Shown here in pieces: positions 1 through 56,118 of a stretch of 56,118 nt of DNA. Numbering within the stretch: position 1 is the stretch's first letter; each line of letters opens with the position of its first letter. Where the stretch lies: assembly GCA_017516305.1 (NCBI GenBank), contig JAFXDB010000162.1, positions 1 to 56,118 of the forward strand. Direction: 5' to 3'. Made by a program: the position numbers and the translations under genes. The notes beneath the pieces are model-generated. The model did not search any database, had not been told where the DNA came from, and saw only the letters and a program-made list of their open reading frames with translations. Source of the DNA: Clostridia bacterium. Its GTDB lineage: Bacteria > Bacillota > Clostridia > Christensenellales > Aristaeellaceae.

Positions 1-795
1 ATCTCCTCCACCCCCAAGTACAACCTGCTGTACGAAGCCTTCGGCTGGGAAATTCCCCAGTACATCCACATGGCCCCCGTTATGCGCGACGCCACCCATA
101 AGCTCTCCAAGCGCGACGGCGACGCCTACTACTCCGACTATGTGGAGAAGGGCTACCTGACCGAGGCGCTGATCAACTACCTGGCCCTGGTAGGCTGGAA
201 CCCCGGCAACGACCGCGAGTTCTTCACCCTGGAGGAGCTGGTGGAGGCCTTCTCCGTCGATCGCCTGTCGAAGTCCCCCGGCATCTTCGACGTGGACAAG
301 CTGACCTGGTTCAACGCCGAGTACATCCGCAAACTGTCCCCCGAGAAGTACCTCGAATTGGCAACCCCGTGGTTCGACAAGGCGCTGGCAGGCAAGGGCA
401 TCAACTACAAACGCCTGGCGGAGCTGATGCAGACCCGCACCGAGGTGTTCAACCGCGTTCCGGATATGGTCAAGTTCCTCGGCGAGCTGCCCGAGTACGA
501 GGCCGACATGTTCACCAACAAGAAGGCCAAGACCAACCCCGAGGTGGCCAAGGCTGCTTTGACGATGCTGCGCCCCGTCATCGAGGGGATTGAGGACTGG
601 ACGGAGACCACCATCCACGACGTGCTGATGGCGAAAATCGCCGAGGCCGGCATGAAGAACGCCACCGCCCTGTGGCCCCTGCGCATCGCCATTTCCGGCC
701 AGATGTCCACCCCCGGCGGCGCCATTGAAATCGCGTGGCTCCTGGGCAAGGACGAGTGCCTCCGCCGCATTGACCTGGGCCTGGCGAAGCTGTAA
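1..795 (+). CDS. gltX: glutamate--tRNA ligase, C-terminal 264 codons (5' end outside window)
   Basis: Frame 1 is open from base 1 (ISSTPKYNLLYEAFGWEIPQYIHMAPVM...). The class I KMSKS-type loop reads KLSKRDG (about nt 100-120). The rest looks like the GltX anticodon-binding helical domain. Stop TAA 793-795. Confidence 0.9.
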   Translation: MSSTPKYNLLYEAFGWEIPQYIHMAPVMRDATHKLSKRDGDAYYSDYVEKGYLTEALINYLALVGWNPGNDREFFTLEELVEAFSVDRLSKSPGIFDVDKLTWFNAEYIRKLSPEKYLELATPWFDKALAGKGINYKRLAELMQTRTEVFNRVPDMVKFLGELPEYEADMFTNKKAKTNPEVAKAALTMLRPVIEGIEDWTETTIHDVLMAKIAEAGMKNATALWPLRIAISGQMSTPGGAIEIAWLLGKDECLRRIDLGLAKL

Positions 796-808
796 CTCCC
801 TCCGCCTT

Positions 809-858
809 CCTTCGCCCAAGGCGAAGGAATCCACCTCCCTCGGGAGGGAGGCTTTTGT
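809..858 (+). terminator. two tandem hairpins ending in a T-run, likely gltX terminator
   Basis: CCTTCGCC-caa-GGCGAAGG (809-827), then CCTCCCT-cggg-AGGGAGG (834-851) followed by CTTTTGT. Confidence 0.55.
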
Positions 859-965
859 AAACGGTTGCACCAACTCCCGGCGGAACCCTCGCAGGGGCGA
901 CCATGGGTCGCCCGCCCGCATATAGCTTGTTTATCCTTTTGCACGAGAGCAGTACTGCAACTCCC

Positions 966-1140
966 GCGTTCTCCCTCAGTCGCCTGCGGGCGACAGCTCC
1001 CTCCCGGAGGGAGCTCAGGGGATTGCCGCCGCTTAACTGCCCTCCTGTTGCATGCCCCGCATTGCAGCAAGGGAACCCGATAAGAGCTCCCTCCCCGAGG
1101 GAGCTGGCAGCGAGCTTGCTCGCTGACTGAGGGAGTCCTC
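966..1140 (+). repeat. mosaic hairpin repeat, family 1, copy A (long form)
   Basis: Terminal inverted repeats gcgttCTCCCTCAGTC ... GACTGAGGGAG. Internal hairpins GTCGCC-tgcg-GGCGAC, AGCTCCCTC..GAGGGAGCT (twice) and CAGCGAGC-ttgc-TCGCTG. Related copies at 28245-28420, 30249-30442 and 55951-56046. Confidence 0.85.
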
Positions 1141-1183
1141 CCCGAGGAAGCCGGACTGAACAATCAAAGTACAGTCACCTGCA

Positions 1184-1212
1184 TTGACAGAATAGTTATC
1201 CCGATATATAAT
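1184..1212 (+). promoter_or_regulatory. sigma-A type promoter (perfect consensus)
   Basis: TTGACA 1184-1189, 17-nt spacer, TATAAT 1207-1212, upstream of the S-component gene. Confidence 0.65.
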
Positions 1213-1214
1213 GT

Positions 1215-1253
1215 GGACGCTGTATCCGGCCATGGATGCAGCGTCCATTTTTT
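1215..1253 (+). terminator. terminator-like hairpin in the short leader of the S-component gene
   Basis: 13-bp stem GGACGCTGTATCC / GGATGCAGCGTCC (1215-1227 / 1234-1246, one G-U pair), loop GGCCAT, then ATTTTTT 1247-1253. Confidence 0.55.
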
Positions 1254-1275
1254 CCGCATGAAAGAAGGCTTTCCC

Positions 1276-1764
1276 ATGAAAACGATCTCCGTAAAGAAGC
1301 TGACCTTTACCGGCCTGATGGCCGCGCTGATCTGTGTGCTGACGATGTTCCCGCACATCCCGATCCCCGCGGGCTCCGGCTATATCCACCTGGGCGACGG
1401 CGTGATCCTCCTGGCGGTGATGCTGGTGGGCCCGCTGGCCATCCCGGCCGCCGCCATCGGCAGCATGCTGGCCGACCTGTTCTCCGGCTTTGCCCTCTAC
1501 GCCCCGGCCACCTTCGTCATCAAGGGCCTGGTAGCGCTCATCGCCTGGCTGATGTACCGCAGGGGCAGCATCGCCCGCACGGTGCTGGCCTTCATCCTGG
1601 CTGAGGCTGCCATGGTGGGCGGTTATTTTGCCTTTGAGTGGTTCGTCGCCCGGGAATACGCCGTGGTGGACATCCTCGGCAACACCATCCAGGGCGTCTC
1701 CGGCGTAGCGCTGGGCGTGGCCTTCACCTACGCCGTGCCCCAGCTGGAACGGGCGCTGAAATAA
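1276..1764 (+). CDS. ECF-transporter S component-like membrane protein (substrate unknown)
   Basis: ATG 1276 preceded by GAAAGAAGG. About 160-aa multi-pass hydrophobic protein (MKTISVKKLTFTGLMAALICVLTMFP...IHLGDGVILLAV...) typical of vitamin S-components. High GC3. Confidence 0.6.
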   Translation: MKTISVKKLTFTGLMAALICVLTMFPHIPIPAGSGYIHLGDGVILLAVMLVGPLAIPAAAIGSMLADLFSGFALYAPATFVIKGLVALIAWLMYRRGSIARTVLAFILAEAAMVGGYFAFEWFVAREYAVVDILGNTIQGVSGVALGVAFTYAVPQLERALK

Positions 1765-1779
1765 CCGCATATCCCATAC

Positions 1780-1822
1780 AAAACCGCCGTCTCCGGAGCA
1801 GTTCCGAAAACGGCGGTTTTTC
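1780..1822. terminator. bidirectional intrinsic terminator
   Basis: AAAACCGCCGT ... ACGGCGGTTTTT between the convergent genes ending at 1764 (+) and 1826 (-). Confidence 0.75.
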
Positions 1823-1825
1823 GTG

Positions 1826-2128
1826 TCATTCCATCACTTCCAGCAGAAAGCTGACAGGCCTGAAGCCGTCATTGCAGGAGATCATCGCCGAACGCGGATT
1901 CTTCATCCACCCGTCATAGAAATTCCCGCCGCCTGCGCCCAGCGCCCGCACAAAGGCGGACATGCTCTCCCAGGCGCTCATGCACAGGCCCTCGGGGCAA
2001 TTCCAGCCGTCGCTGACCCAGGAGGTTCCTGCCTGCACGTCGCAGGCATGCTCCATGGGATTTTCGTACTGCGCCATCAGGTCGGTATAGACGGTCTGGC
2101 GGACGGCGGTGATGCGGACCTTCAGCAT
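1826..2128 (-). CDS. TIGR04076-family small Cys-containing protein
   Basis: 100 aa. Recognised pattern MLKVRITAV...CPEGLCMSAWESM...GGGNFYDGWMKNPRSAMISCNDGFRPVSFLLE. Confidence 0.7.
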   Translation of the reverse strand: MLKVRITAVRQTVYTDLMAQYENPMEHACDVQAGTSWVSDGWNCPEGLCMSAWESMSAFVRALGAGGGNFYDGWMKNPRSAMISCNDGFRPVSFLLEVME

Positions 2129-2132
2129 GAAA

Positions 2133-2726
2133 TCACTCCTGTTCTTTGTGCCATGGATGGCCTTCGGGGTATCTCGCGGTCAATGCAGCCTGAAGCCACG
2201 CCCGCTGGCTGTCGTTCAGCAGAGGATACACAGCTGCGAAATCTGCCTGTGCGGATTCCGTTTGGGGCTGCGCCGCCTTGTACAGCAGCGCAACCTCCGG
2301 CGCCAGAATGGGCAGCCTCGCCTGCGTGCGGCAGACAGGCTGCATGTCCGGGCTGAACAGCAGGTCGATGAAGTTCAGCGCAGACATGCCGGGCGTAAAC
2401 CGGTGGTAGAGCAGCCCCTCCTCCTCGCAGGGGAAGAACTGCACCGGCGCATCGTCACCCCATGTGGCCATGAGATTGCGGCCCTCTTCACTGTCCTCCG
2501 GGGCGAGGATCGGCTTCACCTTCCCCATGCCCCGGTATTCGTGGATGCGCCAGCCTCTGTTCAGCAGATAGCTGATCACCGCCGCACGGGCCATTTCCGG
2601 CAGGCACACATCCAGATCCCCATGGGGCCGGATGGGCTTTCCGGCAAAAAGCTCCAGGGCATATCCACCGCAGACGGCCCACGGGAAGTCCGCTTCTGCC
2701 AACAGGTCACGCAGCTGCGCCAGCAT
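2133..2726 (-). CDS. nucleotidyltransferase-fold protein (ANT(2'')/Lnu-like family)
   Basis: Start moved to MLAQLRDLL (ATG 2724-2726), 2 nt after the upstream stop (TAA 2729-2731). Pol-beta NTase motif CGGYALELFAGKPIRPHGDLDV. Confidence 0.6.
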   Translation of the reverse strand: MLAQLRDLLAEADFPWAVCGGYALELFAGKPIRPHGDLDVCLPEMARAAVISYLLNRGWRIHEYRGMGKVKPILAPEDSEEGRNLMATWGDDAPVQFFPCEEEGLLYHRFTPGMSALNFIDLLFSPDMQPVCRTQARLPILAPEVALLYKAAQPQTESAQADFAAVYPLLNDSQRAWLQAALTARYPEGHPWHKEQE

Positions 2727-2728
2727 GC

Positions 2729-3757
2729 TTACAGCTCCTTGAGCATAGCGATGAACTGATCCACATACGCATCCGGCGTGCACCAGGAGGTGCAGACACG
2801 CAGCACCACATGCTCCTCGTCGAGGCGGCCGTTGAACTCCAGCTTGAAACCCTTCTCCTCAATGGTTTCCCACTGGTCATCGGTGAAGATGGGGAACAGC
2901 TGGTTCGTGGGGGAATCCACGTGGAATGCAATGCCCTTTTCCATCAGCGCCGTGCGGATGCGCATCGCCTGGGCGACCGCCTTTTTGCCCAGCTCGAAGT
3001 ACAGGCCGTCCTTCATCAGGGCGGAGAACTGGATGCCCAGCAGGCGGCCCTTGGCCAGCATGCCGCCCTTCTGCTTCATCATGTAGCGGAAGCGGACGTT
3101 CAGCTCCGGGTTGTTGATGACGATGGCCTCGCCAAAGAGCGCGCCCATCTTCGTGCCGCCCACGGTGAACACATCACAGTACTTGGCAATATCCGCCGGG
3201 GTCAGGTCGCCGGTGGGGGCGGCCAGGCCATAGCCCAGGCGCGCGCCGTCAATGAACAGATACAGGCCCAACTGCCTGCAGGTCAGGTACAGATCCTTCA
3301 GGCGGCTCAGGTCGTACACCGTGCCCACCTCGGTGGACATGGAGATGTACACCATGCCGGGCTTGACAGTGTGCTCGTCATCCGCCTGGGTGGCGGTGGC
3401 CACCACCACCTTGGAGGCGCTGATGCGGCCCTCCTTGTTGGGCAGCGCCAGGCACTTGTGGCCCGTGGACTCGATGGCACCGGTCTCGTGGACGTTGATG
3501 TGGCCGGTGTCGGCGCACAGCACACCCTCGTAGGGCCGCAGGGCCGCGGCGATGACGGTCATGTTGGCCTGGGTGCCGCCGACCATGAAGTGCACGGCGG
3601 AATCCGGGCAGGAGAAGGCCTGGCGGATGGCGTCGGCCGCCTCCCTGCAGTAGTCGTCGGTGCCGTAGCCGGGGGTCTGCACCAGGTTGGTCTCGTTCAG
3701 CTTTTCCAGAATGGAGGGATGGCAGCCCTCCAGATAATCGCAGTTCAGGCGGATCAT
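2729..3757 (-). CDS. ltaE: low-specificity L-threonine aldolase / beta-eliminating lyase family (PLP enzyme)
   Basis: 342 aa. N-terminus MIRLNCDYLEGCHPSILEKL..., GGTQANM and GGTK (PLP-Lys) segments typical of threonine aldolases. Confidence 0.8.
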   Translation of the reverse strand: MIRLNCDYLEGCHPSILEKLNETNLVQTPGYGTDDYCREAADAIRQAFSCPDSAVHFMVGGTQANMTVIAAALRPYEGVLCADTGHINVHETGAIESTGHKCLALPNKEGRISASKVVVATATQADDEHTVKPGMVYISMSTEVGTVYDLSRLKDLYLTCRQLGLYLFIDGARLGYGLAAPTGDLTPADIAKYCDVFTVGGTKMGALFGEAIVINNPELNVRFRYMMKQKGGMLAKGRLLGIQFSALMKDGLYFELGKKAVAQAMRIRTALMEKGIAFHVDSPTNQLFPIFTDDQWETIEEKGFKLEFNGRLDEEHVVLRVCTSWCTPDAYVDQFIAMLKEL

Positions 3758-4018
3758 GTCGTTTCAAATCCTTTCGTCCCGGATGGTGGTATGATGTCGA
3801 ACAGGTTCATTATAACGTTTTCGTAAGGCTGCGTCAACGGTTTGCATGCATCTTTGCTGTACTTCGCCGCGGTCTTCACTGCTCCCCTTCTCCGGCTCGG
3901 CAGCACAGAAAACGGAAATGCATTGTCATTCCCCGCCGGATATGATAAAATACGAGGCAGAGAACGTCGAAGAGCAAAGGAGAACACCATCCTCTTTTCA
4001 TGAAGGGAGACCTGCCAG

Positions 4019-7000
4019 ATGACCAAGCTGGAATCCGCCATCCTCAACTGGGAAAACAGCCTGCTGGACCTGGGCAAGCGCAACCGGATGATCAATTATC
4101 CCATCCGCACCGGCAGCCGCAGCAGCCAGCAGACGCTGCGCCTGGAGGAGCCGGGCTATGCCGAAATCTATGACCTGCTGGTGCGCCAGGGGAAGTCCCT
4201 GACCGTTCAGCAGCCCCCGGTGGAGAAATTCGACCTGCGGTGCGAGGCCGTGATGCGCCTGTTTGAGCGCCTGGGCAGTCCCGTGGTGCCCATGCAGGGC
4301 GTGCTGCGCCCCGCCGGCAGCTTCACCGAGTACCGTAAGGTGCTGAAGAACATGCGCTCCAAGATGAAGCTGGCCCGGGAGGAGCAGGGCATCGGCATCC
4401 TCTACCTGGCGGTGGGCTTCCTGGACTGGAAGCAGCTCACCGGCAGGATGGAGGAGCTGACCTCGCCCCTGCTGCTGGTGCCGGTGCGGCTGAAGATGAA
4501 GAGCATCCGCGCGCCCTATGTGCTGGAGATGCTGGACGAGGACGTGGTGGTGAACCCGGCGCTGAACCAGCTGTTCCAGATGGAATACGGCCTGAGCCTG
4601 CCGGAGCTGACGGACGAAAACGCCCCGGTGGACGAGTTCCTGGCCCGCGTGGAGGAGCTTGCCCGCGGGCATTCCTGGGCCGTTCGCCGCGAATGCCACC
4701 TGGCGCTGATGTCCTTCCAGAAGATCAGCATGTACCATGACCTCAAGCGCAGCCACGACCGCATCGGCCAGAGCGCGGTGCTGCGCGCCATCGCGGGCGA
4801 GGATGCCTACCCCATGGACGCCTCCGTCATGGACGGCGTGTCCCTGGACAAGATCCGCCCCGAGGACAGCCACCTGGTGGTGAACGCCGACAGCAGCCAG
4901 CATTACGCCGTGGAGCTTTCCCGCCGGGGCGTCAGCTTCTGCCTGCAGGGCCCTCCCGGCGGCGGCAAGTCCCAGACCATCACCAACATCATCGCCCAGG
5001 CCCTGGCCGACGGCAAGAAGGTGCTCTTTGTCGCCGAAAAGATGGCCGCCCTGGACGTGGTGCACCGCCGCCTGCAGAAGGCGGGGCTGGGGGAATTCAC
5101 CCTGGCGCTGCATTCCCACCGCGCCAACCGCAAGGCCATCCTGGCCGAGATCGGCCGCCCGCTGCAGCTGGAAAAACAGACGTTGGATCACCATGCCCTG
5201 TCCACCCTGGACGCGCTGGAGGATCTGCGCGCCAGGCTCAACGTGTACCCCGCGCTCCTGCACCGCGTGCGCGAGCCCTTCGGGGACAGCCTGTACACCG
5301 TCCTGGGAGAGCTGGCAGAGCTGCAGGCGCTGCCGCTGGTTCATGCGCCCCTTTCCGGGGTGGAGGACGTCAGCCGCAGCGCCCTGACCGCCGAGCTGAC
5401 CCGCCTGGGCAGCCTGTCCCGCGCCCACGCCCGTTATCTGTCCCTGGAAAGCAACCCGTATGAGGGTCTGCAGGGCAAGTGGACAACCTTCATGGCCCGC
5501 ACCCAGCTTCAAAACGAAACGAAGGCCGTCCTGGAGGACACCCGCAGGCTGCAGCCCGATATCGCCCGCCTCCGGGACGAGGGCCTCCTGCCCGCCTCCG
5601 GCGAGCTGACCGCCCTGGCCGCCCTGACCCGGATCTGCGCCCTTGTGCGCCGCCAGGGCCCCGTCTCCGCCGCCTGGTATGACCATGCAGGCCGTATCGC
5701 CGCCCTGGCCGGGGAGGCACTGGAGGCCGCTGCCGCCGCAGAAAACGCCCGCCAGGAGGCCGCGCAGGTGCTGCTCCCCGGCGTCAAGCTGGATGCAAAC
5801 GCCTTCCTGACCCGCTTCTGCGCCCTGGAAAGCGATCTGCAGGCCGTGCTGACCGGCACTGACTGGCAGCTGCGCACCGACGCTTACGCCACCCATTATG
5901 AGCAGCTGGCAGCCTATATCCCCCGCCTGAACGAGGCCGCCGAGCGCGCCCTGACCCTGCTGGGCTGCACCGGGCGCACCGGTCGCGAGGCGGACTGGGC
6001 CATGGATGTGCTGGCTGCCCTCGTCGCCGCGCCCCATATCGAAACCCTGCCCGATGCAGAAGAAACCCGCGCCCAGCTGGCGCAGATACAGTCCCTGCAG
6101 GAGCAGGCCGCCCGCCTGAACGAGCAGGCCGCCGCCGTCCTGGGCTCCTCCTGGAAGGATTCCGCCCTGGCCGTGGACGCCGCCGCCATGCTGCACCGCA
6201 TGACGCCCGATCCCTCCTTCTTTGCCGGGCTGCGCAACCTCGCCTCCGTCTACAAGGAGCTGCAGACCCTGGCCCCGCATTACAACGGCGTCGGTCACCC
6301 GACGGAAAAGATCGCTCTGCCCTTCCTGAACAGACTGGCCGCCTGGCAGGACGCGTACCACGCCTGGGCCCGTCCGGCTTACAGCCTGGCCCTGGAGCTG
6401 AACCTCCCCTTCCGCGGGCTGGAAACCGACTGGTCGGACGTCCAGCAGCATCTGACCTCCCTTTCCGCCCTGGCAGAGCTGGCCCGCGACCCCGGACACC
6501 GCACGCTCATCCTGAACGCCCTGCAGCGCGCCGATATCCGCCAGCAGGCCGCCGCCATCCCCAATTTCAGCCGTTACGCCGCCTTTGACAACTCCCTGCG
6601 CGGCGCCGCCTTTGCCGGTGACGCCCTGGCGGACGACATCGGCCACACCCTGCGCGCCATCCTCTCCGCCGCCGAGGATCTGGCTGCCCTGCGCGCTGCG
6701 CTGGACGCCCTGCGCCCCGCCTGCGTCCCCGGCGCGACCATGCCCGCGATCCTCTCCGCCCTGCGCGCCGCCGATACCGCCGCCCGCAGCCAGACCCTTG
6801 TGGAGGACGCCCTGCGCCAGCTCAGCGCCCTGCTGCCGGAGGAGAACGTATCCGCCCAGGCGTATTTTGCCGCCATGCAGACCCGCGCCGACGCCCTTTC
6901 AGCGGCTGAGGAAGCCGGGAAGGCCCTGCCCGCCGGGCTCGTGCGCCGCCTGCTGACGGGCTGTCAGCCCCTGCCGCAGCTTCCGGCGCTGCCCGACCTG

Positions 7001-9601
7001 CCCGACGTGGCCGCCCGGCTGACGGCCTTTGCCGCACATTTCACCGCCGACGCCTCCCCCCTGGCCATGCCCTTCGAGGCCATGTGCGCCCGCCTGGAGC
7101 GCTGCCTGGCCGAGCCCGACGCCCTCGACCTGTGGCAGGAATGGCGCGACGCCTCCGCGGAAATGGAGGGAACCCTCTTCTCCGCCTTCGTGCCCGCCGC
7201 CATCGCTGCCGCCGTCCCCGACGAGCAGTGGACGGACGCCGCCCGCCGCCTCTTCCTGTACACCTGGGTGGAGCATGTGCTGGATGCGGAGCCGCTGCTG
7301 TCCGTGTTCCGCGCCCATAACCACCAGGAGAGCATCGCCCGCTTTGACGCCCTGGATCAGCAGCAGCTGGACATTGCCCGCAGCCGCATCCGCAAGCAGC
7401 TCATCGACGTGGTGCCGGACGAGAAGCACCGCGCCCTCTCCGCCACGGACGAGCTGGCCATCCTCCTGTCCGAGATGAACCGCAAGGGCGGCCATATGCC
7501 CCTGCGCAAGCTCTTCAGCAAAATTCCGAACCTGCTGACGACCCTGAAGCCCTGTATGATGATGTCCCCGCTGTCCGTAGCCTCCTACCTGGAGGACAAC
7601 GCCCTGACCTTCGACCTGGTCATCTTTGACGAGGCCTCCCAGATCATGCCGGAGAACGCCATCGGCGCCATCATGCGCGGCAGGCAGGTCATCGTCACCG
7701 GAGACACCAAACAGATGCCGCCCACGGACTTCTTTACCGTTTCCGTCGGCGCAAGCGACTATGACACGGATGACGAGGACGAGGCCGAGCAGGAGAGAAT
7801 CCCCGAGGAGTCCATTCTGGAGCAGTGCGCCGCCGTCCTGCCGTCCTGCCCGCTGCTGTGGCACTACCGCAGCCGCCACGAGAGTCTCATCGCCTTCTCC
7901 AACCGGGAGATCTACGCCGGCCGCCTGGTCACCTTCCCCGGCGCAGTGGATAAGCAGCCCCACCTGGGCGTGGAGCTGGAGTACGTCCCCGACGGCGTTT
8001 TCCACAAGCGCCGCAACAAGCAGGAGGCCAGGCGCTGCATCCAGCTCATTGAAGATCACATCCTGAACCGCTCCCACCGGAGCCTGGGCGTGGTAGCCTT
8101 CAGCCGCACCCAGCAGGCCGCCATCGAGGAGGAGCTGCACCGCTTCCGTATCGCTCACCCGGAATACGACGAGTTCTTCGACGAGCACAGGGAGGAGCCG
8201 TTCTTCATCAAGAATCTGGAAAACGTGCAGGGCGACGAGCGCGACACGATGATCTTCTCCGTCGGCTACGCCAAACGCGAGGGCGGCAAGCCCATGCTGC
8301 TGAACCTGGGCCCGCTGAGCGCCTCCGGCGGCGAGCGTCGCCTGAATGTCGCCATCACCCGCGCCCGCTACAACGTCAAGCTCGTTTCCTCCGTCCTTGC
8401 CGGGGATATCGACCTGTCCCGCACCGCCTCGGAGGGCACCCGCCTGCTGCGCGCCTACATCGACTATGCCGGGAAGGGCTTTGCCGCCATCGAGGCGGAC
8501 GGCGCTGTCACCGCCTCCGCCCGCTCCGACGCCTTTGCCCTCCACCTGGCGCAGGTGCTGGAGGCCGCAGGCTACCGGGTGGAGCGCGCCGTGGGCTGCT
8601 CGGACTGCCGCATCGACGTGGCCGTCTGCCATCCGACGCAGGAGGGCCGCTATGTCCTGGGCGTGATGACCGACGGCGCGGCCTACGCAGCCCAGCAGAC
8701 CTGCCGCGACCGCGACAGCCTGCAGGCCTCCGTCCTGCGCGGCATGGGCTGGCGGCTGCACCGGGTCTGGTCAGCCGACTGGCTCCAGCGCCCCGACGGT
8801 GTGGAGCGCGAGCTCCTGGCCGCCGCTGCCGACGCCATCTCCAACCCCGATCCTGTCCCTGAGCAGGACGCCCAGCCTCAGCGCGTCTGGAGCCGTCCGG
8901 CAGACACGGCGGACGCGCCGCCCGCCGTGGCCTTCCCGGATTATCAGCCCGCCCTGCTGCCCGAGGGCGAAACCCTGCCCATCAACGAGCTGGTGCTGCG
9001 CGTGGTGGAGACCGAGCAGCCCGTCCACCGGGACGAGCTGTGCCGCCGCCTGGCCCCCGCCCTGGGCCATGACCGGGTCGATCCCGGCCTTCGCCGCGAG
9101 GTGGAGGTCTCCGTGGCGCGCCTGAAGCTGGACGACCTGCGGGAGGAGGACGGCTTCCTCACCCGCGAGGGTTTCCGCCTGACCCAGCCCCGCCGCGCCG
9201 GTCACCGCAGCATCGACATGATCGCCCCCGAGGAGCTGCGCCTGGCCATATTCCTGGTGGTGAAGCACTCCTTAGGCGCAACCCGCGAGGGCGTCATCAC
9301 CCGCGTGGCGGAGCTTCTGGGCTACGAGCGCCGCGGCCCCCGCATCCAGAAAGCGCTGGAAAACGCCTTCGACTTCCTGGTCGCCGTGGGTACCATCCGC
9401 ATGACAGCGGACGGCAAGGCCGAGGTGCTGCCGGAGGAGACCCCCGCCCGCCTGATCGCCCCGGAGAGCGGCGCTGCGCTGGCGCTTCCCGCGCCGGAGC
9501 CGCCCGCCGACCCGGATGACGCGCCTGCGCTGTCCGCCCCCGAGGGCGTCATCGCCCTTCCCGCCCCTGAGCATCCCCAGGAGGTGAATGACCATGACTG
9601 A
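4019..9601 (+). CDS. DUF4011 / SF1B (Upf1-DNA2-like) helicase / restriction-endonuclease-fold / DUF3320 protein, 1860 aa
   Basis: GKRNRMINYP signature at the N-terminus. Walker A GPPGGGKS (nt 4949-4972). VIFDEASQI (~7618-7644), VTGDTKQMPPT, WHYRSRHESLIAFSN, VQGDERD, RRLNVAITRAR. Nuclease-fold CRIDVAV...MTDGAAY...GWRLHRVWSADW (~8600-8790). Confidence 0.9.
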   Translation: MTKLESAILNWENSLLDLGKRNRMINYPIRTGSRSSQQTLRLEEPGYAEIYDLLVRQGKSLTVQQPPVEKFDLRCEAVMRLFERLGSPVVPMQGVLRPAGSFTEYRKVLKNMRSKMKLAREEQGIGILYLAVGFLDWKQLTGRMEELTSPLLLVPVRLKMKSIRAPYVLEMLDEDVVVNPALNQLFQMEYGLSLPELTDENAPVDEFLARVEELARGHSWAVRRECHLALMSFQKISMYHDLKRSHDRIGQSAVLRAIAGEDAYPMDASVMDGVSLDKIRPEDSHLVVNADSSQHYAVELSRRGVSFCLQGPPGGGKSQTITNIIAQALADGKKVLFVAEKMAALDVVHRRLQKAGLGEFTLALHSHRANRKAILAEIGRPLQLEKQTLDHHALSTLDALEDLRARLNVYPALLHRVREPFGDSLYTVLGELAELQALPLVHAPLSGVEDVSRSALTAELTRLGSLSRAHARYLSLESNPYEGLQGKWTTFMARTQLQNETKAVLEDTRRLQPDIARLRDEGLLPASGELTALAALTRICALVRRQGPVSAAWYDHAGRIAALAGEALEAAAAAENARQEAAQVLLPGVKLDANAFLTRFCALESDLQAVLTGTDWQLRTDAYATHYEQLAAYIPRLNEAAERALTLLGCTGRTGREADWAMDVLAALVAAPHIETLPDAEETRAQLAQIQSLQEQAARLNEQAAAVLGSSWKDSALAVDAAAMLHRMTPDPSFFAGLRNLASVYKELQTLAPHYNGVGHPTEKIALPFLNRLAAWQDAYHAWARPAYSLALELNLPFRGLETDWSDVQQHLTSLSALAELARDPGHRTLILNALQRADIRQQAAAIPNFSRYAAFDNSLRGAAFAGDALADDIGHTLRAILSAAEDLAALRAALDALRPACVPGATMPAILSALRAADTAARSQTLVEDALRQLSALLPEENVSAQAYFAAMQTRADALSAAEEAGKALPAGLVRRLLTGCQPLPQLPALPDLPDVAARLTAFAAHFTADASPLAMPFEAMCARLERCLAEPDALDLWQEWRDASAEMEGTLFSAFVPAAIAAAVPDEQWTDAARRLFLYTWVEHVLDAEPLLSVFRAHNHQESIARFDALDQQQLDIARSRIRKQLIDVVPDEKHRALSATDELAILLSEMNRKGGHMPLRKLFSKIPNLLTTLKPCMMMSPLSVASYLEDNALTFDLVIFDEASQIMPENAIGAIMRGRQVIVTGDTKQMPPTDFFTVSVGASDYDTDDEDEAEQERIPEESILEQCAAVLPSCPLLWHYRSRHESLIAFSNREIYAGRLVTFPGAVDKQPHLGVELEYVPDGVFHKRRNKQEARRCIQLIEDHILNRSHRSLGVVAFSRTQQAAIEEELHRFRIAHPEYDEFFDEHREEPFFIKNLENVQGDERDTMIFSVGYAKREGGKPMLLNLGPLSASGGERRLNVAITRARYNVKLVSSVLAGDIDLSRTASEGTRLLRAYIDYAGKGFAAIEADGAVTASARSDAFALHLAQVLEAAGYRVERAVGCSDCRIDVAVCHPTQEGRYVLGVMTDGAAYAAQQTCRDRDSLQASVLRGMGWRLHRVWSADWLQRPDGVERELLAAAADAISNPDPVPEQDAQPQRVWSRPADTADAPPAVAFPDYQPALLPEGETLPINELVLRVVETEQPVHRDELCRRLAPALGHDRVDPGLRREVEVSVARLKLDDLREEDGFLTREGFRLTQPRRAGHRSIDMIAPEELRLAIFLVVKHSLGATREGVITRVAELLGYERRGPRIQKALENAFDFLVAVGTIRMTADGKAEVLPEETPARLIAPESGAALALPAPEPPADPDDAPALSAPEGVIALPAPEHPQEVNDHD

Positions 9602-10610
9602 CCGGCTGCCCATCCCCACGCTCCCCGAGCTGCCCATCCTGCCCGACTGTGACGCAGCACCCGCGGAGGTCACCCCCATCGCCATCCCGGCGGAGATCAT
9701 CCTGCCGCCCCTGCCCGGCGAAGCCGCAGCGGATGCCGCCATCATCCCCGCAGAGGCCGTGCCCGCTGAAATCATCCTGCCAGAGGCGCCGGAAAGCGCC
9801 ATCATCCCGGCGGAAGCCGCAGCCCCTGCAGAAAGCGGCGGCCTCGTCCCGCTGACTGACCTCCCGCTCACCCAATCCAATTCCGAATTCCGAATTCCGA
9901 ATTCCGCATTCCCCCACTGCACCAGCCGCCTGGAGCTGGCCAACACCATGGCCGACGCCTGGGACAAGGCCCGGCAAGCGCTGATCACGGGCGAGCTGGC
10001 CGCAGCGCTGGACGCCTGCGACCTGGAAGCCGCCGCCATCTGCCGCGACCAGACGGCAAACATCGCCTCCGGGCGCTGCACGCCGGACAGGGCCGTGCTG
10101 GAGGCCATCCGCCGCCTGAGCGAAATGCCCCTGGCGGTCTGGTGCGGCCGCCGCTACGCCGGTGCGTCCGACCTGGGCGGGAGCCTGCTGCAGGCCCTGC
10201 GCGGCACGGGCGTCATCCCCGCCCACCTGGACAGCCTGCTGCTGAGCGGCGCCGCCTCCGTCCTCTGCGAGCCCGCCCAGCGCGAAGCCCTCTCCGCCAT
10301 CGAAACCCGCTACGCCGCCCCGGACTGCGCCCCGCGCGAGCGCATGCTGCTGATGTACATGGCGGGCTACCTCCTGTGCGGCGTGGCCGCCTTCATCACC
10401 GGCGGCGAGACCTTCTACACCGTGGAGGAGCTGGCGGCGTGGCTGGCAGCCCGCTGCAGGCGCTCCACCGCCGCCTTCACCCAGGCCTGCCACCGCCTGC
10501 TGGACGAGAATCACCTGCTCGACCCCCAGCTGGAGGCGTGGCTGTGCGCCATCGGCCGCCGTCAGGAGGTTGCCCGCTGGCAGGCCGAGATCGACGCCGG
10601 GATGCTGTAA
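9588..10610 (+). CDS. hypothetical protein: Pro/Ala/Glu-repeat N-terminus plus Cys-rich C-terminal domain
   Basis: AGGAGG 9579-9584. ATG 9588 or, better spaced, ATG 9594. It overlaps the helicase stop (TGA 9599-9601). High GC3 throughout. No family recognised. Confidence 0.65.
   Translation: MTMTDRLPIPTLPELPILPDCDAAPAEVTPIAIPAEIILPPLPGEAAADAAIIPAEAVPAEIILPEAPESAIIPAEAAAPAESGGLVPLTDLPLTQSNSEFRIPNSAFPHCTSRLELANTMADAWDKARQALITGELAAALDACDLEAAAICRDQTANIASGRCTPDRAVLEAIRRLSEMPLAVWCGRRYAGASDLGGSLLQALRGTGVIPAHLDSLLLSGAASVLCEPAQREALSAIETRYAAPDCAPRERMLLMYMAGYLLCGVAAFITGGETFYTVEELAAWLAARCRRSTAAFTQACHRLLDENHLLDPQLEAWLCAIGRRQEVARWQAEIDAGML
9874..9913 (+). repeat. heptanucleotide tandem repeat (AATTCCG)x4 plus degenerate flanking units, inside a CDS
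   Basis: Perfect units at 9879-9885, 9886-9892, 9893-9899 and 9900-9906. Flanked by AATCC (9874-9878) and CATTCCC (9907-9913). Translated as SNSEFRIPNSAFP. Confidence 0.9.
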
Positions 10611-10677
10611 CGAGGCAGGATTTCCACCCCGAAGCAGCGAATGTACATTGTTGACGATTTCCGACAGAACGGAGCGA

Positions 10678-11946
10678 ATGATTGCCATGAACCATGCCTG
10701 TTATCTGCAGAAGATCAAGTCCTCCCTGGCGCCCTCCACCGGCTGCACCGAGCCTGCGGCCATCGCGCTCAACGCCGCCACCGCCCGGGCCCATATTGCC
10801 GGGCGCATCACCCGCGTCACCGCCCGCCTGGATGCGTACCTGTTCAAGAATGCCATGGGCGTGGGCATCCCCGGCGCGGACGAGCGCGGCGTGAGCCTGT
10901 GCGTCGCCCTGGGCATCACCGCCGGCGACCCCTGTGCCGGCATGAACGCCCTGCACACCGTCAAGCCCGAGCAGCTGCAGGAGGCCAAGCTCCTGCGGGA
11001 GATGGTGGCGGTGGAGATTGCCGAGGAAGCGAAGGGCCTGTACATCGAAACCATCATCGAAACGGCGGAGGACCGGGTGCGCGTCATCACCTGCGGCAGG
11101 CACGACTGCATCGCCCGCATCGAACACGCCCCCTTCGCGGCTTTCACACCGGCAGCCGACGATGACGCCGAGTCCGCCCACGAGGGCTCTCTGAGCGAGT
11201 TCATCGAGTTTGCCCGCACCTGTCCGCTGGAGGAGCTGCACTTCCTGCGCGACGCGCTGAACATGAACCGCGTCGTGTATTACCGCGCCATGGAGGAGGG
11301 CCTGGCCCACTGCGTGCTGCCCAACATGCTCCTGCAGGATGGCAGCCTCTACGCCCAGGCCAAGAAGATGGCCGGCACCGCCTCCTACGCCCGCATGCAC
11401 GGCATTCCCCTGCCGGTCATGACCGCCACCGGCTCCGGCAACCAGGGCCTGACCCTGTTCCTGACGGTGGACGCGGCGGCCCGCACCTTCAATGTGTCCG
11501 AGGAGCGGCTGCTGCGGGCCCTTGCCTGCGCGGCCCTGGCGAATGTCTACATCAAGAGCTTCATCGGCCCCCTCTCCAGCGTCTGCGCCTGCGGCGTGGC
11601 CTCGGGCCTGTCCGCCTCCATCGGCGTGGTCTACCTGATGGGCGGCGGCGAAAAGGAGATGCTGCAGGCCAGCCGCAACATTCTGGGCACCCTGTCCGGC
11701 ATGATCTGCGACGGCGCCAAGGAGGGCTGCGCGGCCAAGGTGGCCCTGTCCGCAGGCCTGGCGGTGGAATCCGCCTGCCTGGCCATGGAGGGCGGCGGCA
11801 TCCACGCCCAGGACGGCATCCTGGACGACAGCTTCGACCGCCTCATCGAGCACCTGGGCGAGCTGGTCTGCGTCGGCATGGGCAGCACCAACGACACCAT
11901 CGTCCACATCATGAAGGACGAGAAGATGCGTCGGCCGGACTGCTGA
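10678..11946 (+). CDS. UPF0597 / L-cysteine desulfidase family (serine dehydratase alpha-like)
   Basis: Start at ATG 10678 (or 10687). LAPSTGCTEPAAIALNAA motif as in YhaM-type proteins. About 420 aa. Confidence 0.75.
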   Translation: MIAMNHACYLQKIKSSLAPSTGCTEPAAIALNAATARAHIAGRITRVTARLDAYLFKNAMGVGIPGADERGVSLCVALGITAGDPCAGMNALHTVKPEQLQEAKLLREMVAVEIAEEAKGLYIETIIETAEDRVRVITCGRHDCIARIEHAPFAAFTPAADDDAESAHEGSLSEFIEFARTCPLEELHFLRDALNMNRVVYYRAMEEGLAHCVLPNMLLQDGSLYAQAKKMAGTASYARMHGIPLPVMTATGSGNQGLTLFLTVDAAARTFNVSEERLLRALACAALANVYIKSFIGPLSSVCACGVASGLSASIGVVYLMGGGEKEMLQASRNILGTLSGMICDGAKEGCAAKVALSAGLAVESACLAMEGGGIHAQDGILDDSFDRLIEHLGELVCVGMGSTNDTIVHIMKDEKMRRPDC

Positions 11947-11995
11947 TTTATTCGGGAATAATTTGCAGAAAAGCAACGAAAAATGAAACATAAGA

Positions 11996-12032
11996 GGCTT
12001 CCGCAGCCTATATATCTGCAGAAGCCCTTTTT
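11996..12032 (+). terminator. intrinsic terminator
   Basis: GGCTTCCGCAG / CTGCAGAAGCC stem (one mismatch) followed by CTTTTT. Confidence 0.65.
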
Positions 12033-12064
12033 CACACCTTCATCAGCACAAAGGAGGAGCCCCC

Positions 12065-12841
12065 ATGAAAACCACCCCCGTCGCCTCTGCATCCCAGCTG
12101 GGCAGCCGCGCCTGGAAGGCCGCCCTCGCCACCTGGCCCACCCTGCTGGCCATCCTCTTTGTCATCTATGCGCTGAACGAGGCGCAGTATCACCTCATGC
12201 CGCTGCTGGCGTTCGTCCTGAGCCTCGTGGCGATATTTTTCCATATGGGTCGCACCCGCGGCGCGCTGACCTATCTGCGCGGGGGCGAGATCACCTTCAG
12301 CCACATCGGCAGCATGTTCCCATACTGGAAGCAGGTCATCTGCTACACCCTCTGGGAAGGGCTGTTCGTTTTCCTGTGGATGCTGCCGGGACTGTTCCTG
12401 TTGGGCATGGGCTTCCTGATGATCTACTCCGCCACCGGCGACGCCACCATCACCATGTCCGTCGCAGCCGCCTCCGGCACCGCGATTGCGGGCATCGTCA
12501 TTCTGACGATCGGCCTGGTGCTGCTGCTCGTGCTGCTCTTCCGCACGTCGCTCAACTACCTGCTGGCTGGCTGCTGCATCATTGACGATCCCCACATGGG
12601 CGGCCTCGCCGCGCTGGAAAAGTCCAAGCAGCTGATGCGCGGCCACCGCTGGCGCTATGTGTGCATGAGCTTCCCGTTCGTGCTGATGTTCATTGTTGTC
12701 GCGTCCATTCAGGTCTCCTTTGCCCAGGAGATGATCTCCTCCGCCGGTCACGCGCTGTTCTCCCTCCTGAACATCATCCCGCAGCTCCTCAGCACTTACC
12801 TCATCCCCGTGCTGTACCAGGAGCTGAACGACCGGGCGTGA
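12065..12841 (+). CDS. DUF975-like integral membrane protein
   Basis: AAAGGAGGAG SD. 258-aa multi-pass membrane protein with DUF975-like layout (N-terminal SQLGSRAWKAAL..., central KSKQLMRGHRW). Confidence 0.5.
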   Translation: MKTTPVASASQLGSRAWKAALATWPTLLAILFVIYALNEAQYHLMPLLAFVLSLVAIFFHMGRTRGALTYLRGGEITFSHIGSMFPYWKQVICYTLWEGLFVFLWMLPGLFLLGMGFLMIYSATGDATITMSVAAASGTAIAGIVILTIGLVLLLVLLFRTSLNYLLAGCCIIDDPHMGGLAALEKSKQLMRGHRWRYVCMSFPFVLMFIVVASIQVSFAQEMISSAGHALFSLLNIIPQLLSTYLIPVLYQELNDRA

Positions 12842-12870
12842 TCGGTACACGAAAAGTACATTCCGCCCCC

Positions 12871-12900
12871 TTGACATTCCTGTATACAGGATACTATAAT
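12871..12900 (+). promoter_or_regulatory. sigma-A promoter with palindromic operator in the spacer
   Basis: TTGACA 12871-12876, 18-nt spacer, TATAAT 12895-12900. Perfect 12-bp palindrome CCTGTATACAGG at 12879-12890. Confidence 0.65.
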
Positions 12901-12925
12901 GCCAACCATAAGGAGGTGCTGCAGG

Positions 12926-13000
12926 ATGCTGCGTTCCTATTTCTTCGCGTTTACGTTCCCGGCTGCTTATTTTGCAACCGGGCCAGTTGACGTACCGTGA
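12926..13000 (+). CDS. 24-codon Phe/Tyr-rich leader peptide (MLRSYFFAFTFPAAYFATGPVDVP)
   Basis: AGGAGG 12911-12916, ATG 12926, TGA 12998-13000. 5 Phe and 2 Tyr in 24 codons. Lies between the promoter and a terminator upstream of the DAHP synthase gene. Confidence 0.6.
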   Translation: MLRSYFFAFTFPAAYFATGPVDVP

Positions 13001-13050
13001 AGAAAGCCAACGCCATTCCTGTCCACCGACTGTGAAAAGCAGGAAAAATG

Positions 13051-13092
13051 CGCGGAAGCTCCCTTTGCGGAGCGTCCGCGCTTTTCATTTTC
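13051..13092 (+). terminator. intrinsic terminator (attenuator) in the aroF leader
   Basis: GCGCGGAAGCTCC-ctttgc-GGAGCGTCCGCGC (12 bp plus 1 mismatch) followed by TTTTCATTTT. Confidence 0.7.
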
Positions 13093-13133
13093 CACCTTTT
13101 CTGCTACAATATGTAAGGAGGAAACTCACTAAG

Positions 13134-14147
13134 ATTATCGTTCTGAAGCAAGGCGTCACCCGTCAGGAGATCGACTACGTCACCAACGTCATCGTCAGCA
13201 AGGGCGCCATCACCGTCAACCCCATGATCGGTAACGACCTGACCATCCTGGGCCTGATCGGCGATACAAGCCGTATCGACCCGGCACAGATCGAGTCCCT
13301 GCGCTGCGTGGAGCGCATTATGAAGGTGGCCGAGCCCTTCAAGAAGGCCAACCGCATGTTCCATCCCGGCCCGAGCGAAGTGAAGATCGGCGACACGGTG
13401 GTCGGCGGCACGAAGTTGAGCGTCATGGCCGGCCCCTGCTCGGTGGAAAGTGAAGCGCAAATTGAGGAGGTCGCCCAGGGCGTGAAGGAAGCCGGCGCGA
13501 CCGTGCTGCGCGGCGGCGCATTCAAGCCCCGCACCAGCCCCTACTCCTTCCAGGGCCTTGAGTACCGCGGCCTGGATCTGCTCGTCCACGCCCGCGAGAT
13601 CACGGGCCTGCCCATCGTCACGGAGCTCATGAGCCCCTATGACATCGACAAGTTCGAGCACATGGTGGACTGCATCCAGGTCGGCGCGCGCAACATGCAG
13701 AATTTCGATCTCCTCAAGCGCCTTGGTCAGACCCGCAAGCCGATCCTCTTGAAGCGCGGCCTCTCCGCCACTATCGAGGAGTGGCTCATGTCCGCCGAGT
13801 ATATCATGGCCGGCGGCAACGAAAACGTCATCCTCTGCGAGCGCGGCATCCGCACGTTCGAAACCTACACCCGCAACACCACCGACCTTTCCGCCATCTG
13901 CGCGGTGAAGCGCCTGTCCCATCTGCCGGTCATCGTCGATCCCAGCCACGCCACAGGCAAGTACTGGATGGTGCAGCCCCTGGCCCGCGCGGCCATCGCC
14001 GTGGGCGCGGACGGCCTGATGATCGAGGTGCACAACGACCCCGCCCACGCCCTGTGCGACGGCGCCCAGTCCATCAAGCCCGACACCTTTGCCGAGGTCA
14101 TGAACGACATCAGAAATATCGCCAGGGCCGTGGGACGTGAAATTTAA
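13134..14147 (+). CDS. aroF: 3-deoxy-7-phosphoheptulonate (DAHP) synthase, type I-beta with N-terminal ferredoxin-like regulatory domain
   Basis: IIVLKQGVTRQEIDYV... aligns from memory with the Thermotoga-type enzyme N-terminus MIVVLKPG. Core GPCSVES...LRGGAFKPRTSPYSFQGL...KRG...DPSH. Start uncertain: AGGAGG 13116-13121, but the only in-frame codons nearby are ATT 13134 and ATC 13137. Confidence 0.85.
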   Translation: MIVLKQGVTRQEIDYVTNVIVSKGAITVNPMIGNDLTILGLIGDTSRIDPAQIESLRCVERIMKVAEPFKKANRMFHPGPSEVKIGDTVVGGTKLSVMAGPCSVESEAQIEEVAQGVKEAGATVLRGGAFKPRTSPYSFQGLEYRGLDLLVHAREITGLPIVTELMSPYDIDKFEHMVDCIQVGARNMQNFDLLKRLGQTRKPILLKRGLSATIEEWLMSAEYIMAGGNENVILCERGIRTFETYTRNTTDLSAICAVKRLSHLPVIVDPSHATGKYWMVQPLARAAIAVGADGLMIEVHNDPAHALCDGAQSIKPDTFAEVMNDIRNIARAVGREI

Positions 14148-14257
14148 TTCTAAATCGTAATTCTCAATTCTTAATGAAGAGCGTGTGTGCATTACCTATC
14201 GGACCTCCGCCCCAGTATATCAATTAAGCATTAAGCATTAAGAATTAAGAATTCCAC
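14146..14257. repeat. AT-rich heptamer arrays in inverted orientation flanking a GC-rich core (aroF-aroB spacer)
   Basis: Left arm AATTCTA AATCGTA ATTCTC AATTCTT AATG (14146-14176). Right arm ATTAAGC ATTAAGC ATTAAGA ATTAAGA ATTCC (14223-14257). 14166-14176 is the exact complement of 14236-14246. Confidence 0.8.
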
Positions 14258-14272
14258 TTACAGGAGTCTGTT

Positions 14273-15346
14273 ATGCAGAAAATCATCGTTCCGCTGAAAG
14301 AGCGTTCCTACCCCATCCACATCGGCTCGGGTCTCCTGGACAGCCTCGGCGCATATGTCCGCGAGGCCCTGGGGGAGGTCACCGTGGCCGTGGTCACGGA
14401 TGACAACGTGGCCCCGCTTTATCTCAGCCGGGCTGTCAAATCCTTGCTGGCCGCCGGGCTGAAGGTGAAGTCCATCACCCTGCCCCACGGTGAGGAAACC
14501 AAATGCCTCGCGCGCCTTTCCGACCTGTACGACTTCCTCTGCCACGCCCGCATCACCCGCCGGGACGCGGTGCTCGCCCTGGGCGGCGGCGTCATCGGCG
14601 ATCTGACCGGCCTGGCGGCGGCTACCTTCCTGCGCGGCGTGCATTTTGTGCAGGTGCCCACCACGCTCCTGGCCCAGGTGGATTCCTCTGTGGGCGGCAA
14701 GGTCGCCGTTGACCTGCCCCAGGGAAAAAACCTCGTCGGCGCGTTTTATCAGCCTGACCTGGTGGTCATCGACCCGGACACCCTGAACACGCTGACGGAC
14801 GAATTCTGGCGCGACGGCCTGGGCGAGGTCGTCAAGTACGGCTGCATCGGCGATGCGGAGCTGTTCTCCCTGCTGGAAGCGGCAGCCCCTGGGGGACGCG
14901 CGGCGCTGATGGGGCAAATCGACGTCATCCTGCGCCATTGCGTGCAGGCCAAGGCTGACGTGGTCGCCCAGGACGAGCGGGACACCGGCCTGCGCATGAC
15001 CCTCAACTTCGGCCACACCATCGCCCACGCCGTGGAGACCTGTCAGCACTACACGGGCCTGCGCCACGGCGAGGCCGTTTCCCTGGGCATGCATGTGATG
15101 ACCCGCCTGACGGAGCACAAGGGCCTGACGGAGGCAGGGACTGCCGTCCGCCTGGACGCGCTGCTCACTGCCCTCGGCATGCCCATGCAGCTGCCCCCGA
15201 TCCCGGAGGAAAATCTCATTTCCGCAATGTTTATGGACAAAAAGAGCTTCGGGCAGGGATTGAACGTCATTGTGTTGAATCATATCGGAAAGTGCTTCAT
15301 CCACCAGACCAATGTGGATTTCTTCACCGGCATGACAACGCTTTGA
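14273..15346 (+). CDS. aroB: 3-dehydroquinate synthase
   Basis: CAGGAG SD. GGGVIGDLTGLAAATFLRGVHFVQVPTTLLAQVDSSVGGKVAVDL and NFGHTIAHAVE motifs. Confidence 0.9.
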   Translation: MQKIIVPLKERSYPIHIGSGLLDSLGAYVREALGEVTVAVVTDDNVAPLYLSRAVKSLLAAGLKVKSITLPHGEETKCLARLSDLYDFLCHARITRRDAVLALGGGVIGDLTGLAAATFLRGVHFVQVPTTLLAQVDSSVGGKVAVDLPQGKNLVGAFYQPDLVVIDPDTLNTLTDEFWRDGLGEVVKYGCIGDAELFSLLEAAAPGGRAALMGQIDVILRHCVQAKADVVAQDERDTGLRMTLNFGHTIAHAVETCQHYTGLRHGEAVSLGMHVMTRLTEHKGLTEAGTAVRLDALLTALGMPMQLPPIPEENLISAMFMDKKSFGQGLNVIVLNHIGKCFIHQTNVDFFTGMTTL

Positions 15347-15359
15347 GAGGTGCATTGAG

Positions 15360-16760
15360 ATGAAAAAGCAGGCCTTCAACCCCTATCTGCCCTCGTGGGA
15401 GTACATCCCCGACGGCGAGCCCCATGTGTATGGCGACCGCGTGTATGTCTACGGCTCCCATGACCATTTCAACGGCTGGGTCTTCTGTCAGGGGGACTAC
15501 ATGGGCTGGTCGGCCCCGGTGGACGACCTGAGCGACTGGCGCTGCGAGGGCGTCATCTACGGCCGCACGGACGACCCGCTCAATGCCGACGGCAGGGCCT
15601 GCCTCTATGCTCCCGACGTGACCCAGGGCCCCGACGGCCGGTACTACCTGTACTACGCGCTGGACAAGTTCCCCGTCATCTCCGTCGCCGTGTGCGATTC
15701 CCCGGCAGGGCGTTACCAGTTCCTGGGCTATGTGCACTACAAGGACGGTACGCGCCTGGGCGAAAAGCCCGGCGACGAGCCGCAGTTTGACCCCGCTGTC
15801 ATCACCGAAGGGGACAAAACGTATCTCTACACCGGCTTCTGCGGCCGGGGCGACAAGAGCCGCCACGGCGCCATGTGCACCGTGCTGGAAAGCGACATGC
15901 TGACCATCGCCGAAGTTCCGGTATTCGTAGTGCCCGGCGTGGAGTATGCCGAGGGCACAGGCTTTGAGGGGCATGCCTTCTTCGAAGCCTCCTCCATCCG
16001 CAAGCGCGGCAACAAGTACTACTTCGTCTACTCCTCCACCCCCATGCACGAGCTGTGCTACGCCGTCAGCGACAAGCCTACCGACGGCTTCACCTACGGC
16101 GGCGTGGTGGTCTCCAACGCCGACCTGCACATCGACACCTACAAGCCCGCCGATATGCCCGCCGTTTCCGGCAGCAACAACCACGGCGGCCTGGTGGAGA
16201 TCCGCGGGCAGTGGTACATCTTCTATCACCGCCACACCAACAACCACTGGTTCAGCCGCCAGGGCTGCGCCGAGCCGGTCTTCTTCACGGAGGACGGTCA
16301 CATCCCGCAGGCGGAGATCACCTCCTGCGGCCTCAACGGCGGACCGCTGAAGGCCGAGGGTACCTATCCAGCCTACATCGCCTGCCACCTCTTCGGCAAG
16401 GAGCGTCAGCTCATCGTCGGCAAGGCGGACGCCCCCTGCATCACCCAGGACGGCAAGGACGGCGACAAGGTGGACGGCCACATCCGGAACATCGTGGACG
16501 GCACCACCATCGGCTTCAAGTATTTCGACTGCCGGGGCGTCAAGGGCCTGCGCATCCAGACCCGAGGCTACATGAAGGGCGTCTTTGAGGTGCGCACCGC
16601 CTGGAACGGCGAGACCCTGGGCGAGATCGCCGTCGGGTACGACAACGTGTGGACGGAGTACCGCTGCGACGCCGCCATCCCCGACGGCGTCCACAGCATT
16701 TACCTGGTCTACCACGGCTGGGGCCCCGGCGCGCTCAAGTGCATCACCTTCGAGGTCTGA
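15360..16760 (+). CDS. glycoside hydrolase family 43 protein (xylosidase/arabinofuranosidase type) with C-terminal beta-sandwich module
   Basis: NPYLPSWEYIPDGEPHVYGDRVYVYGSHD...LYAPDVTQGPDGRYYLYY...FFEASSIRKRGNKYYFVYS pattern of GH43. Confidence 0.8.
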   Translation: MKKQAFNPYLPSWEYIPDGEPHVYGDRVYVYGSHDHFNGWVFCQGDYMGWSAPVDDLSDWRCEGVIYGRTDDPLNADGRACLYAPDVTQGPDGRYYLYYALDKFPVISVAVCDSPAGRYQFLGYVHYKDGTRLGEKPGDEPQFDPAVITEGDKTYLYTGFCGRGDKSRHGAMCTVLESDMLTIAEVPVFVVPGVEYAEGTGFEGHAFFEASSIRKRGNKYYFVYSSTPMHELCYAVSDKPTDGFTYGGVVVSNADLHIDTYKPADMPAVSGSNNHGGLVEIRGQWYIFYHRHTNNHWFSRQGCAEPVFFTEDGHIPQAEITSCGLNGGPLKAEGTYPAYIACHLFGKERQLIVGKADAPCITQDGKDGDKVDGHIRNIVDGTTIGFKYFDCRGVKGLRIQTRGYMKGVFEVRTAWNGETLGEIAVGYDNVWTEYRCDAAIPDGVHSIYLVYHGWGPGALKCITFEV

Positions 16761-16932
16761 TCCCATCTCCCATTTGTTCACTTCTCACAAAAAGCAACAA
16801 TTTATAACAAACCTCTTTTCAAAACACCCCGATTCGGTTAAAATGTACAAGAGCCGAAGAATCGCGGCACGCTGCCCACCCGGCGGCGCGACCGCGTTTT
16901 TTTGTAACGGAGGAATACAACGGAAGGGGGAG

Positions 16933-18018
16933 ATGTCCATGGCGACGGAGCGCGAAATGGCACTGACGCAGGCGATGGCGGCGCTGCTGGCGGGCGATCC
17001 GGGCGCATGCGCACCGGATGGCACGGACGTGCATGCCTGGCGGCTCATCCGCTGGGAGGCTGACGTCCCCCTGACGGACGACCAGCGTGAGGCCCTGCTG
17101 GAGGGCGTGGCGGAGGCCATGGCTCCCGCCGGCGCCTCTGCGGCTTGCTTTGCCGCCGACGGCGACGTGATGACCATCATGCTGGCGCTGACCCGCTTCC
17201 CCGCCCGCGTCCACCGGGATGCAGTGCTGTGGCTGTGCGCCCACGCGCTGATGGAGCATGCAGCCTACAACCTGGAGCAGGACGGCACCATGTTCATCGG
17301 CGAGGAATTCGCCGACCCGGCGGACTGGGCACAACGTCTGGCCCCCATGCGGGAGATCAGCGACTGGTGGAGCCGCGTGTCCCCCATCGGGGTCAGCGTC
17401 GCCCGTGCACACCGCGCCAATCTGCAGACGAGCATCAAACGCCGCCAGTACGCCACCATGGGCGGCTATGTTTCCCGCGCCCTGCGAACGGAAACGGAGC
17501 TGAGCCGGGTTTGCTTCGGCTTCATCCCCCTGGTCATCGAGGCCGTGTGGAGCCAGCACGCCGAGGCGTCCCTCCGGAGCCTGACGGGGCAGCTGAACCT
17601 GAACGAAATGACCCGCCACCCCCGGGAGGCCCTGCTGGCCTGGCTGGCGTCCCTGCAGCCGGTACTGCGCGCCTGCCCGGCGGCCATCAACGCCGCGCCC
17701 GTCGAGCGGGTGATCGAGTCCATCCGCGCAGACTGCTCCCTGCCCTATTCGCAAACCAACCTGAGCAAGTCTCTGGGGCTCACCCCGGCCTATTTCTGCC
17801 GCCTTTTCCACGAAAAGACCGGTCAGCATTTCTCCACCTTCCTCACCCGCACCCGCATGGAAAAGGCCCAGTACCTGCTTTCCGGCCCGGAGCCGCTGAC
17901 CCTGGCCGAGCTCAGCGCCGCCTGCGGCTATCCCAACAAGAGCTACTTCTGCCAGGTATTCAAGAAGTACACCGGCATGACCCCCGGCGAGTATGAAGCC
18001 GCATACAAAGAAGTATAA
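16933..18018 (+). CDS. AraC-family transcriptional regulator
   Basis: Start ATG 16933 after GGAAGGGGGAG. C-terminal double HTH (LSKSLGLTPAYFCRLFHEKTGQHFSTFL...GYPNKSYFCQVFKKYTGMTPGEY). Confidence 0.8.
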   Translation: MSMATEREMALTQAMAALLAGDPGACAPDGTDVHAWRLIRWEADVPLTDDQREALLEGVAEAMAPAGASAACFAADGDVMTIMLALTRFPARVHRDAVLWLCAHALMEHAAYNLEQDGTMFIGEEFADPADWAQRLAPMREISDWWSRVSPIGVSVARAHRANLQTSIKRRQYATMGGYVSRALRTETELSRVCFGFIPLVIEAVWSQHAEASLRSLTGQLNLNEMTRHPREALLAWLASLQPVLRACPAAINAAPVERVIESIRADCSLPYSQTNLSKSLGLTPAYFCRLFHEKTGQHFSTFLTRTRMEKAQYLLSGPEPLTLAELSAACGYPNKSYFCQVFKKYTGMTPGEYEAAYKEV

Positions 18019-18029
18019 ATTCCTGCCAT

Positions 18030-18061
18030 ACGGATGATAATGTGATTGTCATCCGTTTTTC
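18030..18061 (+). terminator. intrinsic terminator
   Basis: ACGGATGA-taatgtgattg-TCATCCGT followed by TTTTTC. Confidence 0.7.
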
Positions 18062-18115
18062 ACATGAGCGAAAGAATGAGATTTCTGCGATCCTGAACCC
18101 AAGGAGGATATCGTG

Positions 18116-19882
18116 ATGAAGCAATTTTTCCGCATGCTATGCCTGCTTATGTGCCTGACGCTTCTGCCCTTCGCCGCCCCGGCTGCCCGGGCAGAGGACG
18201 CGCCCGCGCCGGATGTGCGCGTGCTGCTGCGCCGCCTGAACCTCACCGACCGCGCCGACCTCATCCTGGACGGCGCCTACACCGCCCAGGTGGACGGGAC
18301 AGTGATGATGTCCTTCCCCCGGGGGGCAGAGGTCACCATCCTCATCCGCGAGGGCGAATTGTACCTTTTCTACGCCGGATTCAGCCTGCGCGTGGGGGAT
18401 GACATCACCCTGGTGCGCAACCAGAGCACGGAGCAGGTCAACGGCATCCGCTTTGAAAAGGCGGGAAACCTCTATCCCGGCACCCTCCGCCTGACCATCG
18501 ACGGCGGCATGCTCCGCCCCATCCTGACCATCAACGTGGAGGAATACCTGCTGGGCGTGGTACCCTACGAAATGAGCGAGTACTTCCCCCTGGAGGCATT
18601 GAAGGCCCAGGCCGTCTGCGCCCGCACCTACGCGCTGAACAAGCTCGGCAGCAACAAGGATTACGACGTGGTGGATACCACCAACGATCAGGTCTTCAAG
18701 GGCGTCAACTACGCCTACGTCAACGCCATGCGCGCCGTACAGGAAACCGCCGGTATCGTGGGCACCTACAACGGTCAGCTGGCCATCTGCTATTACAGCG
18801 CCTCCAACGGCGGCCAGACGGAGCTGGTACAGAATGTCTGGAGCGGCCGGGGCGACTGGGACTACTACCAGATGGTAGACGACCCCTATGACCTGGAAAA
18901 CCCGGAGAGCATCGTCCGCACAGTGAGGATTCCGAGAGAGGGCCAGGTCAGCAGCCGCTTCCTGTCCGTCATCGCGCCGCACATCCTCCCGGCCATGGCG
19001 GCAGAGGGCTTCATCGCCACGGCGGACAACCTGCGCATCGACCGCATCACCGCCATGTCCCTGGGCGGCGCGACCCTGGAGGCCCCCAGCCGCTACATGA
19101 CCCAGCTGACGCTGACCCTTGAATACTCAGGCCAGAAGCTGATGCAGCCCGCCACCGCCACGCCTGCCCCGACGGAGGAGCCGGAGCTGTACATGTTTGC
19201 CACCCCCACGCCCACCGCTTCCCCCACGCCCGTTCTGACAACAACGCCCGAGGCACCTGCCGCCGCCCCCGTACTGACGGACTTCATGCCCGCGGCGGCG
19301 CCCGTCACCATCACCATCGACCTGTTTCCCGACGCCGTGCGCACCCTGGGCCTGTCCATTTCCGGCACGGACAACGAGATGCTCTCCATCACCGAGACGG
19401 ACACCCATTACCTCCTGCAGGCCCGCCGCTACGGCCACGGCGTCGGCATGAGCCAGCGCGGCGCCCAGTGGATGGCCGGAAAATACGGCAAGCTCTTCCA
19501 CGAGATCATGGCCTTCTACTATCCCGGCATGACGCTGATGCGCGTGCAGTCCGGAGCTGCGGTGCTGCCCACAGCTCCGGCGGTGCTGGCCGCGACCCCC
19601 GCGCCGCCGGCCACCCCCACGCCCCGCCCGACCCTGATGCCCGTAACGGCGACGAACCTCCCCGAGGGCGCCTACCTGGCGGTCGTTATGCACATCGACG
19701 ACGACTCCTCCCTCAACCTGCGCGCCGAGCCGACCCAGAGCGCCGAAATCCTCCGCCGCCTGTACAAGTACCAGCAGCTGATCGTTCTGGAGATCTGCGA
19801 GGACCCCGCCTGGGTGAAGGTGAAGACAGACGTGATGGAGGGGTACGTCATGGTTTCGTTCCTGGAAAGAGTCACCGACTGA
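18116..19882 (+). CDS. SpoIID/LytB-domain protein with signal peptide, Thr/Pro linkers and C-terminal SH3-like domain
   Basis: AGGAGG 18102-18107 then ATG 18116. EEYLLGVVPYEMSEYFPLEALKAQAVCARTYAL...YYSASNGGQTE (SpoIID core). C-terminal SH3b-like segment. Confidence 0.8.
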   Translation: MKQFFRMLCLLMCLTLLPFAAPAARAEDAPAPDVRVLLRRLNLTDRADLILDGAYTAQVDGTVMMSFPRGAEVTILIREGELYLFYAGFSLRVGDDITLVRNQSTEQVNGIRFEKAGNLYPGTLRLTIDGGMLRPILTINVEEYLLGVVPYEMSEYFPLEALKAQAVCARTYALNKLGSNKDYDVVDTTNDQVFKGVNYAYVNAMRAVQETAGIVGTYNGQLAICYYSASNGGQTELVQNVWSGRGDWDYYQMVDDPYDLENPESIVRTVRIPREGQVSSRFLSVIAPHILPAMAAEGFIATADNLRIDRITAMSLGGATLEAPSRYMTQLTLTLEYSGQKLMQPATATPAPTEEPELYMFATPTPTASPTPVLTTTPEAPAAAPVLTDFMPAAAPVTITIDLFPDAVRTLGLSISGTDNEMLSITETDTHYLLQARRYGHGVGMSQRGAQWMAGKYGKLFHEIMAFYYPGMTLMRVQSGAAVLPTAPAVLAATPAPPATPTPRPTLMPVTATNLPEGAYLAVVMHIDDDSSLNLRAEPTQSAEILRRLYKYQQLIVLEICEDPAWVKVKTDVMEGYVMVSFLERVTD

Positions 19883-19947
19883 CCTTTTATCCAGACACCC
19901 CCGCCATGATTGGTCAGGCTCCTGCCGGAAAAGCACACAAAAAGAGA

Positions 19948-19995
19948 AGGGTCGCTGCACGGCATCATCCATGCAGCGGCCCTGTTCATTTGGGA
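19948..19995 (+). terminator. hairpin with weak T-tract after the SpoIID-like gene
   Basis: GGGTCGCTGCA / TGCAGCGGCCC stem then TGTTCATTT. Its 3' half is repeated at 20365-20398. Confidence 0.5.
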
Positions 19996-20094
19996 GCCTC
20001 TGACGCTTTACGAAGAATCAGGAAAATGAGCACTGAAGGCAGCAGTACACACATCTTCTTGACTGAAACTGCGGCTGCCGCGCAAGAAAGAAGG

Positions 20095-20290
20095 AAGCAA
20101 TGCGGCACATTTGCGAAGGGTTGCTTCCCTATTCATTCGTTGATTCAAGCAACCCTTCGCAACTGGGCCGCCCCGGGTCGCAGCCGCGCGACAAAGATAC
20201 AAGGACGGCGAGGGGGTCTGGGGGAATCGCCTTTCGATTCCCCCAGCGGCTTTGCGCCGCTTTCGCCGTCGAAAGCGGCACTCCCCAGGC
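20095..20290 (+). repeat. mosaic hairpin repeat, family 2, copy 1
   Basis: Hairpins GCGAAGGGTTGCTT...AAGCAACCCTTCGC (20113-20160), GGGGGAATCG-ccttt-CGATTCCCCC (20220-20244), GCCGCTTTCG-ccgt-CGAAAGCGGC (20256-20279). Paralog at 23946-24140. Confidence 0.8.
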
Positions 20291-20349
20291 TCTGCAATTC
20301 CAGTAATTGCGATATTCCCGTGGTATCCGCAGAAAACCTGATATACCAA

Positions 20350-20396
20350 GGGCCGCTGCATGCTTTCATCCATGCAGCGGCCCTTTTCATTTTTTG
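20350..20396. terminator. strong intrinsic terminator between convergent genes
   Basis: Perfect 13-bp stem GGGCCGCTGCATG / CATGCAGCGGCCC followed by TTTTCATTTTTT. Lies 10 nt from the flotillin stop. Confidence 0.75.
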
Positions 20397-20405
20397 GGGC
20401 CGGGT

Positions 20406-21938
20406 TTACTCAGCGTCGGTCTCTTCAGACTCGGGGGCGGGCAGGGGCTCGTCATCCGCAGGCGTTTCCTCCGCGATGGCCTTGCCGATCAGGCCGCCGG
20501 TGGTCACGTCGCGCAGCATCTTGGGGATGTCCAGGCCCACGGCCTCCTTCACGGCTTCGAAGGTCTGCAGCATGGTGCCGGTGGTGTCGCGCACCATGTT
20601 GGACGCGCCGCCCTCGCCGAACATGACGATCTTGCCCGTGCGGCTCAGAGGTTCGGACACGGCGCGGGCCATTTCGGGCAGACGCTCGATGACCATCTGC
20701 ATCATGGCGGCCTGGCCGTATTCCTTCATGGCTTCGGCCTTCAGGCGCATGGCCTCGGCCTCGGCTTCGCCCTTCATGCGGATGGCCTCGGCCTCCTTCT
20801 GGGCAATCAGGAACTGGGCCTCAGCTTCCTTCTCCGCCAGCGCCAGTCGAGCCTCAGCCTCCTTCTGGGTGCGGAACAGCTCCGCCTCGGCGCGGGTCTG
20901 GGTCACGGCGCGCTCGGCCTCCGCCCTGGCAATCTGAGCATCACGCTCTGCCTCGGCGCGCTCGCGGATCTCGATGGACAGCTTCTCGCGCTGGATCTGC
21001 ACCTGCTGGGCCTGCAGCTCGGTTTCCTTCTGCAGACGGATCAGCTCGGCCTCGGCGCGCTCGGTTTCCAGCTGCTTACGGCTGTTCTCCTGCTGCACCT
21101 GGTAGGCCAGGTCGGCCTCGGCCTTGGCGCGGTCCTGCTCGGCGCGGAACTGGGCGCGGCGCAGCTCCAGCTCCTTGTCCTGCTCGGCGATCTGGGCACG
21201 GGCCTGGGTACGGGCCAGGTTGCCCTCCTGCTCGGCCTGGGACTGACGGATCAGGGTGTCGCGCTCGGCTTCGGCGCGGGCGATGTCAGCGTCGCGCTTC
21301 TTCTCGGCGATGTTCTTCACCGCCAGGGTGTCCAGGACGCCATTGTTATCAGAGAAATTCTGGATGGTGATGTTGACGATCTCCAGACCCATGTTGCGCA
21401 TGTCAGCCGTCGCGGCATTCTGGGTCTCGGTGGCGAACTTGTCGCGGTTCTGCACCAGGTCGGAGATGGTCATGCGACCGATGATCTCGCGCATGTTGCC
21501 CTCCAGCACCTGCATGGCAACGGCAGCGATCTCCTGCTGGGTCCAGCCCAGGAACTGCTCGGCCGCCGTGGCGACGGAGGTGTCGTCGGAGCCGATCTTG
21601 ATGTTGGCCACGCCGTCCACCAGGACGCCGATGTACTCCTGAGAGGGCACGGGCTGGGTGGTCTTGATATCCACCTGCATGATGCCCAGGTTCAGCTTAT
21701 CCACGCGCTCGAAGAAGGGGATGGTGAAGGTCGCGCCGCCGCGCACGATGCGGTAGCCGAACTTCTTGACCGTCTCCTGCCCCTCCGCATTCATGACCTT
21801 GTACTTCTTGCGGCGGCCCGACACGATCAGCGCCACGTTCGGCGGCACCTTGATGTAGTTAGCCAGGAAGACGATGAGGAGGATCAGCACGACCACAGCC
21901 GCGATCATCCAGCCAAGGTTGTTCATCAGAAAATCCAT
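20406..21938 (-). CDS. flotillin-family (SPFH/Band 7) membrane protein
   Basis: Start at MDFLMNNLGW (ATG 21936-21938, AGGAG 7 nt upstream). N-terminal TM helix, SPFH domain, then a long Glu/Ala/Arg-rich coiled-coil region (AEAERD.., QKEAEA..). Confidence 0.85.
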   Translation of the reverse strand: MDFLMNNLGWMIAAVVVLILLIVFLANYIKVPPNVALIVSGRRKKYKVMNAEGQETVKKFGYRIVRGGATFTIPFFERVDKLNLGIMQVDIKTTQPVPSQEYIGVLVDGVANIKIGSDDTSVATAAEQFLGWTQQEIAAVAMQVLEGNMREIIGRMTISDLVQNRDKFATETQNAATADMRNMGLEIVNITIQNFSDNNGVLDTLAVKNIAEKKRDADIARAEAERDTLIRQSQAEQEGNLARTQARAQIAEQDKELELRRAQFRAEQDRAKAEADLAYQVQQENSRKQLETERAEAELIRLQKETELQAQQVQIQREKLSIEIRERAEAERDAQIARAEAERAVTQTRAEAELFRTQKEAEARLALAEKEAEAQFLIAQKEAEAIRMKGEAEAEAMRLKAEAMKEYGQAAMMQMVIERLPEMARAVSEPLSRTGKIVMFGEGGASNMVRDTTGTMLQTFEAVKEAVGLDIPKMLRDVTTGGLIGKAIAEETPADDEPLPAPESEETDAE

Positions 21939-22241
21939 GCACATGCTCCTTTCATATTGCCCGGCGGGCATTCCCCCGCGGGATTCTTCCCTGTTGTATG
22001 CGGTCCGGGCCTGCGTCAGCATGCTTCCGACGCGCCCCGTCCTTACGCTTATATCGTACCATATTCCGCCACATTCCGCAAGGACAACATGGCGCACCCA
22101 GTTGCGCTTTCAGGCGCGCCGGACGACATTTCAGTCCTTTGCCTTTTTTTCATCATTTCTTCGCAGTTGCCCCAACATCTGCTTCCAATGTGGTACTATT
22201 AAGGCAGACATGTCTGACAGCACATTCAGGGAGGTGAGACC

Positions 22242-23840
22242 GTGCCCGCCATCGACCAGGAACAGCTCGTTGCCCTCATGCCGCGCCTGCTGCGGTGGGC
22301 ATGGAGCAAAACCGGCAGCCAGGAGCAGGCTGAAGACCTGACCCAGGAGATCCTCCTGCAATACCTCTGTGCCGCCGGGAGGGAGAAGACAGCCGGGCGA
22401 CCGGTTCGGGAGCCGGAGCGTCTTCTCTGGCGCGTGGCCCGCTTTGTGTGGCTCAAACGCCTACGCCAGCTGACCGCCCACCGCACCGTTCCCCTGCAGG
22501 AAACCCACCCCGATCCCCGCGACCTTTCTGCCGACGCAGCCGAACAGGACGAGAAGGCCCGCCAGGCCGCCTGGGTGCGCCAGAGGGTGATGAACCTGGG
22601 ACGCATCCAGCGGGAAGCCATGGTGCTGCACTACGTTCACCAGCTGCCGCAGCGGGAGGTCGCCCGCCGCCTGGGCGTCAGTGAAGCGACGCTGCGCTGG
22701 CATCTCTTTGAGACCCGAAAAAAGCTCAGGGAAGGAGCATCTGATATGATACAGACCGAATTCGTTTACACGCCCCATAAGCTGGGTATGGGCATCAACG
22801 GCCAGGACACGCCGAACAACGCCATCAACCGCATCCGGGAAAGCCTGCTGATGCAGAACATCTGCTGCGCCTGCTACCACGAGGGCCGCACCCCGGCAGA
22901 GCTGGCCGACATGCTGGGCGTGGCACGTCCCTACATCGAGCACGATCTGAAATGGCTGACGGAGCAGGAGCTGCTGCGGGAGGGCAGCGGACGGTACTAC
23001 ACCGATTTTCTCATCACGACCAGCCGTCAGGAGGCCGAGATGATGCGCGTATTTGAAGCACATAAGGCCACCCTGTGCGACGCCATCACCGGCCATCTGC
23101 TGGCAAACGAGGCCGTCATCCGCAGCATCGGCTTCACCGGCTGCGACAGGCCGATGAACAAGCTCCTGTGGTTGCTGATCTACCTGTTCACCCGCCGCCT
23201 GCCCATGCTGACGGATATGCCCGAGCCGCCCATCCGCCCCGACGGCGGCAAGTACTGGCCCCTGGGCTTCGACCGCACCGAGCCCGTCGACAGCCTGCGC
23301 TGCTTCGATTACAACGGCAGCATGTGCAACGACGGCTTCTACTGGTTCGGCCTGCACAACTTCGGCCAGAGCGAGATCGAGGACGTGATGGACGCCTGGA
23401 CGCCGGAATACAGGCAGCTGCGCCAGCTGCTGGAAAAGCTGATCCGGTCGGGCTTTGACCGCGCCTGCATATCGGACGGCGAGCAGTACATCCTGGCGCA
23501 GCTGATCGAGAAGGGCTTTGTCTCCTCATCGGCGGACGGGCTTGCACCGAACTTTGTCATCTTCACCAAGGTGCAGTACGACCGGCTGTATCAGGAGGTG
23601 TTCCGCCCGCTGGCAGAGCGCCTGCAGGAGGAGGTATGCCGCCTGTCCGCTGACCTGCACAGCGTCGCCGCCGCCATGCTGCCCCCGCACTTGCAGCACC
23701 TGGCGCGCCTTTCCCAGGCCATGGCAGAGCACGACGTGGCCTACACCACCGAGCTCTTCGCCTTCCACGACAGTACCCTCTATCACCCCATCGACAAGCG
23801 TGACGGCGAGTTCCTCACCCTGGCGTACATCTTCCGCTGA
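22242..23840 (+). CDS. sigma-70 family (ECF-like) factor with ~350-aa C-terminal extension containing a winged-helix-like segment
   Basis: GTG 22242 after GGGAGGTGA. Region 2 (AEDLTQEILLQYL) and region 4 (REAMVLHYVHQLPQREVARRLGVSEATLRWHLFETRKKL). Then RTPAELADMLGVARPYIEHDLKWLTEQELL and ~270 further residues of unknown fold. Confidence 0.75.
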   Translation: MPAIDQEQLVALMPRLLRWAWSKTGSQEQAEDLTQEILLQYLCAAGREKTAGRPVREPERLLWRVARFVWLKRLRQLTAHRTVPLQETHPDPRDLSADAAEQDEKARQAAWVRQRVMNLGRIQREAMVLHYVHQLPQREVARRLGVSEATLRWHLFETRKKLREGASDMIQTEFVYTPHKLGMGINGQDTPNNAINRIRESLLMQNICCACYHEGRTPAELADMLGVARPYIEHDLKWLTEQELLREGSGRYYTDFLITTSRQEAEMMRVFEAHKATLCDAITGHLLANEAVIRSIGFTGCDRPMNKLLWLLIYLFTRRLPMLTDMPEPPIRPDGGKYWPLGFDRTEPVDSLRCFDYNGSMCNDGFYWFGLHNFGQSEIEDVMDAWTPEYRQLRQLLEKLIRSGFDRACISDGEQYILAQLIEKGFVSSSADGLAPNFVIFTKVQYDRLYQEVFRPLAERLQEEVCRLSADLHSVAAAMLPPHLQHLARLSQAMAEHDVAYTTELFAFHDSTLYHPIDKRDGEFLTLAYIFR

Positions 23841-23945
23841 AGCCGCTGAATAAATGGCTCTTCACGGAATATTCGGGAATATGAATGAGTGGAGGGAGGC
23901 GTTCTCTTCCCAGCCTGAGCGGCTGCATCGAAGCCATGAAGGGGA

Positions 23946-24140
23946 AGATGCGGCGTCTTTGCGGAGGGTTGCGCCCTCGTTCTTATTCTTTCAAGCAACC
24001 CTCCGCAACGTCGCCGCCCCGATATGCAGCCGCCTTTCCAACGCCTTGGGGACAGGAGGGGGACGGGGGGGAATCGCCGTTCGATTCCCGGATAGGAAAA
24101 AGCGCCTTTGCGCCGCTTTCGGCGGGCGAAAGCGGCTTCC
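23946..24140 (+). repeat. mosaic hairpin repeat, family 2, copy 2
   Basis: GCGGAGGGTTGC...GCAACCCTCCGC (23961-24006), GGGAATCG-ccgt-CGATTCCC, GCCGCTTTCG-gcggg-CGAAAGCGGC. Module order as at 20095-20290. Confidence 0.8.
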
Positions 24141-24226
24141 CCCTTACATAGCTTGTCATTCCCTAAGAAAACGTGAAGAACCGAATAAGTACCCATACAG
24201 GTCTGCATGCTCATCCACATTCCCGC

Positions 24227-24255
24227 TTGCCCATTTTCCTCCGCTGTTGTATAAT
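24227..24255 (+). promoter_or_regulatory. sigma-A type promoter
   Basis: TTGCCC 24227-24232, 17-nt spacer, TATAAT 24250-24255. Confidence 0.5.
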
Positions 24256-24272
24256 GTGAGTAAATTCACTCT

Positions 24273-24307
24273 GAATTCCGAATTCCACATTCCGAATACC
24301 GCATTTT
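24273..24307 (+). repeat. heptamer array GAATTCC GAATTCC ACATTCC GAATACC GCATTTT in a 5' leader
   Basis: Five 7-nt units between the predicted -10 box and the SD (GGAGGA 24311-24316) of the gene starting at 24321. Confidence 0.8.
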
Positions 24308-24320
24308 TCCGGAGGAAGCC

Positions 24321-25409
24321 ATGCAGACCATTACGAAGATCGTCATCACCGGCGGCCCCTGCGCGGGCAAGTCCACGGCCATGAGCTGGATCCAGAAGCA
24401 CTTCTCCCAGCAGGGCTGGACGGTGCTGTTCGTCCCCGAAACGGCCACCGAGTTCATTTCCGGCGGCGTCGCCCCCTGGACCTGCGGCACCAACGCCCAG
24501 TACCAGGTCGTCCAGATGACCCTGCAAAGGGAGAAGGAGCGCCTTTTTGAGCAGGCCGCCCGCACCATGCCCAAGGAGAAGATCCTCATCGTCTGCGACC
24601 GCGGTATGCTGGACAACCGCGCCTACATGAACGAGGAGGAGACCGAGTGGGTCCTGGAGCAGATCGGCGCCAACGAGGTGGAGCTGCGCGACGGATACGA
24701 CGCCGTGTTCCACCTGGTCACTGCCGCCAAGGGCGCCGAGCAGTTCTACACCACCGCCAACAACTCCGCCCGCATCGAGACCGTGGAGCAGGCCGTCGCC
24801 CTGGATGACAAGATCATCGCCGCCTGGACGGGCCACCCCCATTTCCGCGTCATCAACAACGAGACGGACTTTGAGGAAAAGATGCGCCGCCTGATGCGGG
24901 AGATCGCCTCCTTCCTGGGCGGCCCCGAGCCGCTGGAGATCGAGCGCAAGTTCCTCATCGAATACCCCGATATCGCATGGCTGGAGAGCCTGCCCAACTG
25001 CAGCCGCATTGACGTCATCCAGACCTACCTCACCGCCGCGGAGGGCGAGGAGCGCCGCGTCCGCCAGCGCGGCTGCGACGGCCACTACCTCTTCACCATG
25101 ACCACCAAGCGCGCCGTCACCGGCATGAAGCGAATCGAAGTGGAAAAGCGCCTGACCAAGGATGAGTACCTTGCCGCGCTGATGGAGGCGGACGTCACCC
25201 GCCGCCAGATCCGCAAGACCCGCTACTGCCTCACCTGGGGCATCCAGTATTTCGAGATCGACGTCTACCCCTTCTGGGATGACAAGGCCATCATCGAAAT
25301 TGAGCTCTCCGACGAGAACGAGCCCATCGACTTCCCGCCCCAGCTGCATGTCATCCGCGAGGTCACCGACGACCCCGCATACAAGAACGCCGAGCTGGCC
25401 GCCATCTGA
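24321..25409 (+). CDS. P-loop ATPase (AAA_28/NadR-kinase-like) fused to a CYTH (triphosphate tunnel metalloenzyme) domain
   Basis: Walker A ITGGPCAGKST. C-terminal half begins EIERKFLI (CYTH ExExK signature), followed by ...RVRQRG...KRIEVEKRL...YFEIDVY...IIEIEL. Confidence 0.75.
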   Translation: MQTITKIVITGGPCAGKSTAMSWIQKHFSQQGWTVLFVPETATEFISGGVAPWTCGTNAQYQVVQMTLQREKERLFEQAARTMPKEKILIVCDRGMLDNRAYMNEEETEWVLEQIGANEVELRDGYDAVFHLVTAAKGAEQFYTTANNSARIETVEQAVALDDKIIAAWTGHPHFRVINNETDFEEKMRRLMREIASFLGGPEPLEIERKFLIEYPDIAWLESLPNCSRIDVIQTYLTAAEGEERRVRQRGCDGHYLFTMTTKRAVTGMKRIEVEKRLTKDEYLAALMEADVTRRQIRKTRYCLTWGIQYFEIDVYPFWDDKAIIEIELSDENEPIDFPPQLHVIREVTDDPAYKNAELAAI

Positions 25410-25431
25410 TCCCGCACCCCTTACAAACAGC

Positions 25432-25476
25432 AGACCGGAAGCGTCCTCCGCAAGGAGCGCCTCCGGTCTTTCTTTG
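25432..25476 (+). terminator. intrinsic terminator
   Basis: AGACCGGA ... TCCGGTCT stem followed by TTCTTTG. Confidence 0.65.
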
Positions 25477-25543
25477 TCGTTCGGCGGCGGATATCCCTCC
25501 GCACGGCCCCAAACATGCTATCCTCCTCCCGGAGGGGATGCCC

Positions 25544-26245
25544 ATGAACGTCATCGTCCTGTCAGATGCGCCTGCCCGGCGGCTCCACATTGCCTGGCAG
25601 CTGGAAAACCTGGGCCCCGAGTGGCGCTGTCTGGAGGCCGCCTCCGCCCCGCAGGCCCTGCGGCTGCTGACGGACGCGCCCATCCGCCTGCTGGTGCTGA
25701 CGCCCTGCCCCGCCGCCGGTGCGCTGCTGCACCTGCTGACGGAGCAGCCCCTGCTGGCCCCGCCGTATCTGCTGGGCGACGGCCTCCCCGCCCCGGACGG
25801 GCCGCTTCCGGCCTTTGCCGACCTGCCCGGACGCCTGCAGGAGTGGATGCGCGAAGGCAGACTGCCTTCGTGTCACGCGCAGCGGATGCCAGAGGCGGAG
25901 CATCTGGCCCGGGGCATGCTGCATGCCCTGGGGGTACCCCCACGCCTGTCGGCCTGGCGCTTCCTGCCGGAGGCCGCAGCCCTGACGGTGGTGCATCCGC
26001 CGCTGCTGGATGACCTGTCCCACGGCCTGTATCCCCTCGTTGCCCGCCGCCACGGCAAAACCCCCGCCGCCGTGGAGCGGAGCCTGCGCCTGTGCATCGA
26101 ATCCACCTGGATGCGCGGCGACCTCGCGAGCCTGGAGCGCTTCTTCGGCAGCAGCGTCGATCCCGACAAGGGAAAGCCCACCAACCGTGAATTTCTCTGC
26201 CGGGTGCAGGAGCGGGTGACCTTCGCCGCGCGTCGGCTCGGGTGA
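25544..26245 (+). CDS. Spo0A C-terminal (DNA-binding) domain protein with degenerate receiver-like N-terminus
   Basis: GGAGGGG then ATG 25544. C-terminal GKTPAAVERSLRLCIESTWMRGDLASLERFFG...KGKPTNREFLCRV mirrors Spo0A ERAIRHAIEVAW...KPTNSEFIA. The expected phospho-Asp position reads LLVLTPCP. Confidence 0.7.
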   Translation: MNVIVLSDAPARRLHIAWQLENLGPEWRCLEAASAPQALRLLTDAPIRLLVLTPCPAAGALLHLLTEQPLLAPPYLLGDGLPAPDGPLPAFADLPGRLQEWMREGRLPSCHAQRMPEAEHLARGMLHALGVPPRLSAWRFLPEAAALTVVHPPLLDDLSHGLYPLVARRHGKTPAAVERSLRLCIESTWMRGDLASLERFFGSSVDPDKGKPTNREFLCRVQERVTFAARRLG

Positions 26246-26316
26246 GCCACCGGTTCCAGCTGCGGCTTCCTCCGCAGAGGGAGGCCATACAACCACGGAA
26301 AACATGCTTCCCACGC

Positions 26317-26350
26317 AAAAGGACGACCCTCCGCCACGGAAGGCCGTCCT
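26317..26350 (-). terminator. intrinsic terminator of typA
   Basis: On the minus strand: AGGACG ... CGTCCT followed by TTTTG. Confidence 0.6.
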
Positions 26351-26361
26351 TTCGGTATTTC

Positions 26362-28185
26362 TTATTTCATCTCCGGCTTGCGAGCCTTGGCGCGCAGCTG
26401 ATGATCGAGGATCTTCTTGCGCATGCGCAGGCTCTTGGGGGTGATCTCCAGCAGCTCGTCATCGTCGATGAATTCGAGGCACTCCTCCAGGGACAGGGGG
26501 TGCACGGAAATCAGGCGCATCGCATCCTCGGAGGCGGAGGCATTGCGCATGTTGGTGACGTGCTTCTGCTTGCAGACATTCACCGTCAGATCCATGTTGT
26601 GGGCGTTCTGGCCGCAGATCATGCCCATGTAGACCTCCTGGCCGGCGCCGATGAAGAGCGTGCCGCGCTCCTGGGCGTAGAACAGGCCGTAGGAGGTGGA
26701 GGTGCCAGTCTCGTGGCAGATCATCGCGCCGGCGGAGCGGTGGGGGATGTCCCCCTTGACGGGCTCGTAGCACTCGAACACGGAGGACATGATGCCCTCG
26801 CCGCGGGTATCAGTCATGAATTCGCTCCGGTAGCCAAACAGGCCGCGGGAGGGCACCAGGAACTCCAGGCGCACGCGGTCCAGACCGGTCATCGACTCCA
26901 GCACGCCGCGGCGGCGGCCGATCTTCTCAATGACCGCACCGGCGCTGGCCTGGGGCGTATCCACCACCAGGCGCTCGATGGGCTCGCACTTCACGCCGTC
27001 GATCACCTTGTAGATGACCTGGGGCTTAGAAACCGCAAACTCATAGCCCTGGCGGCGCATGTTCTCGATCAGGATGGACAGGTGCAGCTCGCCGCGGCCG
27101 CAGACCTCAAAGGCGTCGGTGGTGTCGGTATCGTTGACGCGCAGGGACACATCCGTCTGCAGCTCGCGCATGAGCCTGGCGCGCAGGTGACGGCTGGTGA
27201 CATACTGACCCTCGCGGCCGGCAAAGGGCGAGTCATTGACCTGGAAGGTCATGGTCACAGTGGGCTCAGAGATCTTCACAAAGGGCAGGCCCTCAATACA
27301 GGAGGGGTCACAGACGGTATCGCCGATGGAGATGTTCTCCGCGCCGGAAAGCGCCACGATGTCGCCCATGGAGACCTCGGCGGCGTCCACGCGCTTGAGC
27401 GCCTGATAGGTGTACAGGTTGCCCAGACGCCAGGGGGTGGAGGTCGCGCCCGTTTCGAGGTTGGTGTGGACGACGTTCATGCCCTGACGGAACTTGCCGC
27501 GCACCACGCGGCCCACGCCGATACGGCCCACATACTCGGAATAGTCGATGGTGGAAATCAGCACCTGGGCCGGGCCGTCGGGATCTCCCTCGGGCGCGGG
27601 GATGTACTTCAGGATGCTGTCAAACAGGGGCTTGAGGTCAACGCCGGGCTCGTCCATTGACAGGGTCGCCGTACCCTTGCGGGCGGAAACGTACAGGATG
27701 GGATTGTCCAAGGTGGACTCATCTGCGTCCAGGTCAATGAGAAGATCGAGAATCTCGCCCGTGACCTCCTCGCAGCGCTGGTCGGGACGGTCGATCTTGT
27801 TGATGACGATCAGCACCTTCAGCTTCAGCTCCAGCGCCTTCTTCAGCACGAAGCGGGTCTGGGGCATGGGGCCCTCAAAGGAGTCCACCAGCAGCAGCAC
27901 GCCGTCCACCATCTTGAGGACGCGCTCCACCTCGCCGCCGAAGTCCGCGTGGCCGGGGGTATCGACGATGTTGATCTTGGTGTCGCCGTAGTACACGGCA
28001 GTGTTCTTGGCGAGGATGGTAATGCCGCGCTCGCGCTCGATGTCGCCGGAGTCCATCACGCGGTCAACAGTCTGCTGGTTCTCGTGATAGGCGCCGCCCT
28101 GCTTGAGCATCTGGTCGACCAGGGTGGTCTTGCCGTGGTCAACGTGGGCAATGATGGCAATGTTGCGAATGTCTTCGCGGATCAT
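26362..28185 (-). CDS. typA: translational GTPase TypA/BipA
   Basis: MIREDIRNIAIIAHVDHGKTTLVDQML..., DTPGHADFGGEVER, NKIDR. 607 aa. Confidence 0.95.
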   Translation of the reverse strand: MIREDIRNIAIIAHVDHGKTTLVDQMLKQGGAYHENQQTVDRVMDSGDIERERGITILAKNTAVYYGDTKINIVDTPGHADFGGEVERVLKMVDGVLLLVDSFEGPMPQTRFVLKKALELKLKVLIVINKIDRPDQRCEEVTGEILDLLIDLDADESTLDNPILYVSARKGTATLSMDEPGVDLKPLFDSILKYIPAPEGDPDGPAQVLISTIDYSEYVGRIGVGRVVRGKFRQGMNVVHTNLETGATSTPWRLGNLYTYQALKRVDAAEVSMGDIVALSGAENISIGDTVCDPSCIEGLPFVKISEPTVTMTFQVNDSPFAGREGQYVTSRHLRARLMRELQTDVSLRVNDTDTTDAFEVCGRGELHLSILIENMRRQGYEFAVSKPQVIYKVIDGVKCEPIERLVVDTPQASAGAVIEKIGRRRGVLESMTGLDRVRLEFLVPSRGLFGYRSEFMTDTRGEGIMSSVFECYEPVKGDIPHRSAGAMICHETGTSTSYGLFYAQERGTLFIGAGQEVYMGMICGQNAHNMDLTVNVCKQKHVTNMRNASASEDAMRLISVHPLSLEECLEFIDDDELLEITPKSLRMRKKILDHQLRAKARKPEMK

Positions 28186-28244
28186 GGTAACATCTCCTTA
28201 GATATAAGGTAGGAGTAACGGTGTAGGCAGTCTGTTTTCAGCTC

Positions 28245-28420
28245 GCGCTTTCTCCCTCAGTCAGCGAGCAAGCTCGCTGCCAGCTCCCTCCCGGAGGGAG
28301 CTCTTTTTCGTCTCCTTTGCAGCAATACGAAACAGCAACAATAGAAGCGGCGAGCAGCAGCAGCCCCCTGAGCTCCCTCCGGGAGGGAGCTGTCGCCGCA
28401 GCGACTGAGGGAGAACGCGG
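28245..28420 (-). repeat. mosaic hairpin repeat, family 1, copy B (inverted relative to copy A)
   Basis: gcgctttCTCCCTCAGTCAGCGAGCAAGCTCGCTGCCAGCTCCCTCCCGGAGGGAGCT ... AGCTCCCTCCGGGAGGGAGCTGTCGCCGCAGCGACTGAGGGAGaacgcgg. Confidence 0.85.
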
Positions 28421-28450
28421 CACTTACTGCAAAGTCTACTTACAAGGGAA

Positions 28451-30130
28451 TTACAAGCGGTTCGCCGTCTCCGCCAGCTCCAGCCCCTCATTATTCTCGC
28501 AGGCCAGGCGGATGCTCCACTCGTTCTCGAACAGCAGCACATCGCGGTCGCGGCTGTCCTTGGCACGGCCGGAGGTGGAGGTCAGCTTCAGCTTGTCGAT
28601 TTCCTTCGGGCTCTTCACAACCCAACGCACATAGCGGAAGGGCATCGACTCCATCACGATCTCGACCTGATACTCGGTCTTCAGGCGGTGCTCCAGGACT
28701 TCAAACTGCAGCACGCCGACCACGCCCACCATGAACTCCTCGCGGCCGGTCTCGGTGCGGATGAAGGTCTGGATGGCGCCCTCCTCGGCCAGCTGGGTGA
28801 TGCCCTTGGTGAACTGCTTGCGCTTCATGCTGTCCACCGGGCGGACGCGGGCAAAGTGCTCAGGGGCAAAGACCGGGATGTTCTCGTAGTGGAACTTGGG
28901 GCCGGTGGAGAGGGTGTCGCCCAGCTGGTAGATGCCGGGGTCGAACAGGCCGATGATGTCGCCGGCCCAGGCCTCCTCCACACCCTCGCGGGCGTCCGCC
29001 ATGAACTGCTGGGGCTGCTTGAGGGCCACCATCTTGTTCGTACCGGAGTGCCAGACCTCCATGCCCTTCTCGAACGCGCCCGACACGATGCGCATGAATG
29101 CCAGACGGTCGCGGTGGGCGGGGTTCATGTTGGCCTGGATCTTGAAGATGAAGCCGGAGAAGTAGGGGTTTTCCGGGCCGACCTCGCCCGCGTCGGACAT
29201 GCGGGGCAGCGGCGGGTTGGTGTACTGCAGGAAACGGTCGAGGAAGGGCTCCACGCCGAAGTTGGTGACGGCAGAGCCGAAGAACATGGGGGTTAGCTCA
29301 CCCCTGCGGACCTTTTCCAGGTCGAAGGCGTCGCCCGCCTCGTCCAGGAGCATGATCTCCTCCTCCAGGCGGTCGATGTAGTGCTGATCCAGCACATGGG
29401 GCAGGGCCTCATCGTCCAGGGCGATCTCCAGCTCGTCCACACGCTTGGAGCCGTGGTCACCGCCGGAATACAGGGTGATGGTCTCCGTGTCGCGGTGGTA
29501 CACGCCCTGGAAGTCGCCATCCACGCCGATGGGCCAGTTGATGGGGCAGGATCGGATGCCCAGCACCTGCTCCAGCTCCTCCATCAGAGCAAAGGGATCC
29601 TTCGCCGCGCGGTCCATCTTGTTGACAAAGGTGAAGATGGGGATGTTGCGCATGCGGCAGACCTTGAACAGCTTGATCGTTTGCGCCTCGACGCCCTTGG
29701 CCGCGTCGATCAGCATGACGGCAGCGTCGGCGGCGACCAGCACGCGGTAGGTATCCTCGGAGAAGTCCTGATGGCCGGGGGTATCCAGGATGTTGATGCG
29801 GAAGCCCTCCTCGGGGATCTCGACAGGTTCCTCGCCGGAGCCGGGGAAGGGCTGTACCTTCGCGGGCTTGTACTCAAACTGCATGGCGGAGGACGTGACG
29901 GAAATGCCGCGCTGCTTCTCGATCTCCATCCAGTCGGAGGTGGCATGCTTGTCGCTCTTGCGGGCCTTGACCGAGCCTGCGGAGCGGATGGCGCCGCCGT
30001 AGAGCAGCAGCTTTTCGGTCAGCGTGGTCTTACCTGCGTCAGGGTGCGAAATGATGGCAAAGGTACGGCGCTTCTCGACCTGCTCGTGCAGCATGTCGCG
30101 GAAGGCCTGGGTATCGGTGGTGGGGAGCAT
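28451..30130 (-). CDS. prfC: peptide chain release factor 3
   Basis: Start at MLPTTDTQAF (ATG 30128-30130, GGAGG 6 nt upstream). RRTFAIISHPDAGKTTLTEKLLLYGGAI, DTPGHQDF, NKMDR. Confidence 0.9.
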   Translation of the reverse strand: MLPTTDTQAFRDMLHEQVEKRRTFAIISHPDAGKTTLTEKLLLYGGAIRSAGSVKARKSDKHATSDWMEIEKQRGISVTSSAMQFEYKPAKVQPFPGSGEEPVEIPEEGFRINILDTPGHQDFSEDTYRVLVAADAAVMLIDAAKGVEAQTIKLFKVCRMRNIPIFTFVNKMDRAAKDPFALMEELEQVLGIRSCPINWPIGVDGDFQGVYHRDTETITLYSGGDHGSKRVDELEIALDDEALPHVLDQHYIDRLEEEIMLLDEAGDAFDLEKVRRGELTPMFFGSAVTNFGVEPFLDRFLQYTNPPLPRMSDAGEVGPENPYFSGFIFKIQANMNPAHRDRLAFMRIVSGAFEKGMEVWHSGTNKMVALKQPQQFMADAREGVEEAWAGDIIGLFDPGIYQLGDTLSTGPKFHYENIPVFAPEHFARVRPVDSMKRKQFTKGITQLAEEGAIQTFIRTETGREEFMVGVVGVLQFEVLEHRLKTEYQVEIVMESMPFRYVRWVVKSPKEIDKLKLTSTSGRAKDSRDRDVLLFENEWSIRLACENNEGLELAETANRL

Positions 30131-30248
30131 GGTTTGCCTCCTCGTAAATGGTCGGAAAATAGACGGTTTATTGTATAGCCATCGGGAATGGGTTGTCAAG
30201 GGTTTTGCAGAGGGATGGATGCTTTGCGGGTGGGTTGTACCGCAGCTC

Positions 30249-30442
30249 GCGCATTCTCCCTCAGTCGCCTGCGGGCGACAGCTCCCTCCCGGAGGGAGCT
30301 CAGGATCTGGCCACAGCTTGACTTCTCAGCTGTTGCTTGTTTCGTATTGCAACAAAGGAAGCGACCAAGAGCTCCCTCCGGGAGGGAGCTGGATTCGTGA
30401 GGGGCTTGAAAAGCGCCGAACGAAGACTGAGGGAGAGCGCGG
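30249..30442 (+). repeat. mosaic hairpin repeat, family 1, copy C
   Basis: Same left end as copy A (gcgcattCTCCCTCAGTCGCCTGCGGGCGACAGCTCCCTCCCGGAGGGAGCT). Diverged right arm ending GACTGAGGGAGagcgcgg. Confidence 0.85.
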
Positions 30443-30478
30443 TACTTGCACCTTTGCCTGCTTACAAAGCAACCACCC

Positions 30479-30919
30479 TTACGGCGGCCCGACCAGCAGC
30501 TTCGCCGCCTCCCGGTACAGGCGCGGCGACACGTTGGGGTAGGTCAGGTTGTCCGGAAGCTGATCGAACAGCCGCACTTCGGCCATTTCGCTCTCCGGCA
30601 GCTCGCCGAGCGCATGCACCACGGCCAGGAACACCACGCCGTTGGCGCTGCGGGTATCGGTAAAGCCGCAGTAGTCGCATACGGAGATGACCTCCGCGTC
30701 GGTGACGCCGCTTTCCTCATACAGCTCGCGGACAGCGGCCTGCATCGGCGTTTCGCCGGGCTCGATGTGCCCGCCCTGGGTCTCCCAGGTATCGCGGTCG
30801 CGGTGACGGCTCAGCAGCCACTGACCGCGGTAGTTGGCACAGATAACCACATATTTATGCGGGCTCAGCGTACCCAGCGGATGCACGCTGCACCGCAGCG
30901 CAGGGCCAGTCGTTGCCAC
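30479..30919 (-). CDS. NUDIX hydrolase
   Basis: Nudix box GGHIEPGETPMQAAVRELYEESGV. Start placed at GTG 30917-30919 (GGAGGTG 6 nt upstream), not the SD-less TTG at 30964. Confidence 0.75.
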   Translation of the reverse strand: MATTGPALRCSVHPLGTLSPHKYVVICANYRGQWLLSRHRDRDTWETQGGHIEPGETPMQAAVRELYEESGVTDAEVISVCDYCGFTDTRSANGVVFLAVVHALGELPESEMAEVRLFDQLPDNLTYPNVSPRLYREAAKLLVGPP

Positions 30920-30943
30920 AGTAACCACCTCCGGAAAATGACC

Positions 30944-31031
30944 GATTTTGAATCCTAAAATCAAAATTCAGTTTATGAGCACAAGCATCTCAATTAAGAA
31001 CTAAGAATTCAGAATTAAGAATTTCAAATTA
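30944..31031. repeat. AT-rich heptamer arrays between smc and the NUDIX gene
   Basis: AATTAAG AACTAAG AATTCAG AATTAAG AATTTCA AATTA (30992-31031, reaching the smc stop). Degenerate AATCCTA AAATCAA AATTCAG at 30951-30971. Confidence 0.75.
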
Positions 31032-34000
31032 CTCCTTATAGTCCTGCAGACTGACGCTGACCATCTTGCTCACGCCCTGCTCCTCCATGGCGACGCCGAA
31101 GAGGCTGTTGCAGCGCTCCATGGTTCCCTTGCGGTGGGTGACGACGATGAACTGCGTGCCCTTCGAATATTCCTTCAGGTAGTCGGCGTAGTAGCCGATG
31201 TTGGCGTCATCCAGCGCAGCCTCAATCTCGTCCAGGATGCAGAAGGGGCTGGGCTTCAATTTCAGGGTGGCAAAAAGGATGGCGATGGCAGTCAGGGCAC
31301 GCTCGCCGCCAGAGAGGAGCGAGAGCAGCTGCAGCTTCTTGCCCGGGGGCTGAGCGTTGACCTCGATGCCGCAGTTCAGCGGGTCCTCCGGGTCCATCAG
31401 CTTCAGCTCCGCCTTGCCGCCGCCAAAGAGGCGCGTGAAGGTCTCGGCGAAGTAGCCCTGGAGCTTGGTGAAGTTCTCCACGAAGGTGACGCGCATCTGC
31501 TCGATCAGGCGCTCGATCAGCTCCCGCAGGTCCGCCTCGGCAGCGCGCAGATCCGCCTGCTGGGCCGTGAGGGCGTCCACGCGGGCCTTCGTTTCGGCGT
31601 ATTCCTCCACCGCGCCCACATTGACGGTGCCCAGGGAGCGGATAAGGCCCTGCAGCTCCTGGGCGCGCTTGTCGGCCTCGCGCTCGTTGAATCCCTCCGT
31701 CTGGCGGAACTCCTCTGCACCGGCGTAGGTGAGCTTGTAGGTGTCCCAGATGCGATTCTGCAGGTTGCGCTGGTCGCTGTCCACGCGCTGACGGTTCATT
31801 TCCAGGCGGTGCTGCTTGTCGCCGTCGCGCTTGAGACCCTCGTGCAGGTTTTCCATGTCGCGCAGGATATCGCGCAGGCGGGCGTTTTCGGCAGCACGGC
31901 GCTTTTCCAGGGCCTGCACGGCCTCGTCCTGACGCTGCTGAATCTGCTGGCGTCGGGCGATCTCCAGCTGGGCGGCGGTGATTTCCGCCGCGTCCCGGGC
32001 GTCCAGGGCGTCCATCTCCTGCAGCTGCTGCAGGCGGCGCTCCCCAGCGCGGGCGATCTGCGCGCGGTCGCTTTCATAATGGGCCAGGTCACGCTGCAGG
32101 GTGGCCAGGCCGTGGCGCAGGTCGCTGAGCTGCAGCGTGCGCTGCATCATCTCGTCCGAGGCGCGGGAGGCGGCGGCGCGTGCGTCGGCCAGGGCCTTCT
32201 GCAGGCGGGCGGTCTCGGCCTCCAGGGCAGCGGGATCCGCCTCTTCCCCGCTGAAGTCGTCCTCCAGGGCAGCCAGCTGGGCCTCGATATCGGTGATGGC
32301 CTGGGTCAGCTGACCCACAGCCTCGTCGGTCTCCTCCATGCGTTGGCGGTGGGCGGTGAGGTCGGCTTCCGCGCTGTCACAGCGGGCCTGCTCGCGGGTG
32401 ACGGCGATCTCCTGCTGGTGCAGGTCGTTGATGGCGTCGGACACCGCCAGCCGGAGCCGGGCCTTCTTCTGCTGACCCTCCTCCAGCCGGGTTTTCATCA
32501 CCTCAAAATCGGACTTGCCGATCTTCAGCTGCTCGGTCAGCTCCTTCAGCTCGCGCTCGCGGCTGAGGAGGTTCGAAACCTTCGACTGCGCCGAGCCGCC
32601 GGTCATGGAGCCGCCGGAATGCATCACGTCGCCCTCCAGGGTCACCAGACGGAAGCGGTGGCCGCCGGCGCGCATGATGGCAATGCCGTGATCCAGGTTG
32701 TCCGCAATGACGGTGCGGCCCAGCAGGTTCTCGATAATGGCACGATATTCCGGGGCGCATTGCACCAGGTCGCTGGCCACGCCGATACAGCCGGGCATGG
32801 TCAGCACCTGACGGTCGCGGTCGTTCAGCCCGTTGGCGCGGATGGCGCTCATGGGCAGGAAGGTGGCGCGGCCCAGGCGGTTCTGGCGGAGGTAGTTAAT
32901 AAGCTCCTTGGCCGTTTCCTCGTTGACGGTGACGATATTCTGCTGCGCGGCGCCCAGGGCCATGTCGATGGCCGTTTCGTAGCGCTGGGGCACGCTCATC
33001 AGCTGGGCCAGCACGCCCCTGACGCCATTGATCCCGCGCTGCTTGGCATACTGCACCGCCCGGCGGACGGCCTGGTTGTAGCCCTCCATGTCCCGGGTCA
33101 TTTCGCTGAGCACCGCGTGGCGGCTGGCCGCAGCCTGCAGCTTGGCGGAGAGCTCCTCCGCGCGGGCCCGCTGGGCGTTCAGCGCCGCGTCGTGGGCGTC
33201 GAATTCGCCCTGGCGGACGCGCAGGGCCTCCTGCATGTCCGTCTGGCGCTGCTTTTCCTCTGCCAGCTGACGGCCGGCAGCCTCCAGCGCCTCGCGCAGC
33301 TCGGCTTCCTGCCCCGTCAGATCCTCGGCGGAGGCGTTCAGCTCCCTCAGGCGGCTCTCCATCTGCGCCCGCATGGTGGTCAGGCGGGTCTGGTTATTCT
33401 TCACGTCGGAGCGACGGTTCATCGCCGCCACGACCTTCGCTTTGTGGCTCTCCAGGGCCTCGTCCGCCGCCGTCTCCTCCTGCTGGGCGCGCTCCTGCGC
33501 CTGCCGGGTGCGGCTGAGGATGTCCTCTGCCTGGGCGATGAGCTGCTCCTGCTTTTCAACCTCGCCCTCGCTGGCGCCGAAGGAGCGCTCCAGCTCCGCC
33601 AGGCGGGCGACGGCGTCCTCCTGCTCAGCGGTGATGCGGCGGCGGTTCTCCTGCCGGGCCTCCTGGCGGCTGCGCAGGGCAGTCAGCCCCTCCTGGGCCT
33701 CATGGACGCTGGCGGCACAGGCCATCAGACGCTCCCGGGCGGCGGTCACCTGCCCGTCCAGGTCGGCAATGGCCTCCTGGGTCTCGTCGCGGCGAGCAGT
33801 CTTTTCGGCCAGGGCGGCCTCGGTGTCCGCCAGGATGGTCGAAAGCGTCATCAGCTCGCTGTCCAGCTCCGCCAGGCGCTGACGGGCGCGGTCGGAGCGG
33901 ATCAGGAACAGGTTCATGTCCAGGTGCTTGAGCTCCTCGGCATAGGCCATGTAGGCGCGGGCGTTGCGGCTCTGCTCCTCCAGGGGGCCCAGGCGGCGGT

Positions 34001-34595
34001 TCAGCTCGTCGAGGATGTCGTCCAGACGGGCGGCGTTCTCCAGCGTCCTTTCGAGCTTCTTGTCCGCCTCCTCCTTGCGGGCCTTGAACTTGACAATGCC
34101 TGCGGCCTCCTCAAACACCTGGCGGCGATCCTCGGACTTGCGGGAAAGGATCTCATCAATGCGGCCCTGGCCGATGATGGAGTAGCCCTCCTTGCCGATG
34201 CCGGTGTCGCGGAAGAGGTCGATGACGTCCTTCAGGCGGCAGGCGGCGCGGTTGAGGAAGTACTCGCTCTCGCCGTTGCGGTACACGCGGCGGGTCACCA
34301 TCACCTCGGCGGCCTCCATGGGCAGGGCCCCGTCCTCGTTGTCAAAGATCAGCGACACCTCGCAGTAAGCCAGGGGCTTCCTTTTCTGCGTGCCGTTGAA
34401 GATGACGTCGGACATGGACGCGCCGCGCAGGGTCTTTGCGCTCTGCTCGCCCAGCACCCACCGGACCGCGTCGCCGATGTTGCTCTTGCCCGAGCCGTTG
34501 GGGCCCACAATGCCCGTGATGCCCGTATCGAAGACGATCTCCGTCCGCTGGGCAAAGGACTTGAACCCGTACAGCTCCAATTTTTTCAATCGCAT
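31029..34595 (-). CDS. smc: chromosome segregation protein SMC
   Basis: 1188 aa. N-terminal GPNGSGKSNIGDAVRWVLGEQS, long coiled coils, hinge, C-terminal LSGGERALTAIAILFA and ILDEIEAALD. Confidence 0.95.
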   Translation of the reverse strand: MRLKKLELYGFKSFAQRTEIVFDTGITGIVGPNGSGKSNIGDAVRWVLGEQSAKTLRGASMSDVIFNGTQKRKPLAYCEVSLIFDNEDGALPMEAAEVMVTRRVYRNGESEYFLNRAACRLKDVIDLFRDTGIGKEGYSIIGQGRIDEILSRKSEDRRQVFEEAAGIVKFKARKEEADKKLERTLENAARLDDILDELNRRLGPLEEQSRNARAYMAYAEELKHLDMNLFLIRSDRARQRLAELDSELMTLSTILADTEAALAEKTARRDETQEAIADLDGQVTAARERLMACAASVHEAQEGLTALRSRQEARQENRRRITAEQEDAVARLAELERSFGASEGEVEKQEQLIAQAEDILSRTRQAQERAQQEETAADEALESHKAKVVAAMNRRSDVKNNQTRLTTMRAQMESRLRELNASAEDLTGQEAELREALEAAGRQLAEEKQRQTDMQEALRVRQGEFDAHDAALNAQRARAEELSAKLQAAASRHAVLSEMTRDMEGYNQAVRRAVQYAKQRGINGVRGVLAQLMSVPQRYETAIDMALGAAQQNIVTVNEETAKELINYLRQNRLGRATFLPMSAIRANGLNDRDRQVLTMPGCIGVASDLVQCAPEYRAIIENLLGRTVIADNLDHGIAIMRAGGHRFRLVTLEGDVMHSGGSMTGGSAQSKVSNLLSRERELKELTEQLKIGKSDFEVMKTRLEEGQQKKARLRLAVSDAINDLHQQEIAVTREQARCDSAEADLTAHRQRMEETDEAVGQLTQAITDIEAQLAALEDDFSGEEADPAALEAETARLQKALADARAAASRASDEMMQRTLQLSDLRHGLATLQRDLAHYESDRAQIARAGERRLQQLQEMDALDARDAAEITAAQLEIARRQQIQQRQDEAVQALEKRRAAENARLRDILRDMENLHEGLKRDGDKQHRLEMNRQRVDSDQRNLQNRIWDTYKLTYAGAEEFRQTEGFNEREADKRAQELQGLIRSLGTVNVGAVEEYAETKARVDALTAQQADLRAAEADLRELIERLIEQMRVTFVENFTKLQGYFAETFTRLFGGGKAELKLMDPEDPLNCGIEVNAQPPGKKLQLLSLLSGGERALTAIAILFATLKLKPSPFCILDEIEAALDDANIGYYADYLKEYSKGTQFIVVTHRKGTMERCNSLFGVAMEEQGVSKMVSVSLQDYKE

Positions 34596-34772
34596 TTGCG
34601 TCTGTAACCTCGCATAGGGATTCGGTCATAATCGACCATCTTACAGTATAGCACAGAATTGCGGATTCGTCTATTTTTTCTTCAATTTATGTGAACTTTT
34701 ATGGACTTCATTCCCAGCCGGATACCCACATACGTCTGCCCGACCGGACATATTCCGGATTCACGTTCTCCC

Positions 34773-35438
34773 TCACGGCGCCAGATCCAGCATATCCATG
34801 TCGTCCCCCACGTCGGTGAAGGTGTCCGGCACCTCGCCGACGATGATGGATTCCGCCATGGCCACCTGGGTGGAGACCTCCACCTTCTTCGCCCCCGTGG
34901 GCACCACCAGCTGCACCGTGGCCGTCAGCACCAGGGTGACGCGGTGGCGGGTCTGGTTGATGCCGGCGGTCTGGAAGTCCGTGTGGAATTCGGCGTGGAC
35001 GCTGCCCACCGGCAGGATGCGCACGGCGATCTTCGGCCCCGCGCCACCAAAGATGGTCAGCCCCAGGGCGCTGCCCAGGGGCACCTTCACCACCTGATCC
35101 CCCTTGGACAGGAGCTTCTCCTGGGCCAGGAGGCTGGCTGCCGCGGCCAGGCGGTTCATTTCCGGCGTGTTGGCCTGGATCAGCCGCACCTGACCGGCTG
35201 CATCGGTGGATACGTTCATCAGCGCATCGTAGGTGACGCCGCCGGTGGAGAGAAGCTCGGCGGCGGACTGGTTCAGCACCTGCACCGCCATGGCCCGTGC
35301 CTGGGCCTGGGCCAGGGACAGAACCACCTTCGTCAGGTTCCGCTCCACCAGGACGACGCCCGTCACCACCGCTGCGATGCACGCCAGCACACACGCCCAC
35401 GCCAGCCGACGGCGGAGTTTCCCGCGCCATGCAGACAT
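34773..35438 (-). CDS. yunB: sporulation protein YunB
   Basis: Only the last 221 codons of the 1434-codon ORF are credible. ATG 35436-35438 with GGAGG 6 nt upstream. N-terminal TM helix and YunB-like body (VKVPLGSALGLTIFGGAGPKIAVRILPVGSV...). Confidence 0.8.
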   Translation of the reverse strand: MSAWRGKLRRRLAWACVLACIAAVVTGVVLVERNLTKVVLSLAQAQARAMAVQVLNQSAAELLSTGGVTYDALMNVSTDAAGQVRLIQANTPEMNRLAAAASLLAQEKLLSKGDQVVKVPLGSALGLTIFGGAGPKIAVRILPVGSVHAEFHTDFQTAGINQTRHRVTLVLTATVQLVVPTGAKKVEVSTQVAMAESIIVGEVPDTFTDVGDDMDMLDLAP

Positions 35439-35496
35439 TTGCCCGCCTCCTGCGTTATATTTCCGTACCGACCCGCCCGGCATTGGCCCGAGGCGG

Positions 35497-35525
35497 TTGC
35501 TCAGCGCGGTTTTTCGTGCTATAAT
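35497..35525 (+). promoter_or_regulatory. sigma-A promoter with extended -10
   Basis: TTGCTC 35497-35502, 17-nt spacer ending TGC, TATAAT 35520-35525. Confidence 0.55.
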
Positions 35526-35576
35526 TATGATGATGGACTTTACCCTTATGCCAGCGTTCATCAAGGGAGGCAGCAA

Positions 35577-38342
35577 ATGAGCAGAAAAGACGACCTCTAC
35601 CGTGACAGTCAGCCGGAGACCCTTCCGGAGGAAGAGTATGCCAACGAGGCATTCTGGGGCGCAGCTCCCGGAGCATACGACCCGGAGGAACCGGAAGAGC
35701 CGGAGGAAAAAATCTACCCCCACACCATTTTCAAGCCCGCGGTCAGGCAGCCCAACTTTATTCTCTGCGTGCTGGTGAACGTGGTGCGCATCCTGGCGGT
35801 GCTGATCCTGGTGGCCGGGCTGGCGCTGTGCGGCGCGGTGATGGGCATCGCCAAGGGCTACATGGAGACCGCCCCGACCCTGGATCTGGCCGCCCTGGAC
35901 GAGCAGGCGCAGACCTCCTTCATCTACGACGCCAACCAGAACCTCATCACCACCTACAAGGGCATCGAGAACCGCGTGATGGTCTCCATCAATTCCATGC
36001 CCATTTACCTGCAGCAGGCCTTCGTGGCCGTGGAGGACGCGCGCTTTTACACCCATCCCGGCGTTGACCTCAAGCGCATCGTGGGCGCCTTTGTGTCCAA
36101 CCTGACGTCCTCCAGCACCCAGGGCGGCTCCACCATCACCCAGCAGCTGATCAAGAACACCCTCCTGTCCTCCGAGCAGAGCTACAAGCGCAAGATCCAG
36201 GAGGCCTACCTGGCCATGCAGCTGGAAACGCAATATACCAAGGACGAGATCCTGGAATGCTACCTGAACACCATTTGGCTGGGCGAGAGCTATTACGGCG
36301 TGCGCACGGCGGCGGAGGGGTACTTCGGCAAGTCCCTGAGCGAGCTGACCCTGCGCGAGTGCGCCATGCTGGCCGGCATCTGCAACAGCCCGTATTACTA
36401 CAACCCCCGCCGCAACTTCTACACCCGCGCCAAGGAGGGCGTGGACTACGTCGCCATCACCAACGACCGCACCGACTACGTCCTCCGGTGCATGTACGAA
36501 AACCAGTTCATCACCTACGAGCAGTATCAGGAGGCCCTGAACCCCGCCACCGCTCATGTCCTGGAAACCGACCCCAATACCGGCACCGGCATGTACGAAT
36601 ATCCCCACTACGTCGAATACGCCGTGAGCGAGGTGGTGGACATCCTCCTGCAGCTGAACGGCCTGGAGGACACCACCGCCAACCGCTACGCCATGGAAAA
36701 CAAGCTCCGCACCGGCGGCTACCATGTGGTGCTGGCCATCGACACCAACATCCAGGCCATCGTGGAGGAGACCCTGGCCACCTGGACGAAGTATCCGTCC
36801 CTGCGCGACCCGGCGGACAAGGTCTACCGTGCCCGCAACGCCGACGGCACCTATGACGAGATCATCCAGCCCCAGGCCGCCGCCGTCGTCATTGATTACC
36901 GCACGGGCGAAATCAAGGCCATTGTCGGCAGCCGCACCGTCCCCACGGCCAAGAAGACCCTCAACCGCGCCGTGGACATGAACATGCCCGTCGGCTCGGC
37001 CATCAAGCCCATCTCCGTCTACGCCCCCGCCATCGAAATGGGCGCTTCCCCCGCCAGCGTGGTCAGCAACATGCCCCTGCCCATCTCCGGCTGGAAGAAC
37101 GAAAAGGGCGAGGACGACTGGCCCCGCAACTACGGCGGCAGCTACTACGCCGGTCAGCAGACCCTGCGCGAGGCCATCGTCAACAGCCACAACACCGCCG
37201 CCGCCCAGACCCTGCTGACCATGGTGGGCGTGGAGCGCTCGGTGGACTTCCTGCACCGCATGGGCATCGACGATGAGCACATCGACGCCACGCCCTTCGG
37301 CCTGTCCCTGGGCTCCAGCGGCATCACGCCCCTGCAAATGGCCGTGACCTTCGGCGTGCTGGCCGACGGCGGCGTGTACCAGGAGCCGATCTCCGTCCTG
37401 GGCATCTCCGACAGCACCGGAACCGTCATCTGGGACGGCCACGCCAACCAGGAGCGCCGCCGCGTGTTCTCCGAGTCCACGGCCTTCTGCATCGTTGACA
37501 TGCTCAAGGACGCGGTGAAGTCCGGCACCGGCACTCCCGCGAAGATCAGCGGCCAGACCGTCGCCGGAAAGACCGGCACCAACTCCGATCAGCGCGGCGT
37601 ATACTTCACCGGCATGACCGGATATTACGTTTCCTCCCTGTGGATCGGCCACGACAATTACAAGCCCCTGTCCTCCAAAACGACGGGCTCCAGCGCCGCC
37701 GCACCCCTGTGGCAGGCATACATGAAGAAGATCCACGAGGGGCTGCCCAACCGCGATATCCTGGAGGGCGACTACACCCAGTACGGCCTGACCCGGGTGG
37801 AGACCTGCAGCGTCTCGGGCCTGCGCGCCACCGACGCCTGCCGCCACGACGCCCTGGGCTACGATACCGTCACCGACTACTGGGTCACCCCGCCCACGGC
37901 CTACTGCGACATGCACCAGACCCTGCGCATCTGCCAGGACAGCGGCATGCTGGCCACCGACTACTGCTGGAACGTGAGCGAGGAGGGCGTGATCGTCATC
38001 CCCGAATCCCATCCGCTTTCCCGCTTCATCGGCACGCAGTACGAGAGCGTGCTGGTGGAATACCTGGGCGGCTACTGCCTCTACGGTCAGAGCGGCTACT
38101 GCACCTGGCACTCCTCCAGCAGCAGCGGCAGCAGTTCCACCGCCGACAGCGGCATCGTCACCCAGGCGCTGATGCTGCTGAGCCAGGCCCAGGCCTCCCT
38201 GGCCGCCATGGATCCCTGGAGCAGCCAGTACAGCCAGCTCTCCGCGGCCATCGACAACCTGCAGTGGGCCATCAGCCAGCCCGGCCTGTCCACCGAGGAC
38301 ATCGTGACCGCCATGAGCCTGGTGACCCAGGCCATGCAGTGA
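35577..38342 (+). CDS. bifunctional class A penicillin-binding protein (PBP1A type) with C-terminal extension
   Basis: ATG 35577 after GGGAGG. TM anchor. GT51 motifs EDARFYTHPGVD and GGSTITQQLIKN. Transpeptidase SAIKP, SHN, KTGT. Confidence 0.9.
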   Translation: MSRKDDLYRDSQPETLPEEEYANEAFWGAAPGAYDPEEPEEPEEKIYPHTIFKPAVRQPNFILCVLVNVVRILAVLILVAGLALCGAVMGIAKGYMETAPTLDLAALDEQAQTSFIYDANQNLITTYKGIENRVMVSINSMPIYLQQAFVAVEDARFYTHPGVDLKRIVGAFVSNLTSSSTQGGSTITQQLIKNTLLSSEQSYKRKIQEAYLAMQLETQYTKDEILECYLNTIWLGESYYGVRTAAEGYFGKSLSELTLRECAMLAGICNSPYYYNPRRNFYTRAKEGVDYVAITNDRTDYVLRCMYENQFITYEQYQEALNPATAHVLETDPNTGTGMYEYPHYVEYAVSEVVDILLQLNGLEDTTANRYAMENKLRTGGYHVVLAIDTNIQAIVEETLATWTKYPSLRDPADKVYRARNADGTYDEIIQPQAAAVVIDYRTGEIKAIVGSRTVPTAKKTLNRAVDMNMPVGSAIKPISVYAPAIEMGASPASVVSNMPLPISGWKNEKGEDDWPRNYGGSYYAGQQTLREAIVNSHNTAAAQTLLTMVGVERSVDFLHRMGIDDEHIDATPFGLSLGSSGITPLQMAVTFGVLADGGVYQEPISVLGISDSTGTVIWDGHANQERRRVFSESTAFCIVDMLKDAVKSGTGTPAKISGQTVAGKTGTNSDQRGVYFTGMTGYYVSSLWIGHDNYKPLSSKTTGSSAAAPLWQAYMKKIHEGLPNRDILEGDYTQYGLTRVETCSVSGLRATDACRHDALGYDTVTDYWVTPPTAYCDMHQTLRICQDSGMLATDYCWNVSEEGVIVIPESHPLSRFIGTQYESVLVEYLGGYCLYGQSGYCTWHSSSSSGSSSTADSGIVTQALMLLSQAQASLAAMDPWSSQYSQLSAAIDNLQWAISQPGLSTEDIVTAMSLVTQAMQ

Positions 38343-38375
38343 TCCCCGCCGGGAAATCGCAGAAGGTACATCCGC

Positions 38376-38732
38376 ATGGAAAATGTATATAAAGCCCTCA
38401 CGGCCCTGCGGGCGCCGCTGCAGCAGGAGGAATACGACCTGCACCACCTGGTGATGGCCGCCCTGGACGCAGCCGGGATTCCCTGGGCCCACGAGGTTCC
38501 CCTGGCCCCCCGCTGCCGCATTGATCTGCTGTGCGGCGGCGTGGGGATCGAAATCAAGCGCGGCGCGGTGGAGAAGGCCCGGATCCTCCGTCAGCTGACC
38601 CGCTACGCCGCCTGCCCGCAGATCACCGCCCTCATCCTGGTGACGGAGAAGACCGTCCCCCTGCCCCACACGCTCTGCGGCAAGCCCGTGCGCCTGCTCT
38701 GCCTCAACAGGCTGTGGGGCATTGCCCTGTGA
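38376..38732 (+). CDS. small PD-(D/E)xK nuclease-fold-like protein (hypothetical)
   Basis: 118 aa. CRIDLLCGGVGIEIKRG resembles a D...ExK nuclease core. Sits directly upstream of comEC. Confidence 0.45.
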   Translation: MENVYKALTALRAPLQQEEYDLHHLVMAALDAAGIPWAHEVPLAPRCRIDLLCGGVGIEIKRGAVEKARILRQLTRYAACPQITALILVTEKTVPLPHTLCGKPVRLLCLNRLWGIAL

Positions 38733-38760
38733 ACCACCAGCAATGAACAGGAGGATGTGC

Positions 38761-41046
38761 ATGCCCGACGCCAAACGCACCTCCGCCATCCTCCTGCCGC
38801 TGATGACCCTGGGCGTGATGCTGGGCATCCTCCTGGCCCGGGAGGCAGACATGACGCTGCTGCCCCTGGCCCTTGCCGCGCTGCTGTGCAGCCTGGCGTC
38901 GGCGCTGCTGCCCGGGCGCGGGCGGATCGCCGCCCTGACGGTGCTGTGCTGCGCCCTGGGCGTCCTGACCACCCTGTACGCGGGCCATCCCGACCTGCCG
39001 CCGGAGGGGGAATACATCGTCTCCGGCATCGTGACGGAAGCGCCGCTGGCCGATGAAAACGCCGCAAGCCTCCGCACCTGCCTGGATGACGTGACCCTGA
39101 ACGGCAGACCGCTGCAGGGCGACGCGCTGTGGACGTCCTACCTGGACGCAGGCGAAACGCTGCCCGACTGGCTCATCCCCGGCGAGCGGGTCTGCTTCAC
39201 CGCCCGGGTCTACCATTTCACCGGCGAGTGCAACCCCGGCGGCTATGACAGCCGGGAATCCTGGCTGGCCAGCGGCGTCATCCTGGGCATCTACGGCCAC
39301 GACCATCTGCAACGGGATCACGAGCCTGCCGGGCTGCGTGGCCTGGCGCCCCGGCTGCGCCATGTGATCACCACCGGCCTGATGCAGGTCATGGACGATG
39401 AGGCCGGAGCCTTTGCCGCCGCCACCCTTCTGGGCGAGAAGACCTACCTCTGGGAGGAGGATTATGTCGCCTTCCGTCGGCTGGGGCTGCTGCATATCAT
39501 GAGCGTATCCGGCTACCATGTGGGGATCCTGGCGGTGGTGCTGCTGAAGCTGCTGCGCCGTCTGGAGCTGCCCCGCGGGCTGTCCGCGGCCCTGCTGGGG
39601 CTCCTTCTGACCCTGTACGCGCTGCTGGCAGGCACGGCCACGCCGGTCATCCGGGCCGGACTCCTGCTGATGCTGCACGAGGCAGGGCACCTCCGCCACC
39701 GGCAGACGGTCTCGGCGCACCTCCTCTGCCTCACCGCCATGCTGCAGCTGCTCGCTAATCCCTATCAGCTCTTCAGCGCCTCCTTTCAGCTGACCTACGG
39801 CGCGATGCTGGGGCTGCTGCTGGTGTATCCTCGTCTGGCAAAGGCGTATTACAGCCTGAAGCCCTGGAAAAACACATTCTGGCGCGGCTTCTCCGCCTCC
39901 CTGGCGGTGCAGCTGGGGCTGCTTCCGGCCCAGATGCACTTTTTCGGCTGCGTAACGCCCTCCTCGCTCCTGACCAATCTGTTCATCATCCCGGTCATGA
40001 CGCTCCTGATGGGTTCCTACTGGGTGATGCTGCTCCTGCTGCCCGTCCCGGCGGTGCGGGAGGCTCTGGGTTTCGTCCTTGGCCGCACCACGGAGGGGCT
40101 GCTGAGCATCATCCGCCTGCTGTCGGAGGCGCTGGGCGGGTACCTGCGCACCCCGGCAGGCAATGCGCTGACCCTGGCGGGGTGGGTACTGCTGATGGCA
40201 GGGCTGAGCGTGCTGCTGCGCCCGGAGCGTCGGCGTCTGCGCTGTCTCCTGTCCACCGTCGGCGCGGCGCTGATGGTACTGAGCCTTCTCCGGCTGCCCC
40301 ACACGTCCACCTGCTACATCCAGTTCAGCGACGGCGAGGCCGACGGAGCCATCCTGCGCGACCGGGGCGCCGTCATCCTCATCGACACGGGAGAATATGC
40401 CCACACCGTCGCCGGTTATCTCCGTCAGGAGGCCCTGTCGGTGGACATGCTGATCCTGACGCATCTGCACATTGACCATGCCGGAGGCATCCGGGGGCTG
40501 CTGGATGCCGGGATTCCCGTGGAGGTCTGCGCCCTGCCGGAGGGGGCTTATTCCGCCGCAGACGCAGACCCGGAGGCCATCGTCCTGCTGGAGGAGCTGT
40601 CCTCGACGGGCACGCGCTTCATCACCCTTTCCCGAGGCGACGTGATCCATACCCCCACGGGACAGCTGACGGTGCTGTGGCCCCAGGCGGGCACGGTTCG
40701 TCCCGGCGAGGACGCCAACGGGCATTCCCTGGCGCTGCGGGCCGATATCCAGGGCACCACCCTGCTGCTGACCGCCGACGTCACCAGCGCGTATGAGATG
40801 TATGCCGCCATCCCGGCGGATGTGCTCAAGGCCGCCCATCACGGCAGCACGGAGAGCACCTCTCCGGAGTTTCTGGACGCCGTCAGTCCGCAGGTCATCC
40901 TTCTCTCCTGCGGCGAGGAAAGCCGGGAGAAAAGCCTTGCCACCCGCGCCGGAGACATTCCCGTTTACAGCACCCACAGCAGCGGCGCCATCACCCTGCG
41001 CTTCACGCAGGACGCCTTCATCGTGGAAACCTACCTGCCGAGGTAA
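38761..41046 (+). CDS. comEC: DNA internalization competence protein ComEC/Rec2 with C-terminal metallo-beta-lactamase domain
   Basis: AGGAGGA 38749-38755 then ATG 38761. Polytopic membrane core with HIMSVSGYHVGIL. MBL motif LTHLHIDHAGG. Confidence 0.9.
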   Translation: MPDAKRTSAILLPLMTLGVMLGILLAREADMTLLPLALAALLCSLASALLPGRGRIAALTVLCCALGVLTTLYAGHPDLPPEGEYIVSGIVTEAPLADENAASLRTCLDDVTLNGRPLQGDALWTSYLDAGETLPDWLIPGERVCFTARVYHFTGECNPGGYDSRESWLASGVILGIYGHDHLQRDHEPAGLRGLAPRLRHVITTGLMQVMDDEAGAFAAATLLGEKTYLWEEDYVAFRRLGLLHIMSVSGYHVGILAVVLLKLLRRLELPRGLSAALLGLLLTLYALLAGTATPVIRAGLLLMLHEAGHLRHRQTVSAHLLCLTAMLQLLANPYQLFSASFQLTYGAMLGLLLVYPRLAKAYYSLKPWKNTFWRGFSASLAVQLGLLPAQMHFFGCVTPSSLLTNLFIIPVMTLLMGSYWVMLLLLPVPAVREALGFVLGRTTEGLLSIIRLLSEALGGYLRTPAGNALTLAGWVLLMAGLSVLLRPERRRLRCLLSTVGAALMVLSLLRLPHTSTCYIQFSDGEADGAILRDRGAVILIDTGEYAHTVAGYLRQEALSVDMLILTHLHIDHAGGIRGLLDAGIPVEVCALPEGAYSAADADPEAIVLLEELSSTGTRFITLSRGDVIHTPTGQLTVLWPQAGTVRPGEDANGHSLALRADIQGTTLLLTADVTSAYEMYAAIPADVLKAAHHGSTESTSPEFLDAVSPQVILLSCGEESREKSLATRAGDIPVYSTHSSGAITLRFTQDAFIVETYLPR

Positions 41047-41051
41047 CACAA

Positions 41052-42836
41052 ATGGATTACGAAATGGACTACCTGGACGAGCTGCTCTTTGAGCAGCCCG
41101 ACGACAGCGGGGAGGAGCTGCTCCCGGCCTACCTGCGGGATGTACCCTCCGGCGTCCGCCGCAGCTACGGCACCCTGAGCTACAACCGCCGCAGCAAATG
41201 CTGGACGGTGAAGGGCGACCCGTCGGTGACGGAGATGTGCAAGCGTCTCTTCCCCGGCAGCGCGGGCAGCAGGCGGGGCGAGGCACGCTTTACCGCCCAC
41301 CGGCGCGTGGTGGGGGATCTGCTGTGGCTGATGCTGCGCTTCCCGCTGGAAATCGCCCCCCGTGACCGCGCCCTGTGGGACAAGGCTGTGCAGGACTGCC
41401 GCGACCACGCCGTCCGCAGGGAGCTGGCTGCGCGCCTGCCCCAGCGCATGACGCCGCCGGAGGGCACCTTCGAGGGCGAGCTGCGCCCCTTCCAGCAGGA
41501 GGGTCTTGCCTTCCTCCTGCAGCACGAGCGCTGCCTGCTGGCGGATGAAATGGGCCTGGGCAAAACAGTGCAGGCGCTGGCCTGGCTGGCCTCGACGGGC
41601 TCCTTCCCCGCCATCGTCATCCCCCCGGCCCACCTGACCCGCAACTGGACGGAGGAGGCCGCGCGCTTCCTGCGCCTGGACGGAAAAACGCCCCGCATCC
41701 ATGTGATCAAGGGCCTCAAGCCCTACGACCTGCCCGAGGCGGATATCTACATCATGCATTACCTCCTGCTGCGCGGCTGGAAGGAAGTGCTGCCGCAGCT
41801 GGGCTTCCAGGCTGTTGTATTCGACGAAGTGCAGGAGCTGCGCCATTCGGGCACAGAGAAGTATTCCGCCGCCTCCCTCCTGGCAGAAAGCTGCGAGAGG
41901 GTCGTGGGCCTCTCCGGCACACCGATTTATAACACCGGGGGCGAGATCTGGAACGTCATCAACATCCTGGACTTCCATTTCCTCGGCGACTGGGAGAGCT
42001 TCTCCCGCGAGTGGTGCTACGGCTACGGCAACGGCGTGGTGGTCAAGCCCGCGCTTCTGGGCGATTATCTGCGCCGGGAAGGCCTGATGCTGCGCCGCAC
42101 CAAGCAGGAGGTATTGAAAGAGCTGCCGCCCAAGCGCCGCGCCGTGCAGGAGCTGGACTGGAACGACAAGCTCTACGCCCAGCTGATGGCGCCCATCCTG
42201 CCGGAGGTGGTCCGCTGGAAAACCGACGGCACGCTGACCGCCTCCGCCCGCGCGATGCTGGAGGAATCCATCTCCCAGCACGTCCGCCAGGCCACCGGCA
42301 TTGCGAAGGCCCCCTATGTGTGCCAGTTCGTGCGCGCGCTGCTGGATTCGGGTGAGAAGGTGCTGCTCTTTGCCCACCACCACGCGGTGATGGACGTGTA
42401 CCGGCAGGAGCTGAAGCACTACCGCCCCGGCTTCATCACCGGCCGGGAGACCATTTCCGCCAAGTCGGAGGCAGTGGAGCGCTTCATGGCCGGCAAAACG
42501 GACGTGCTGTGCATCTCCCTGCGCGCCGCCAGCGGCCTCAACCTGCAGCGGGCCACCTGCGTCATCTTCGGCGAGCTGGACTGGTCGCCCGCCGTTCACA
42601 GCCAGGCCGAGGACCGCGCCCACCGCATGGGCCAGGAAGATTCCCTCCTGTGTTACTACCTGGTATCCCCCCAGGGCAGCGACGCGGCCATGCAGGAGGC
42701 CCTGGGCCTGAAGGTCAGCCAGTTCGTGGGGCTGATGGGCGACACGCCCGTTTCCCAGGCCGAGACCGCCGAGGCCGCACACCAGGCCCGCAAGCATGTG
42801 GAGATGATCGCGGCACAAATAGAAGCGATGGGGTAA
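41052..42836 (+). CDS. SNF2-family (SF2) helicase/translocase
   Basis: LRPFQQEGLAFLL, LADEMGLGKTVQALA, VVFDEVQELRH, LSGTPIYN, C-terminal helicase motifs (GLNLQ..., DWSPAVHSQAEDRAHRMGQ). Confidence 0.85.
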   Translation: MDYEMDYLDELLFEQPDDSGEELLPAYLRDVPSGVRRSYGTLSYNRRSKCWTVKGDPSVTEMCKRLFPGSAGSRRGEARFTAHRRVVGDLLWLMLRFPLEIAPRDRALWDKAVQDCRDHAVRRELAARLPQRMTPPEGTFEGELRPFQQEGLAFLLQHERCLLADEMGLGKTVQALAWLASTGSFPAIVIPPAHLTRNWTEEAARFLRLDGKTPRIHVIKGLKPYDLPEADIYIMHYLLLRGWKEVLPQLGFQAVVFDEVQELRHSGTEKYSAASLLAESCERVVGLSGTPIYNTGGEIWNVINILDFHFLGDWESFSREWCYGYGNGVVVKPALLGDYLRREGLMLRRTKQEVLKELPPKRRAVQELDWNDKLYAQLMAPILPEVVRWKTDGTLTASARAMLEESISQHVRQATGIAKAPYVCQFVRALLDSGEKVLLFAHHHAVMDVYRQELKHYRPGFITGRETISAKSEAVERFMAGKTDVLCISLRAASGLNLQRATCVIFGELDWSPAVHSQAEDRAHRMGQEDSLLCYYLVSPQGSDAAMQEALGLKVSQFVGLMGDTPVSQAETAEAAHQARKHVEMIAAQIEAMG

Positions 42837-42885
42837 TTTGCAGGTTAGCTTTGCCGGAGCTTCCACCTCATCCGCCCTTCGGGCA

Positions 42886-43196
42886 CCTTCCCCTCAAGGG
42901 GAAGGCTTATCTACTGAGCCACACAGCCAAAGGCTTCCCCTTGAGGGGAAGCTCAGAGTATCGACAAAGTGCTTTGGGCACTTTGTCGAGGATTTGCACT
43001 CAGTCACTGGTCGCTTCACTCCCGGCCGGTCCTTCGCGTAAGGAAGCTTTTCCTGCGGAAAAGCACGAAAATCGCCGCGCATGTCGCCGATTTTCGATGT
43101 AGAGTCGAAGGGCTTGCGAGCCCTCCGACGCCTCCCAAGGGGTTGTTGATGGACTGGGCTTCCCCTTGAGGGGAAGCTGTCAGCGCTTGCGCTGAC
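42886..43196 (+). repeat. mosaic hairpin repeat, family 3 (eight consecutive hairpins)
   Basis: CCTTCCCCTCAAGGGGAAGG 42886-42905. GCTTCCCCTTGAGGGGAAGC 42933-42952 and again 43158-43177. TCGACAAAGTGC..GCACTTTGTCGA 42961-42989. GCTTTTCC-tgc-GGAAAAGC. GAAAATCG..CGATTTTC. GTCGAAGGGCT..AGCCCTCCGAC. GTCAGCG-cttg-CGCTGAC 43179-43196. Confidence 0.8.
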
Positions 43197-43246
43197 TGAT
43201 GAGGTGGAAAACCGCACATTCCGCCAACCATGGAGGAAATTCAACC

Positions 43247-43867
43247 ATGAAACTCGACCCACCCATCATCCCTGCCGACCTCACCGAGCACTTCGAACTC
43301 CCCGACGAGGACGAGTTCGAGGGCTGCCTTTTCGACGGGCTCATCATCCCCTTCGAGAAGCTGTACAGCCGGGAATTCCGTGGCTGCGTCTTCCGCAAAT
43401 GCACGCTGACGGACGCCGACCTGACCCGCGCCGCCTTCATCGACGTGGTCTTCGACCACTGCGACCTGAGCCGCGCCTGCCTGGATTCGGCCCTGATGCA
43501 GCGGGTTCGCTTCGATACCTGCCGCCTTTCCGCCACCGACGCGGTGAAGGCTGTCCTGCGCAGCGTGACCCTGACCGGCTGCAAGGCGGATTACATCAAC
43601 CTGTCCGAATGCAAAACCGACCGCGTCCTCCTTGACGACTGCATCCTGACAGAGGCCGCCATCGAAAACGCAGCCCTGAAAAACGCGGAGCTGAACGGCT
43701 GCGACCTGACCCGCGTCAACCTCTTCGGCACCGGTCTCAAAGGGCTTGATCTGCGCACCTGCGACATCGCCGGCATCACCGTCAGCCTGGCCGACCTGCG
43801 CGGCCTGATCGTCAGCCCCCTGCAGGCCATGGAGCTGGCAAAGCTGCTGGGACTGGTGGTCATATGA
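43247..43867 (+). CDS. pentapeptide-repeat protein, Qnr/MfpA-like size and layout
   Basis: GGAGGA 43232-43237 then ATG 43247. 206 aa of A(D/N)LXX repeats (CTLTDADLTRAAFIDVVFDHCDLSRACLDSALM...) with a C-terminal helix LQAMELAKLLGLVVI. Confidence 0.8.
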   Translation: MKLDPPIIPADLTEHFELPDEDEFEGCLFDGLIIPFEKLYSREFRGCVFRKCTLTDADLTRAAFIDVVFDHCDLSRACLDSALMQRVRFDTCRLSATDAVKAVLRSVTLTGCKADYINLSECKTDRVLLDDCILTEAAIENAALKNAELNGCDLTRVNLFGTGLKGLDLRTCDIAGITVSLADLRGLIVSPLQAMELAKLLGLVVI

Positions 43868-43882
43868 CAAAGGAGGGATCGT

Positions 43883-44755
43883 ATGGACCTGTCTGATTTT
43901 TTTAAGCGAAAAGCGCCTGCAATCAACGCGCCCGCACCTGCCGATGCCTCCCCTGCACCGGAACGGCCTGCACCCGTGCCCCCGGCGACCATGCCGCCAG
44001 AAATAACCTGCCGCTTCTGTGGGCGGCACTTTGCCGAAATTCCTCTGCTCCCTTTCTGCCCGATCTGCCATCACATATTAGGAGATCCCGTACCTGCCGA
44101 TGCCTCCCCTGCACCGGAACCGCCTGCACCCGTGCCCCCGGCGACCATGCCGCCAGAAACGACCTGCCGCTTCTGTGGGTGGCGCTTTACCGAAATTCCC
44201 AAGTCCCGGCACTGCCCGATCTGCTGCAGCGTGTCAGGAGAGCCCGGACGCGACCAGCCGCTGATTCCTACCGAAATGAGGAGGAGCAACGGTCAGGGAT
44301 ATGCTCTCATTGACCTGAATGCGCTTCCCAGCGACGACACACTGATTGTCGTCGCATCAACCCACCGCAATTTCGGATACAGCTTTGCAGCCGCTCACCA
44401 GTTACGCAGGGTGGGGCATGCCACCTATGAATCCTCCGCCTTCGGCTGGATGGAGCGCCGAAAAACGGGCGATGTATTCTGCATCGACCGCAGCATCCAG
44501 TTGTCCGGCGACGCGTTGCAGACGGCAGCGAAGAACTTCAATCTGCTGCCATATCTGTACAAGTCAGAGAACCTCGCCTTCCTCATGGAGGAAGCCGGCG
44601 TCTCGGATTTCTGCATAGAGATTGCTGCCATCACCGGCATTCGGGCCGAGGTTCTTTACCGGTGCTGCAGCAGCTCCATTTACGATATTCTCATCTCAGA
44701 CATCGCCAAGAATTATTCCCCGCCCCGGCTCATTTCCCTGACGTTGGACGAATGA
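43883..44755 (+). CDS. hypothetical protein with duplicated Pro-rich / zinc-ribbon unit and unknown C-terminal domain
   Basis: Two 52-aa units, each PADASPAPE.PAPVPPATMPPE.TCRFCG..F.EIP....CPIC. The C-terminal ~170 aa has visibly lower GC and no recognisable family. Confidence 0.6.
   Translation: MDLSDFFKRKAPAINAPAPADASPAPERPAPVPPATMPPEITCRFCGRHFAEIPLLPFCPICHHILGDPVPADASPAPEPPAPVPPATMPPETTCRFCGWRFTEIPKSRHCPICCSVSGEPGRDQPLIPTEMRRSNGQGYALIDLNALPSDDTLIVVASTHRNFGYSFAAAHQLRRVGHATYESSAFGWMERRKTGDVFCIDRSIQLSGDALQTAAKNFNLLPYLYKSENLAFLMEEAGVSDFCIEIAAITGIRAEVLYRCCSSSIYDILISDIAKNYSPPRLISLTLDE
43937..44248 (+). repeat. 156-nt tandem duplication inside the CDS
   Basis: 43937-44043 versus 44093-44199 differ at 6 of 107 positions. 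The remaining 49 nt of each unit are more diverged but keep CTGCCCGATCTGC. Confidence 0.9.
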
Positions 44756-44856
44756 AGAGGTGCAACGTCATGGCGCGGATTGCCCATGCCGAGGGAAACG
44801 CCCAACGGGCTGGATGACCATGCCCATGAAATCGCCATACTGAAGGAGCATCCTGC

Positions 44857-45906
44857 ATGATTGAGGTATCTGCCGGCGTTATATACGATGAGGAGGGCCG
44901 CGTCCTGCTGTGCCAGCGGGGCGAGGGCCGCGCCAATGCCCACCTGTGGGAATTCCCCGGCGGCAAGCGGGAGGACGGCGAGTCCGCCGCCGACTGCCTT
45001 GTGCGCGAGCTGCAGGAGGAGCTGTCCCTGCCCGTTACGGACGTGGAAGCGCGCCTGGTTTCGGAATGGAACGGCATCACCTTCACCTTCCTGAGCGCAA
45101 AAACGGCGGCCCAGCCCGTCCTCACCGAGCATGAGGCCGCCTGCTTCGTCCATCCCGGCGAGCTGCTGCGCTACGACCTTTGCCCGGCGGACGTCCATGC
45201 CGCCCGCTTCATCGCCCTGTCCCATGTGAAGCACATCTTCTGGGACTTCGACGGTACGCTCATGGACAGCTACCCGGCAATGGTTCGCGCCTTCGTGGCA
45301 GCAGCGGCAGACTTTGGCATCGCCGTCACCCCGGAGCGCACGCTGAACCTGATGAAGAACTGCCTGACCCACTGTTGCCGGGTCATCGGTGAAGAAAATA
45401 ACCTGGACGCGGGCGAGCTGGTTCGCACCTTCCGCCGCCATGAGCAGGAGGAGCTGCGGCGCGGCCTGCCACTGCTGCCCGGAATGGAAAACGCGCTGCG
45501 CACCCTGCACCGCCTGGGCGTGAAGCACTACGTCGCCACCCACCGCGACCTCGTCTGCCGGGATCTGCTGGAGCAGGCGGGGGTGCTGTCCCTGTTTGAC
45601 GGCTTCGTCACCGAGGAGGCGCGCCTCCCCCGCAAGCCCGCCCCGGATATACTCCTGCACCTGATGGCAGAGCATGGCCTTGACCCGGCAGAGTGCCTCA
45701 TGGTGGGCGACCGTCCGCTGGACACCGAGTCCGGACGGAACGCGGGGACGCTCTCCGCGCTCCTGGACCCCGAGAATCGCTTCCCGGACGCCGTGTGCGA
45801 TGTGCATGTGGCAAGCGCGGACAAGCTGCTTCTTCACATGATGCAATGGACGAAAACCAAAAAGTATGCTATGATGGTAGACAGCCTTTCCGGCAGCAAC
45901 CTGTGA
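44857..45906 (+). CDS. NUDIX (MutT-like) - HAD phosphatase fusion protein
   Basis: GAAGGAG SD. Nudix box GGKREDGESAADCLVRELQEELSL. HAD motif I FWDFDGTLMDS and motif IV VGDRPLDTESGRNAG. Confidence 0.8.
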   Translation: MIEVSAGVIYDEEGRVLLCQRGEGRANAHLWEFPGGKREDGESAADCLVRELQEELSLPVTDVEARLVSEWNGITFTFLSAKTAAQPVLTEHEAACFVHPGELLRYDLCPADVHAARFIALSHVKHIFWDFDGTLMDSYPAMVRAFVAAAADFGIAVTPERTLNLMKNCLTHCCRVIGEENNLDAGELVRTFRRHEQEELRRGLPLLPGMENALRTLHRLGVKHYVATHRDLVCRDLLEQAGVLSLFDGFVTEEARLPRKPAPDILLHLMAEHGLDPAECLMVGDRPLDTESGRNAGTLSALLDPENRFPDAVCDVHVASADKLLLHMMQWTKTKKYAMMVDSLSGSNL

Positions 45907-45950
45907 GCATATCTGAAACGCAATGCGAAATACTGTTATCGGAGGATACT

Positions 45951-47933
45951 ATGCGTAGACTGATGAGCCTGCTGATGAGCATGCTGATGCTTGTCACCTC
46001 CCTGCCCGCCCTGGCGGAAGCGACGGAGGCAGCCCCGGCGCTGTCCCTTGACCCGGTGACGGAGGTCATCCGCCCCGGCAAGGCGGTTCTGCTGGGCTTC
46101 ACCGTCCCGGCGGACGGCGTGTGCGACTTGATCCTGCGCAGCGACGCAGGCGAGACCGTGCTGCCCGTGGTGATGGAGCTTCCCGTCACCGCCGGCAGGA
46201 ACCACCTGTGGTGGAACGGCACCTACGGCGGCGTCTTCGCCCCGGAGGGAACGCTGTCCATGGTGCTGACGATGGACGGCCTGGAGGCTTCGCAGCCCGT
46301 CACCGTGGGCAGCGCTGCCCCCTATATCACCTCCATCACCGCCATGAAGGACGTCGAAACCTGCATCATGCGCGTGGATTTCTACGCCAGCGTGGATGGG
46401 CTGCTGACCGTGGGCCTGTGGTCGGGCGAGACCTGGTCGATCCTGCAGAGCCGCCAGGTCGCCGCCGGGATGAACGGCGTCACCTGGGACGCCTCTGACA
46501 TCCCCATGACCGCCACGGCCCTGACCCTCACCCTGACGGACGCCACCGGCTACTCCTCCAACGAGGAGCATATTGCCGTGTCGCCTGCGGATTTCGGCAT
46601 GAACACCCCCACGCCCGAACCCACGGCGGAGCCTACGGCCATCCCCACTGCCACCCCGACGTTGGAGCCCACCGCCACCCCCACGGCGGAGCCCACGGCC
46701 ACTCCCACCGCTACTCCCACGCCGGAACCCACGGCCACGCCCACCCCGGAACCCACCGCCACCCCCGTTCCCACCCCCAACATCACCTTCACCCCCTCCT
46801 ACGGCAGCCCTTATGAAGTGATCCAGGGCGAGGCGCCCAACTACTGGAACACCCCCATGGACATCACCGATGAGGAAGCCATCTGGGCCATGCTGTCCGC
46901 CCCCATCACGGTCATCGACAGCAGCTTCAAGGGGCAGACCAGTGTCTACAGCGCGCCCGACAAGGAAAGCCGCGTGGTGGCCGTCGTGACCGGCAAAAGC
47001 CAGGGTGTGCGCGTCATTGAGCACCTGGACAACGGCTGGACGCTCATTGAGCTGTACTCCTCCACCTTCCACGACAACTGCGTGGACGCCTGGAACATGC
47101 TGGTGCAGGGCTATGTACGCACCGACACGCTGGTGACAAAGGAGATGAACGCGAAATACCACATCGTCGTGGACAAGCTGACCCAGCGCCTGTACCTCTT
47201 CAGCGCGGACGGCCTGGTGTCCACCCTGCTCATCTCCACCGGCCTTGCCAACGAAGATCAGCCCTACAACGAGACCCGCTCCGGCGAATTCCTCTACATC
47301 AGCCCCACCGGCGGCTTCAAGAGCGACAACATGTACTGTCCCCTGGCCATGAAGTTCAACGACGGCGACCTCCTGCATGAGGTGCCCTACATCCAGCGCT
47401 CCGAGGGCGGAACGAAGATTTACACCGCCACCGAGCCCTACCTGGGCTCCCGTGCCAGCCACGGCTGCATCCGCGTCCAGCGCAAGAAGACCCCCGAGGG
47501 CATCAACATGCAGTGGATCTGGAACAACCGCAGCGACATCGGCCGCATCGTGATCTGGGAGGACTGGCAGGGCCGCCAGATCTCTTATCCCGAGGATAAC
47601 CTGCTGCTGTACTACAACCCCAAGGGCGGCAGCTACTACCACCGGGGCGAAAAGTGTGCCAGCGCCAAATCGACCGTCAAATTTGAAAGCTTCTCCTACG
47701 CCGAGCTGGACACGGGCGCTTACGCCGAGCTGGAGTACTGCCCGTACTGCGCGCCGGCGCTGCGCCGGGCGGAGATCGACGCCATCAACGCCGCCCACGC
47801 CTTTGGCGGCGACCATGACCCCGTGCTGACCGAGGCCCGCATGAAGTACCTGCTCACCATCCCCTACGAGGAGCTGACCCCCGGCGAAAAGCGCTACTGG
47901 GTCGATGAGCTGCAGGCGGATGCGGCAGAGTGA
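45951..47933 (+). CDS. L,D-transpeptidase (YkuD) family protein with signal peptide and Thr/Pro-rich linker
   Basis: GGAGGA then ATG 45951. Signal peptide MRRLMSLLMSMLMLVTSLPALA. TPTPEPTA linker (~46610-46790). Catalytic SRASHGCIRV. Confidence 0.8.
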   Translation: MRRLMSLLMSMLMLVTSLPALAEATEAAPALSLDPVTEVIRPGKAVLLGFTVPADGVCDLILRSDAGETVLPVVMELPVTAGRNHLWWNGTYGGVFAPEGTLSMVLTMDGLEASQPVTVGSAAPYITSITAMKDVETCIMRVDFYASVDGLLTVGLWSGETWSILQSRQVAAGMNGVTWDASDIPMTATALTLTLTDATGYSSNEEHIAVSPADFGMNTPTPEPTAEPTAIPTATPTLEPTATPTAEPTATPTATPTPEPTATPTPEPTATPVPTPNITFTPSYGSPYEVIQGEAPNYWNTPMDITDEEAIWAMLSAPITVIDSSFKGQTSVYSAPDKESRVVAVVTGKSQGVRVIEHLDNGWTLIELYSSTFHDNCVDAWNMLVQGYVRTDTLVTKEMNAKYHIVVDKLTQRLYLFSADGLVSTLLISTGLANEDQPYNETRSGEFLYISPTGGFKSDNMYCPLAMKFNDGDLLHEVPYIQRSEGGTKIYTATEPYLGSRASHGCIRVQRKKTPEGINMQWIWNNRSDIGRIVIWEDWQGRQISYPEDNLLLYYNPKGGSYYHRGEKCASAKSTVKFESFSYAELDTGAYAELEYCPYCAPALRRAEIDAINAAHAFGGDHDPVLTEARMKYLLTIPYEELTPGEKRYWVDELQADAAE

Positions 47934-47976
47934 GGCCCGCCCCCGTTCCCCATCATAACGAAAGGAGGTCCCCCGG

Positions 47977-48681
47977 ATGAACCTGATCGACTGGATCATC
48001 GTCGGTATCCTGGGCATATCCGTGCTTTTCGGGATGTACCGCGGCTTTGTCAGCAGCGTGCTGAACATGGGCGGCGGGCTGTGCTCCTTCTTCGGGGCCT
48101 TCTGGCTGTACCCGAAGCTGGCAGCCCTCATCCAGCAGAACGAGAGCCTTCGCATGACCCTGGCGCACTACCTGGAGCCCGGCTCCGGCCTGGATCTGGC
48201 GCTGAGCGAATCCTCCGTGTCCGACCTTGGCGCCTCCGGCATCCAGCAGGTGCTGAGCCGGGTCAGCCTCCCCTCTCCGCTGGATTCCATCCTCCAGGTC
48301 AACCTGGAAAGCAGCATCTTCTCCAACCTGAGCATCTCCACCGTGGGTGAATACGTCAACCAGACCATCCTCCAAGCCAGCATCAACATCATCTGCTTCG
48401 TGCTGTGCTTCCTGGTGTCCTATGTGGTCATCTCCACGCTGTTCAACCTCATCCGGGCCGTGTTCCGCTTCCCGCTGCTGAAGCAGCTGGACGGCCTGGC
48501 CGGCGGCGTGTTCGGCCTGCTGCGCGGACTGCTGATCTGCCTGGTCATCTTCACCCTGGTGCCCCTGGTGCAGACCATGGTGCCCCTGGACATGATCGAC
48601 GAGGTGCTGAACGGCAGCGTTCTGGCCCCGGTATTCATGAACGGCAACCTCATCACCGCCATCATGAACGGCGGGCTGTGA
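47977..48681 (+). CDS. cvpA: CvpA-family membrane protein
   Basis: MNLIDWIIVGILGISVLFGMYRGFVSSVLNMGG... N-terminus typical of CvpA. Multi-pass membrane protein. Confidence 0.75.
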   Translation: MNLIDWIIVGILGISVLFGMYRGFVSSVLNMGGGLCSFFGAFWLYPKLAALIQQNESLRMTLAHYLEPGSGLDLALSESSVSDLGASGIQQVLSRVSLPSPLDSILQVNLESSIFSNLSISTVGEYVNQTILQASINIICFVLCFLVSYVVISTLFNLIRAVFRFPLLKQLDGLAGGVFGLLRGLLICLVIFTLVPLVQTMVPLDMIDEVLNGSVLAPVFMNGNLITAIMNGGL

Positions 48682-48697
48682 TCCCCCCACACACAGC

Positions 48698-48741
48698 AAA
48701 ACCCCCGTCCCGGTCAGGAGAAAAGACCGGGACGGGGTTTT
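48698..48741. terminator. bidirectional intrinsic terminator
   Basis: AAAACCCCGTCCCGGTC-aggagaaaa-GACCGGGACGGGGTTTT between convergent genes. Confidence 0.8.
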
Positions 48742-48753
48742 ACTGTGCTGTTT

Positions 48754-49179
48754 TCACCGCGGGCTCATCCCCGTCAGCAGCATCCCCACGATGCCGCCTC
48801 CGGCCACGCCCATGCCCAGATCCGCCAGCCAGGCCGACGCGGACGGCGAGCAGCCCGTCAGGAGTGCGTACACTCCCACGCCCAGCGCCATGTAAACCAG
48901 CCCCAGCAGCGCGCCGCGCAGGAGTCCGCCGTCCTGTCCCCGCCCGACGCCCACAAATACGCCAAAGCCGATGGAAACAAGCTTGAGCACCTGGTTGAAG
49001 ATGCGCACTACGCCATCCGAAGGGCGGATCCACTGCATCAGCAGCGCAAAGACCGCCACCCCCGCCAGGCTCGCCAGCAGCGCCGCGCCCAGCCCCTTCA
49101 GCAGCCGCATCCACACCGGGCCGCCCGCGCGCCGTTTCTTCGTCCGCCCGCCTGTCCGCCGGGCTGTGGTTGCCGTCAT
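48754..49179 (-). CDS. TIGR04086-like small membrane protein
   Basis: Three consecutive ATGs (49179, 49182, 49185) follow AGGAGG. Gly/Leu/Val-rich four-helix membrane protein. Confidence 0.55.
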   Translation of the reverse strand: MTATTARRTGGRTKKRRAGGPVWMRLLKGLGAALLASLAGVAVFALLMQWIRPSDGVVRIFNQVLKLVSIGFGVFVGVGRGQDGGLLRGALLGLVYMALGVGVYALLTGCSPSASAWLADLGMGVAGGGIVGMLLTGMSPR

Positions 49180-49405
49180 CATCATCGCCTCCTGCTCCGT
49201 TTGCCACATGGTATGCAGGCTCCGGGCGCGGTATACCGTCCGCCGGAAGGCAGCTTCCGGCATAGTATTCATGTTTTTTCCCGTTTCCTGTAATTTTTTC
49301 AGGAAAAATCAAATTTACCTATTGACCTGCCACTTGCGTGCAGGCTTATACTCATGCCGTCAACCAGATAAAACGCCACGACAACCCCACCCAGGAGGTA
49401 AACCC

Positions 49406-50137
49406 ATGCTGACCATCACCCAGATGCGCCGCCTGACGGGCGTATCCCGGCGGACGCTGCAGGACTATGATCAACTCGGCCTGCTGAAGCACCGCGACAC
49501 GACCCCCGGCGGTTACTGGCTCTATGCCGAGGAGGATGTGGAGCGCCTGTCCGTCATCCAGATGCTGCACCACTTCGGCTACACCCGGAAGGAGATCCGG
49601 GAGGTCATCGACGACCCGGACATTTCCCTTGTCCAGCTGCTGGACAGGGCCCAGGCTTCCCTGGAGCGCAAGCGCGACCATCTCAGCGGGCTGCTGAACC
49701 ACATCCGCTTCATCCGCCTGCAGCAGGAGCTTCCGCCCATCACCATCCGGGCCATCAACCAGCGCAGCACGGCCTGCAGCCCCATGCCGCTGATGGATGC
49801 GCTGGAAACCCTTACGGGCAGCATGGCCAACAGCGACCTGATGGAGGAGGCGCCGGAGCTTCTGCCGCTTCTTGCCCACATTTCCTGTCTGCTCCTGCTG
49901 GATCAGGAGCCGCCGGACAGCCCTGCCGTTGCCCACTGCGTGGAGAGCCTGCTGCGCCTCGTCCCGGCAGCGCTGGAATGCTCGCCGGAAAGCGCCGCGG
50001 ACAACATGCTGCACTTCCTCCGGGAGCTTGCCGGGGACAACCCCCAAATGGCCGACCGCTGCGCCTGTGCCGCAGAGGCCATCCGCCGGCATGCAAAAGG
50101 CCTCCCCGGGGCCGGAGCCAACGGGAAGGCCGGATAA
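49406..50137 (+). CDS. MerR-family transcriptional regulator
   Basis: CAGGAGG then ATG 49406. MLTITQMRRLTGVSRRTLQDYDQLGLLKH...GYWLYAEEDVERLSVIQMLHHFGYTRKEIREV. Confidence 0.8.
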   Translation: MLTITQMRRLTGVSRRTLQDYDQLGLLKHRDTTPGGYWLYAEEDVERLSVIQMLHHFGYTRKEIREVIDDPDISLVQLLDRAQASLERKRDHLSGLLNHIRFIRLQQELPPITIRAINQRSTACSPMPLMDALETLTGSMANSDLMEEAPELLPLLAHISCLLLLDQEPPDSPAVAHCVESLLRLVPAALECSPESAADNMLHFLRELAGDNPQMADRCACAAEAIRRHAKGLPGAGANGKAG

Positions 50138-50152
50138 TCGCAGGGAAAACCA

Positions 50153-51031
50153 TCACTCTGCCATGTGATGCACATAGGGCATTTCGGGCAGGTCGCCGAA
50201 GCGGTAGAAGGCCGCGGCATTGTCGTGGAAGAAGCGCTGCTTCTCTTCCGCCGTCAGCAGGGGGGACTTGTCCACAAAGTCCCAGGACATGCGGTAGGTG
50301 ATGGCGGTCATGGTTCGGGGGTAATCTGAGCCCCACATGAGCTTCTCCATGCCGCAGACGTCCGCCGCCTCGCGGATAGCCCGCACGGCGGAGGGGTAGG
50401 GATAGAATTCCGAGTTGAACAGCCAGGTGATGCCGCCGCTCTCCATGAACACATTGGGCAGCCGGGCCAGACGCACCTGCTCCAGCCAGCCGGGACGGGT
50501 CACCATGCCGAAGTGGCCGATGGCGATGCGCATTTCCGGCCAGGTCTGCGCCATTTCCCGGAGGGATGCACACTGCACGTCGCCGTCCGCCAGGTCGATG
50601 CTGATGAAGCGGTCGTTCGCCGCCGCGTGGGCAAAGACAGCCGCATGGTGGGTCAGGTCGGGATCGGCCAGACGGCCCGCGCAGAGCTTGATCCCGTCAA
50701 CGCCCTCCACGTCGGGCAGATGACCTCCCATGTCGTCCTCATACAGCGCGCAGACGCGGAAGCGCTCCGGGTACTGCGCCCGCACACGCTTCAGGTACGC
50801 ATCCTGGTTGCCGTCGATGTACTCCTGGGTCACCACGGCAGCCGCCACCTGGGCAAAGTCCATGTTGGCCAGCAGGCGCTCGGCGCTGTTCACGCCGTCG
50901 GTCATGTAGGCGGGGGTCATCTGGCGCACCACGTCGCCGAACATGGCGCGGCCGCCGCCCAGATCATACACGGGCAGGCCGTTGACCCGGCCCTGCTGCT
51001 TCTCCCACAGGTGCAGATGGGCGTCAATCAT
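50153..51031 (-). CDS. amidohydrolase_2 family protein (lactonase/decarboxylase-type metal hydrolase)
   Basis: MIDAHLHLW N-terminal metal motif. 292 aa. Last gene of a three-gene minus-strand operon. Confidence 0.7.
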   Translation of the reverse strand: MIDAHLHLWEKQQGRVNGLPVYDLGGGRAMFGDVVRQMTPAYMTDGVNSAERLLANMDFAQVAAAVVTQEYIDGNQDAYLKRVRAQYPERFRVCALYEDDMGGHLPDVEGVDGIKLCAGRLADPDLTHHAAVFAHAAANDRFISIDLADGDVQCASLREMAQTWPEMRIAIGHFGMVTRPGWLEQVRLARLPNVFMESGGITWLFNSEFYPYPSAVRAIREAADVCGMEKLMWGSDYPRTMTAITYRMSWDFVDKSPLLTAEEKQRFFHDNAAAFYRFGDLPEMPYVHHMAE

Positions 51032-51042
51032 CCTCGTTCACC

Positions 51043-52407
51043 TCACTCGAAGGGGTAGGGGTAATCCGCCAGGTATTCCTCCAGCAGGCCGCACTCGTCG
51101 ATCAGCTTGAACAGCGTGTAACGGGTGCGGTAATCCTTGCCGCAGTGCATGGAACGGCGGATCAGATCATCCGGGATATGCTCCTCCTCCGGGGTCATCT
51201 CGGCATTCAGCTTCATCATCGCCCCGCGGATCCTCTCCAGCGGGGGCATGGCGGCGATGACGGCCTGAATCTCTGCAAACCGCTCCTGGGCACGGCGGAT
51301 GCGCCGCTCCTGCTCCTCCCAGGTGAGGAAGTCGCCGGGGTTCTCGCGCATGATGGCATTGCCGCCCTCCACGCCGTAGCTGTGGCGCATCCAGCGTTCC
51401 CGCTTCTCGCGGCTGATGCGGCGGGCGCGGATGTCATCCAGGTTCAGCTTGCTGAGGTCTTCCCTGGCGAAGCGCTCGAACATGGGCCACACCATCAGCG
51501 TGCTTACGCCCACGGATGCGCCGTGCATCGGGGGCTCCAGGCCCTGCTGCACCATGATCATCTCCCAGTACTGGGCGATGTTGTGCTCAATGGAGGCCAC
51601 AGCGCGGGTGTTGTCGATGATCATGATGGTCACGCCGGCCAGCAGCAGCGCCTCAATAAGGATGCGCATGCCCTCGGGGGTCTTGGCGGCGATGGCGTCC
51701 ACGTTGTCCACCAGGGCGTTGACGGCGTCCGTCACCATCTCCACGCACACGGGGCAGCAGGGCTCATCATTGATGATCGCGCCCAGCTCCCAGTCCACCC
51801 TGGCGATGTACTTGCCCAGCACGTCGCCCACGCCGGAGGCGATCATGGGCAGAGGCGCCGTGGCCAGCACGTCCAGGTCGCAGACGATGATCTCCGGGCA
51901 CACGGCGGGGCGCTGGATCTTGAGTCCCCGGTGCAGCAGCGGCGCCACGGCAGAGGCATAGCCATCCATGGAAGGGGCCGTGCCCACAGACACGAAGGGC
52001 AGCTTCGTCCGCTCGGCGTTGATGCGGGTGGTATCCGTCACCGTGCCGGAGCCCACAGCGATCAGGAACTCCGTCTCCCGGGTGATGGACAGCAGGACTT
52101 CTCCGCAGGAGAGGTCATCGGGCAGCATGTCGCCCTCGCGGTGGATGACGCAGCTCACCACGTCGAACCCGGCGTCCAGCAGAGCCTTCTCCACGTCGGC
52201 GCCCGCCACGGCATAGGTGGTGTCGTCCGCCACCAGCACGCAATGGGTGCCCAGACCGCGCTTGCGGATGTAATCCGGGATGCGGGGCAGCAGGCCGCTG
52301 CCGATGTAAATATCCTTGTCAATGCCGTGGTGCTCGCAGCCGCAGCCGCATTCCACACCAGTGATGGTCATGCGGCAATCCTTGTCATAGGTAACCTTCA
52401 CAGGCAC
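51043..52407 (-). CDS. glycerol-1-phosphate dehydrogenase / iron-containing alcohol dehydrogenase family protein with C-terminal extension
   Basis: GSGTVTDTTRI...VGTAPSMDGYAS...ASGVGDVLGKYIARVDWELG pattern of the AraM/EgsA family. Confidence 0.7.
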   Translation of the reverse strand: MPVKVTYDKDCRMTITGVECGCGCEHHGIDKDIYIGSGLLPRIPDYIRKRGLGTHCVLVADDTTYAVAGADVEKALLDAGFDVVSCVIHREGDMLPDDLSCGEVLLSITRETEFLIAVGSGTVTDTTRINAERTKLPFVSVGTAPSMDGYASAVAPLLHRGLKIQRPAVCPEIIVCDLDVLATAPLPMIASGVGDVLGKYIARVDWELGAIINDEPCCPVCVEMVTDAVNALVDNVDAIAAKTPEGMRILIEALLLAGVTIMIIDNTRAVASIEHNIAQYWEMIMVQQGLEPPMHGASVGVSTLMVWPMFERFAREDLSKLNLDDIRARRISREKRERWMRHSYGVEGGNAIMRENPGDFLTWEEQERRIRRAQERFAEIQAVIAAMPPLERIRGAMMKLNAEMTPEEEHIPDDLIRRSMHCGKDYRTRYTLFKLIDECGLLEEYLADYPYPFE

Positions 52408-52422
52408 TTTTCTCCAACCTCC

Positions 52423-53628
52423 TCAGCGGGTCGTGTCAATGTAATCCTTATTCCAGATGACCGCCGTCTTCATGGGGGCGGCCTTGCAGTAGATTTTGTC
52501 GGCATAGGCGCCCATGGGATCGGCGGTGAACTCCTCCCGGTCGATCAGGCCCACGATCTCGTCATACCGGCTGACGGCCAGCATCTCAATGGCCTTCTCC
52601 ATGTGATCCTGACGGAAATTGATGGAGCCGAAGATCAGGTGGTTCTCAAAGCCGAAGGGCATGGTGTCGAAGGTGACCTTCGGGCCCAGGGAGAAGGAAT
52701 TGTATACGCCGTTGCAGCCCAGGGCCTTGTGCTCAAAGGCGATGGTATGCTCCACATTCGCGCCGCTGACGCCGATGAAGGTGGTGGCGCGGCCGCCCAG
52801 GGCCTCCACAATGGCCCTGGCGCAGTCGGCGGGGTCGGCGAAGCTGTTCACCAGATAGTCCGCCCTGGCCTGCTCCTTGGCAAAGACGACCTTGGGGCTG
52901 TCCTCCGGGCTGCGGCCGACAAAGAGGATCTTCGCCTCCGGGTGGGCCTGACGGATGATATCGCCGATGAACATGCCCGTGGTGCCCAGGCCGAAGATCA
53001 CTGTGCGCTGGAAGATCTCGTCCGCGGCGATGCGGCGGGCCTCCTCCAGGCTGCACTTGTGGCGGCGGGCCGTCTGGCGGAACCAGTGGGCACTGCCTAG
53101 ATCCTCCATACGCTCCAGCTGGAAGAGCATGCACGCGAAGGGGTCGGGGAACACCATCTTCTTGGCGAAGGACAGGGCCAGCTTGCCGTCCTTCACGTAG
53201 CCGTCCGGGATCCGCAGGAGCATGTCGGGGTTGACGTACATGGCGTCGGAGAACAGGCCGTCAGCCTGATCGCAGCCGTACTCGAAGTAGGTCTCGTCCT
53301 CGGTGTAGCGGGTGGGGTCAATGGAGTCTCCGCCGCGGATGAGCACGATGGCAAAGCGGTTCTGGGAAGGCACCCAGACAACGCCCTCGTGGCCGTTGAT
53401 CAGGCGGTTCGTCCCCGCGGGGAACTTGGGGCCCAGCAGGCCCTTTGCGCCCATGTGCATCAGTTCGTTGTCCGTGCCGCAGAAGCCGCACATCACCGGC
53501 TGCACCAGCACGCCCTCCTTGACGGGCTCGCCGCGCAGGCGCTGCCGGGGCGGGTTGATCAGCTCCACCTCGCCGTAGACCAGGGGGCGCTGGGGGTCAT
53601 TCTGGAAATATGTCGCGTTGACCTTCAT
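52423..53628 (-). CDS. medium-chain (zinc-type) dehydrogenase/reductase, glucose-dehydrogenase-like
   Basis: Start at MKVNATY (ATG 53626-53628, AAGGAG 9 nt upstream). CGFCGTDNELMH zinc-site region. GLGTTGMFIG Rossmann motif. Confidence 0.7.
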   Translation of the reverse strand: MKVNATYFQNDPQRPLVYGEVELINPPRQRLRGEPVKEGVLVQPVMCGFCGTDNELMHMGAKGLLGPKFPAGTNRLINGHEGVVWVPSQNRFAIVLIRGGDSIDPTRYTEDETYFEYGCDQADGLFSDAMYVNPDMLLRIPDGYVKDGKLALSFAKKMVFPDPFACMLFQLERMEDLGSAHWFRQTARRHKCSLEEARRIAADEIFQRTVIFGLGTTGMFIGDIIRQAHPEAKILFVGRSPEDSPKVVFAKEQARADYLVNSFADPADCARAIVEALGGRATTFIGVSGANVEHTIAFEHKALGCNGVYNSFSLGPKVTFDTMPFGFENHLIFGSINFRQDHMEKAIEMLAVSRYDEIVGLIDREEFTADPMGAYADKIYCKAAPMKTAVIWNKDYIDTTR

Positions 53629-53681
53629 GGTTTCGCTCTCCTTCATCGTCCGCCGGGCGGACAGGCTGCATTCTTGCTTAG

Positions 53682-53710
53682 ATTATACCTGTTGCGGGCG
53701 GGGATGTCAA
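53682..53710 (-). promoter_or_regulatory. sigma-A promoter (perfect consensus) of the dehydrogenase operon
   Basis: Minus strand: TTGACA (53710-53705), 17-nt spacer, TATAAT (53687-53682). Confidence 0.65.
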
Positions 53711-53756
53711 CGCAGGGGGGCAGAGAATCACGGGGAATCCGATAGAAAGAATCATA

Positions 53757-53786
53757 GAAAAAGACCGTCGGCGCGGGCGGTCTTTG
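53757..53786 (-). terminator. hairpin with T-run on the minus strand, upstream of the operon promoter
   Basis: AGACCG-tcggcgcggg-CGGTCT. The minus-strand reading ends in TTTTTCT. Confidence 0.5.
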
Positions 53787-53804
53787 ATAAGGAGGGACCT
53801 GCCA

Positions 53805-53990
53805 ATGGGAAAAAAGCTTCATGGGGCTGCACTGATCAATCACAATCTCAAAGAATTCGGCGGAGGCAGTATGCAAGCCGGACTTGAACGCCTTGCATCC
53901 GATCAATGGCACGACGGATACAAGAAAGGAACACAACATGCCCTTTCACGTCTTCTTCGGTTCATTTTCATTCGGCGATCCACAAAGTAA
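53805..53990 (+). CDS. small hypothetical protein (61 aa)
   Basis: AAGGAGGG 8 nt upstream of ATG 53805. No family recognised. GC lower than the surroundings. Confidence 0.35.
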   Translation: MGKKLHGAALINHNLKEFGGGSMQAGLERLASDQWHDGYKKGTQHALSRLLRFIFIRRSTK

Positions 53991-54026
53991 ACAGCTGATA
54001 GCTTACATACAAGGAGGAACATGACC

Positions 54027-54329
54027 ATGGATTGGTTCAGCAACCTGTTTGGTAAAAAAGAAAACGCCCAAAGCTGGGAAGAACGAAATGCCTGGGATGG
54101 CAGCGGCGAGCAGGCGTGCCCCCGTTGCGGCGAGCAGATGACGAAACGCTACAACTTCAGCGGCTGGTGGTGCAATAACTGCCAGTCCGGCCTCGATGAT
54201 GACGATCTGGACGACGATGGCGAATCCCTCAGTGTCTACGACGCTGCCCTCATCTGGGCTTCGCACGGCAGGGACGAAGATTACATGTTCGGCTACTCCG
54301 AAGACGAATTAGAAGACTCTCTTTCCTGA
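54027..54329 (+). CDS. small zinc-ribbon protein with acidic tail
   Basis: AAGGAGGA then ATG 54021/54027. CPRCG...CNNC, followed by DDDDLDDDGE and EDELED stretches. Confidence 0.55.
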   Translation: MDWFSNLFGKKENAQSWEERNAWDGSGEQACPRCGEQMTKRYNFSGWWCNNCQSGLDDDDLDDDGESLSVYDAALIWASHGRDEDYMFGYSEDELEDSLS

Positions 54330-54401
54330 CCCCCTTGCCACCCACCCCATTCCGCGCTATAATGGAGGTACCATCCCCCACGAAAGCGAGGCGCCGCCGC
54401 C

Positions 54402-54809
54402 ATGCCCGGATTCCGCAGCAATGACAAGGATTCCCCCGACTTCCGGCTGTACTGCGGCATATTCCTTGTGGTGTGTTTCTTTGTGGGGATGTTCAACTGG
54501 CTGACCGCGCCCCGCAACCAGGTGCGGCTGGAAAAGGCGGAGGCCGCCACGGCCGCCCCCTGGGTCAGCACAGAATCCGCCACCGCCATCCCCACGGAGA
54601 CGCCGTCACCCGCCACCGATGATGCAGCCGCTCCGACCGAGGGAGCCGTCACCGGCACATGGGTGCTCAACACCAGCTCAAAGCGCTTCCACCTGCCCGA
54701 CTGCAGCAGCGTGCCCACCATCAAGGAGAGCAACCGCAGCGAATTCACCGGCCCGCGGGAGACGCTCATCGAGCAGGGATACAAGCCATGCGGCGCATGC
54801 AAGCCATAA
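54402..54809 (+). CDS. membrane-anchored protein with Ada-type Cys4 metal-binding domain
   Basis: TM helix LYCGIFLVVCFFVGMF. C-terminal KRFHLPDCSSVPTIKESNRSEFTGPRETLIEQGYKPCGACKP matches the Ada zinc-binding pattern FH.P.C......N...F......A...GY.PC..C.P. Confidence 0.65.
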   Translation: MPGFRSNDKDSPDFRLYCGIFLVVCFFVGMFNWLTAPRNQVRLEKAEAATAAPWVSTESATAIPTETPSPATDDAAAPTEGAVTGTWVLNTSSKRFHLPDCSSVPTIKESNRSEFTGPRETLIEQGYKPCGACKP

Positions 54810-54814
54810 GCAAA

Positions 54815-54860
54815 ACAAAAAAGGACGCGTCCCCCGGCATATCGGAGGCGCGTCCTTTGT
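54815..54860. terminator. bidirectional intrinsic terminator
   Basis: AAAAAAGGACGCG ... CGCGTCCTTTGT between convergent genes. Confidence 0.7.
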
Positions 54861-54874
54861 CATATGTCAAAAAA

Positions 54875-55834
54875 TCAGCGTTCCTTGGCGTACCATTCCT
54901 GCACGACCTTCTCGGCCTTCTTGCCGACAATGGAGAAGCCCATCTCCGGCTGCTTCTGGGGCAGGTTGGTGTACCAGTCCCACCAGAAGAAGCCCGCAAA
55001 CCAGGGCTCGTTCCACATGGCCCGCATGCAGGATTCGTAGAAGTTCGCCTGCTCATCCTCGTCGTAGGGGAAGTCGGTGTGGGTGAAGTCATAGGGCATC
55101 ATGGCGCAGCCCCGGGCGCTGCGGCAGCCGATCTCCATGAAGATGATCTGCTTTCCGCTGTGCATGCGGGACAGCTCCGCCAGGCGCTCCTTCTGCGCCT
55201 CCCAGTGGGCCTGCATAGCTTCAAGGCTCGCGCCGGGCTCGTCCGCCACGCGGTAATACGCAGAGGTACCGATATAGTCCACCGCGTCCCACCACTTCAC
55301 GCCGAACTCCTTGCCATGGTTGGTGTTGTAGGTCAGGGGGCCGTGGTACACCTCGCGCACGGCAGCAATGGCCTTGCGCCAGTATTCCTCCTTGCGCTCC
55401 GTGCCCAGCATTTCGCAGCCTACGCAGAACATTTCGCACCCGGTCTCCTCGGCGATCTCCGCATAGTGGCAGAGGAAGGCAGTGTAGTTAGCGAACCACT
55501 CCTTCCACTCGGTATCCTCGCCCCATTCCTTGTCCGGGAAGCCGATGTGGGCACGCCAGACGCCGTCGGCACAGTTGACCATGGGCTTCATGCAGACCTT
55601 CAGCCCCTGGGCATGCAGCCGCGCGACCGCCGTCGCCACGTCCTTGTCGGTGACGGTGTAGCGGTAATCCGGGCGGATGGAGGTGGAATAGAAATGATCC
55701 TGCCGGATGACGAAGGCCAGCGCCGCCCAGTCGCCGCCCAGCCCCGCCAGCCGCTGGATGGAAGCCTCCGATTCCGGGGTCTGATACATGCCCCGGCGGC
55801 CATCGAAGCCATAGGTGAATCCCTTGATAAACAT
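54875..55834 (-). CDS. TIM-barrel glycoside hydrolase (clan GH-A, GH113-like)
   Basis: 319 aa. MFIKGFTYGF...ESEASIQRLAGLGGDWAALAF...GLKVCMKPMVNCADGVWRAHIGF...FCVGCEM pattern. Exact family not certain. Confidence 0.6.
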   Translation of the reverse strand: MFIKGFTYGFDGRRGMYQTPESEASIQRLAGLGGDWAALAFVIRQDHFYSTSIRPDYRYTVTDKDVATAVARLHAQGLKVCMKPMVNCADGVWRAHIGFPDKEWGEDTEWKEWFANYTAFLCHYAEIAEETGCEMFCVGCEMLGTERKEEYWRKAIAAVREVYHGPLTYNTNHGKEFGVKWWDAVDYIGTSAYYRVADEPGASLEAMQAHWEAQKERLAELSRMHSGKQIIFMEIGCRSARGCAMMPYDFTHTDFPYDEDEQANFYESCMRAMWNEPWFAGFFWWDWYTNLPQKQPEMGFSIVGKKAEKVVQEWYAKER

Positions 55835-55913
55835 GCGTATTGTCCTCCTCCGGCAAAAGCCGGGTATTTGTTCTGTGACTTATTCGCCGCGGGGGACAGA
55901 GTTCCTGCCGGAG

Positions 55914-55945
55914 GGAATGAATTCGTTGAATGAAATTGAATGTCG
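55914..55945. repeat. AT-rich short-period repeat patch (degenerate relative of the heptamer arrays)
   Basis: GAATGAATTCGTTGAATGAAATTGAATG. TTGAATG occurs twice and GAATTC once. Lies ~80-110 nt upstream of the GH gene start. Confidence 0.5.
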
Positions 55946-55950
55946 GACAA

Positions 55951-56046
55951 CGCGTGTGCTCCCTCAGTCAGCGAGCAAGCTCGCTGCCAGCTCCCTCTCG
56001 GAGGGAGCTGTCGCCCGCAGGCGACTGAGGGAGAATGCGCGAGCTG
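55951..56046 (-). repeat. mosaic hairpin repeat, family 1, copy D (minimal form)
   Basis: CTCCCTCAGTCAGCGAGCAAGCTCGCTGCCAGCTCCCTCTCGGAGGGAGCTGTCGCCCGCAGGCGACTGAGGGAG. Both terminal modules are joined by a single central hairpin. Confidence 0.85.
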
Positions 56047-56118
56047 TTGTTGTGACCTGCCGCACAGAATCAGACGGCATCCTCCTCCTGCAGCATCCAA
56101 CAACGAAAAGGCTTGGAC

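Follow-up and report, generated by a model that had tools for sequence, protein, structure and literature searches.

The window analysed here, a stretch of 56,118 nucleotides from a Clostridia bacterium of the Aristaeellaceae, carries a giant helicase-nuclease gene that recalls known antiphage proteins and yet sits among housekeeping genes. Does this protein act alone against phages, does it belong to something larger, or does it serve its host in some other way? We favor the second answer and give it a probability of roughly 55%: the helicase and the gene that overlaps its end would form a two-gene operon, a reduced derivative of a larger helicase-nuclease system of the Hhe / PDC-S37 / ProA kind, with a kinase remnant as partner and a role in surveillance.

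The giant helicase-nuclease protein

The gene (4019..9601; this and all features below lie on the plus strand) is a single open frame of 1860 amino acids with matches in Pfam, PADLOC and NCBIfam. Its GC content at third codon positions (GC3, 0.89) is like that of the adjoining genes (0.83-0.92), so the frame is a genuine host-adapted gene rather than one open by accident in GC-rich DNA. The protein starts with LNWENSLLDLGKRNRMINYP and a DUF4011 domain (4061..4570, residues 15-184; PF13195, E 5.1e-29), a domain without sequence relatives among PDB entries by profile search. The first part of RecA1 follows (4874..5218), matched by AAA_11 at residues 291-382 and holding motif Ia and the Walker A motif GPPGGGKSQT (residues 311-320, nt 4949-4978). 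A second stretch of the AAA_11 match exists, and the remainder of RecA1 (Walker B, motif III) lies together with RecA2 (motifs V and VI) at 7499..8458 (AAA_12, residues 1282-1457). This segment contains VIFDEASQI in the Walker B region (residues 1201-1209, nt 7619-7645, with DEASQ at nt 7628-7642), VTGDTKQMPPT at residue 1226, WHYRSRHESLIAFSN at 1281, VAFSRTQQ at 1359, VQGDERD at 1403 and RRLNVAITRAR at 1440. Further downstream are a Vsr/DUF559-like nuclease fold of the MTES_1575 type (8534..8821, residues 1506-1601; PF18741, E 9.4e-25), a DUF3320 region that we read as winged-helix domains (8969..9418; PF11784, residues 1655-1687, E 3e-9) and a Pro/Ala/Glu-rich, low-complexity tail evident in the translation (9419..9598; within-clade identity 0.55). 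The MTES_1575 wHTH domains overlap DUF3320 (PMC3710099). All five Pfam domains score above the gathering score; the domain order of the original prediction is thereby confirmed, DUF4011, AAA_11, AAA_12 and DUF3320 included, and its motifs all lie where it had placed them.

Its assignment of the motor to the Upf1/Dna2-like SF1B helicases also holds. The top Foldseek matches are Senataxin/Sen1, IGHMBP2, Dna2, Aquarius and Upf1 (probability 1.0), phmmer matched IGHMBP2 and Sen1, and Walker A and the other ATPase motif residues are invariant across 67 aligned homologues. The protein shares with these helicases a RecA1/RecA2 core, motifs I, Ia, II, III, V and VI and an accessory module within RecA1; it differs from them by the added DUF4011, nuclease-fold and wHTH domains and by the size of the insert, ca. 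760 helical residues compared with tens of residues.

In size the giant protein is ordinary for its family, a very large and known group of helicase-nucleases linked to phage defence. More than 7379 homologous clusters carry the same domains at a typical length of ca. 1845 amino acids, and the scored candidates alone already give the family over 7000 clusters at 90% identity. In 2020 Gao et al. reportedly described Hhe as a single-gene defence system joining a helicase to a Vsr endonuclease. The apparent triggers of this single-gene helicase-nuclease defence include a phage DNA-metabolism gene cluster (10.1101/2024.10.10.617714). The protein had been assigned to Hhe, which stands as kinship (PADLOC Hhe model, 567 bits, E 1.9e-170) but not as closest model: the best PADLOC model is PDC-S37 (1235.7 bits, E = 0, in three stretches, the best covering model positions 754-1540 of 1550 and running to the model end), the best NCBIfam match is NF058533, "anti-phage protein ProA" (1181.7 bits, below the cut-off of 1500), and the NCBIfam Hhe model (NF042953) yields 777.1 bits, short of its equivalog cut-off of 2000. 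The likeness to Hhe (NF042953, PADLOC PDLC02194) comprises DUF4011, the split AAA_11/AAA_12, a comparably long inter-motif region, the MTES_1575/Vsr-like fold and DUF3320, and the differences, apart from the score, comprise a replaced nuclease glutamate, an obligate-looking partner, and nearest relatives that sit in a multi-gene operon and not solo. PDC-S37 is, judging by its PADLOC name, presumably a catalogued single-gene candidate; its model is ca. 300 positions shorter than the window protein, and the window gene has a partner while the genes of its relatives lie in an operon of seven to nine genes. These operon-type relatives score above the window protein against PDC-S37 (1405 and 1308 bits) and, like it, below 1500 against ProA (1323 and 1187 bits). 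Solo helicase relatives occur in Ralstonia and Hymenobacter. Our literature search found no paper on PDC-S37, none defining ProA, and neither a solved structure nor a mechanism paper for the Hhe / PDC-S37 / ProA family.

The helical insertion

Between motif Ia and Walker B lies an all-alpha insertion of ca. 760 residues (5219..7498), at a position that we take to be that of the 1C "prong" of Upf1/Sen1. The original prediction put the resulting split of the ATPase, estimated at ca. 880 residues, to the fore, and held that a length usual among family members would speak against its reading. The distance from Walker A to Walker B is 893 residues in the window protein and 843-1460 (median 909) in the 120 best homologues, so the split is not peculiar; in a relative, the Hhe profile aligns contiguously across the same region. 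A structure prediction for residues 320-1200 had been proposed as a check; in the AlphaFold2 model the insertion is an all-helical module of ca. 30 helices (pLDDT 85-95). Besides the helicase core, Foldseek returned only matches to SMC, MukB and dynein with low probabilities and low TM-scores, which reflect long helices and which we did not take as homology. Family members normally carry this large all-helical insertion, and no part of the giant protein varies more or evolves faster: its dN/dS is 0.30, and its identity is 0.46-0.55 between clade members and 0.14-0.18 with the outgroup (helicase core, 0.85-0.88). For annotation, this means that a "split ATPase" is normal in the Hhe / PDC-S37 / ProA family and warrants no flag. 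The locus marks the insertion as the fast-evolving, possibly specificity-determining part.

A nuclease fold without its glutamate

The nuclease fold is present, with CRIDVAV at residue 1530 (nt 8606), D1533, D1552 and the RDRD motif retained, and GWRLHRVWSADW ending at residue 1588, though without a complete D...ExD active-site strand. The suspicion that the glutamate of the (I/V)E(C/V)DG strand had been lost proved justified: the strand reads MTDG (residues 1550-1553), Met (M1550, nt 8666-8668) stands in place of the conserved Glu, and this position is M or L in all 14 members of the clade as opposed to E in 105 of 106 other homologues. It aligns with the Glu of VEADG in the DUF559 structure 3HRL, across whose D...ExDG...W core the family profile can be aligned (E 0.004); the alignment to E. 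coli Vsr (1VSR) is weak. The window clade thus departs from the DUF559/Vsr-like fold in the ExDG Glu, and its replacement by Met or Leu across the whole clade suggests that cleavage has probably been lost or altered. In E. coli Vsr, a Thr stands near this position and contacts the metal through its backbone, so the loss of the Glu side chain is no proof of a dead nuclease. The domain is under strong purifying selection (dN/dS 0.11). We also considered relaxed selection on it and rejected this, as its within-clade identity equals that of control pairs (0.75 vs 0.75) and its dN/dS is as low as stated.

The partner gene

The gene had been taken for a single-gene system, which the locus does not favor: a conserved, overlapping partner gene is always present and probably belongs with it. 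The partner (9594..10610) most likely starts at ATG 9594 (the longest ORF begins at 9588), overlapping the helicase stop codon (9599-9601) by 8 nt; GGAGG at 9580-9584 lies 9 nt ahead of this ATG, and homologues start with MTDLP. The product consists of a conserved MTDLP..LP start and a disordered, Pro/Ala/Glu-rich repeat linker of variable length (9594..9905; alignment, pLDDT <50), followed by a folded C-terminal domain (9906..10607, residues 107-340; pLDDT ca. 90). Tandem repeat finder located a heptamer microsatellite, (AATTCCG) x 4.9, within the ORF (9879..9912; chance expectation 0.00 matches), and the AATTCCG repeat is also found elsewhere in related genomes.

Pfam gives no Pkinase match in the partner, and Foldseek found no match with E <0.8 for its folded domain in the PDB or BFVD. 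By BLASTP it shares homology with the C-terminal part of the Ser/Thr kinases that neighbor related helicases (E 1e-21 to 5e-25, 7/7). A profile search with it retrieved 166 representatives, and seven of the ten sampled match the Pkinase profile, six above the gathering score. The partner is most likely a truncated Ser/Thr kinase that has lost its kinase domain and retains only the C-terminal domain, carried on a disordered linker; that the kinase was lost and not gained is suggested by parsimony. In a second, low-GC lineage, a partner lacking the kinase domain likewise follows directly on a gene with DUF3320. Another stand-alone partner-like protein is an uninformative contig-end fragment.

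A presence/absence module

Comparison of filled and empty sites delimits an accessory module of promoter and two genes (3843..10613). Its own sigma-70-type promoter (3923..3951), found by promoter scan, consists of TTGTCA, 17 nt and a TG-extended TAAAAT (10/12 matches plus the TG extension); the alignment shows no variation in its -35 and extended -10 elements across all six filled loci, and the partner is downstream of the helicase in all of them. The two genes are an operon with its own conserved promoter. The module is bordered by GCGTCAA(C/T)GG, part of the promoter of a divergent lyase gene, and by GGCAGGATTT upstream of an SDH_alpha-like gene. The same 6.8-kb module occupies this site in the six filled loci, while in eight related species the border sequences are ca. 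22 nt apart (lyase-SDHa spacer 164-359 nt). The presence of these empty sites means that the gene is not strictly core; strict core status in all relatives, together with no effect on phage or plasmid challenge, was what the original prediction had named as counting against its reading. The module is confined to one group of Aristaeellaceae gut species, monophyletic in a tree of the flanking genes, and is found in every sampled species of this subclade. It seems to have been inserted at this intergenic site a single time, before the subgroup diverged, and to have been inherited vertically under purifying selection ever since.

The housekeeping neighborhood originally described is real: there is no tRNA in the 56-kb window and no integrase, transposase or other defence gene near the module, no target-site duplication was seen at its junctions, and an Rfam scan of the whole window gave no matches. 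The claim of host-like GC is correct for GC3 (0.89 vs 0.83-0.92) but not for bulk GC (0.688 in the module vs 0.634 in the rest of the window). The excess resides in codon positions 1 and 2 and so reflects the Ala/Leu/Arg/Pro-rich composition of the proteins; as GC3 also equals that of the neighbors, we rejected the GC excess as evidence of recent horizontal transfer.

Across the filled loci compared, identity to the window proteins is 66-74% for the helicase (87% to the closest relative, locus L027), 55-65% for the partner and 82-95% for the flanking proteins; lyase and SDH_alpha combined, the latter differ by 7-12% among module-bearing species. Protein sequences of the module change at ca. 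two to three times the pace of the flanking ones, with the highest rates in the helical insertion and the partner. Overall dN/dS is ca. 0.2 and falls to ca. 0.1 in the catalytic domains (DUF4011 0.13, helicase core 0.09, REase 0.11; range 0.09-0.14 including the wHTH region), with 0.23 in the folded domain of the partner and 0.48 in its start and linker.

The larger operon of relatives

The nearest relatives, whose helicases are 34-40% identical to that of the window over ca. 97% of its length, encode it within an operon in 7/7 sampled cases: helicase, kinase, an unknown 430-aa protein, an FHA protein and an NrdG-like radical-SAM protein, joined by a ClpB-like AAA+ protein in five of the seven and by PP2C in two. 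The gene order is HTH regulator, helicase-nuclease, Ser/Thr kinase, 430-aa protein, FHA, radical-SAM, with or without AAA+ and PP2C. Neighbors of these relatives include a PemK toxin, a caspase-like peptidase, TnpV, an integrase, WYL and SIR2. FHA, NrdG-like radical-SAM, ClpB-like AAA+ and PP2C genes are absent from the 56-kb window, and directly downstream of its helicase there is no Ser/Thr kinase, only the kinase C-terminal domain. As the partner is homologous to the C-terminal domain of the kinase in the operon of its relatives, the locus is most likely a reduced derivative. For the nearest outgroup helicase, the contig ends before the downstream gene.

What the locus may do

If the locus is such a reduced derivative, gene 2 would be translationally coupled to gene 1, and the partner domain could dock on the helicase and act as its regulatory, non-catalytic subunit. 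The complex would load, via DUF4011 and the wHTH domains, on single-stranded, damaged or replicating foreign nucleic acid and translocate along it driven by ATP, presumably 5'->3'. Its nuclease fold, with cleavage probably lost or altered, may serve mainly in DNA recognition, and its biological role would be the surveillance of phages or mobile DNA, as in its validated relative Hhe.

A simpler proposal is that the protein is a plain Hhe-type enzyme, whose helicase detects phage DNA metabolism and whose Vsr-like nuclease does the cutting, the loss of Glu being compensated by other residues and the partner irrelevant. The domain order is the same, the PADLOC Hhe match is strong, D1533, D1552 and RDRD are kept under a dN/dS of 0.11, and solo relatives exist in Ralstonia and Hymenobacter. 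Yet the equivalog score is 777 vs 2000, PDC-S37 and ProA score higher, the active-site Glu of the DUF559 strand is hydrophobic in 14/14 clade members, and in every filled locus the partner is conserved, overlapping and under selection; we therefore consider this proposal unlikely. It is less improbable, though still not what we would expect, that the helicase has been domesticated for the maintenance of host DNA or RNA (repair, R-loop or replication-conflict resolution) and has ceased to be an immune gene. With the nuclease Glu replaced and the kinase, FHA, radical-SAM and AAA+ genes lost, the ancestral activity could be gone, and fixation of the module in every sampled species of the subclade also fits a domesticated function. 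Such a role would agree with the fixed syntenic position, vertical inheritance, host GC3, lack of mobility or defence neighbors and disappearance of the effector Glu and all signaling genes. In Pseudomonas aeruginosa, moreover, a large DUF4011 gene belongs to the core genome and borders a defence hotspot (PMC10250203). Among the Upf1-like proteins, Sen1, IGHMBP2 and Dna2 are housekeeping enzymes. Against domestication speak the eight related species that keep the flanking genes and do without the module, protein evolution ca. two to three times faster than that of the flanks, and nearest relatives on mobile or defence-type backgrounds.

Simple decay of a larger operon, leaving nothing functional, is the reading we disfavor most and regard as very improbable. 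At least five operon genes are indeed gone, as are the kinase domain and the nuclease Glu, but the 1860-codon frame is intact, the ATPase motifs are invariant, dN/dS is 0.2 overall and ca. 0.1 in the catalytic domains, promoter and gene coupling are conserved across six loci, and the module has been kept across species whose flanking proteins are 7-12% apart. We thus return to the reduced two-gene derivative with a surveillance role as the best explanation. The locus then amounts to a natural dissection, in which the motor, the nuclease fold minus its Glu and the kinase C-terminal domain are kept under purifying selection. That this lineage keeps only the C-terminal domain of the kinase suggests that this orphan domain is a likely helicase-binding module.

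Hachiman HamAB (PMC12278908) provides a parallel by analogy only, in that a DNA-surveying helicase is combined with a nuclease-fold effector and a regulating second subunit; it belongs to another helicase superfamily and another nuclease family and shares no homology with the window proteins. In Clostridia, a gene presumably listed as a single-gene candidate is usually found within a kinase/FHA/radical-SAM/AAA+ operon, and this operon may be an unrecognised signaling-type immune system. We found no description or name for it in the literature searched, PADLOC v2 or NCBIfam r20, and the Pro-named NCBIfam models match neither the partner nor the operon genes. We tentatively propose, while thinking it somewhat doubtful, that the PDC-S37-type helicase of Clostridia is the core of an undescribed multi-gene system that links nucleic-acid sensing with phospho-signaling, with the fold-orphan kinase domain as helicase-docking adaptor and the window clade as a minimal, kinase-less, non-nucleolytic, helicase-only version. 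One example of the operon comes from an extrachromosomal record of Aristaeella lactis.

Helicase architecture and family assignment

The gene at 4019-9601 on the forward strand is, by ORF calling and translation, one uninterrupted frame of 1860 codons, and its GC3 of 0.89 is like that of the neighbouring genes; it is therefore a genuine, host-adapted gene. Every motif quoted in the original prediction was recovered at its position in the translation, i.e., Walker A GPPGGGKSQT (residues 311-320, nt 4949-4978, + strand), the Walker B-type VIFDEASQI (residues 1201-1209, nt 7619-7645, + strand), then in order VTGDTKQMPPT, WHYRSRHESLIAFSN, VAFSRTQQ, VQGDERD and RRLNVAITRAR, and finally a nuclease-fold block (CRIDVAV...MTDG...RDRD...GWRLHRVWSADW, residues 1530-1588). 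The proposed domains also have profile support, with Pfam matches above gathering score for DUF4011 (residues 15-184), AAA_11 (residues 291-382 and a second stretch), AAA_12 (residues 1282-1457), the MTES_1575 restriction-endonuclease fold (residues 1506-1601) and DUF3320 (residues 1655-1687). By its motifs, the SF1B ATPase is shown to be catalytically complete. According to PMC3710099, the REase fold MTES_1575 belongs to the Vsr family, and DUF3320 coincides in part with the wHTH domains.

Searched against 5.8 billion protein clusters (E <= 1e-10), the helicase has at least 7379 relatives and, among the matches listed, the Pfam architecture was identical and the typical length ca. 1845 aa. 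The ATPase had been thought peculiar in being split, a view that is refuted by the spacing between Walker A and DE(A/S)(S/T)Q, which in the best 120 of the at least 7379 relatives spans 843-1460 residues (median 909) and in the window protein 893. The split ATPase is thus the norm for the family. Hhe itself must have an equally long inter-motif region, like the window protein, because a relative and the NCBIfam Hhe profile align in a single stretch (residues 103-1645 on model positions 128-1706). The insertion lies past motif Ia and ahead of motif II, the same position as accessory domain 1C (the "prong") of Upf1 and Sen1. An AlphaFold2 model of residues 285-1480 (alignment of 67 sequences, mean pLDDT 78.8, pTM 0.41) predicts it as about 30 helices with pLDDT 85-95, and Foldseek matched the helicase core of this model to Senataxin/Sen1, IGHMBP2, Dna2, Aquarius and Upf1 with probability 1.0. 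Foldseek matches of the helical part to SMC-like and dynein-like proteins were of low probability and are not taken as homology. The insertion holds a few conserved anchors, e.g., the motif NP(W/Y)xG and the block D..L.R....Y, and is otherwise the most variable region of the protein: identity is 0.46-0.55 within the clade of 14 close helicases that includes the window protein and 0.14-0.18 to the outgroup, as against 0.85-0.88 for the RecA core, and dN/dS is 0.30 as against ca. 0.10 for the core.

The helicase is a member of the Hhe / PDC-S37 / ProA superfamily. The best PADLOC model was the candidate PDC-S37 (1235.7 bits; Hhe 567 bits), and the best NCBIfam model "anti-phage protein ProA" (NF058533, 1181.7 bits, cut-off 1500), with Hhe next (NF042953, 777 bits, cut-off 2000). 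As both scores fall under the NCBI cut-offs, the protein is an equivalog of neither. The Hhe-like identity suggested earlier therefore stands at the level of the superfamily, but PDC-S37 and ProA score higher. The finding that had been flagged is real but largely ordinary in the terms in which it was flagged: the protein is of normal size for its family, which is huge and already recognised by defence-annotation tools. Our literature search found neither a paper defining ProA nor any mention of PDC-S37, and a PDB sequence search found no solved structure for any family member, the nearest sequences being IGHMBP2 and Sen1. Hhe is described as a one-gene system whose product combines a helicase with a nuclease domain; phage genes of DNA metabolism form a cluster among its apparent triggers, and one candidate trigger gene proved toxic when expressed only with Hhe present (10.1101/2024.10.10.617714). 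Proteobacterial and Bacteroidota relatives (Ralstonia, Hymenobacter) appear solo. The window helicase has a conserved overlapping partner.

A clade-wide change in the nuclease site

Across 120 aligned sequences, the nuclease domain has the family consensus YKIDIAV...GIECDG..Y..AKTARDRDHLR...GW.LYRVWSTEW. The catalytic Glu suspected to be lost at MTDG is indeed replaced: position 1550 is M or L in all 14 clade members and E in 105 of the 106 relatives outside the clade. When the domain profile is aligned with 3HRL, a DUF559 structure (E 0.004), E1550 pairs with the Glu of the VEADG strand and D1533 with the Asp of VDF. The Glu loss is fixed in the clade, where Y1530C, C1551T and E1587D are also universal (14/14) and R1569Q nearly so (13/14), while D1533, D1552 and the RDRD motif are kept (except for R1563H in two members). 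Decay of the domain is ruled out by its within-clade identity (0.75, equal to the 0.75 of equally diverged control pairs) and its dN/dS of 0.11 against the closest relative. From these sequence patterns we infer that the cleavage chemistry is probably altered or lost, with a structural or DNA-binding role kept. The equivalent strand of E. coli Vsr is FTHG, with the metal bound via a backbone carbonyl, so a hydrophobic residue at 1550 is no proof of inactivity.

A partner gene probably derived from a kinase tail

The downstream partner gene (9594-10610, + strand) and the helicase gene share 8 nt, which take in the helicase stop codon. The most likely start of the partner is the ATG at 9594, which has GGAGG 9 nt upstream and homologues that open with MTDLP. 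The predicted promoter of the pair, TTGTCA-17-TGATAAAAT (3923-3951, + strand), has elements invariant in all six filled loci, i.e., those carrying helicase and partner. The protein comprises a short conserved LP-rich N-terminal motif, a variable-length Pro/Ala/Glu-rich repeat linker predicted to be disordered (pLDDT < 50) and a conserved domain of ca. 230 residues (pLDDT ca. 90). It had no match in Pfam, PADLOC or NCBIfam, and Foldseek found no fold relative of the domain with E below 0.8 in PDB and BFVD. BLASTP, however, revealed homology of the domain to the C-terminal, non-kinase part of Ser/Thr kinases (24-29% identity, E 1e-21 to 5e-25) whose genes directly follow the helicase gene in relatives that are more distant. 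Among 1.84 billion representatives, a profile search recovered the domain in only 166 proteins, many of them ca. 545-580 aa with the domain C-terminal; in seven of ten sampled, the Pkinase profile matched N-terminally (six above gathering score, one weakly), and one also carried HIRAN. The partner is thus shown to be co-transcribed (by the predicted promoter), translationally coupled, co-inherited and, by parsimony, derived from a kinase tail. On a low-GC (41%) metagenomic contig of a second lineage (L032, 1-2116), a kinase-less partner-like protein of 315 aa starts two bases after a DUF3320-bearing gene whose C-terminus matches the helicase wHTH region, so the reduced two-gene arrangement is not unique to the window's clade.

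The partner ORF contains a heptamer microsatellite, (AATTCCG)n (window 9879-9912), and the repeat also occurs at window 24274-24287, L003 9829-9856 (just upstream of the helicase) and L015 13769-13796. As the 7-nt unit is not divisible by 3, a change in copy number would frameshift the partner, and the tract could be a phase-variation switch; the reading frame across it is kept in the close relatives examined.

The kinase/FHA operon of distant relatives

One operon is common to all seven sampled relatives at 34-40% identity (L021-L026, helicase from 6001 or 7001 onward; L028, NZ_CP069422.1 15062-32924). Often a small HTH_26 regulator comes first, followed by the DUF4011 helicase-nuclease, a ca. 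560-aa Ser/Thr kinase, one or two unknown proteins (ca. 200-240 aa, ca. 430 aa), an FHA protein and an NrdG-like 4Fe-4S/radical-SAM protein. Five of the seven have a ClpB-D2-like AAA+ gene downstream and two have a PP2C phosphatase, and the Aristaeella lactis operon also has DUF6273 and a second kinase. In the cultured Aristaeella lactis WTE2008, the complete operon (NZ_CP069422.1 15062-28538) sits on an extrachromosomal record of 44 kb that also encodes an integrase and a WYL regulator. Against PADLOC v2 and NCBIfam r20 the accessory genes gave generic domain-level similarity and no named system, and we found no description of this conserved multi-gene operon in these databases or in the literature searched. 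None of the accessory genes occurs in the 56-kb window. By parsimony, the window's pair would be a reduced descendant of the operon, i.e., a helicase plus a kinase C-terminal domain.

The operon kinases (L021-L028) open with repeated "ATVINP"-like short motifs, and the kinase-less partners (window 9594-9905) with "MTDLP..LP" and then repeated "IIPAE/LIPxD"-like motifs; judging from sequence, both may provide docking sites, or phospho-acceptors, for the FHA protein. Near the DUF4011/DUF3320 helicase of L028 and of a Hymenobacter plasmid (L031, NZ_CP049908.1) there are a DUF4236 protein and an ion-transporter gene, and in L031 a large SIR2-family gene adjoins the helicase; this neighbourhood looks defence-like.

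Insertion site and inheritance

As originally predicted, the neighbourhood is one of housekeeping genes (gltX end, ECF riboflavin S-component, beta-eliminating lyase, SDH_alpha-like, DUF975, DAHP and DHQ synthases, GH43, AraC). Scanning one genome per species with the SDH_alpha neighbour yielded 13 related species-level genomes, all Christensenellales/Aristaeellaceae-type gut MAGs. By tblastn, helicase and partner lie between lyase and SDH_alpha in the window, L001/L002, L003 (same place as L006), L004 and L016, and L027 has the same layout by gene calls. At the same site in L007-L010 and L012-L015 the helicase is absent, with lyase and SDH_alpha just 164-359 nt apart. The module (promoter, helicase and partner, ca. 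3843-10613) takes the place of ca. 22 nt between the conserved GCGTCAA(C/T)GG, part of the lyase promoter, and GGCAGGATTT, with junctions readable within a few bases. A neighbour-joining tree of lyase and SDH_alpha groups the filled species in one clade, with every empty species outside, as would be expected if the module was gained once and then inherited vertically. Identity to the window proteins is 82-95% for flanking proteins, 66-74% for the helicase (87% in the closest relative, L027) and 55-65% for the partner (78% in L027). The GC noted earlier as host-like is so at GC3, but bulk GC of the module is 0.688 vs 0.634 for the rest of the window, the excess coming from codon positions 1 and 2. 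Taken together, presence/absence, tree, identity and GC make the module a small, old, fast-evolving accessory insertion, neither strictly core nor a classical island. Extra small genes stand between lyase and helicase in L003 (8984-9631) and L016 (ca. 2675-3507), so the site behaves as a small variable hotspot.

Possible function

The distribution is accessory, and fast evolution is concentrated in the helical insertion and the partner. We consider that the partner domain may dock on the helicase as a non-catalytic regulator, and that the complex would load onto single-stranded or replicating foreign nucleic acid via DUF4011 and wHTH. Translocation would be 5'->3', the direction in which Upf1-like enzymes move. 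Replication of the invader would be hindered with little or no cleavage by the complex itself, and the helical insertion may serve as a sensing or regulatory surface. We put this overall view at slightly better than even (ca. 0.55). A canonical nucleolytic enzyme of the Hhe type appears improbable for a protein with a clade-wide substitution at 1550. It is somewhat easier to imagine, yet still doubtful, that a gene inherited vertically among housekeeping neighbours, and missing from several related species, encodes a domesticated maintenance helicase. A functionless relic is very improbable, as dN/dS is 0.09-0.30 across domains. Three things go beyond the original prediction: a partner that is a kinase tail, the probable descent of the pair, by reduction, from the conserved operon, and the fact that the Glu loss in the nuclease extends through the clade and is kept by selection.

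Other features of the window

Neither a tRNA nor an Rfam match was found in the 56-kb window, whose farther genes include SpoIID, Spo0A, BipA, RF3, SMC, PBP1 and ComEC. A fusion of AAA_28 (NadR-like P-loop) and CYTH is encoded at 24321-25409 (+). At 52423-53646 (-) lies an ORF of 407 aa that has host-like GC3 but matches nothing in Pfam. A 594-aa SNF2-family helicase gene (41052-42836, +) begins 6 nt past the end of the ComEC-like gene (38722-41046), with which it may be co-transcribed.

Follow-up and report, generated by a model that had tools for sequence, protein, structure and literature searches.

Regulation of amino-acid biosynthesis in Clostridia is usually credited to T-boxes and protein regulators. 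Leader-peptide attenuation has already been proposed for elements related to the one analysed here (PMC8632094, PMC6429828). First of all, Stav et al. 2019 (PMC6429828) found uORF-13 from Clostridium novyi, a motif with 336 representatives in Firmicutes, including Clostridiales, about half of which lie upstream of aroF, and proposed trp-like attenuation. Second, Brewer et al. 2021 (PMC8632094) described uORFC-13-1 upstream of aroF, with 24 representatives from Acholeplasma and environmental DNA only, and proposed that it attenuates via the speed of Phe incorporation. Third, Fuchs et al. 2021 (PMC8237595) observed that transcription of C. difficile aroF ends prematurely within the 5′ UTR. Finally, Stav et al. 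2019 (PMC6429828) cite the Corynebacterium glutamicum aroR leader upstream of aroF, an aromatic (F-Y-F) attenuator. The first-pass annotation of our DNA knew of no aromatic leader peptide described before aroF in Clostridia, a position which the first three of these reports render outdated.

We focus here on the element upstream of aroF-aroB in the window, by which we mean the whole stretch of 56,118 nucleotides analysed. The element is real and conserved, and its kind of switch is already catalogued in Clostridia. It is most probably a classical ribosome-mediated leader-peptide attenuator of aroF-aroB, sensing charged tRNA-Phe and, to a lesser extent, tRNA-Tyr, and comparative evidence strongly supports the initial proposal that a Phe/Tyr leader peptide and a terminator together form such an attenuator. 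It represents no new mechanism class, the same idea having been proposed for related elements since 2019, and its interest is that of a clean, well-conserved case of amino-acid-sensing leader-peptide attenuation in Clostridia.

The window shares with uORF-13 a short F/Y-rich ORF, a hairpin P1 inside the ORF and a terminator stem after it, and it contains all features described for uORFC-13-1, namely aroF, −35 and −10 boxes, a ribosome-binding site with start codon, a Phe-coding U run, an adjacent terminator and an extra paired element. E. coli pheL-pheA (RF01859) likewise combines a Phe-rich leader peptide with 1:2, 2:3 and 3:4 pairings and an intrinsic terminator; unlike the window, it controls pheA, not DAHP synthase, and belongs to Gammaproteobacteria. 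The C. glutamicum aroR leader is, like that of the window, an aromatic leader peptide before a DAHP synthase gene in a Gram-positive organism; it is, on the other hand, actinobacterial, and Stav et al. (PMC6429828) treat its peptide and RNA structure as distinct. The T-box (RF00230) found before other aroF genes shares the gene, the position, the terminator/antiterminator output and the tRNA-charging signal, and differs in sensing uncharged tRNA directly by RNA-RNA contact, with no ORF.

The aroF leader and its genes in the window

The promoter, Shine-Dalgarno (SD) sequence, ORF, hairpins and terminator listed in the first-pass annotation are all present, within 1 nt of where it placed them; the leader, aroF and aroB all lie on the + strand. 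Upstream stands a sigma-70-type promoter that matches the consensus at 12/12 positions (TTGACA 12871-12876, an 18-nt spacer, TATAAT 12895-12900), and the TTGACA...TATAAT pair occupies the same position in 15/15 related loci. The transcription start is inferred at ~12907, ~7 nt past the −10 box. The promoter spacer contains a palindrome, TGTATACA. An SD sequence, AGGAGG (12911-12916), read from the sequence 9 nt 5′ of the ATG, precedes a leader ORF of 24 codons (12926-13000; ATG 12926, TGA 12998-13000), which encodes MLRSYFFAFTFPAAYFATGPVDVP. Seven of the 24 codons are aromatic, 5 Phe and 2 Tyr: Y5 (12938), F6 (12941), F7 (12944), F9 (12950), F11 (12956), Y15 (12968) and F16 (12971).

The dominant structure of the transcript is a long leader stem that links the Phe codons to the stop-codon region and was missing from the earlier annotation. 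Its 5′ strand, region 1 (12940-12957), holds F6, F7, F9 and F11 and pairs with 12989-13005; the predicted leader hairpin (12938-13007) amounts to −30.4 kcal/mol. The inner hairpin P1 (12958-12982) is the tip of this stem and is formed by CCCGG 12958-12962 and CCGGG 12978-12982, with additional pairs between 12964-12966 and 12974-12976; its loop (12963-12977) codes for A-A-Y-F-A. The 3′ strand, region 2 (GACGUACCGUGAAGAAAGC, 12989-13007), is the proposed antiterminator strand, and it takes in the stop codon (12998-13000) together with the two sense codons before it and the 7 nt after it. There follows a middle hairpin (UUCCUGU...GCAGGAA, 13016-13045, arms 13016-13022 and 13039-13045, −8.5 kcal/mol), which may be a spacer or a pause hairpin and which, in the antiterminated fold, is lengthened by pairing of CGCCAU 13011-13016 with AUG.GCG 13048-13054. 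The intrinsic terminator (regions 3 and 4) has a 5′ arm at 13050-13062, a loop at 13063-13068 and a 3′ arm at 13069-13081, forming 12 G+C-rich base pairs (−24.2 kcal/mol), and runs into the U tract TTTTCATTTTC (13082-13092; 13082-13091 reads TTTTCATTTT). It lies ~180 nt 3′ of the perfect promoter. For 12905-13135 as a whole, the minimum free energy is −92.5 kcal/mol (z = −6.45), and 0/200 shuffles fold equally well.

Beyond the terminator, an SD sequence that is kept in relatives (AGGAGG, 13116-13121) precedes aroF (13131-14147), which encodes a type I-beta DAHP synthase with an N-terminal ferredoxin-like regulatory domain (NCBIfam PRK08673, 490.7 bits; Pfam DAHP_synth_1 and DAHP_snth_FXD). 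The closest solved structure is the Thermotoga maritima DAHPS (1RZM/3PG9, E = 9e-97). The second gene of the regulated unit, aroB (14273-15346), encodes 3-dehydroquinate synthase (TIGR01357, 365 bits). The control point is the committed first step of the shikimate pathway, and since the enzyme also carries the ferredoxin-like feedback domain, flux would be controlled at two levels.

A DUF975 gene lies upstream and ends at 12841, and between its stop codon and the promoter no separate terminator was detected. The very stable terminator could on that account be read as a constitutive terminator or insulator that ends DUF975 transcripts or provides a fixed partial termination, with the mini-ORF encoding a small hydrophobic protein or being noise. 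We regard this as extremely improbable: the terminator sits ~180 nt downstream of a perfect promoter, its apex and the stop-codon region are both conserved and complementary, and leader and terminator stay with aroF while the upstream neighbour varies in identity and orientation among relatives, the last point coming from a crude longest-ORF analysis that is prone to shadow ORFs in high-GC DNA.

Conservation of the leader and competing readings

Sixteen loci from uncultured, Christensenellales-like gut Clostridia have a leader like that of the window (type A), and they keep the promoter, the SD sequence, the ATG, an F-x-F-T-F-P-type core, the in-ORF hairpin and the terminator. The order of promoter, ORF with SD and ATG, and structural gene is found in 16/16, as is an ATG-started leader ORF of 20-33 codons with the core F-x-F-T-(F/I/Y)-P (FTFTGR in L034), and AGGAGG is matched at 5-6 of its 6 positions before the leader ATG in 15/16. 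Indels within the ORF are of 3 or 6 nt and keep the reading frame; the codons of the N-terminal ML(Y/H) differ in their third letters (CTG/CTT, TAT/TAC, CAT/CAC). The peptides contain 18% F and 5% Y and often end in Pro-stop (DVP*, NVP*, IVP*, DIP*); the P1 loop in relatives carries a single F or Y (AAFAA, GGFDR), and the conserved aromatic run precedes P1. Within the core, UUU ACG UUU ACG UUC CCG G, synonymous sites are nearly invariant; this indicates that RNA-level constraint on the core is strong, so that peptide conservation alone is uninformative. When metagenomes were scanned for the core DNA pattern TTYRCGTTTAYGWWCCCGG, 120 stretches came back, nearly all of them chance matches within genes, the real leaders being L085 and L183 only.

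The alignment of aroF-upstream regions bears out the conserved F/Y core and reveals compensatory changes in both helices, the 1:2 stem and the terminator. In the region 1:2 helix, pairing reaches 86% across 15 sequences, and both partners have changed in 7/16 pairs; the CCCGG/CCGGG pairs of the P1 core are kept in 14-15 of 15 sequences, and the whole P1 helix is 79% paired, with both-side changes in 4/8 pairs. The terminator stem is 93.8% paired (15 sequences; both-side changes in 7/12 pairs): its base covaries and its apex, GCU(C)..CUUUGCGG, is kept, the pattern that a segment of dual use should show. The middle hairpin is present in close relatives with C-G/U-A exchanges, in a region that aligns poorly (43-54% of cells paired). 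The terminated fold as a whole is 81.8% paired, with both-side changes at 21 pairs, a level reached in 0/500 shuffles; slid controls give at most 47%. What the computation shows is the parts of the element and their conservation, covariation both in the terminator and in the 1:2 stem, and a complementarity between region 2 and the apex that is itself conserved.

Over a wider set of 79 aroF loci, an SD-preceded, ATG-started ORF with at least 5 aromatic residues per 12-residue span occurs on the sense strand at 44, on the reverse complement at none (0/79), and in 1.3% of dinucleotide shuffles, counts by which we judge a chance origin of the aromatic mini-ORF to be excluded. A terminator hairpin followed by a T run was found in 55/55 leader-bearing loci examined. 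The other aroF leaders encode very different peptides and have only aromatic richness and the terminator in common. In the Clostridium-type set, the commonest exchange at aromatic columns is between F and Y (F to Y 32, Y to F 15), with synonymous TAT/TAC splits within these columns. Seven loci, from Erysipelotrichaceae, Massilimicrobiota, Butyricicoccus and Agathobaculum, carry a T-box (RF00230, 97-125 bits) at the equivalent position before the orthologous aroF, which marks this position as a site of amino-acid-responsive control.

These data bear on two further readings. First, the leader might act as a translation-dependent arrest peptide instead of a sensor of charged tRNA, its F-T-F-T-F-P...V-P-stop nascent chain responding, as TnaC does, to a free aromatic amino acid, or perhaps to general translation capacity, such that the dwell of the ribosome at the Pro-UGA end sets terminator formation. 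The conserved core and frequent Pro-stop ending in type A, the FTFP-stop ending of E. coli pheL, and the fact that parking a ribosome at the stop codon would hide the proposed antiterminator strand are all compatible with this. We nevertheless find it improbable: the conserved residues are encoded by nucleotides engaged either in the 1:2 stem or in pairing to the apex of the terminator, so that RNA constraint suffices to explain them, and the tolerance of F/Y exchange, together with the quite different peptides of other aroF leaders, which share aromatic richness alone, fits codon sensing rather than a specific interaction between peptide and tunnel. Second, a translation-independent RNA switch, bound by a metabolite or a protein, would make the mini-ORF incidental to a U-rich conserved RNA, and would be in keeping with the very high nucleotide conservation, synonymous sites included, the stable fold (z = −6.45) and the promoter-spacer palindrome, which hints at extra protein control. 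This we hold to be similarly improbable, given the SD and ATG at proper spacing in 15/16 type-A loci with the frame kept through 3- and 6-nt indels, the sense-strand specificity of the aromatic ORFs (44/79 loci), the unrelated leaders with only aromatic codon bias and a terminator in common, and the lack of a match to any riboswitch or T-box model.

The proposed switch

The charged-tRNA attenuator that we favour would depend on region 2 having alternative partners, region 1 on the one hand and the terminator apex with the 3′ arm (13058-13076) on the other. The stop-codon region, CCGUGAAG..AGC (12995-13007), is complementary to the terminator apex, GCU..CUUUGCGG (13058-13070). With transcription starting ~7 nt past the −10 box, a ribosome would load onto the leader ORF. 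When Phe or Tyr is scarce, the ribosome would stall at the aromatic codons of region 1 (12938-12958), or at Y15/F16 in the inner-hairpin loop, and block the pairing of region 1 with region 2 (12989-13007); the free region 2 would then capture the terminator's apical half, loop included, as it emerges (13058-13070 onward), allowing read-through into aroF. When Phe and Tyr are plentiful, the ribosome would reach the Pro-UGA end and mask region 2 (~12983-13013); the terminator (13050-13081) would then form and transcription would stop in the U tract near 13090. Should there be no translation, the 1:2 stem (−30 kcal/mol) would sequester region 2, and the terminator would again form. What we infer is that the ORF is translated, that ribosomes stall on it, that the 2:3 pairing is the antiterminator at work in the switch, and how ribosome and polymerase are timed relative to each other. 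Johnson et al. (2020, in Nature) are said to have found transcription and translation uncoupled in Bacillus subtilis, which would make such a mechanism harder in Firmicutes unless the polymerase pauses.

The operative antiterminator is likely the pairing of region 2 with the terminator apex, rather than that of CTTCGCG (12943-12949) with the terminator 5′ arm put forward in the first-pass annotation. The latter pairing does exist (7 bp, −9.9 kcal/mol); it is weak and is not conserved, the motif being present only in the four closest relatives and replaced by TTTACG in the others, and it would be hidden under a ribosome that stalls at the Phe codons. Region 2, on the other hand, is conserved as CCGU(G/A)AAG throughout type A, its helix with the terminator apex is 76.7-88.9% paired there, against 32-46% when slid, and the 2:3 duplex has an energy of −13.6 to −19.8 kcal/mol in 15/15 type-A sequences. 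In these G+C-rich sequences the duplex energy is no better than with a shuffled region 2 (mean z = −0.4), and covariation in the helix is weak, both strands being simply conserved. In the A+T-rich Clostridium type (type B), the counterpart AAUGAGU : ACUCAUU is 87.7% paired (29 sequences), and the duplex beats shuffles at z < −2 in 15/31 loci.

Folding of transcripts that end before the 3′ arm predicts ~11 pairs between regions 2 and 3 unless a ribosome occupies the last 3-4 codons or the stop. The 2:3 pairing wins also when region 1 is free, so the branch in which an untranslated leader terminates would rest on the order of events during transcription, not on energy. In downstream-only folding of the window at ribosome-masked equilibrium, placing the A site on F6, F7 or F16 lowers the terminator probability from 0.99 to 0.2-0.5, and it is again 0.99 with the ribosome anywhere from codon 18 to the stop; when the full leader is folded at equilibrium, the dip appears at some ribosome positions only and depends on pairings of the 5′ UTR. 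In most homologs, equilibrium folding leaves the full terminator folded at every ribosome position; the switch must therefore be kinetic, and equilibrium modelling cannot settle it.

Placement among known families

An Rfam scan of the region with permissive cut-offs, and of the whole window at gathering scores, placed no family on the leader, Phe_leader and T-box included, confirming that it is covered neither by the T-box model nor by any other Rfam leader model. RF00230 (gathering 93 bits) had no match in the region or the whole window, and RF01859 (gathering 55 bits) had none in 12000-14000 even at E ≤ 10, with an E. coli pheL control at 132.3 bits. Across 40 related loci at gathering scores, no family fell on any aroF leader-peptide element, T-boxes appearing in other lineages only. 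The striking local likeness of FAFTFP in the window to FFFTFP-stop in pheL (whose sequence is as given in the first-pass annotation) most plausibly reflects convergence; E. coli pheL reaches no more than 10 bits with the type-A model.

The relation to uORF-13 can be considered at the level of description and of models. Type-B loci fit the uORF-13 description, with F-Y-F in the P1 loop; in the window, the loop reads A-A-Y-F-A in place of F-Y-F, and it is the 5′ strand of the extended stem, ahead of P1, rather than the P1 loop that encodes the conserved aromatic run (Y)F(F/A)FTF. The two differ in consensus peptide as well, F-T-F-T-F-P for the window type as against ..FWGFYFSAGY.. for uORF-13. 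A trimmed covariance model (R2), built from 21 type-B loci that fit the published description and serving as a proxy for the published alignment, recovers 12 type-B elements that did not go into it, with E = 3e-8 to 8e-17, 11 of them directly upstream of aroF and one (L036) ~1.1 kb upstream; at E ≤ 1 this proxy matches no core type-A locus, nor does it match the window. In the reverse direction, the type-A model (R1) reaches only L031 (E = 7e-4) and L014 (E = 2e-3). Judged by these sequence models, with the proxy standing for uORF-13, the window belongs to a divergent subfamily that a uORF-13-like model misses.

As regards uORF-12, for which the comparison is with a verbal description only (an F/Y-rich peptide just before P1, a more complex structure, amino-acid transporters as the usual downstream genes), the placement of the F run next to P1 on its 5′ side agrees with it, whereas the gene context in the window is aroF and not a transporter. 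An Acholeplasmataceae locus (L046), our proxy for uORFC-13-1, shares with type A the complementarity between tail and terminator, CGUGAA...AGAG : CUCUUUU(A/G)CG, and R1 places its match there correctly, though weakly (E = 0.33). Going by these descriptions and proxies, we consider it possible, at somewhat short of an even chance, that the F-T-F-T-F-P leader and its ~18 relatives in uncultured, Christensenellales-like gut Clostridia form a separate, uncatalogued family outside uORF-12, uORF-13 and uORFC-13-1, mainly Phe-sensing, converged on the F-x-F-T-F-P of pheL and with an antiterminator strand formed about the stop codon of the leader itself, which a terminating ribosome would mask directly. 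If this is true, these leaders together with those of the Clostridium type would make leader-peptide attenuation, with its ribosome-polymerase timing, a mainstream control of entry into the shikimate pathway across Clostridia, in contrast to the T-box/TRAP picture derived from Bacillus. The alternation of T-boxes and several unrelated aromatic leaders before orthologous aroF genes provides, furthermore, a useful system for studying the turnover of regulatory mechanisms.

Two points concern annotation. None of these aroF leaders has an Rfam model. Also, the aroF frame is open through the attenuator, so that the gene can be mis-extended upstream; its first codon is AAG in the window and ATG in relatives, and the start in the window may be ATT at 13134.

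Leader anatomy and its conservation in relatives

The leader lies on the forward strand upstream of aroF, which encodes a DAHP synthase with an N-terminal ferredoxin-like domain, and of aroB, which encodes 3-dehydroquinate synthase. The features listed by the first-pass annotation are present, with coordinates agreeing to within 1 nt: a promoter (TTGACA-18-TATAAT, 12871-12900, 12/12 consensus matches), a Shine-Dalgarno sequence (AGGAGG, 12911-12916), a leader ORF encoding MLRSYFFAFTFPAAYFATGPVDVP (ATG 12926 to TGA 12998-13000) and a terminator consisting of a 12-bp G+C-rich hairpin (13050-13081, -24.2 kcal/mol) followed by TTTTCATTTT. The small CCCGG/CCGGG hairpin that it described also exists, but only as the tip of a long stem that it overlooked (12940-12957/12989-13005, -30.4 kcal/mol). 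In the predicted fold, this stem pairs the Phe codons (region 1, 12940-12957) with the stop-codon region (region 2, 12989-13007), and the leader is far more stable than shuffled sequence (z = -6.45).

Relatives were collected by an AroF protein scan with one genome per species, giving 80 loci, the closest of which are MAGs labelled Clostridia, Christensenellales and Aristaeellaceae, with 77-97% AroF identity. Sixteen loci, window included, form what we call type A. They retain the TTGACA/TATAAT promoter, the strong Shine-Dalgarno sequence and an ORF that starts with ATG, runs for 20-33 codons, contains the core F-x-F-T-(F/I/Y)-P and has its stop codon set within CCGU(G/A)AAG. Indels in the aligned ORFs are 3 or 6 nt, and the codons of the N-terminal M-L-(Y/H) differ in their third bases (CTG/CTT, TAT/TAC, CAT/CAC). 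Genes upstream of the leader vary between type-A loci. A larger group, the Clostridium-type leaders or type B, encodes longer peptides with the pattern ..KFYSFFYFxFWGFYFSAGYxFCKK.., in which F<->Y is the most frequent exchange at aromatic columns; among its members are Clostridium, Terrisporobacter, Caproiciproducens, Negativicutes and an Acholeplasmataceae MAG. Sense-strand ORFs with a Shine-Dalgarno sequence, ATG and at least 5 aromatic residues in 12 occur in 44/79 loci, as against 0/79 reverse complements and 1.3% of dinucleotide shuffles, and a hairpin with a U run precedes aroF in 55/55 leader-bearing loci.

The fold was tested on a 15-sequence type-A alignment, with 500 shuffles and versions slid by 1-3 columns as controls. 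The terminated fold is 81.8% paired and contains 21 pairs with both-side changes, 7 of them in the leader stem and 7 in the terminator; 0/500 shuffles match it and slid versions reach at most 47%. The comparison with relatives that the first-pass annotation proposed yields both a retained aromatic core and compensated structure; together with the aromatic enrichment, these argue strongly for its central reading, aromatic leader-peptide attenuation of aroF. The type-A terminator is divided into a base that covaries freely and a conserved apex, GCU(C)..CUUUGCGG, and that of type B is likewise split, its base covarying and its apex (CUCAUU) invariant; such conservation suggests a second function for the apex.

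Proposed antitermination through the terminator apex

In a further set of predictions for the window, only RNA 3' of a modelled ribosome was allowed to fold, and the A site was moved along the leader ORF. Before the A site reaches the Phe codons, the stem between regions 1 and 2 forms together with the terminator (P = 0.99). When it occupies F6, F7 or F16, the lowest-energy structure instead pairs GACGU.ACCGUGAAG..AGC (12989-13007) with GCU..CUUUGCGG.AGCGUC (13058-13076), and the terminator probability drops to 0.2-0.5, returning to 0.99 from codon 18 to the stop. In register, the two parts of this helix have 76.7% and 88.9% of cells paired across type A, as against 32-46% when slid, and the duplex of region 2 with the apex reaches -13.6 to -19.8 kcal/mol in 15/15 type-A sequences. 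Both strands of the helix are conserved, so that covariation in it is weak; in type A, which is G+C-rich, the duplex energy is no better than that of shuffled sequence. The type-B counterpart joins AAUGAGU at the ORF end to ACUCAUU at the terminator apex (87.7% paired over 29 sequences) and is better than shuffles in 15/31 loci (z < -2).

The antiterminator proposed earlier, CTTCGCG with the 5' arm of the terminator, is weaker (-9.9 kcal/mol), is limited to the four nearest relatives and would lie under the stalled ribosome. We have thus dropped it and name region 2, paired with the terminator apex, as the likely antiterminator.

In transcripts ending before the 3' arm of the terminator, about 11 pairs between region 2 and the apex form, and they are lost only with a ribosome on the last 3-4 codons or the stop codon. 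When the complete terminator is included, equilibrium folding leaves most homologs terminated, so that switching has to be kinetic, as in classical cases. Classical attenuation is the most likely mechanism, with translation, stalling and timing as we infer them here. When Phe-tRNA (and Tyr-tRNA) is scarce, the ribosome would stall on region 1, leaving region 2 free to capture the terminator apex and letting polymerase read through. An ample supply would bring the ribosome to the Pro-UGA end, where it would cover region 2, and the terminator would form; it would also form without translation, region 2 then being sequestered in the stem with region 1. Type-A peptides contain 18% Phe versus 5% Tyr and 0.5% Trp (type B: 16%, 11% and 2.4%), a composition that points to the window element being chiefly a Phe sensor.

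Published relatives and other aroF leaders

The Rfam scan suggested by the first-pass annotation gave no Rfam 15 family on the leader region, even at E <= 10, and none at gathering scores on either strand of the whole 56,118-nt window (no tRNA, rRNA, riboswitch or T-box); as a control, Phe_leader gives E. coli pheL 132 bits. The first-pass annotation gave the pheL peptide correctly; its F-x-F-T-F-P likeness to the window is only local, and our type-A covariance model (R1) scores 10 bits on pheL.

The claim that no aromatic aroF leader had been described in Clostridia does not hold. Stav et al. 2019 (PMC6429828) report uORF-13, with 336 representatives in Firmicutes including Clostridiales, about half of them upstream of aroF, as a short ORF with F-Y-F within the P1 loop and a terminator behind it. 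The same authors list uORF-12, cite the Corynebacterium aroR leader and place uORF-13 in C. difficile, for which Fuchs et al. 2021 (PMC8237595) report a premature termination event in the aroF 5' UTR. In addition, uORFC-13-1 precedes aroF in Acholeplasma (Brewer et al. 2021, PMC8632094), and His leader-peptide attenuators have been predicted in C. difficile and B. cereus (PMC9413887). The kind is thus already described for Clostridia, by comparative analysis only.

The description of uORF-13 fits type B, in which P1 lies at CUGG.GCU...AGC.CUGG with F-Y-F in its loop; in type A, on the other hand, the aromatic run occupies the 5' strand of an extended stem and not the P1 loop. A type-B covariance model (R2) recovers 12 held-out type-B elements (E = 3e-8 to 8e-17) but misses both the window element and the core type-A loci at E <= 1. 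R1 finds every type-A locus, including four outside its building set, one copy only in the window, and weak but correctly placed matches in type B (L031, 7e-4; L014, 2e-3; L046, 0.33). Compared with uORF-13 through its description and the type-B proxy model, type A appears from these results to be a divergent subfamily, possibly with remote homology.

Other lineages carry still different aromatic-rich aroF leaders. Such mini-ORFs, unrelated in sequence and each with a terminator downstream, lie 100-300 nt before aroF in L054, L059, L077; L074; L069; L030, L032; and L040, for example MNRSFANKFYSLYFYYF.. in Eubacteriales MAGs, MVGKVVKKYFFYFSNFKSLNYYGFEFFFI in a Fusobacteriaceae MAG and MNEWRLRQNQFGFINF.. 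in Gracilibacteraceae, which suggests repeated invention or fast divergence. In seven loci that lack a leader peptide (L055, L057, L063, L064, L067, L070, L073; Erysipelotrichaceae, Massilimicrobiota, Butyricicoccus, Agathobaculum), a T-box of 97-125 bits occupies the leader position (~2650-2960 in each locus), immediately before orthologous aroF; control of this gene thus lies with a T-box in some lineages and with a leader peptide in others. In an Acidaminococcales MAG (L036), a type-B match of 82 bits (1693-1859) lies 1.1 kb upstream of aroF, presumably preceding another gene of the aroF-containing operon. In L009, an ORF starting MNITLIGMPGSGKSTVGQALAKRLG.. (~2186-2692, minus strand) lies upstream of the leader, divergent from it, and looks like shikimate kinase.

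The aroF start and surrounding sequence

The window lacks a canonical aroF start: 13128-13139 reads ACT AAG ATT ATC GTT, where every relative has ..C ATG AT(T/C/A) .. at that distance from the Shine-Dalgarno sequence, and from the terminator to this position there is no in-frame ATG, GTG or TTG. Initiation at ATT 13134, poor translation of the gene or an assembly error would account for this. The frame is open upstream to TTG 12972, and the mechanical ORF list contains the resulting 391-aa ORF (12972-14147), which spans the leader-ORF end, the middle hairpin and the terminator; a gene caller could thus mis-extend aroF across the attenuator.

The palindrome TGTATACA in the -35/-10 spacer (12881-12888) occurs once in 56 kb (0.07 expected), and the L001, L002 and L017 promoters contain it too; a DNA-binding repressor could use it as an operator, in addition to attenuation. 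A promoter-like TTTTCA-17(TG)-TACAAT (13082-13110) overlaps the U tract of the terminator shortly before the aroF Shine-Dalgarno sequence and could provide basal transcription independent of the attenuator; its TACAAT is conserved in L001 and L002 and absent from more distant relatives. Finally, the aroF-aroB spacer (14148-14272) is unusually A+T-rich (GC ~0.40 vs ~0.64 in its surroundings) and holds an inverted repeat (14159-14176/14236-14253) and four tandem ATTAAG(C/A) units; its fold barely beats shuffles (z = -1.68).
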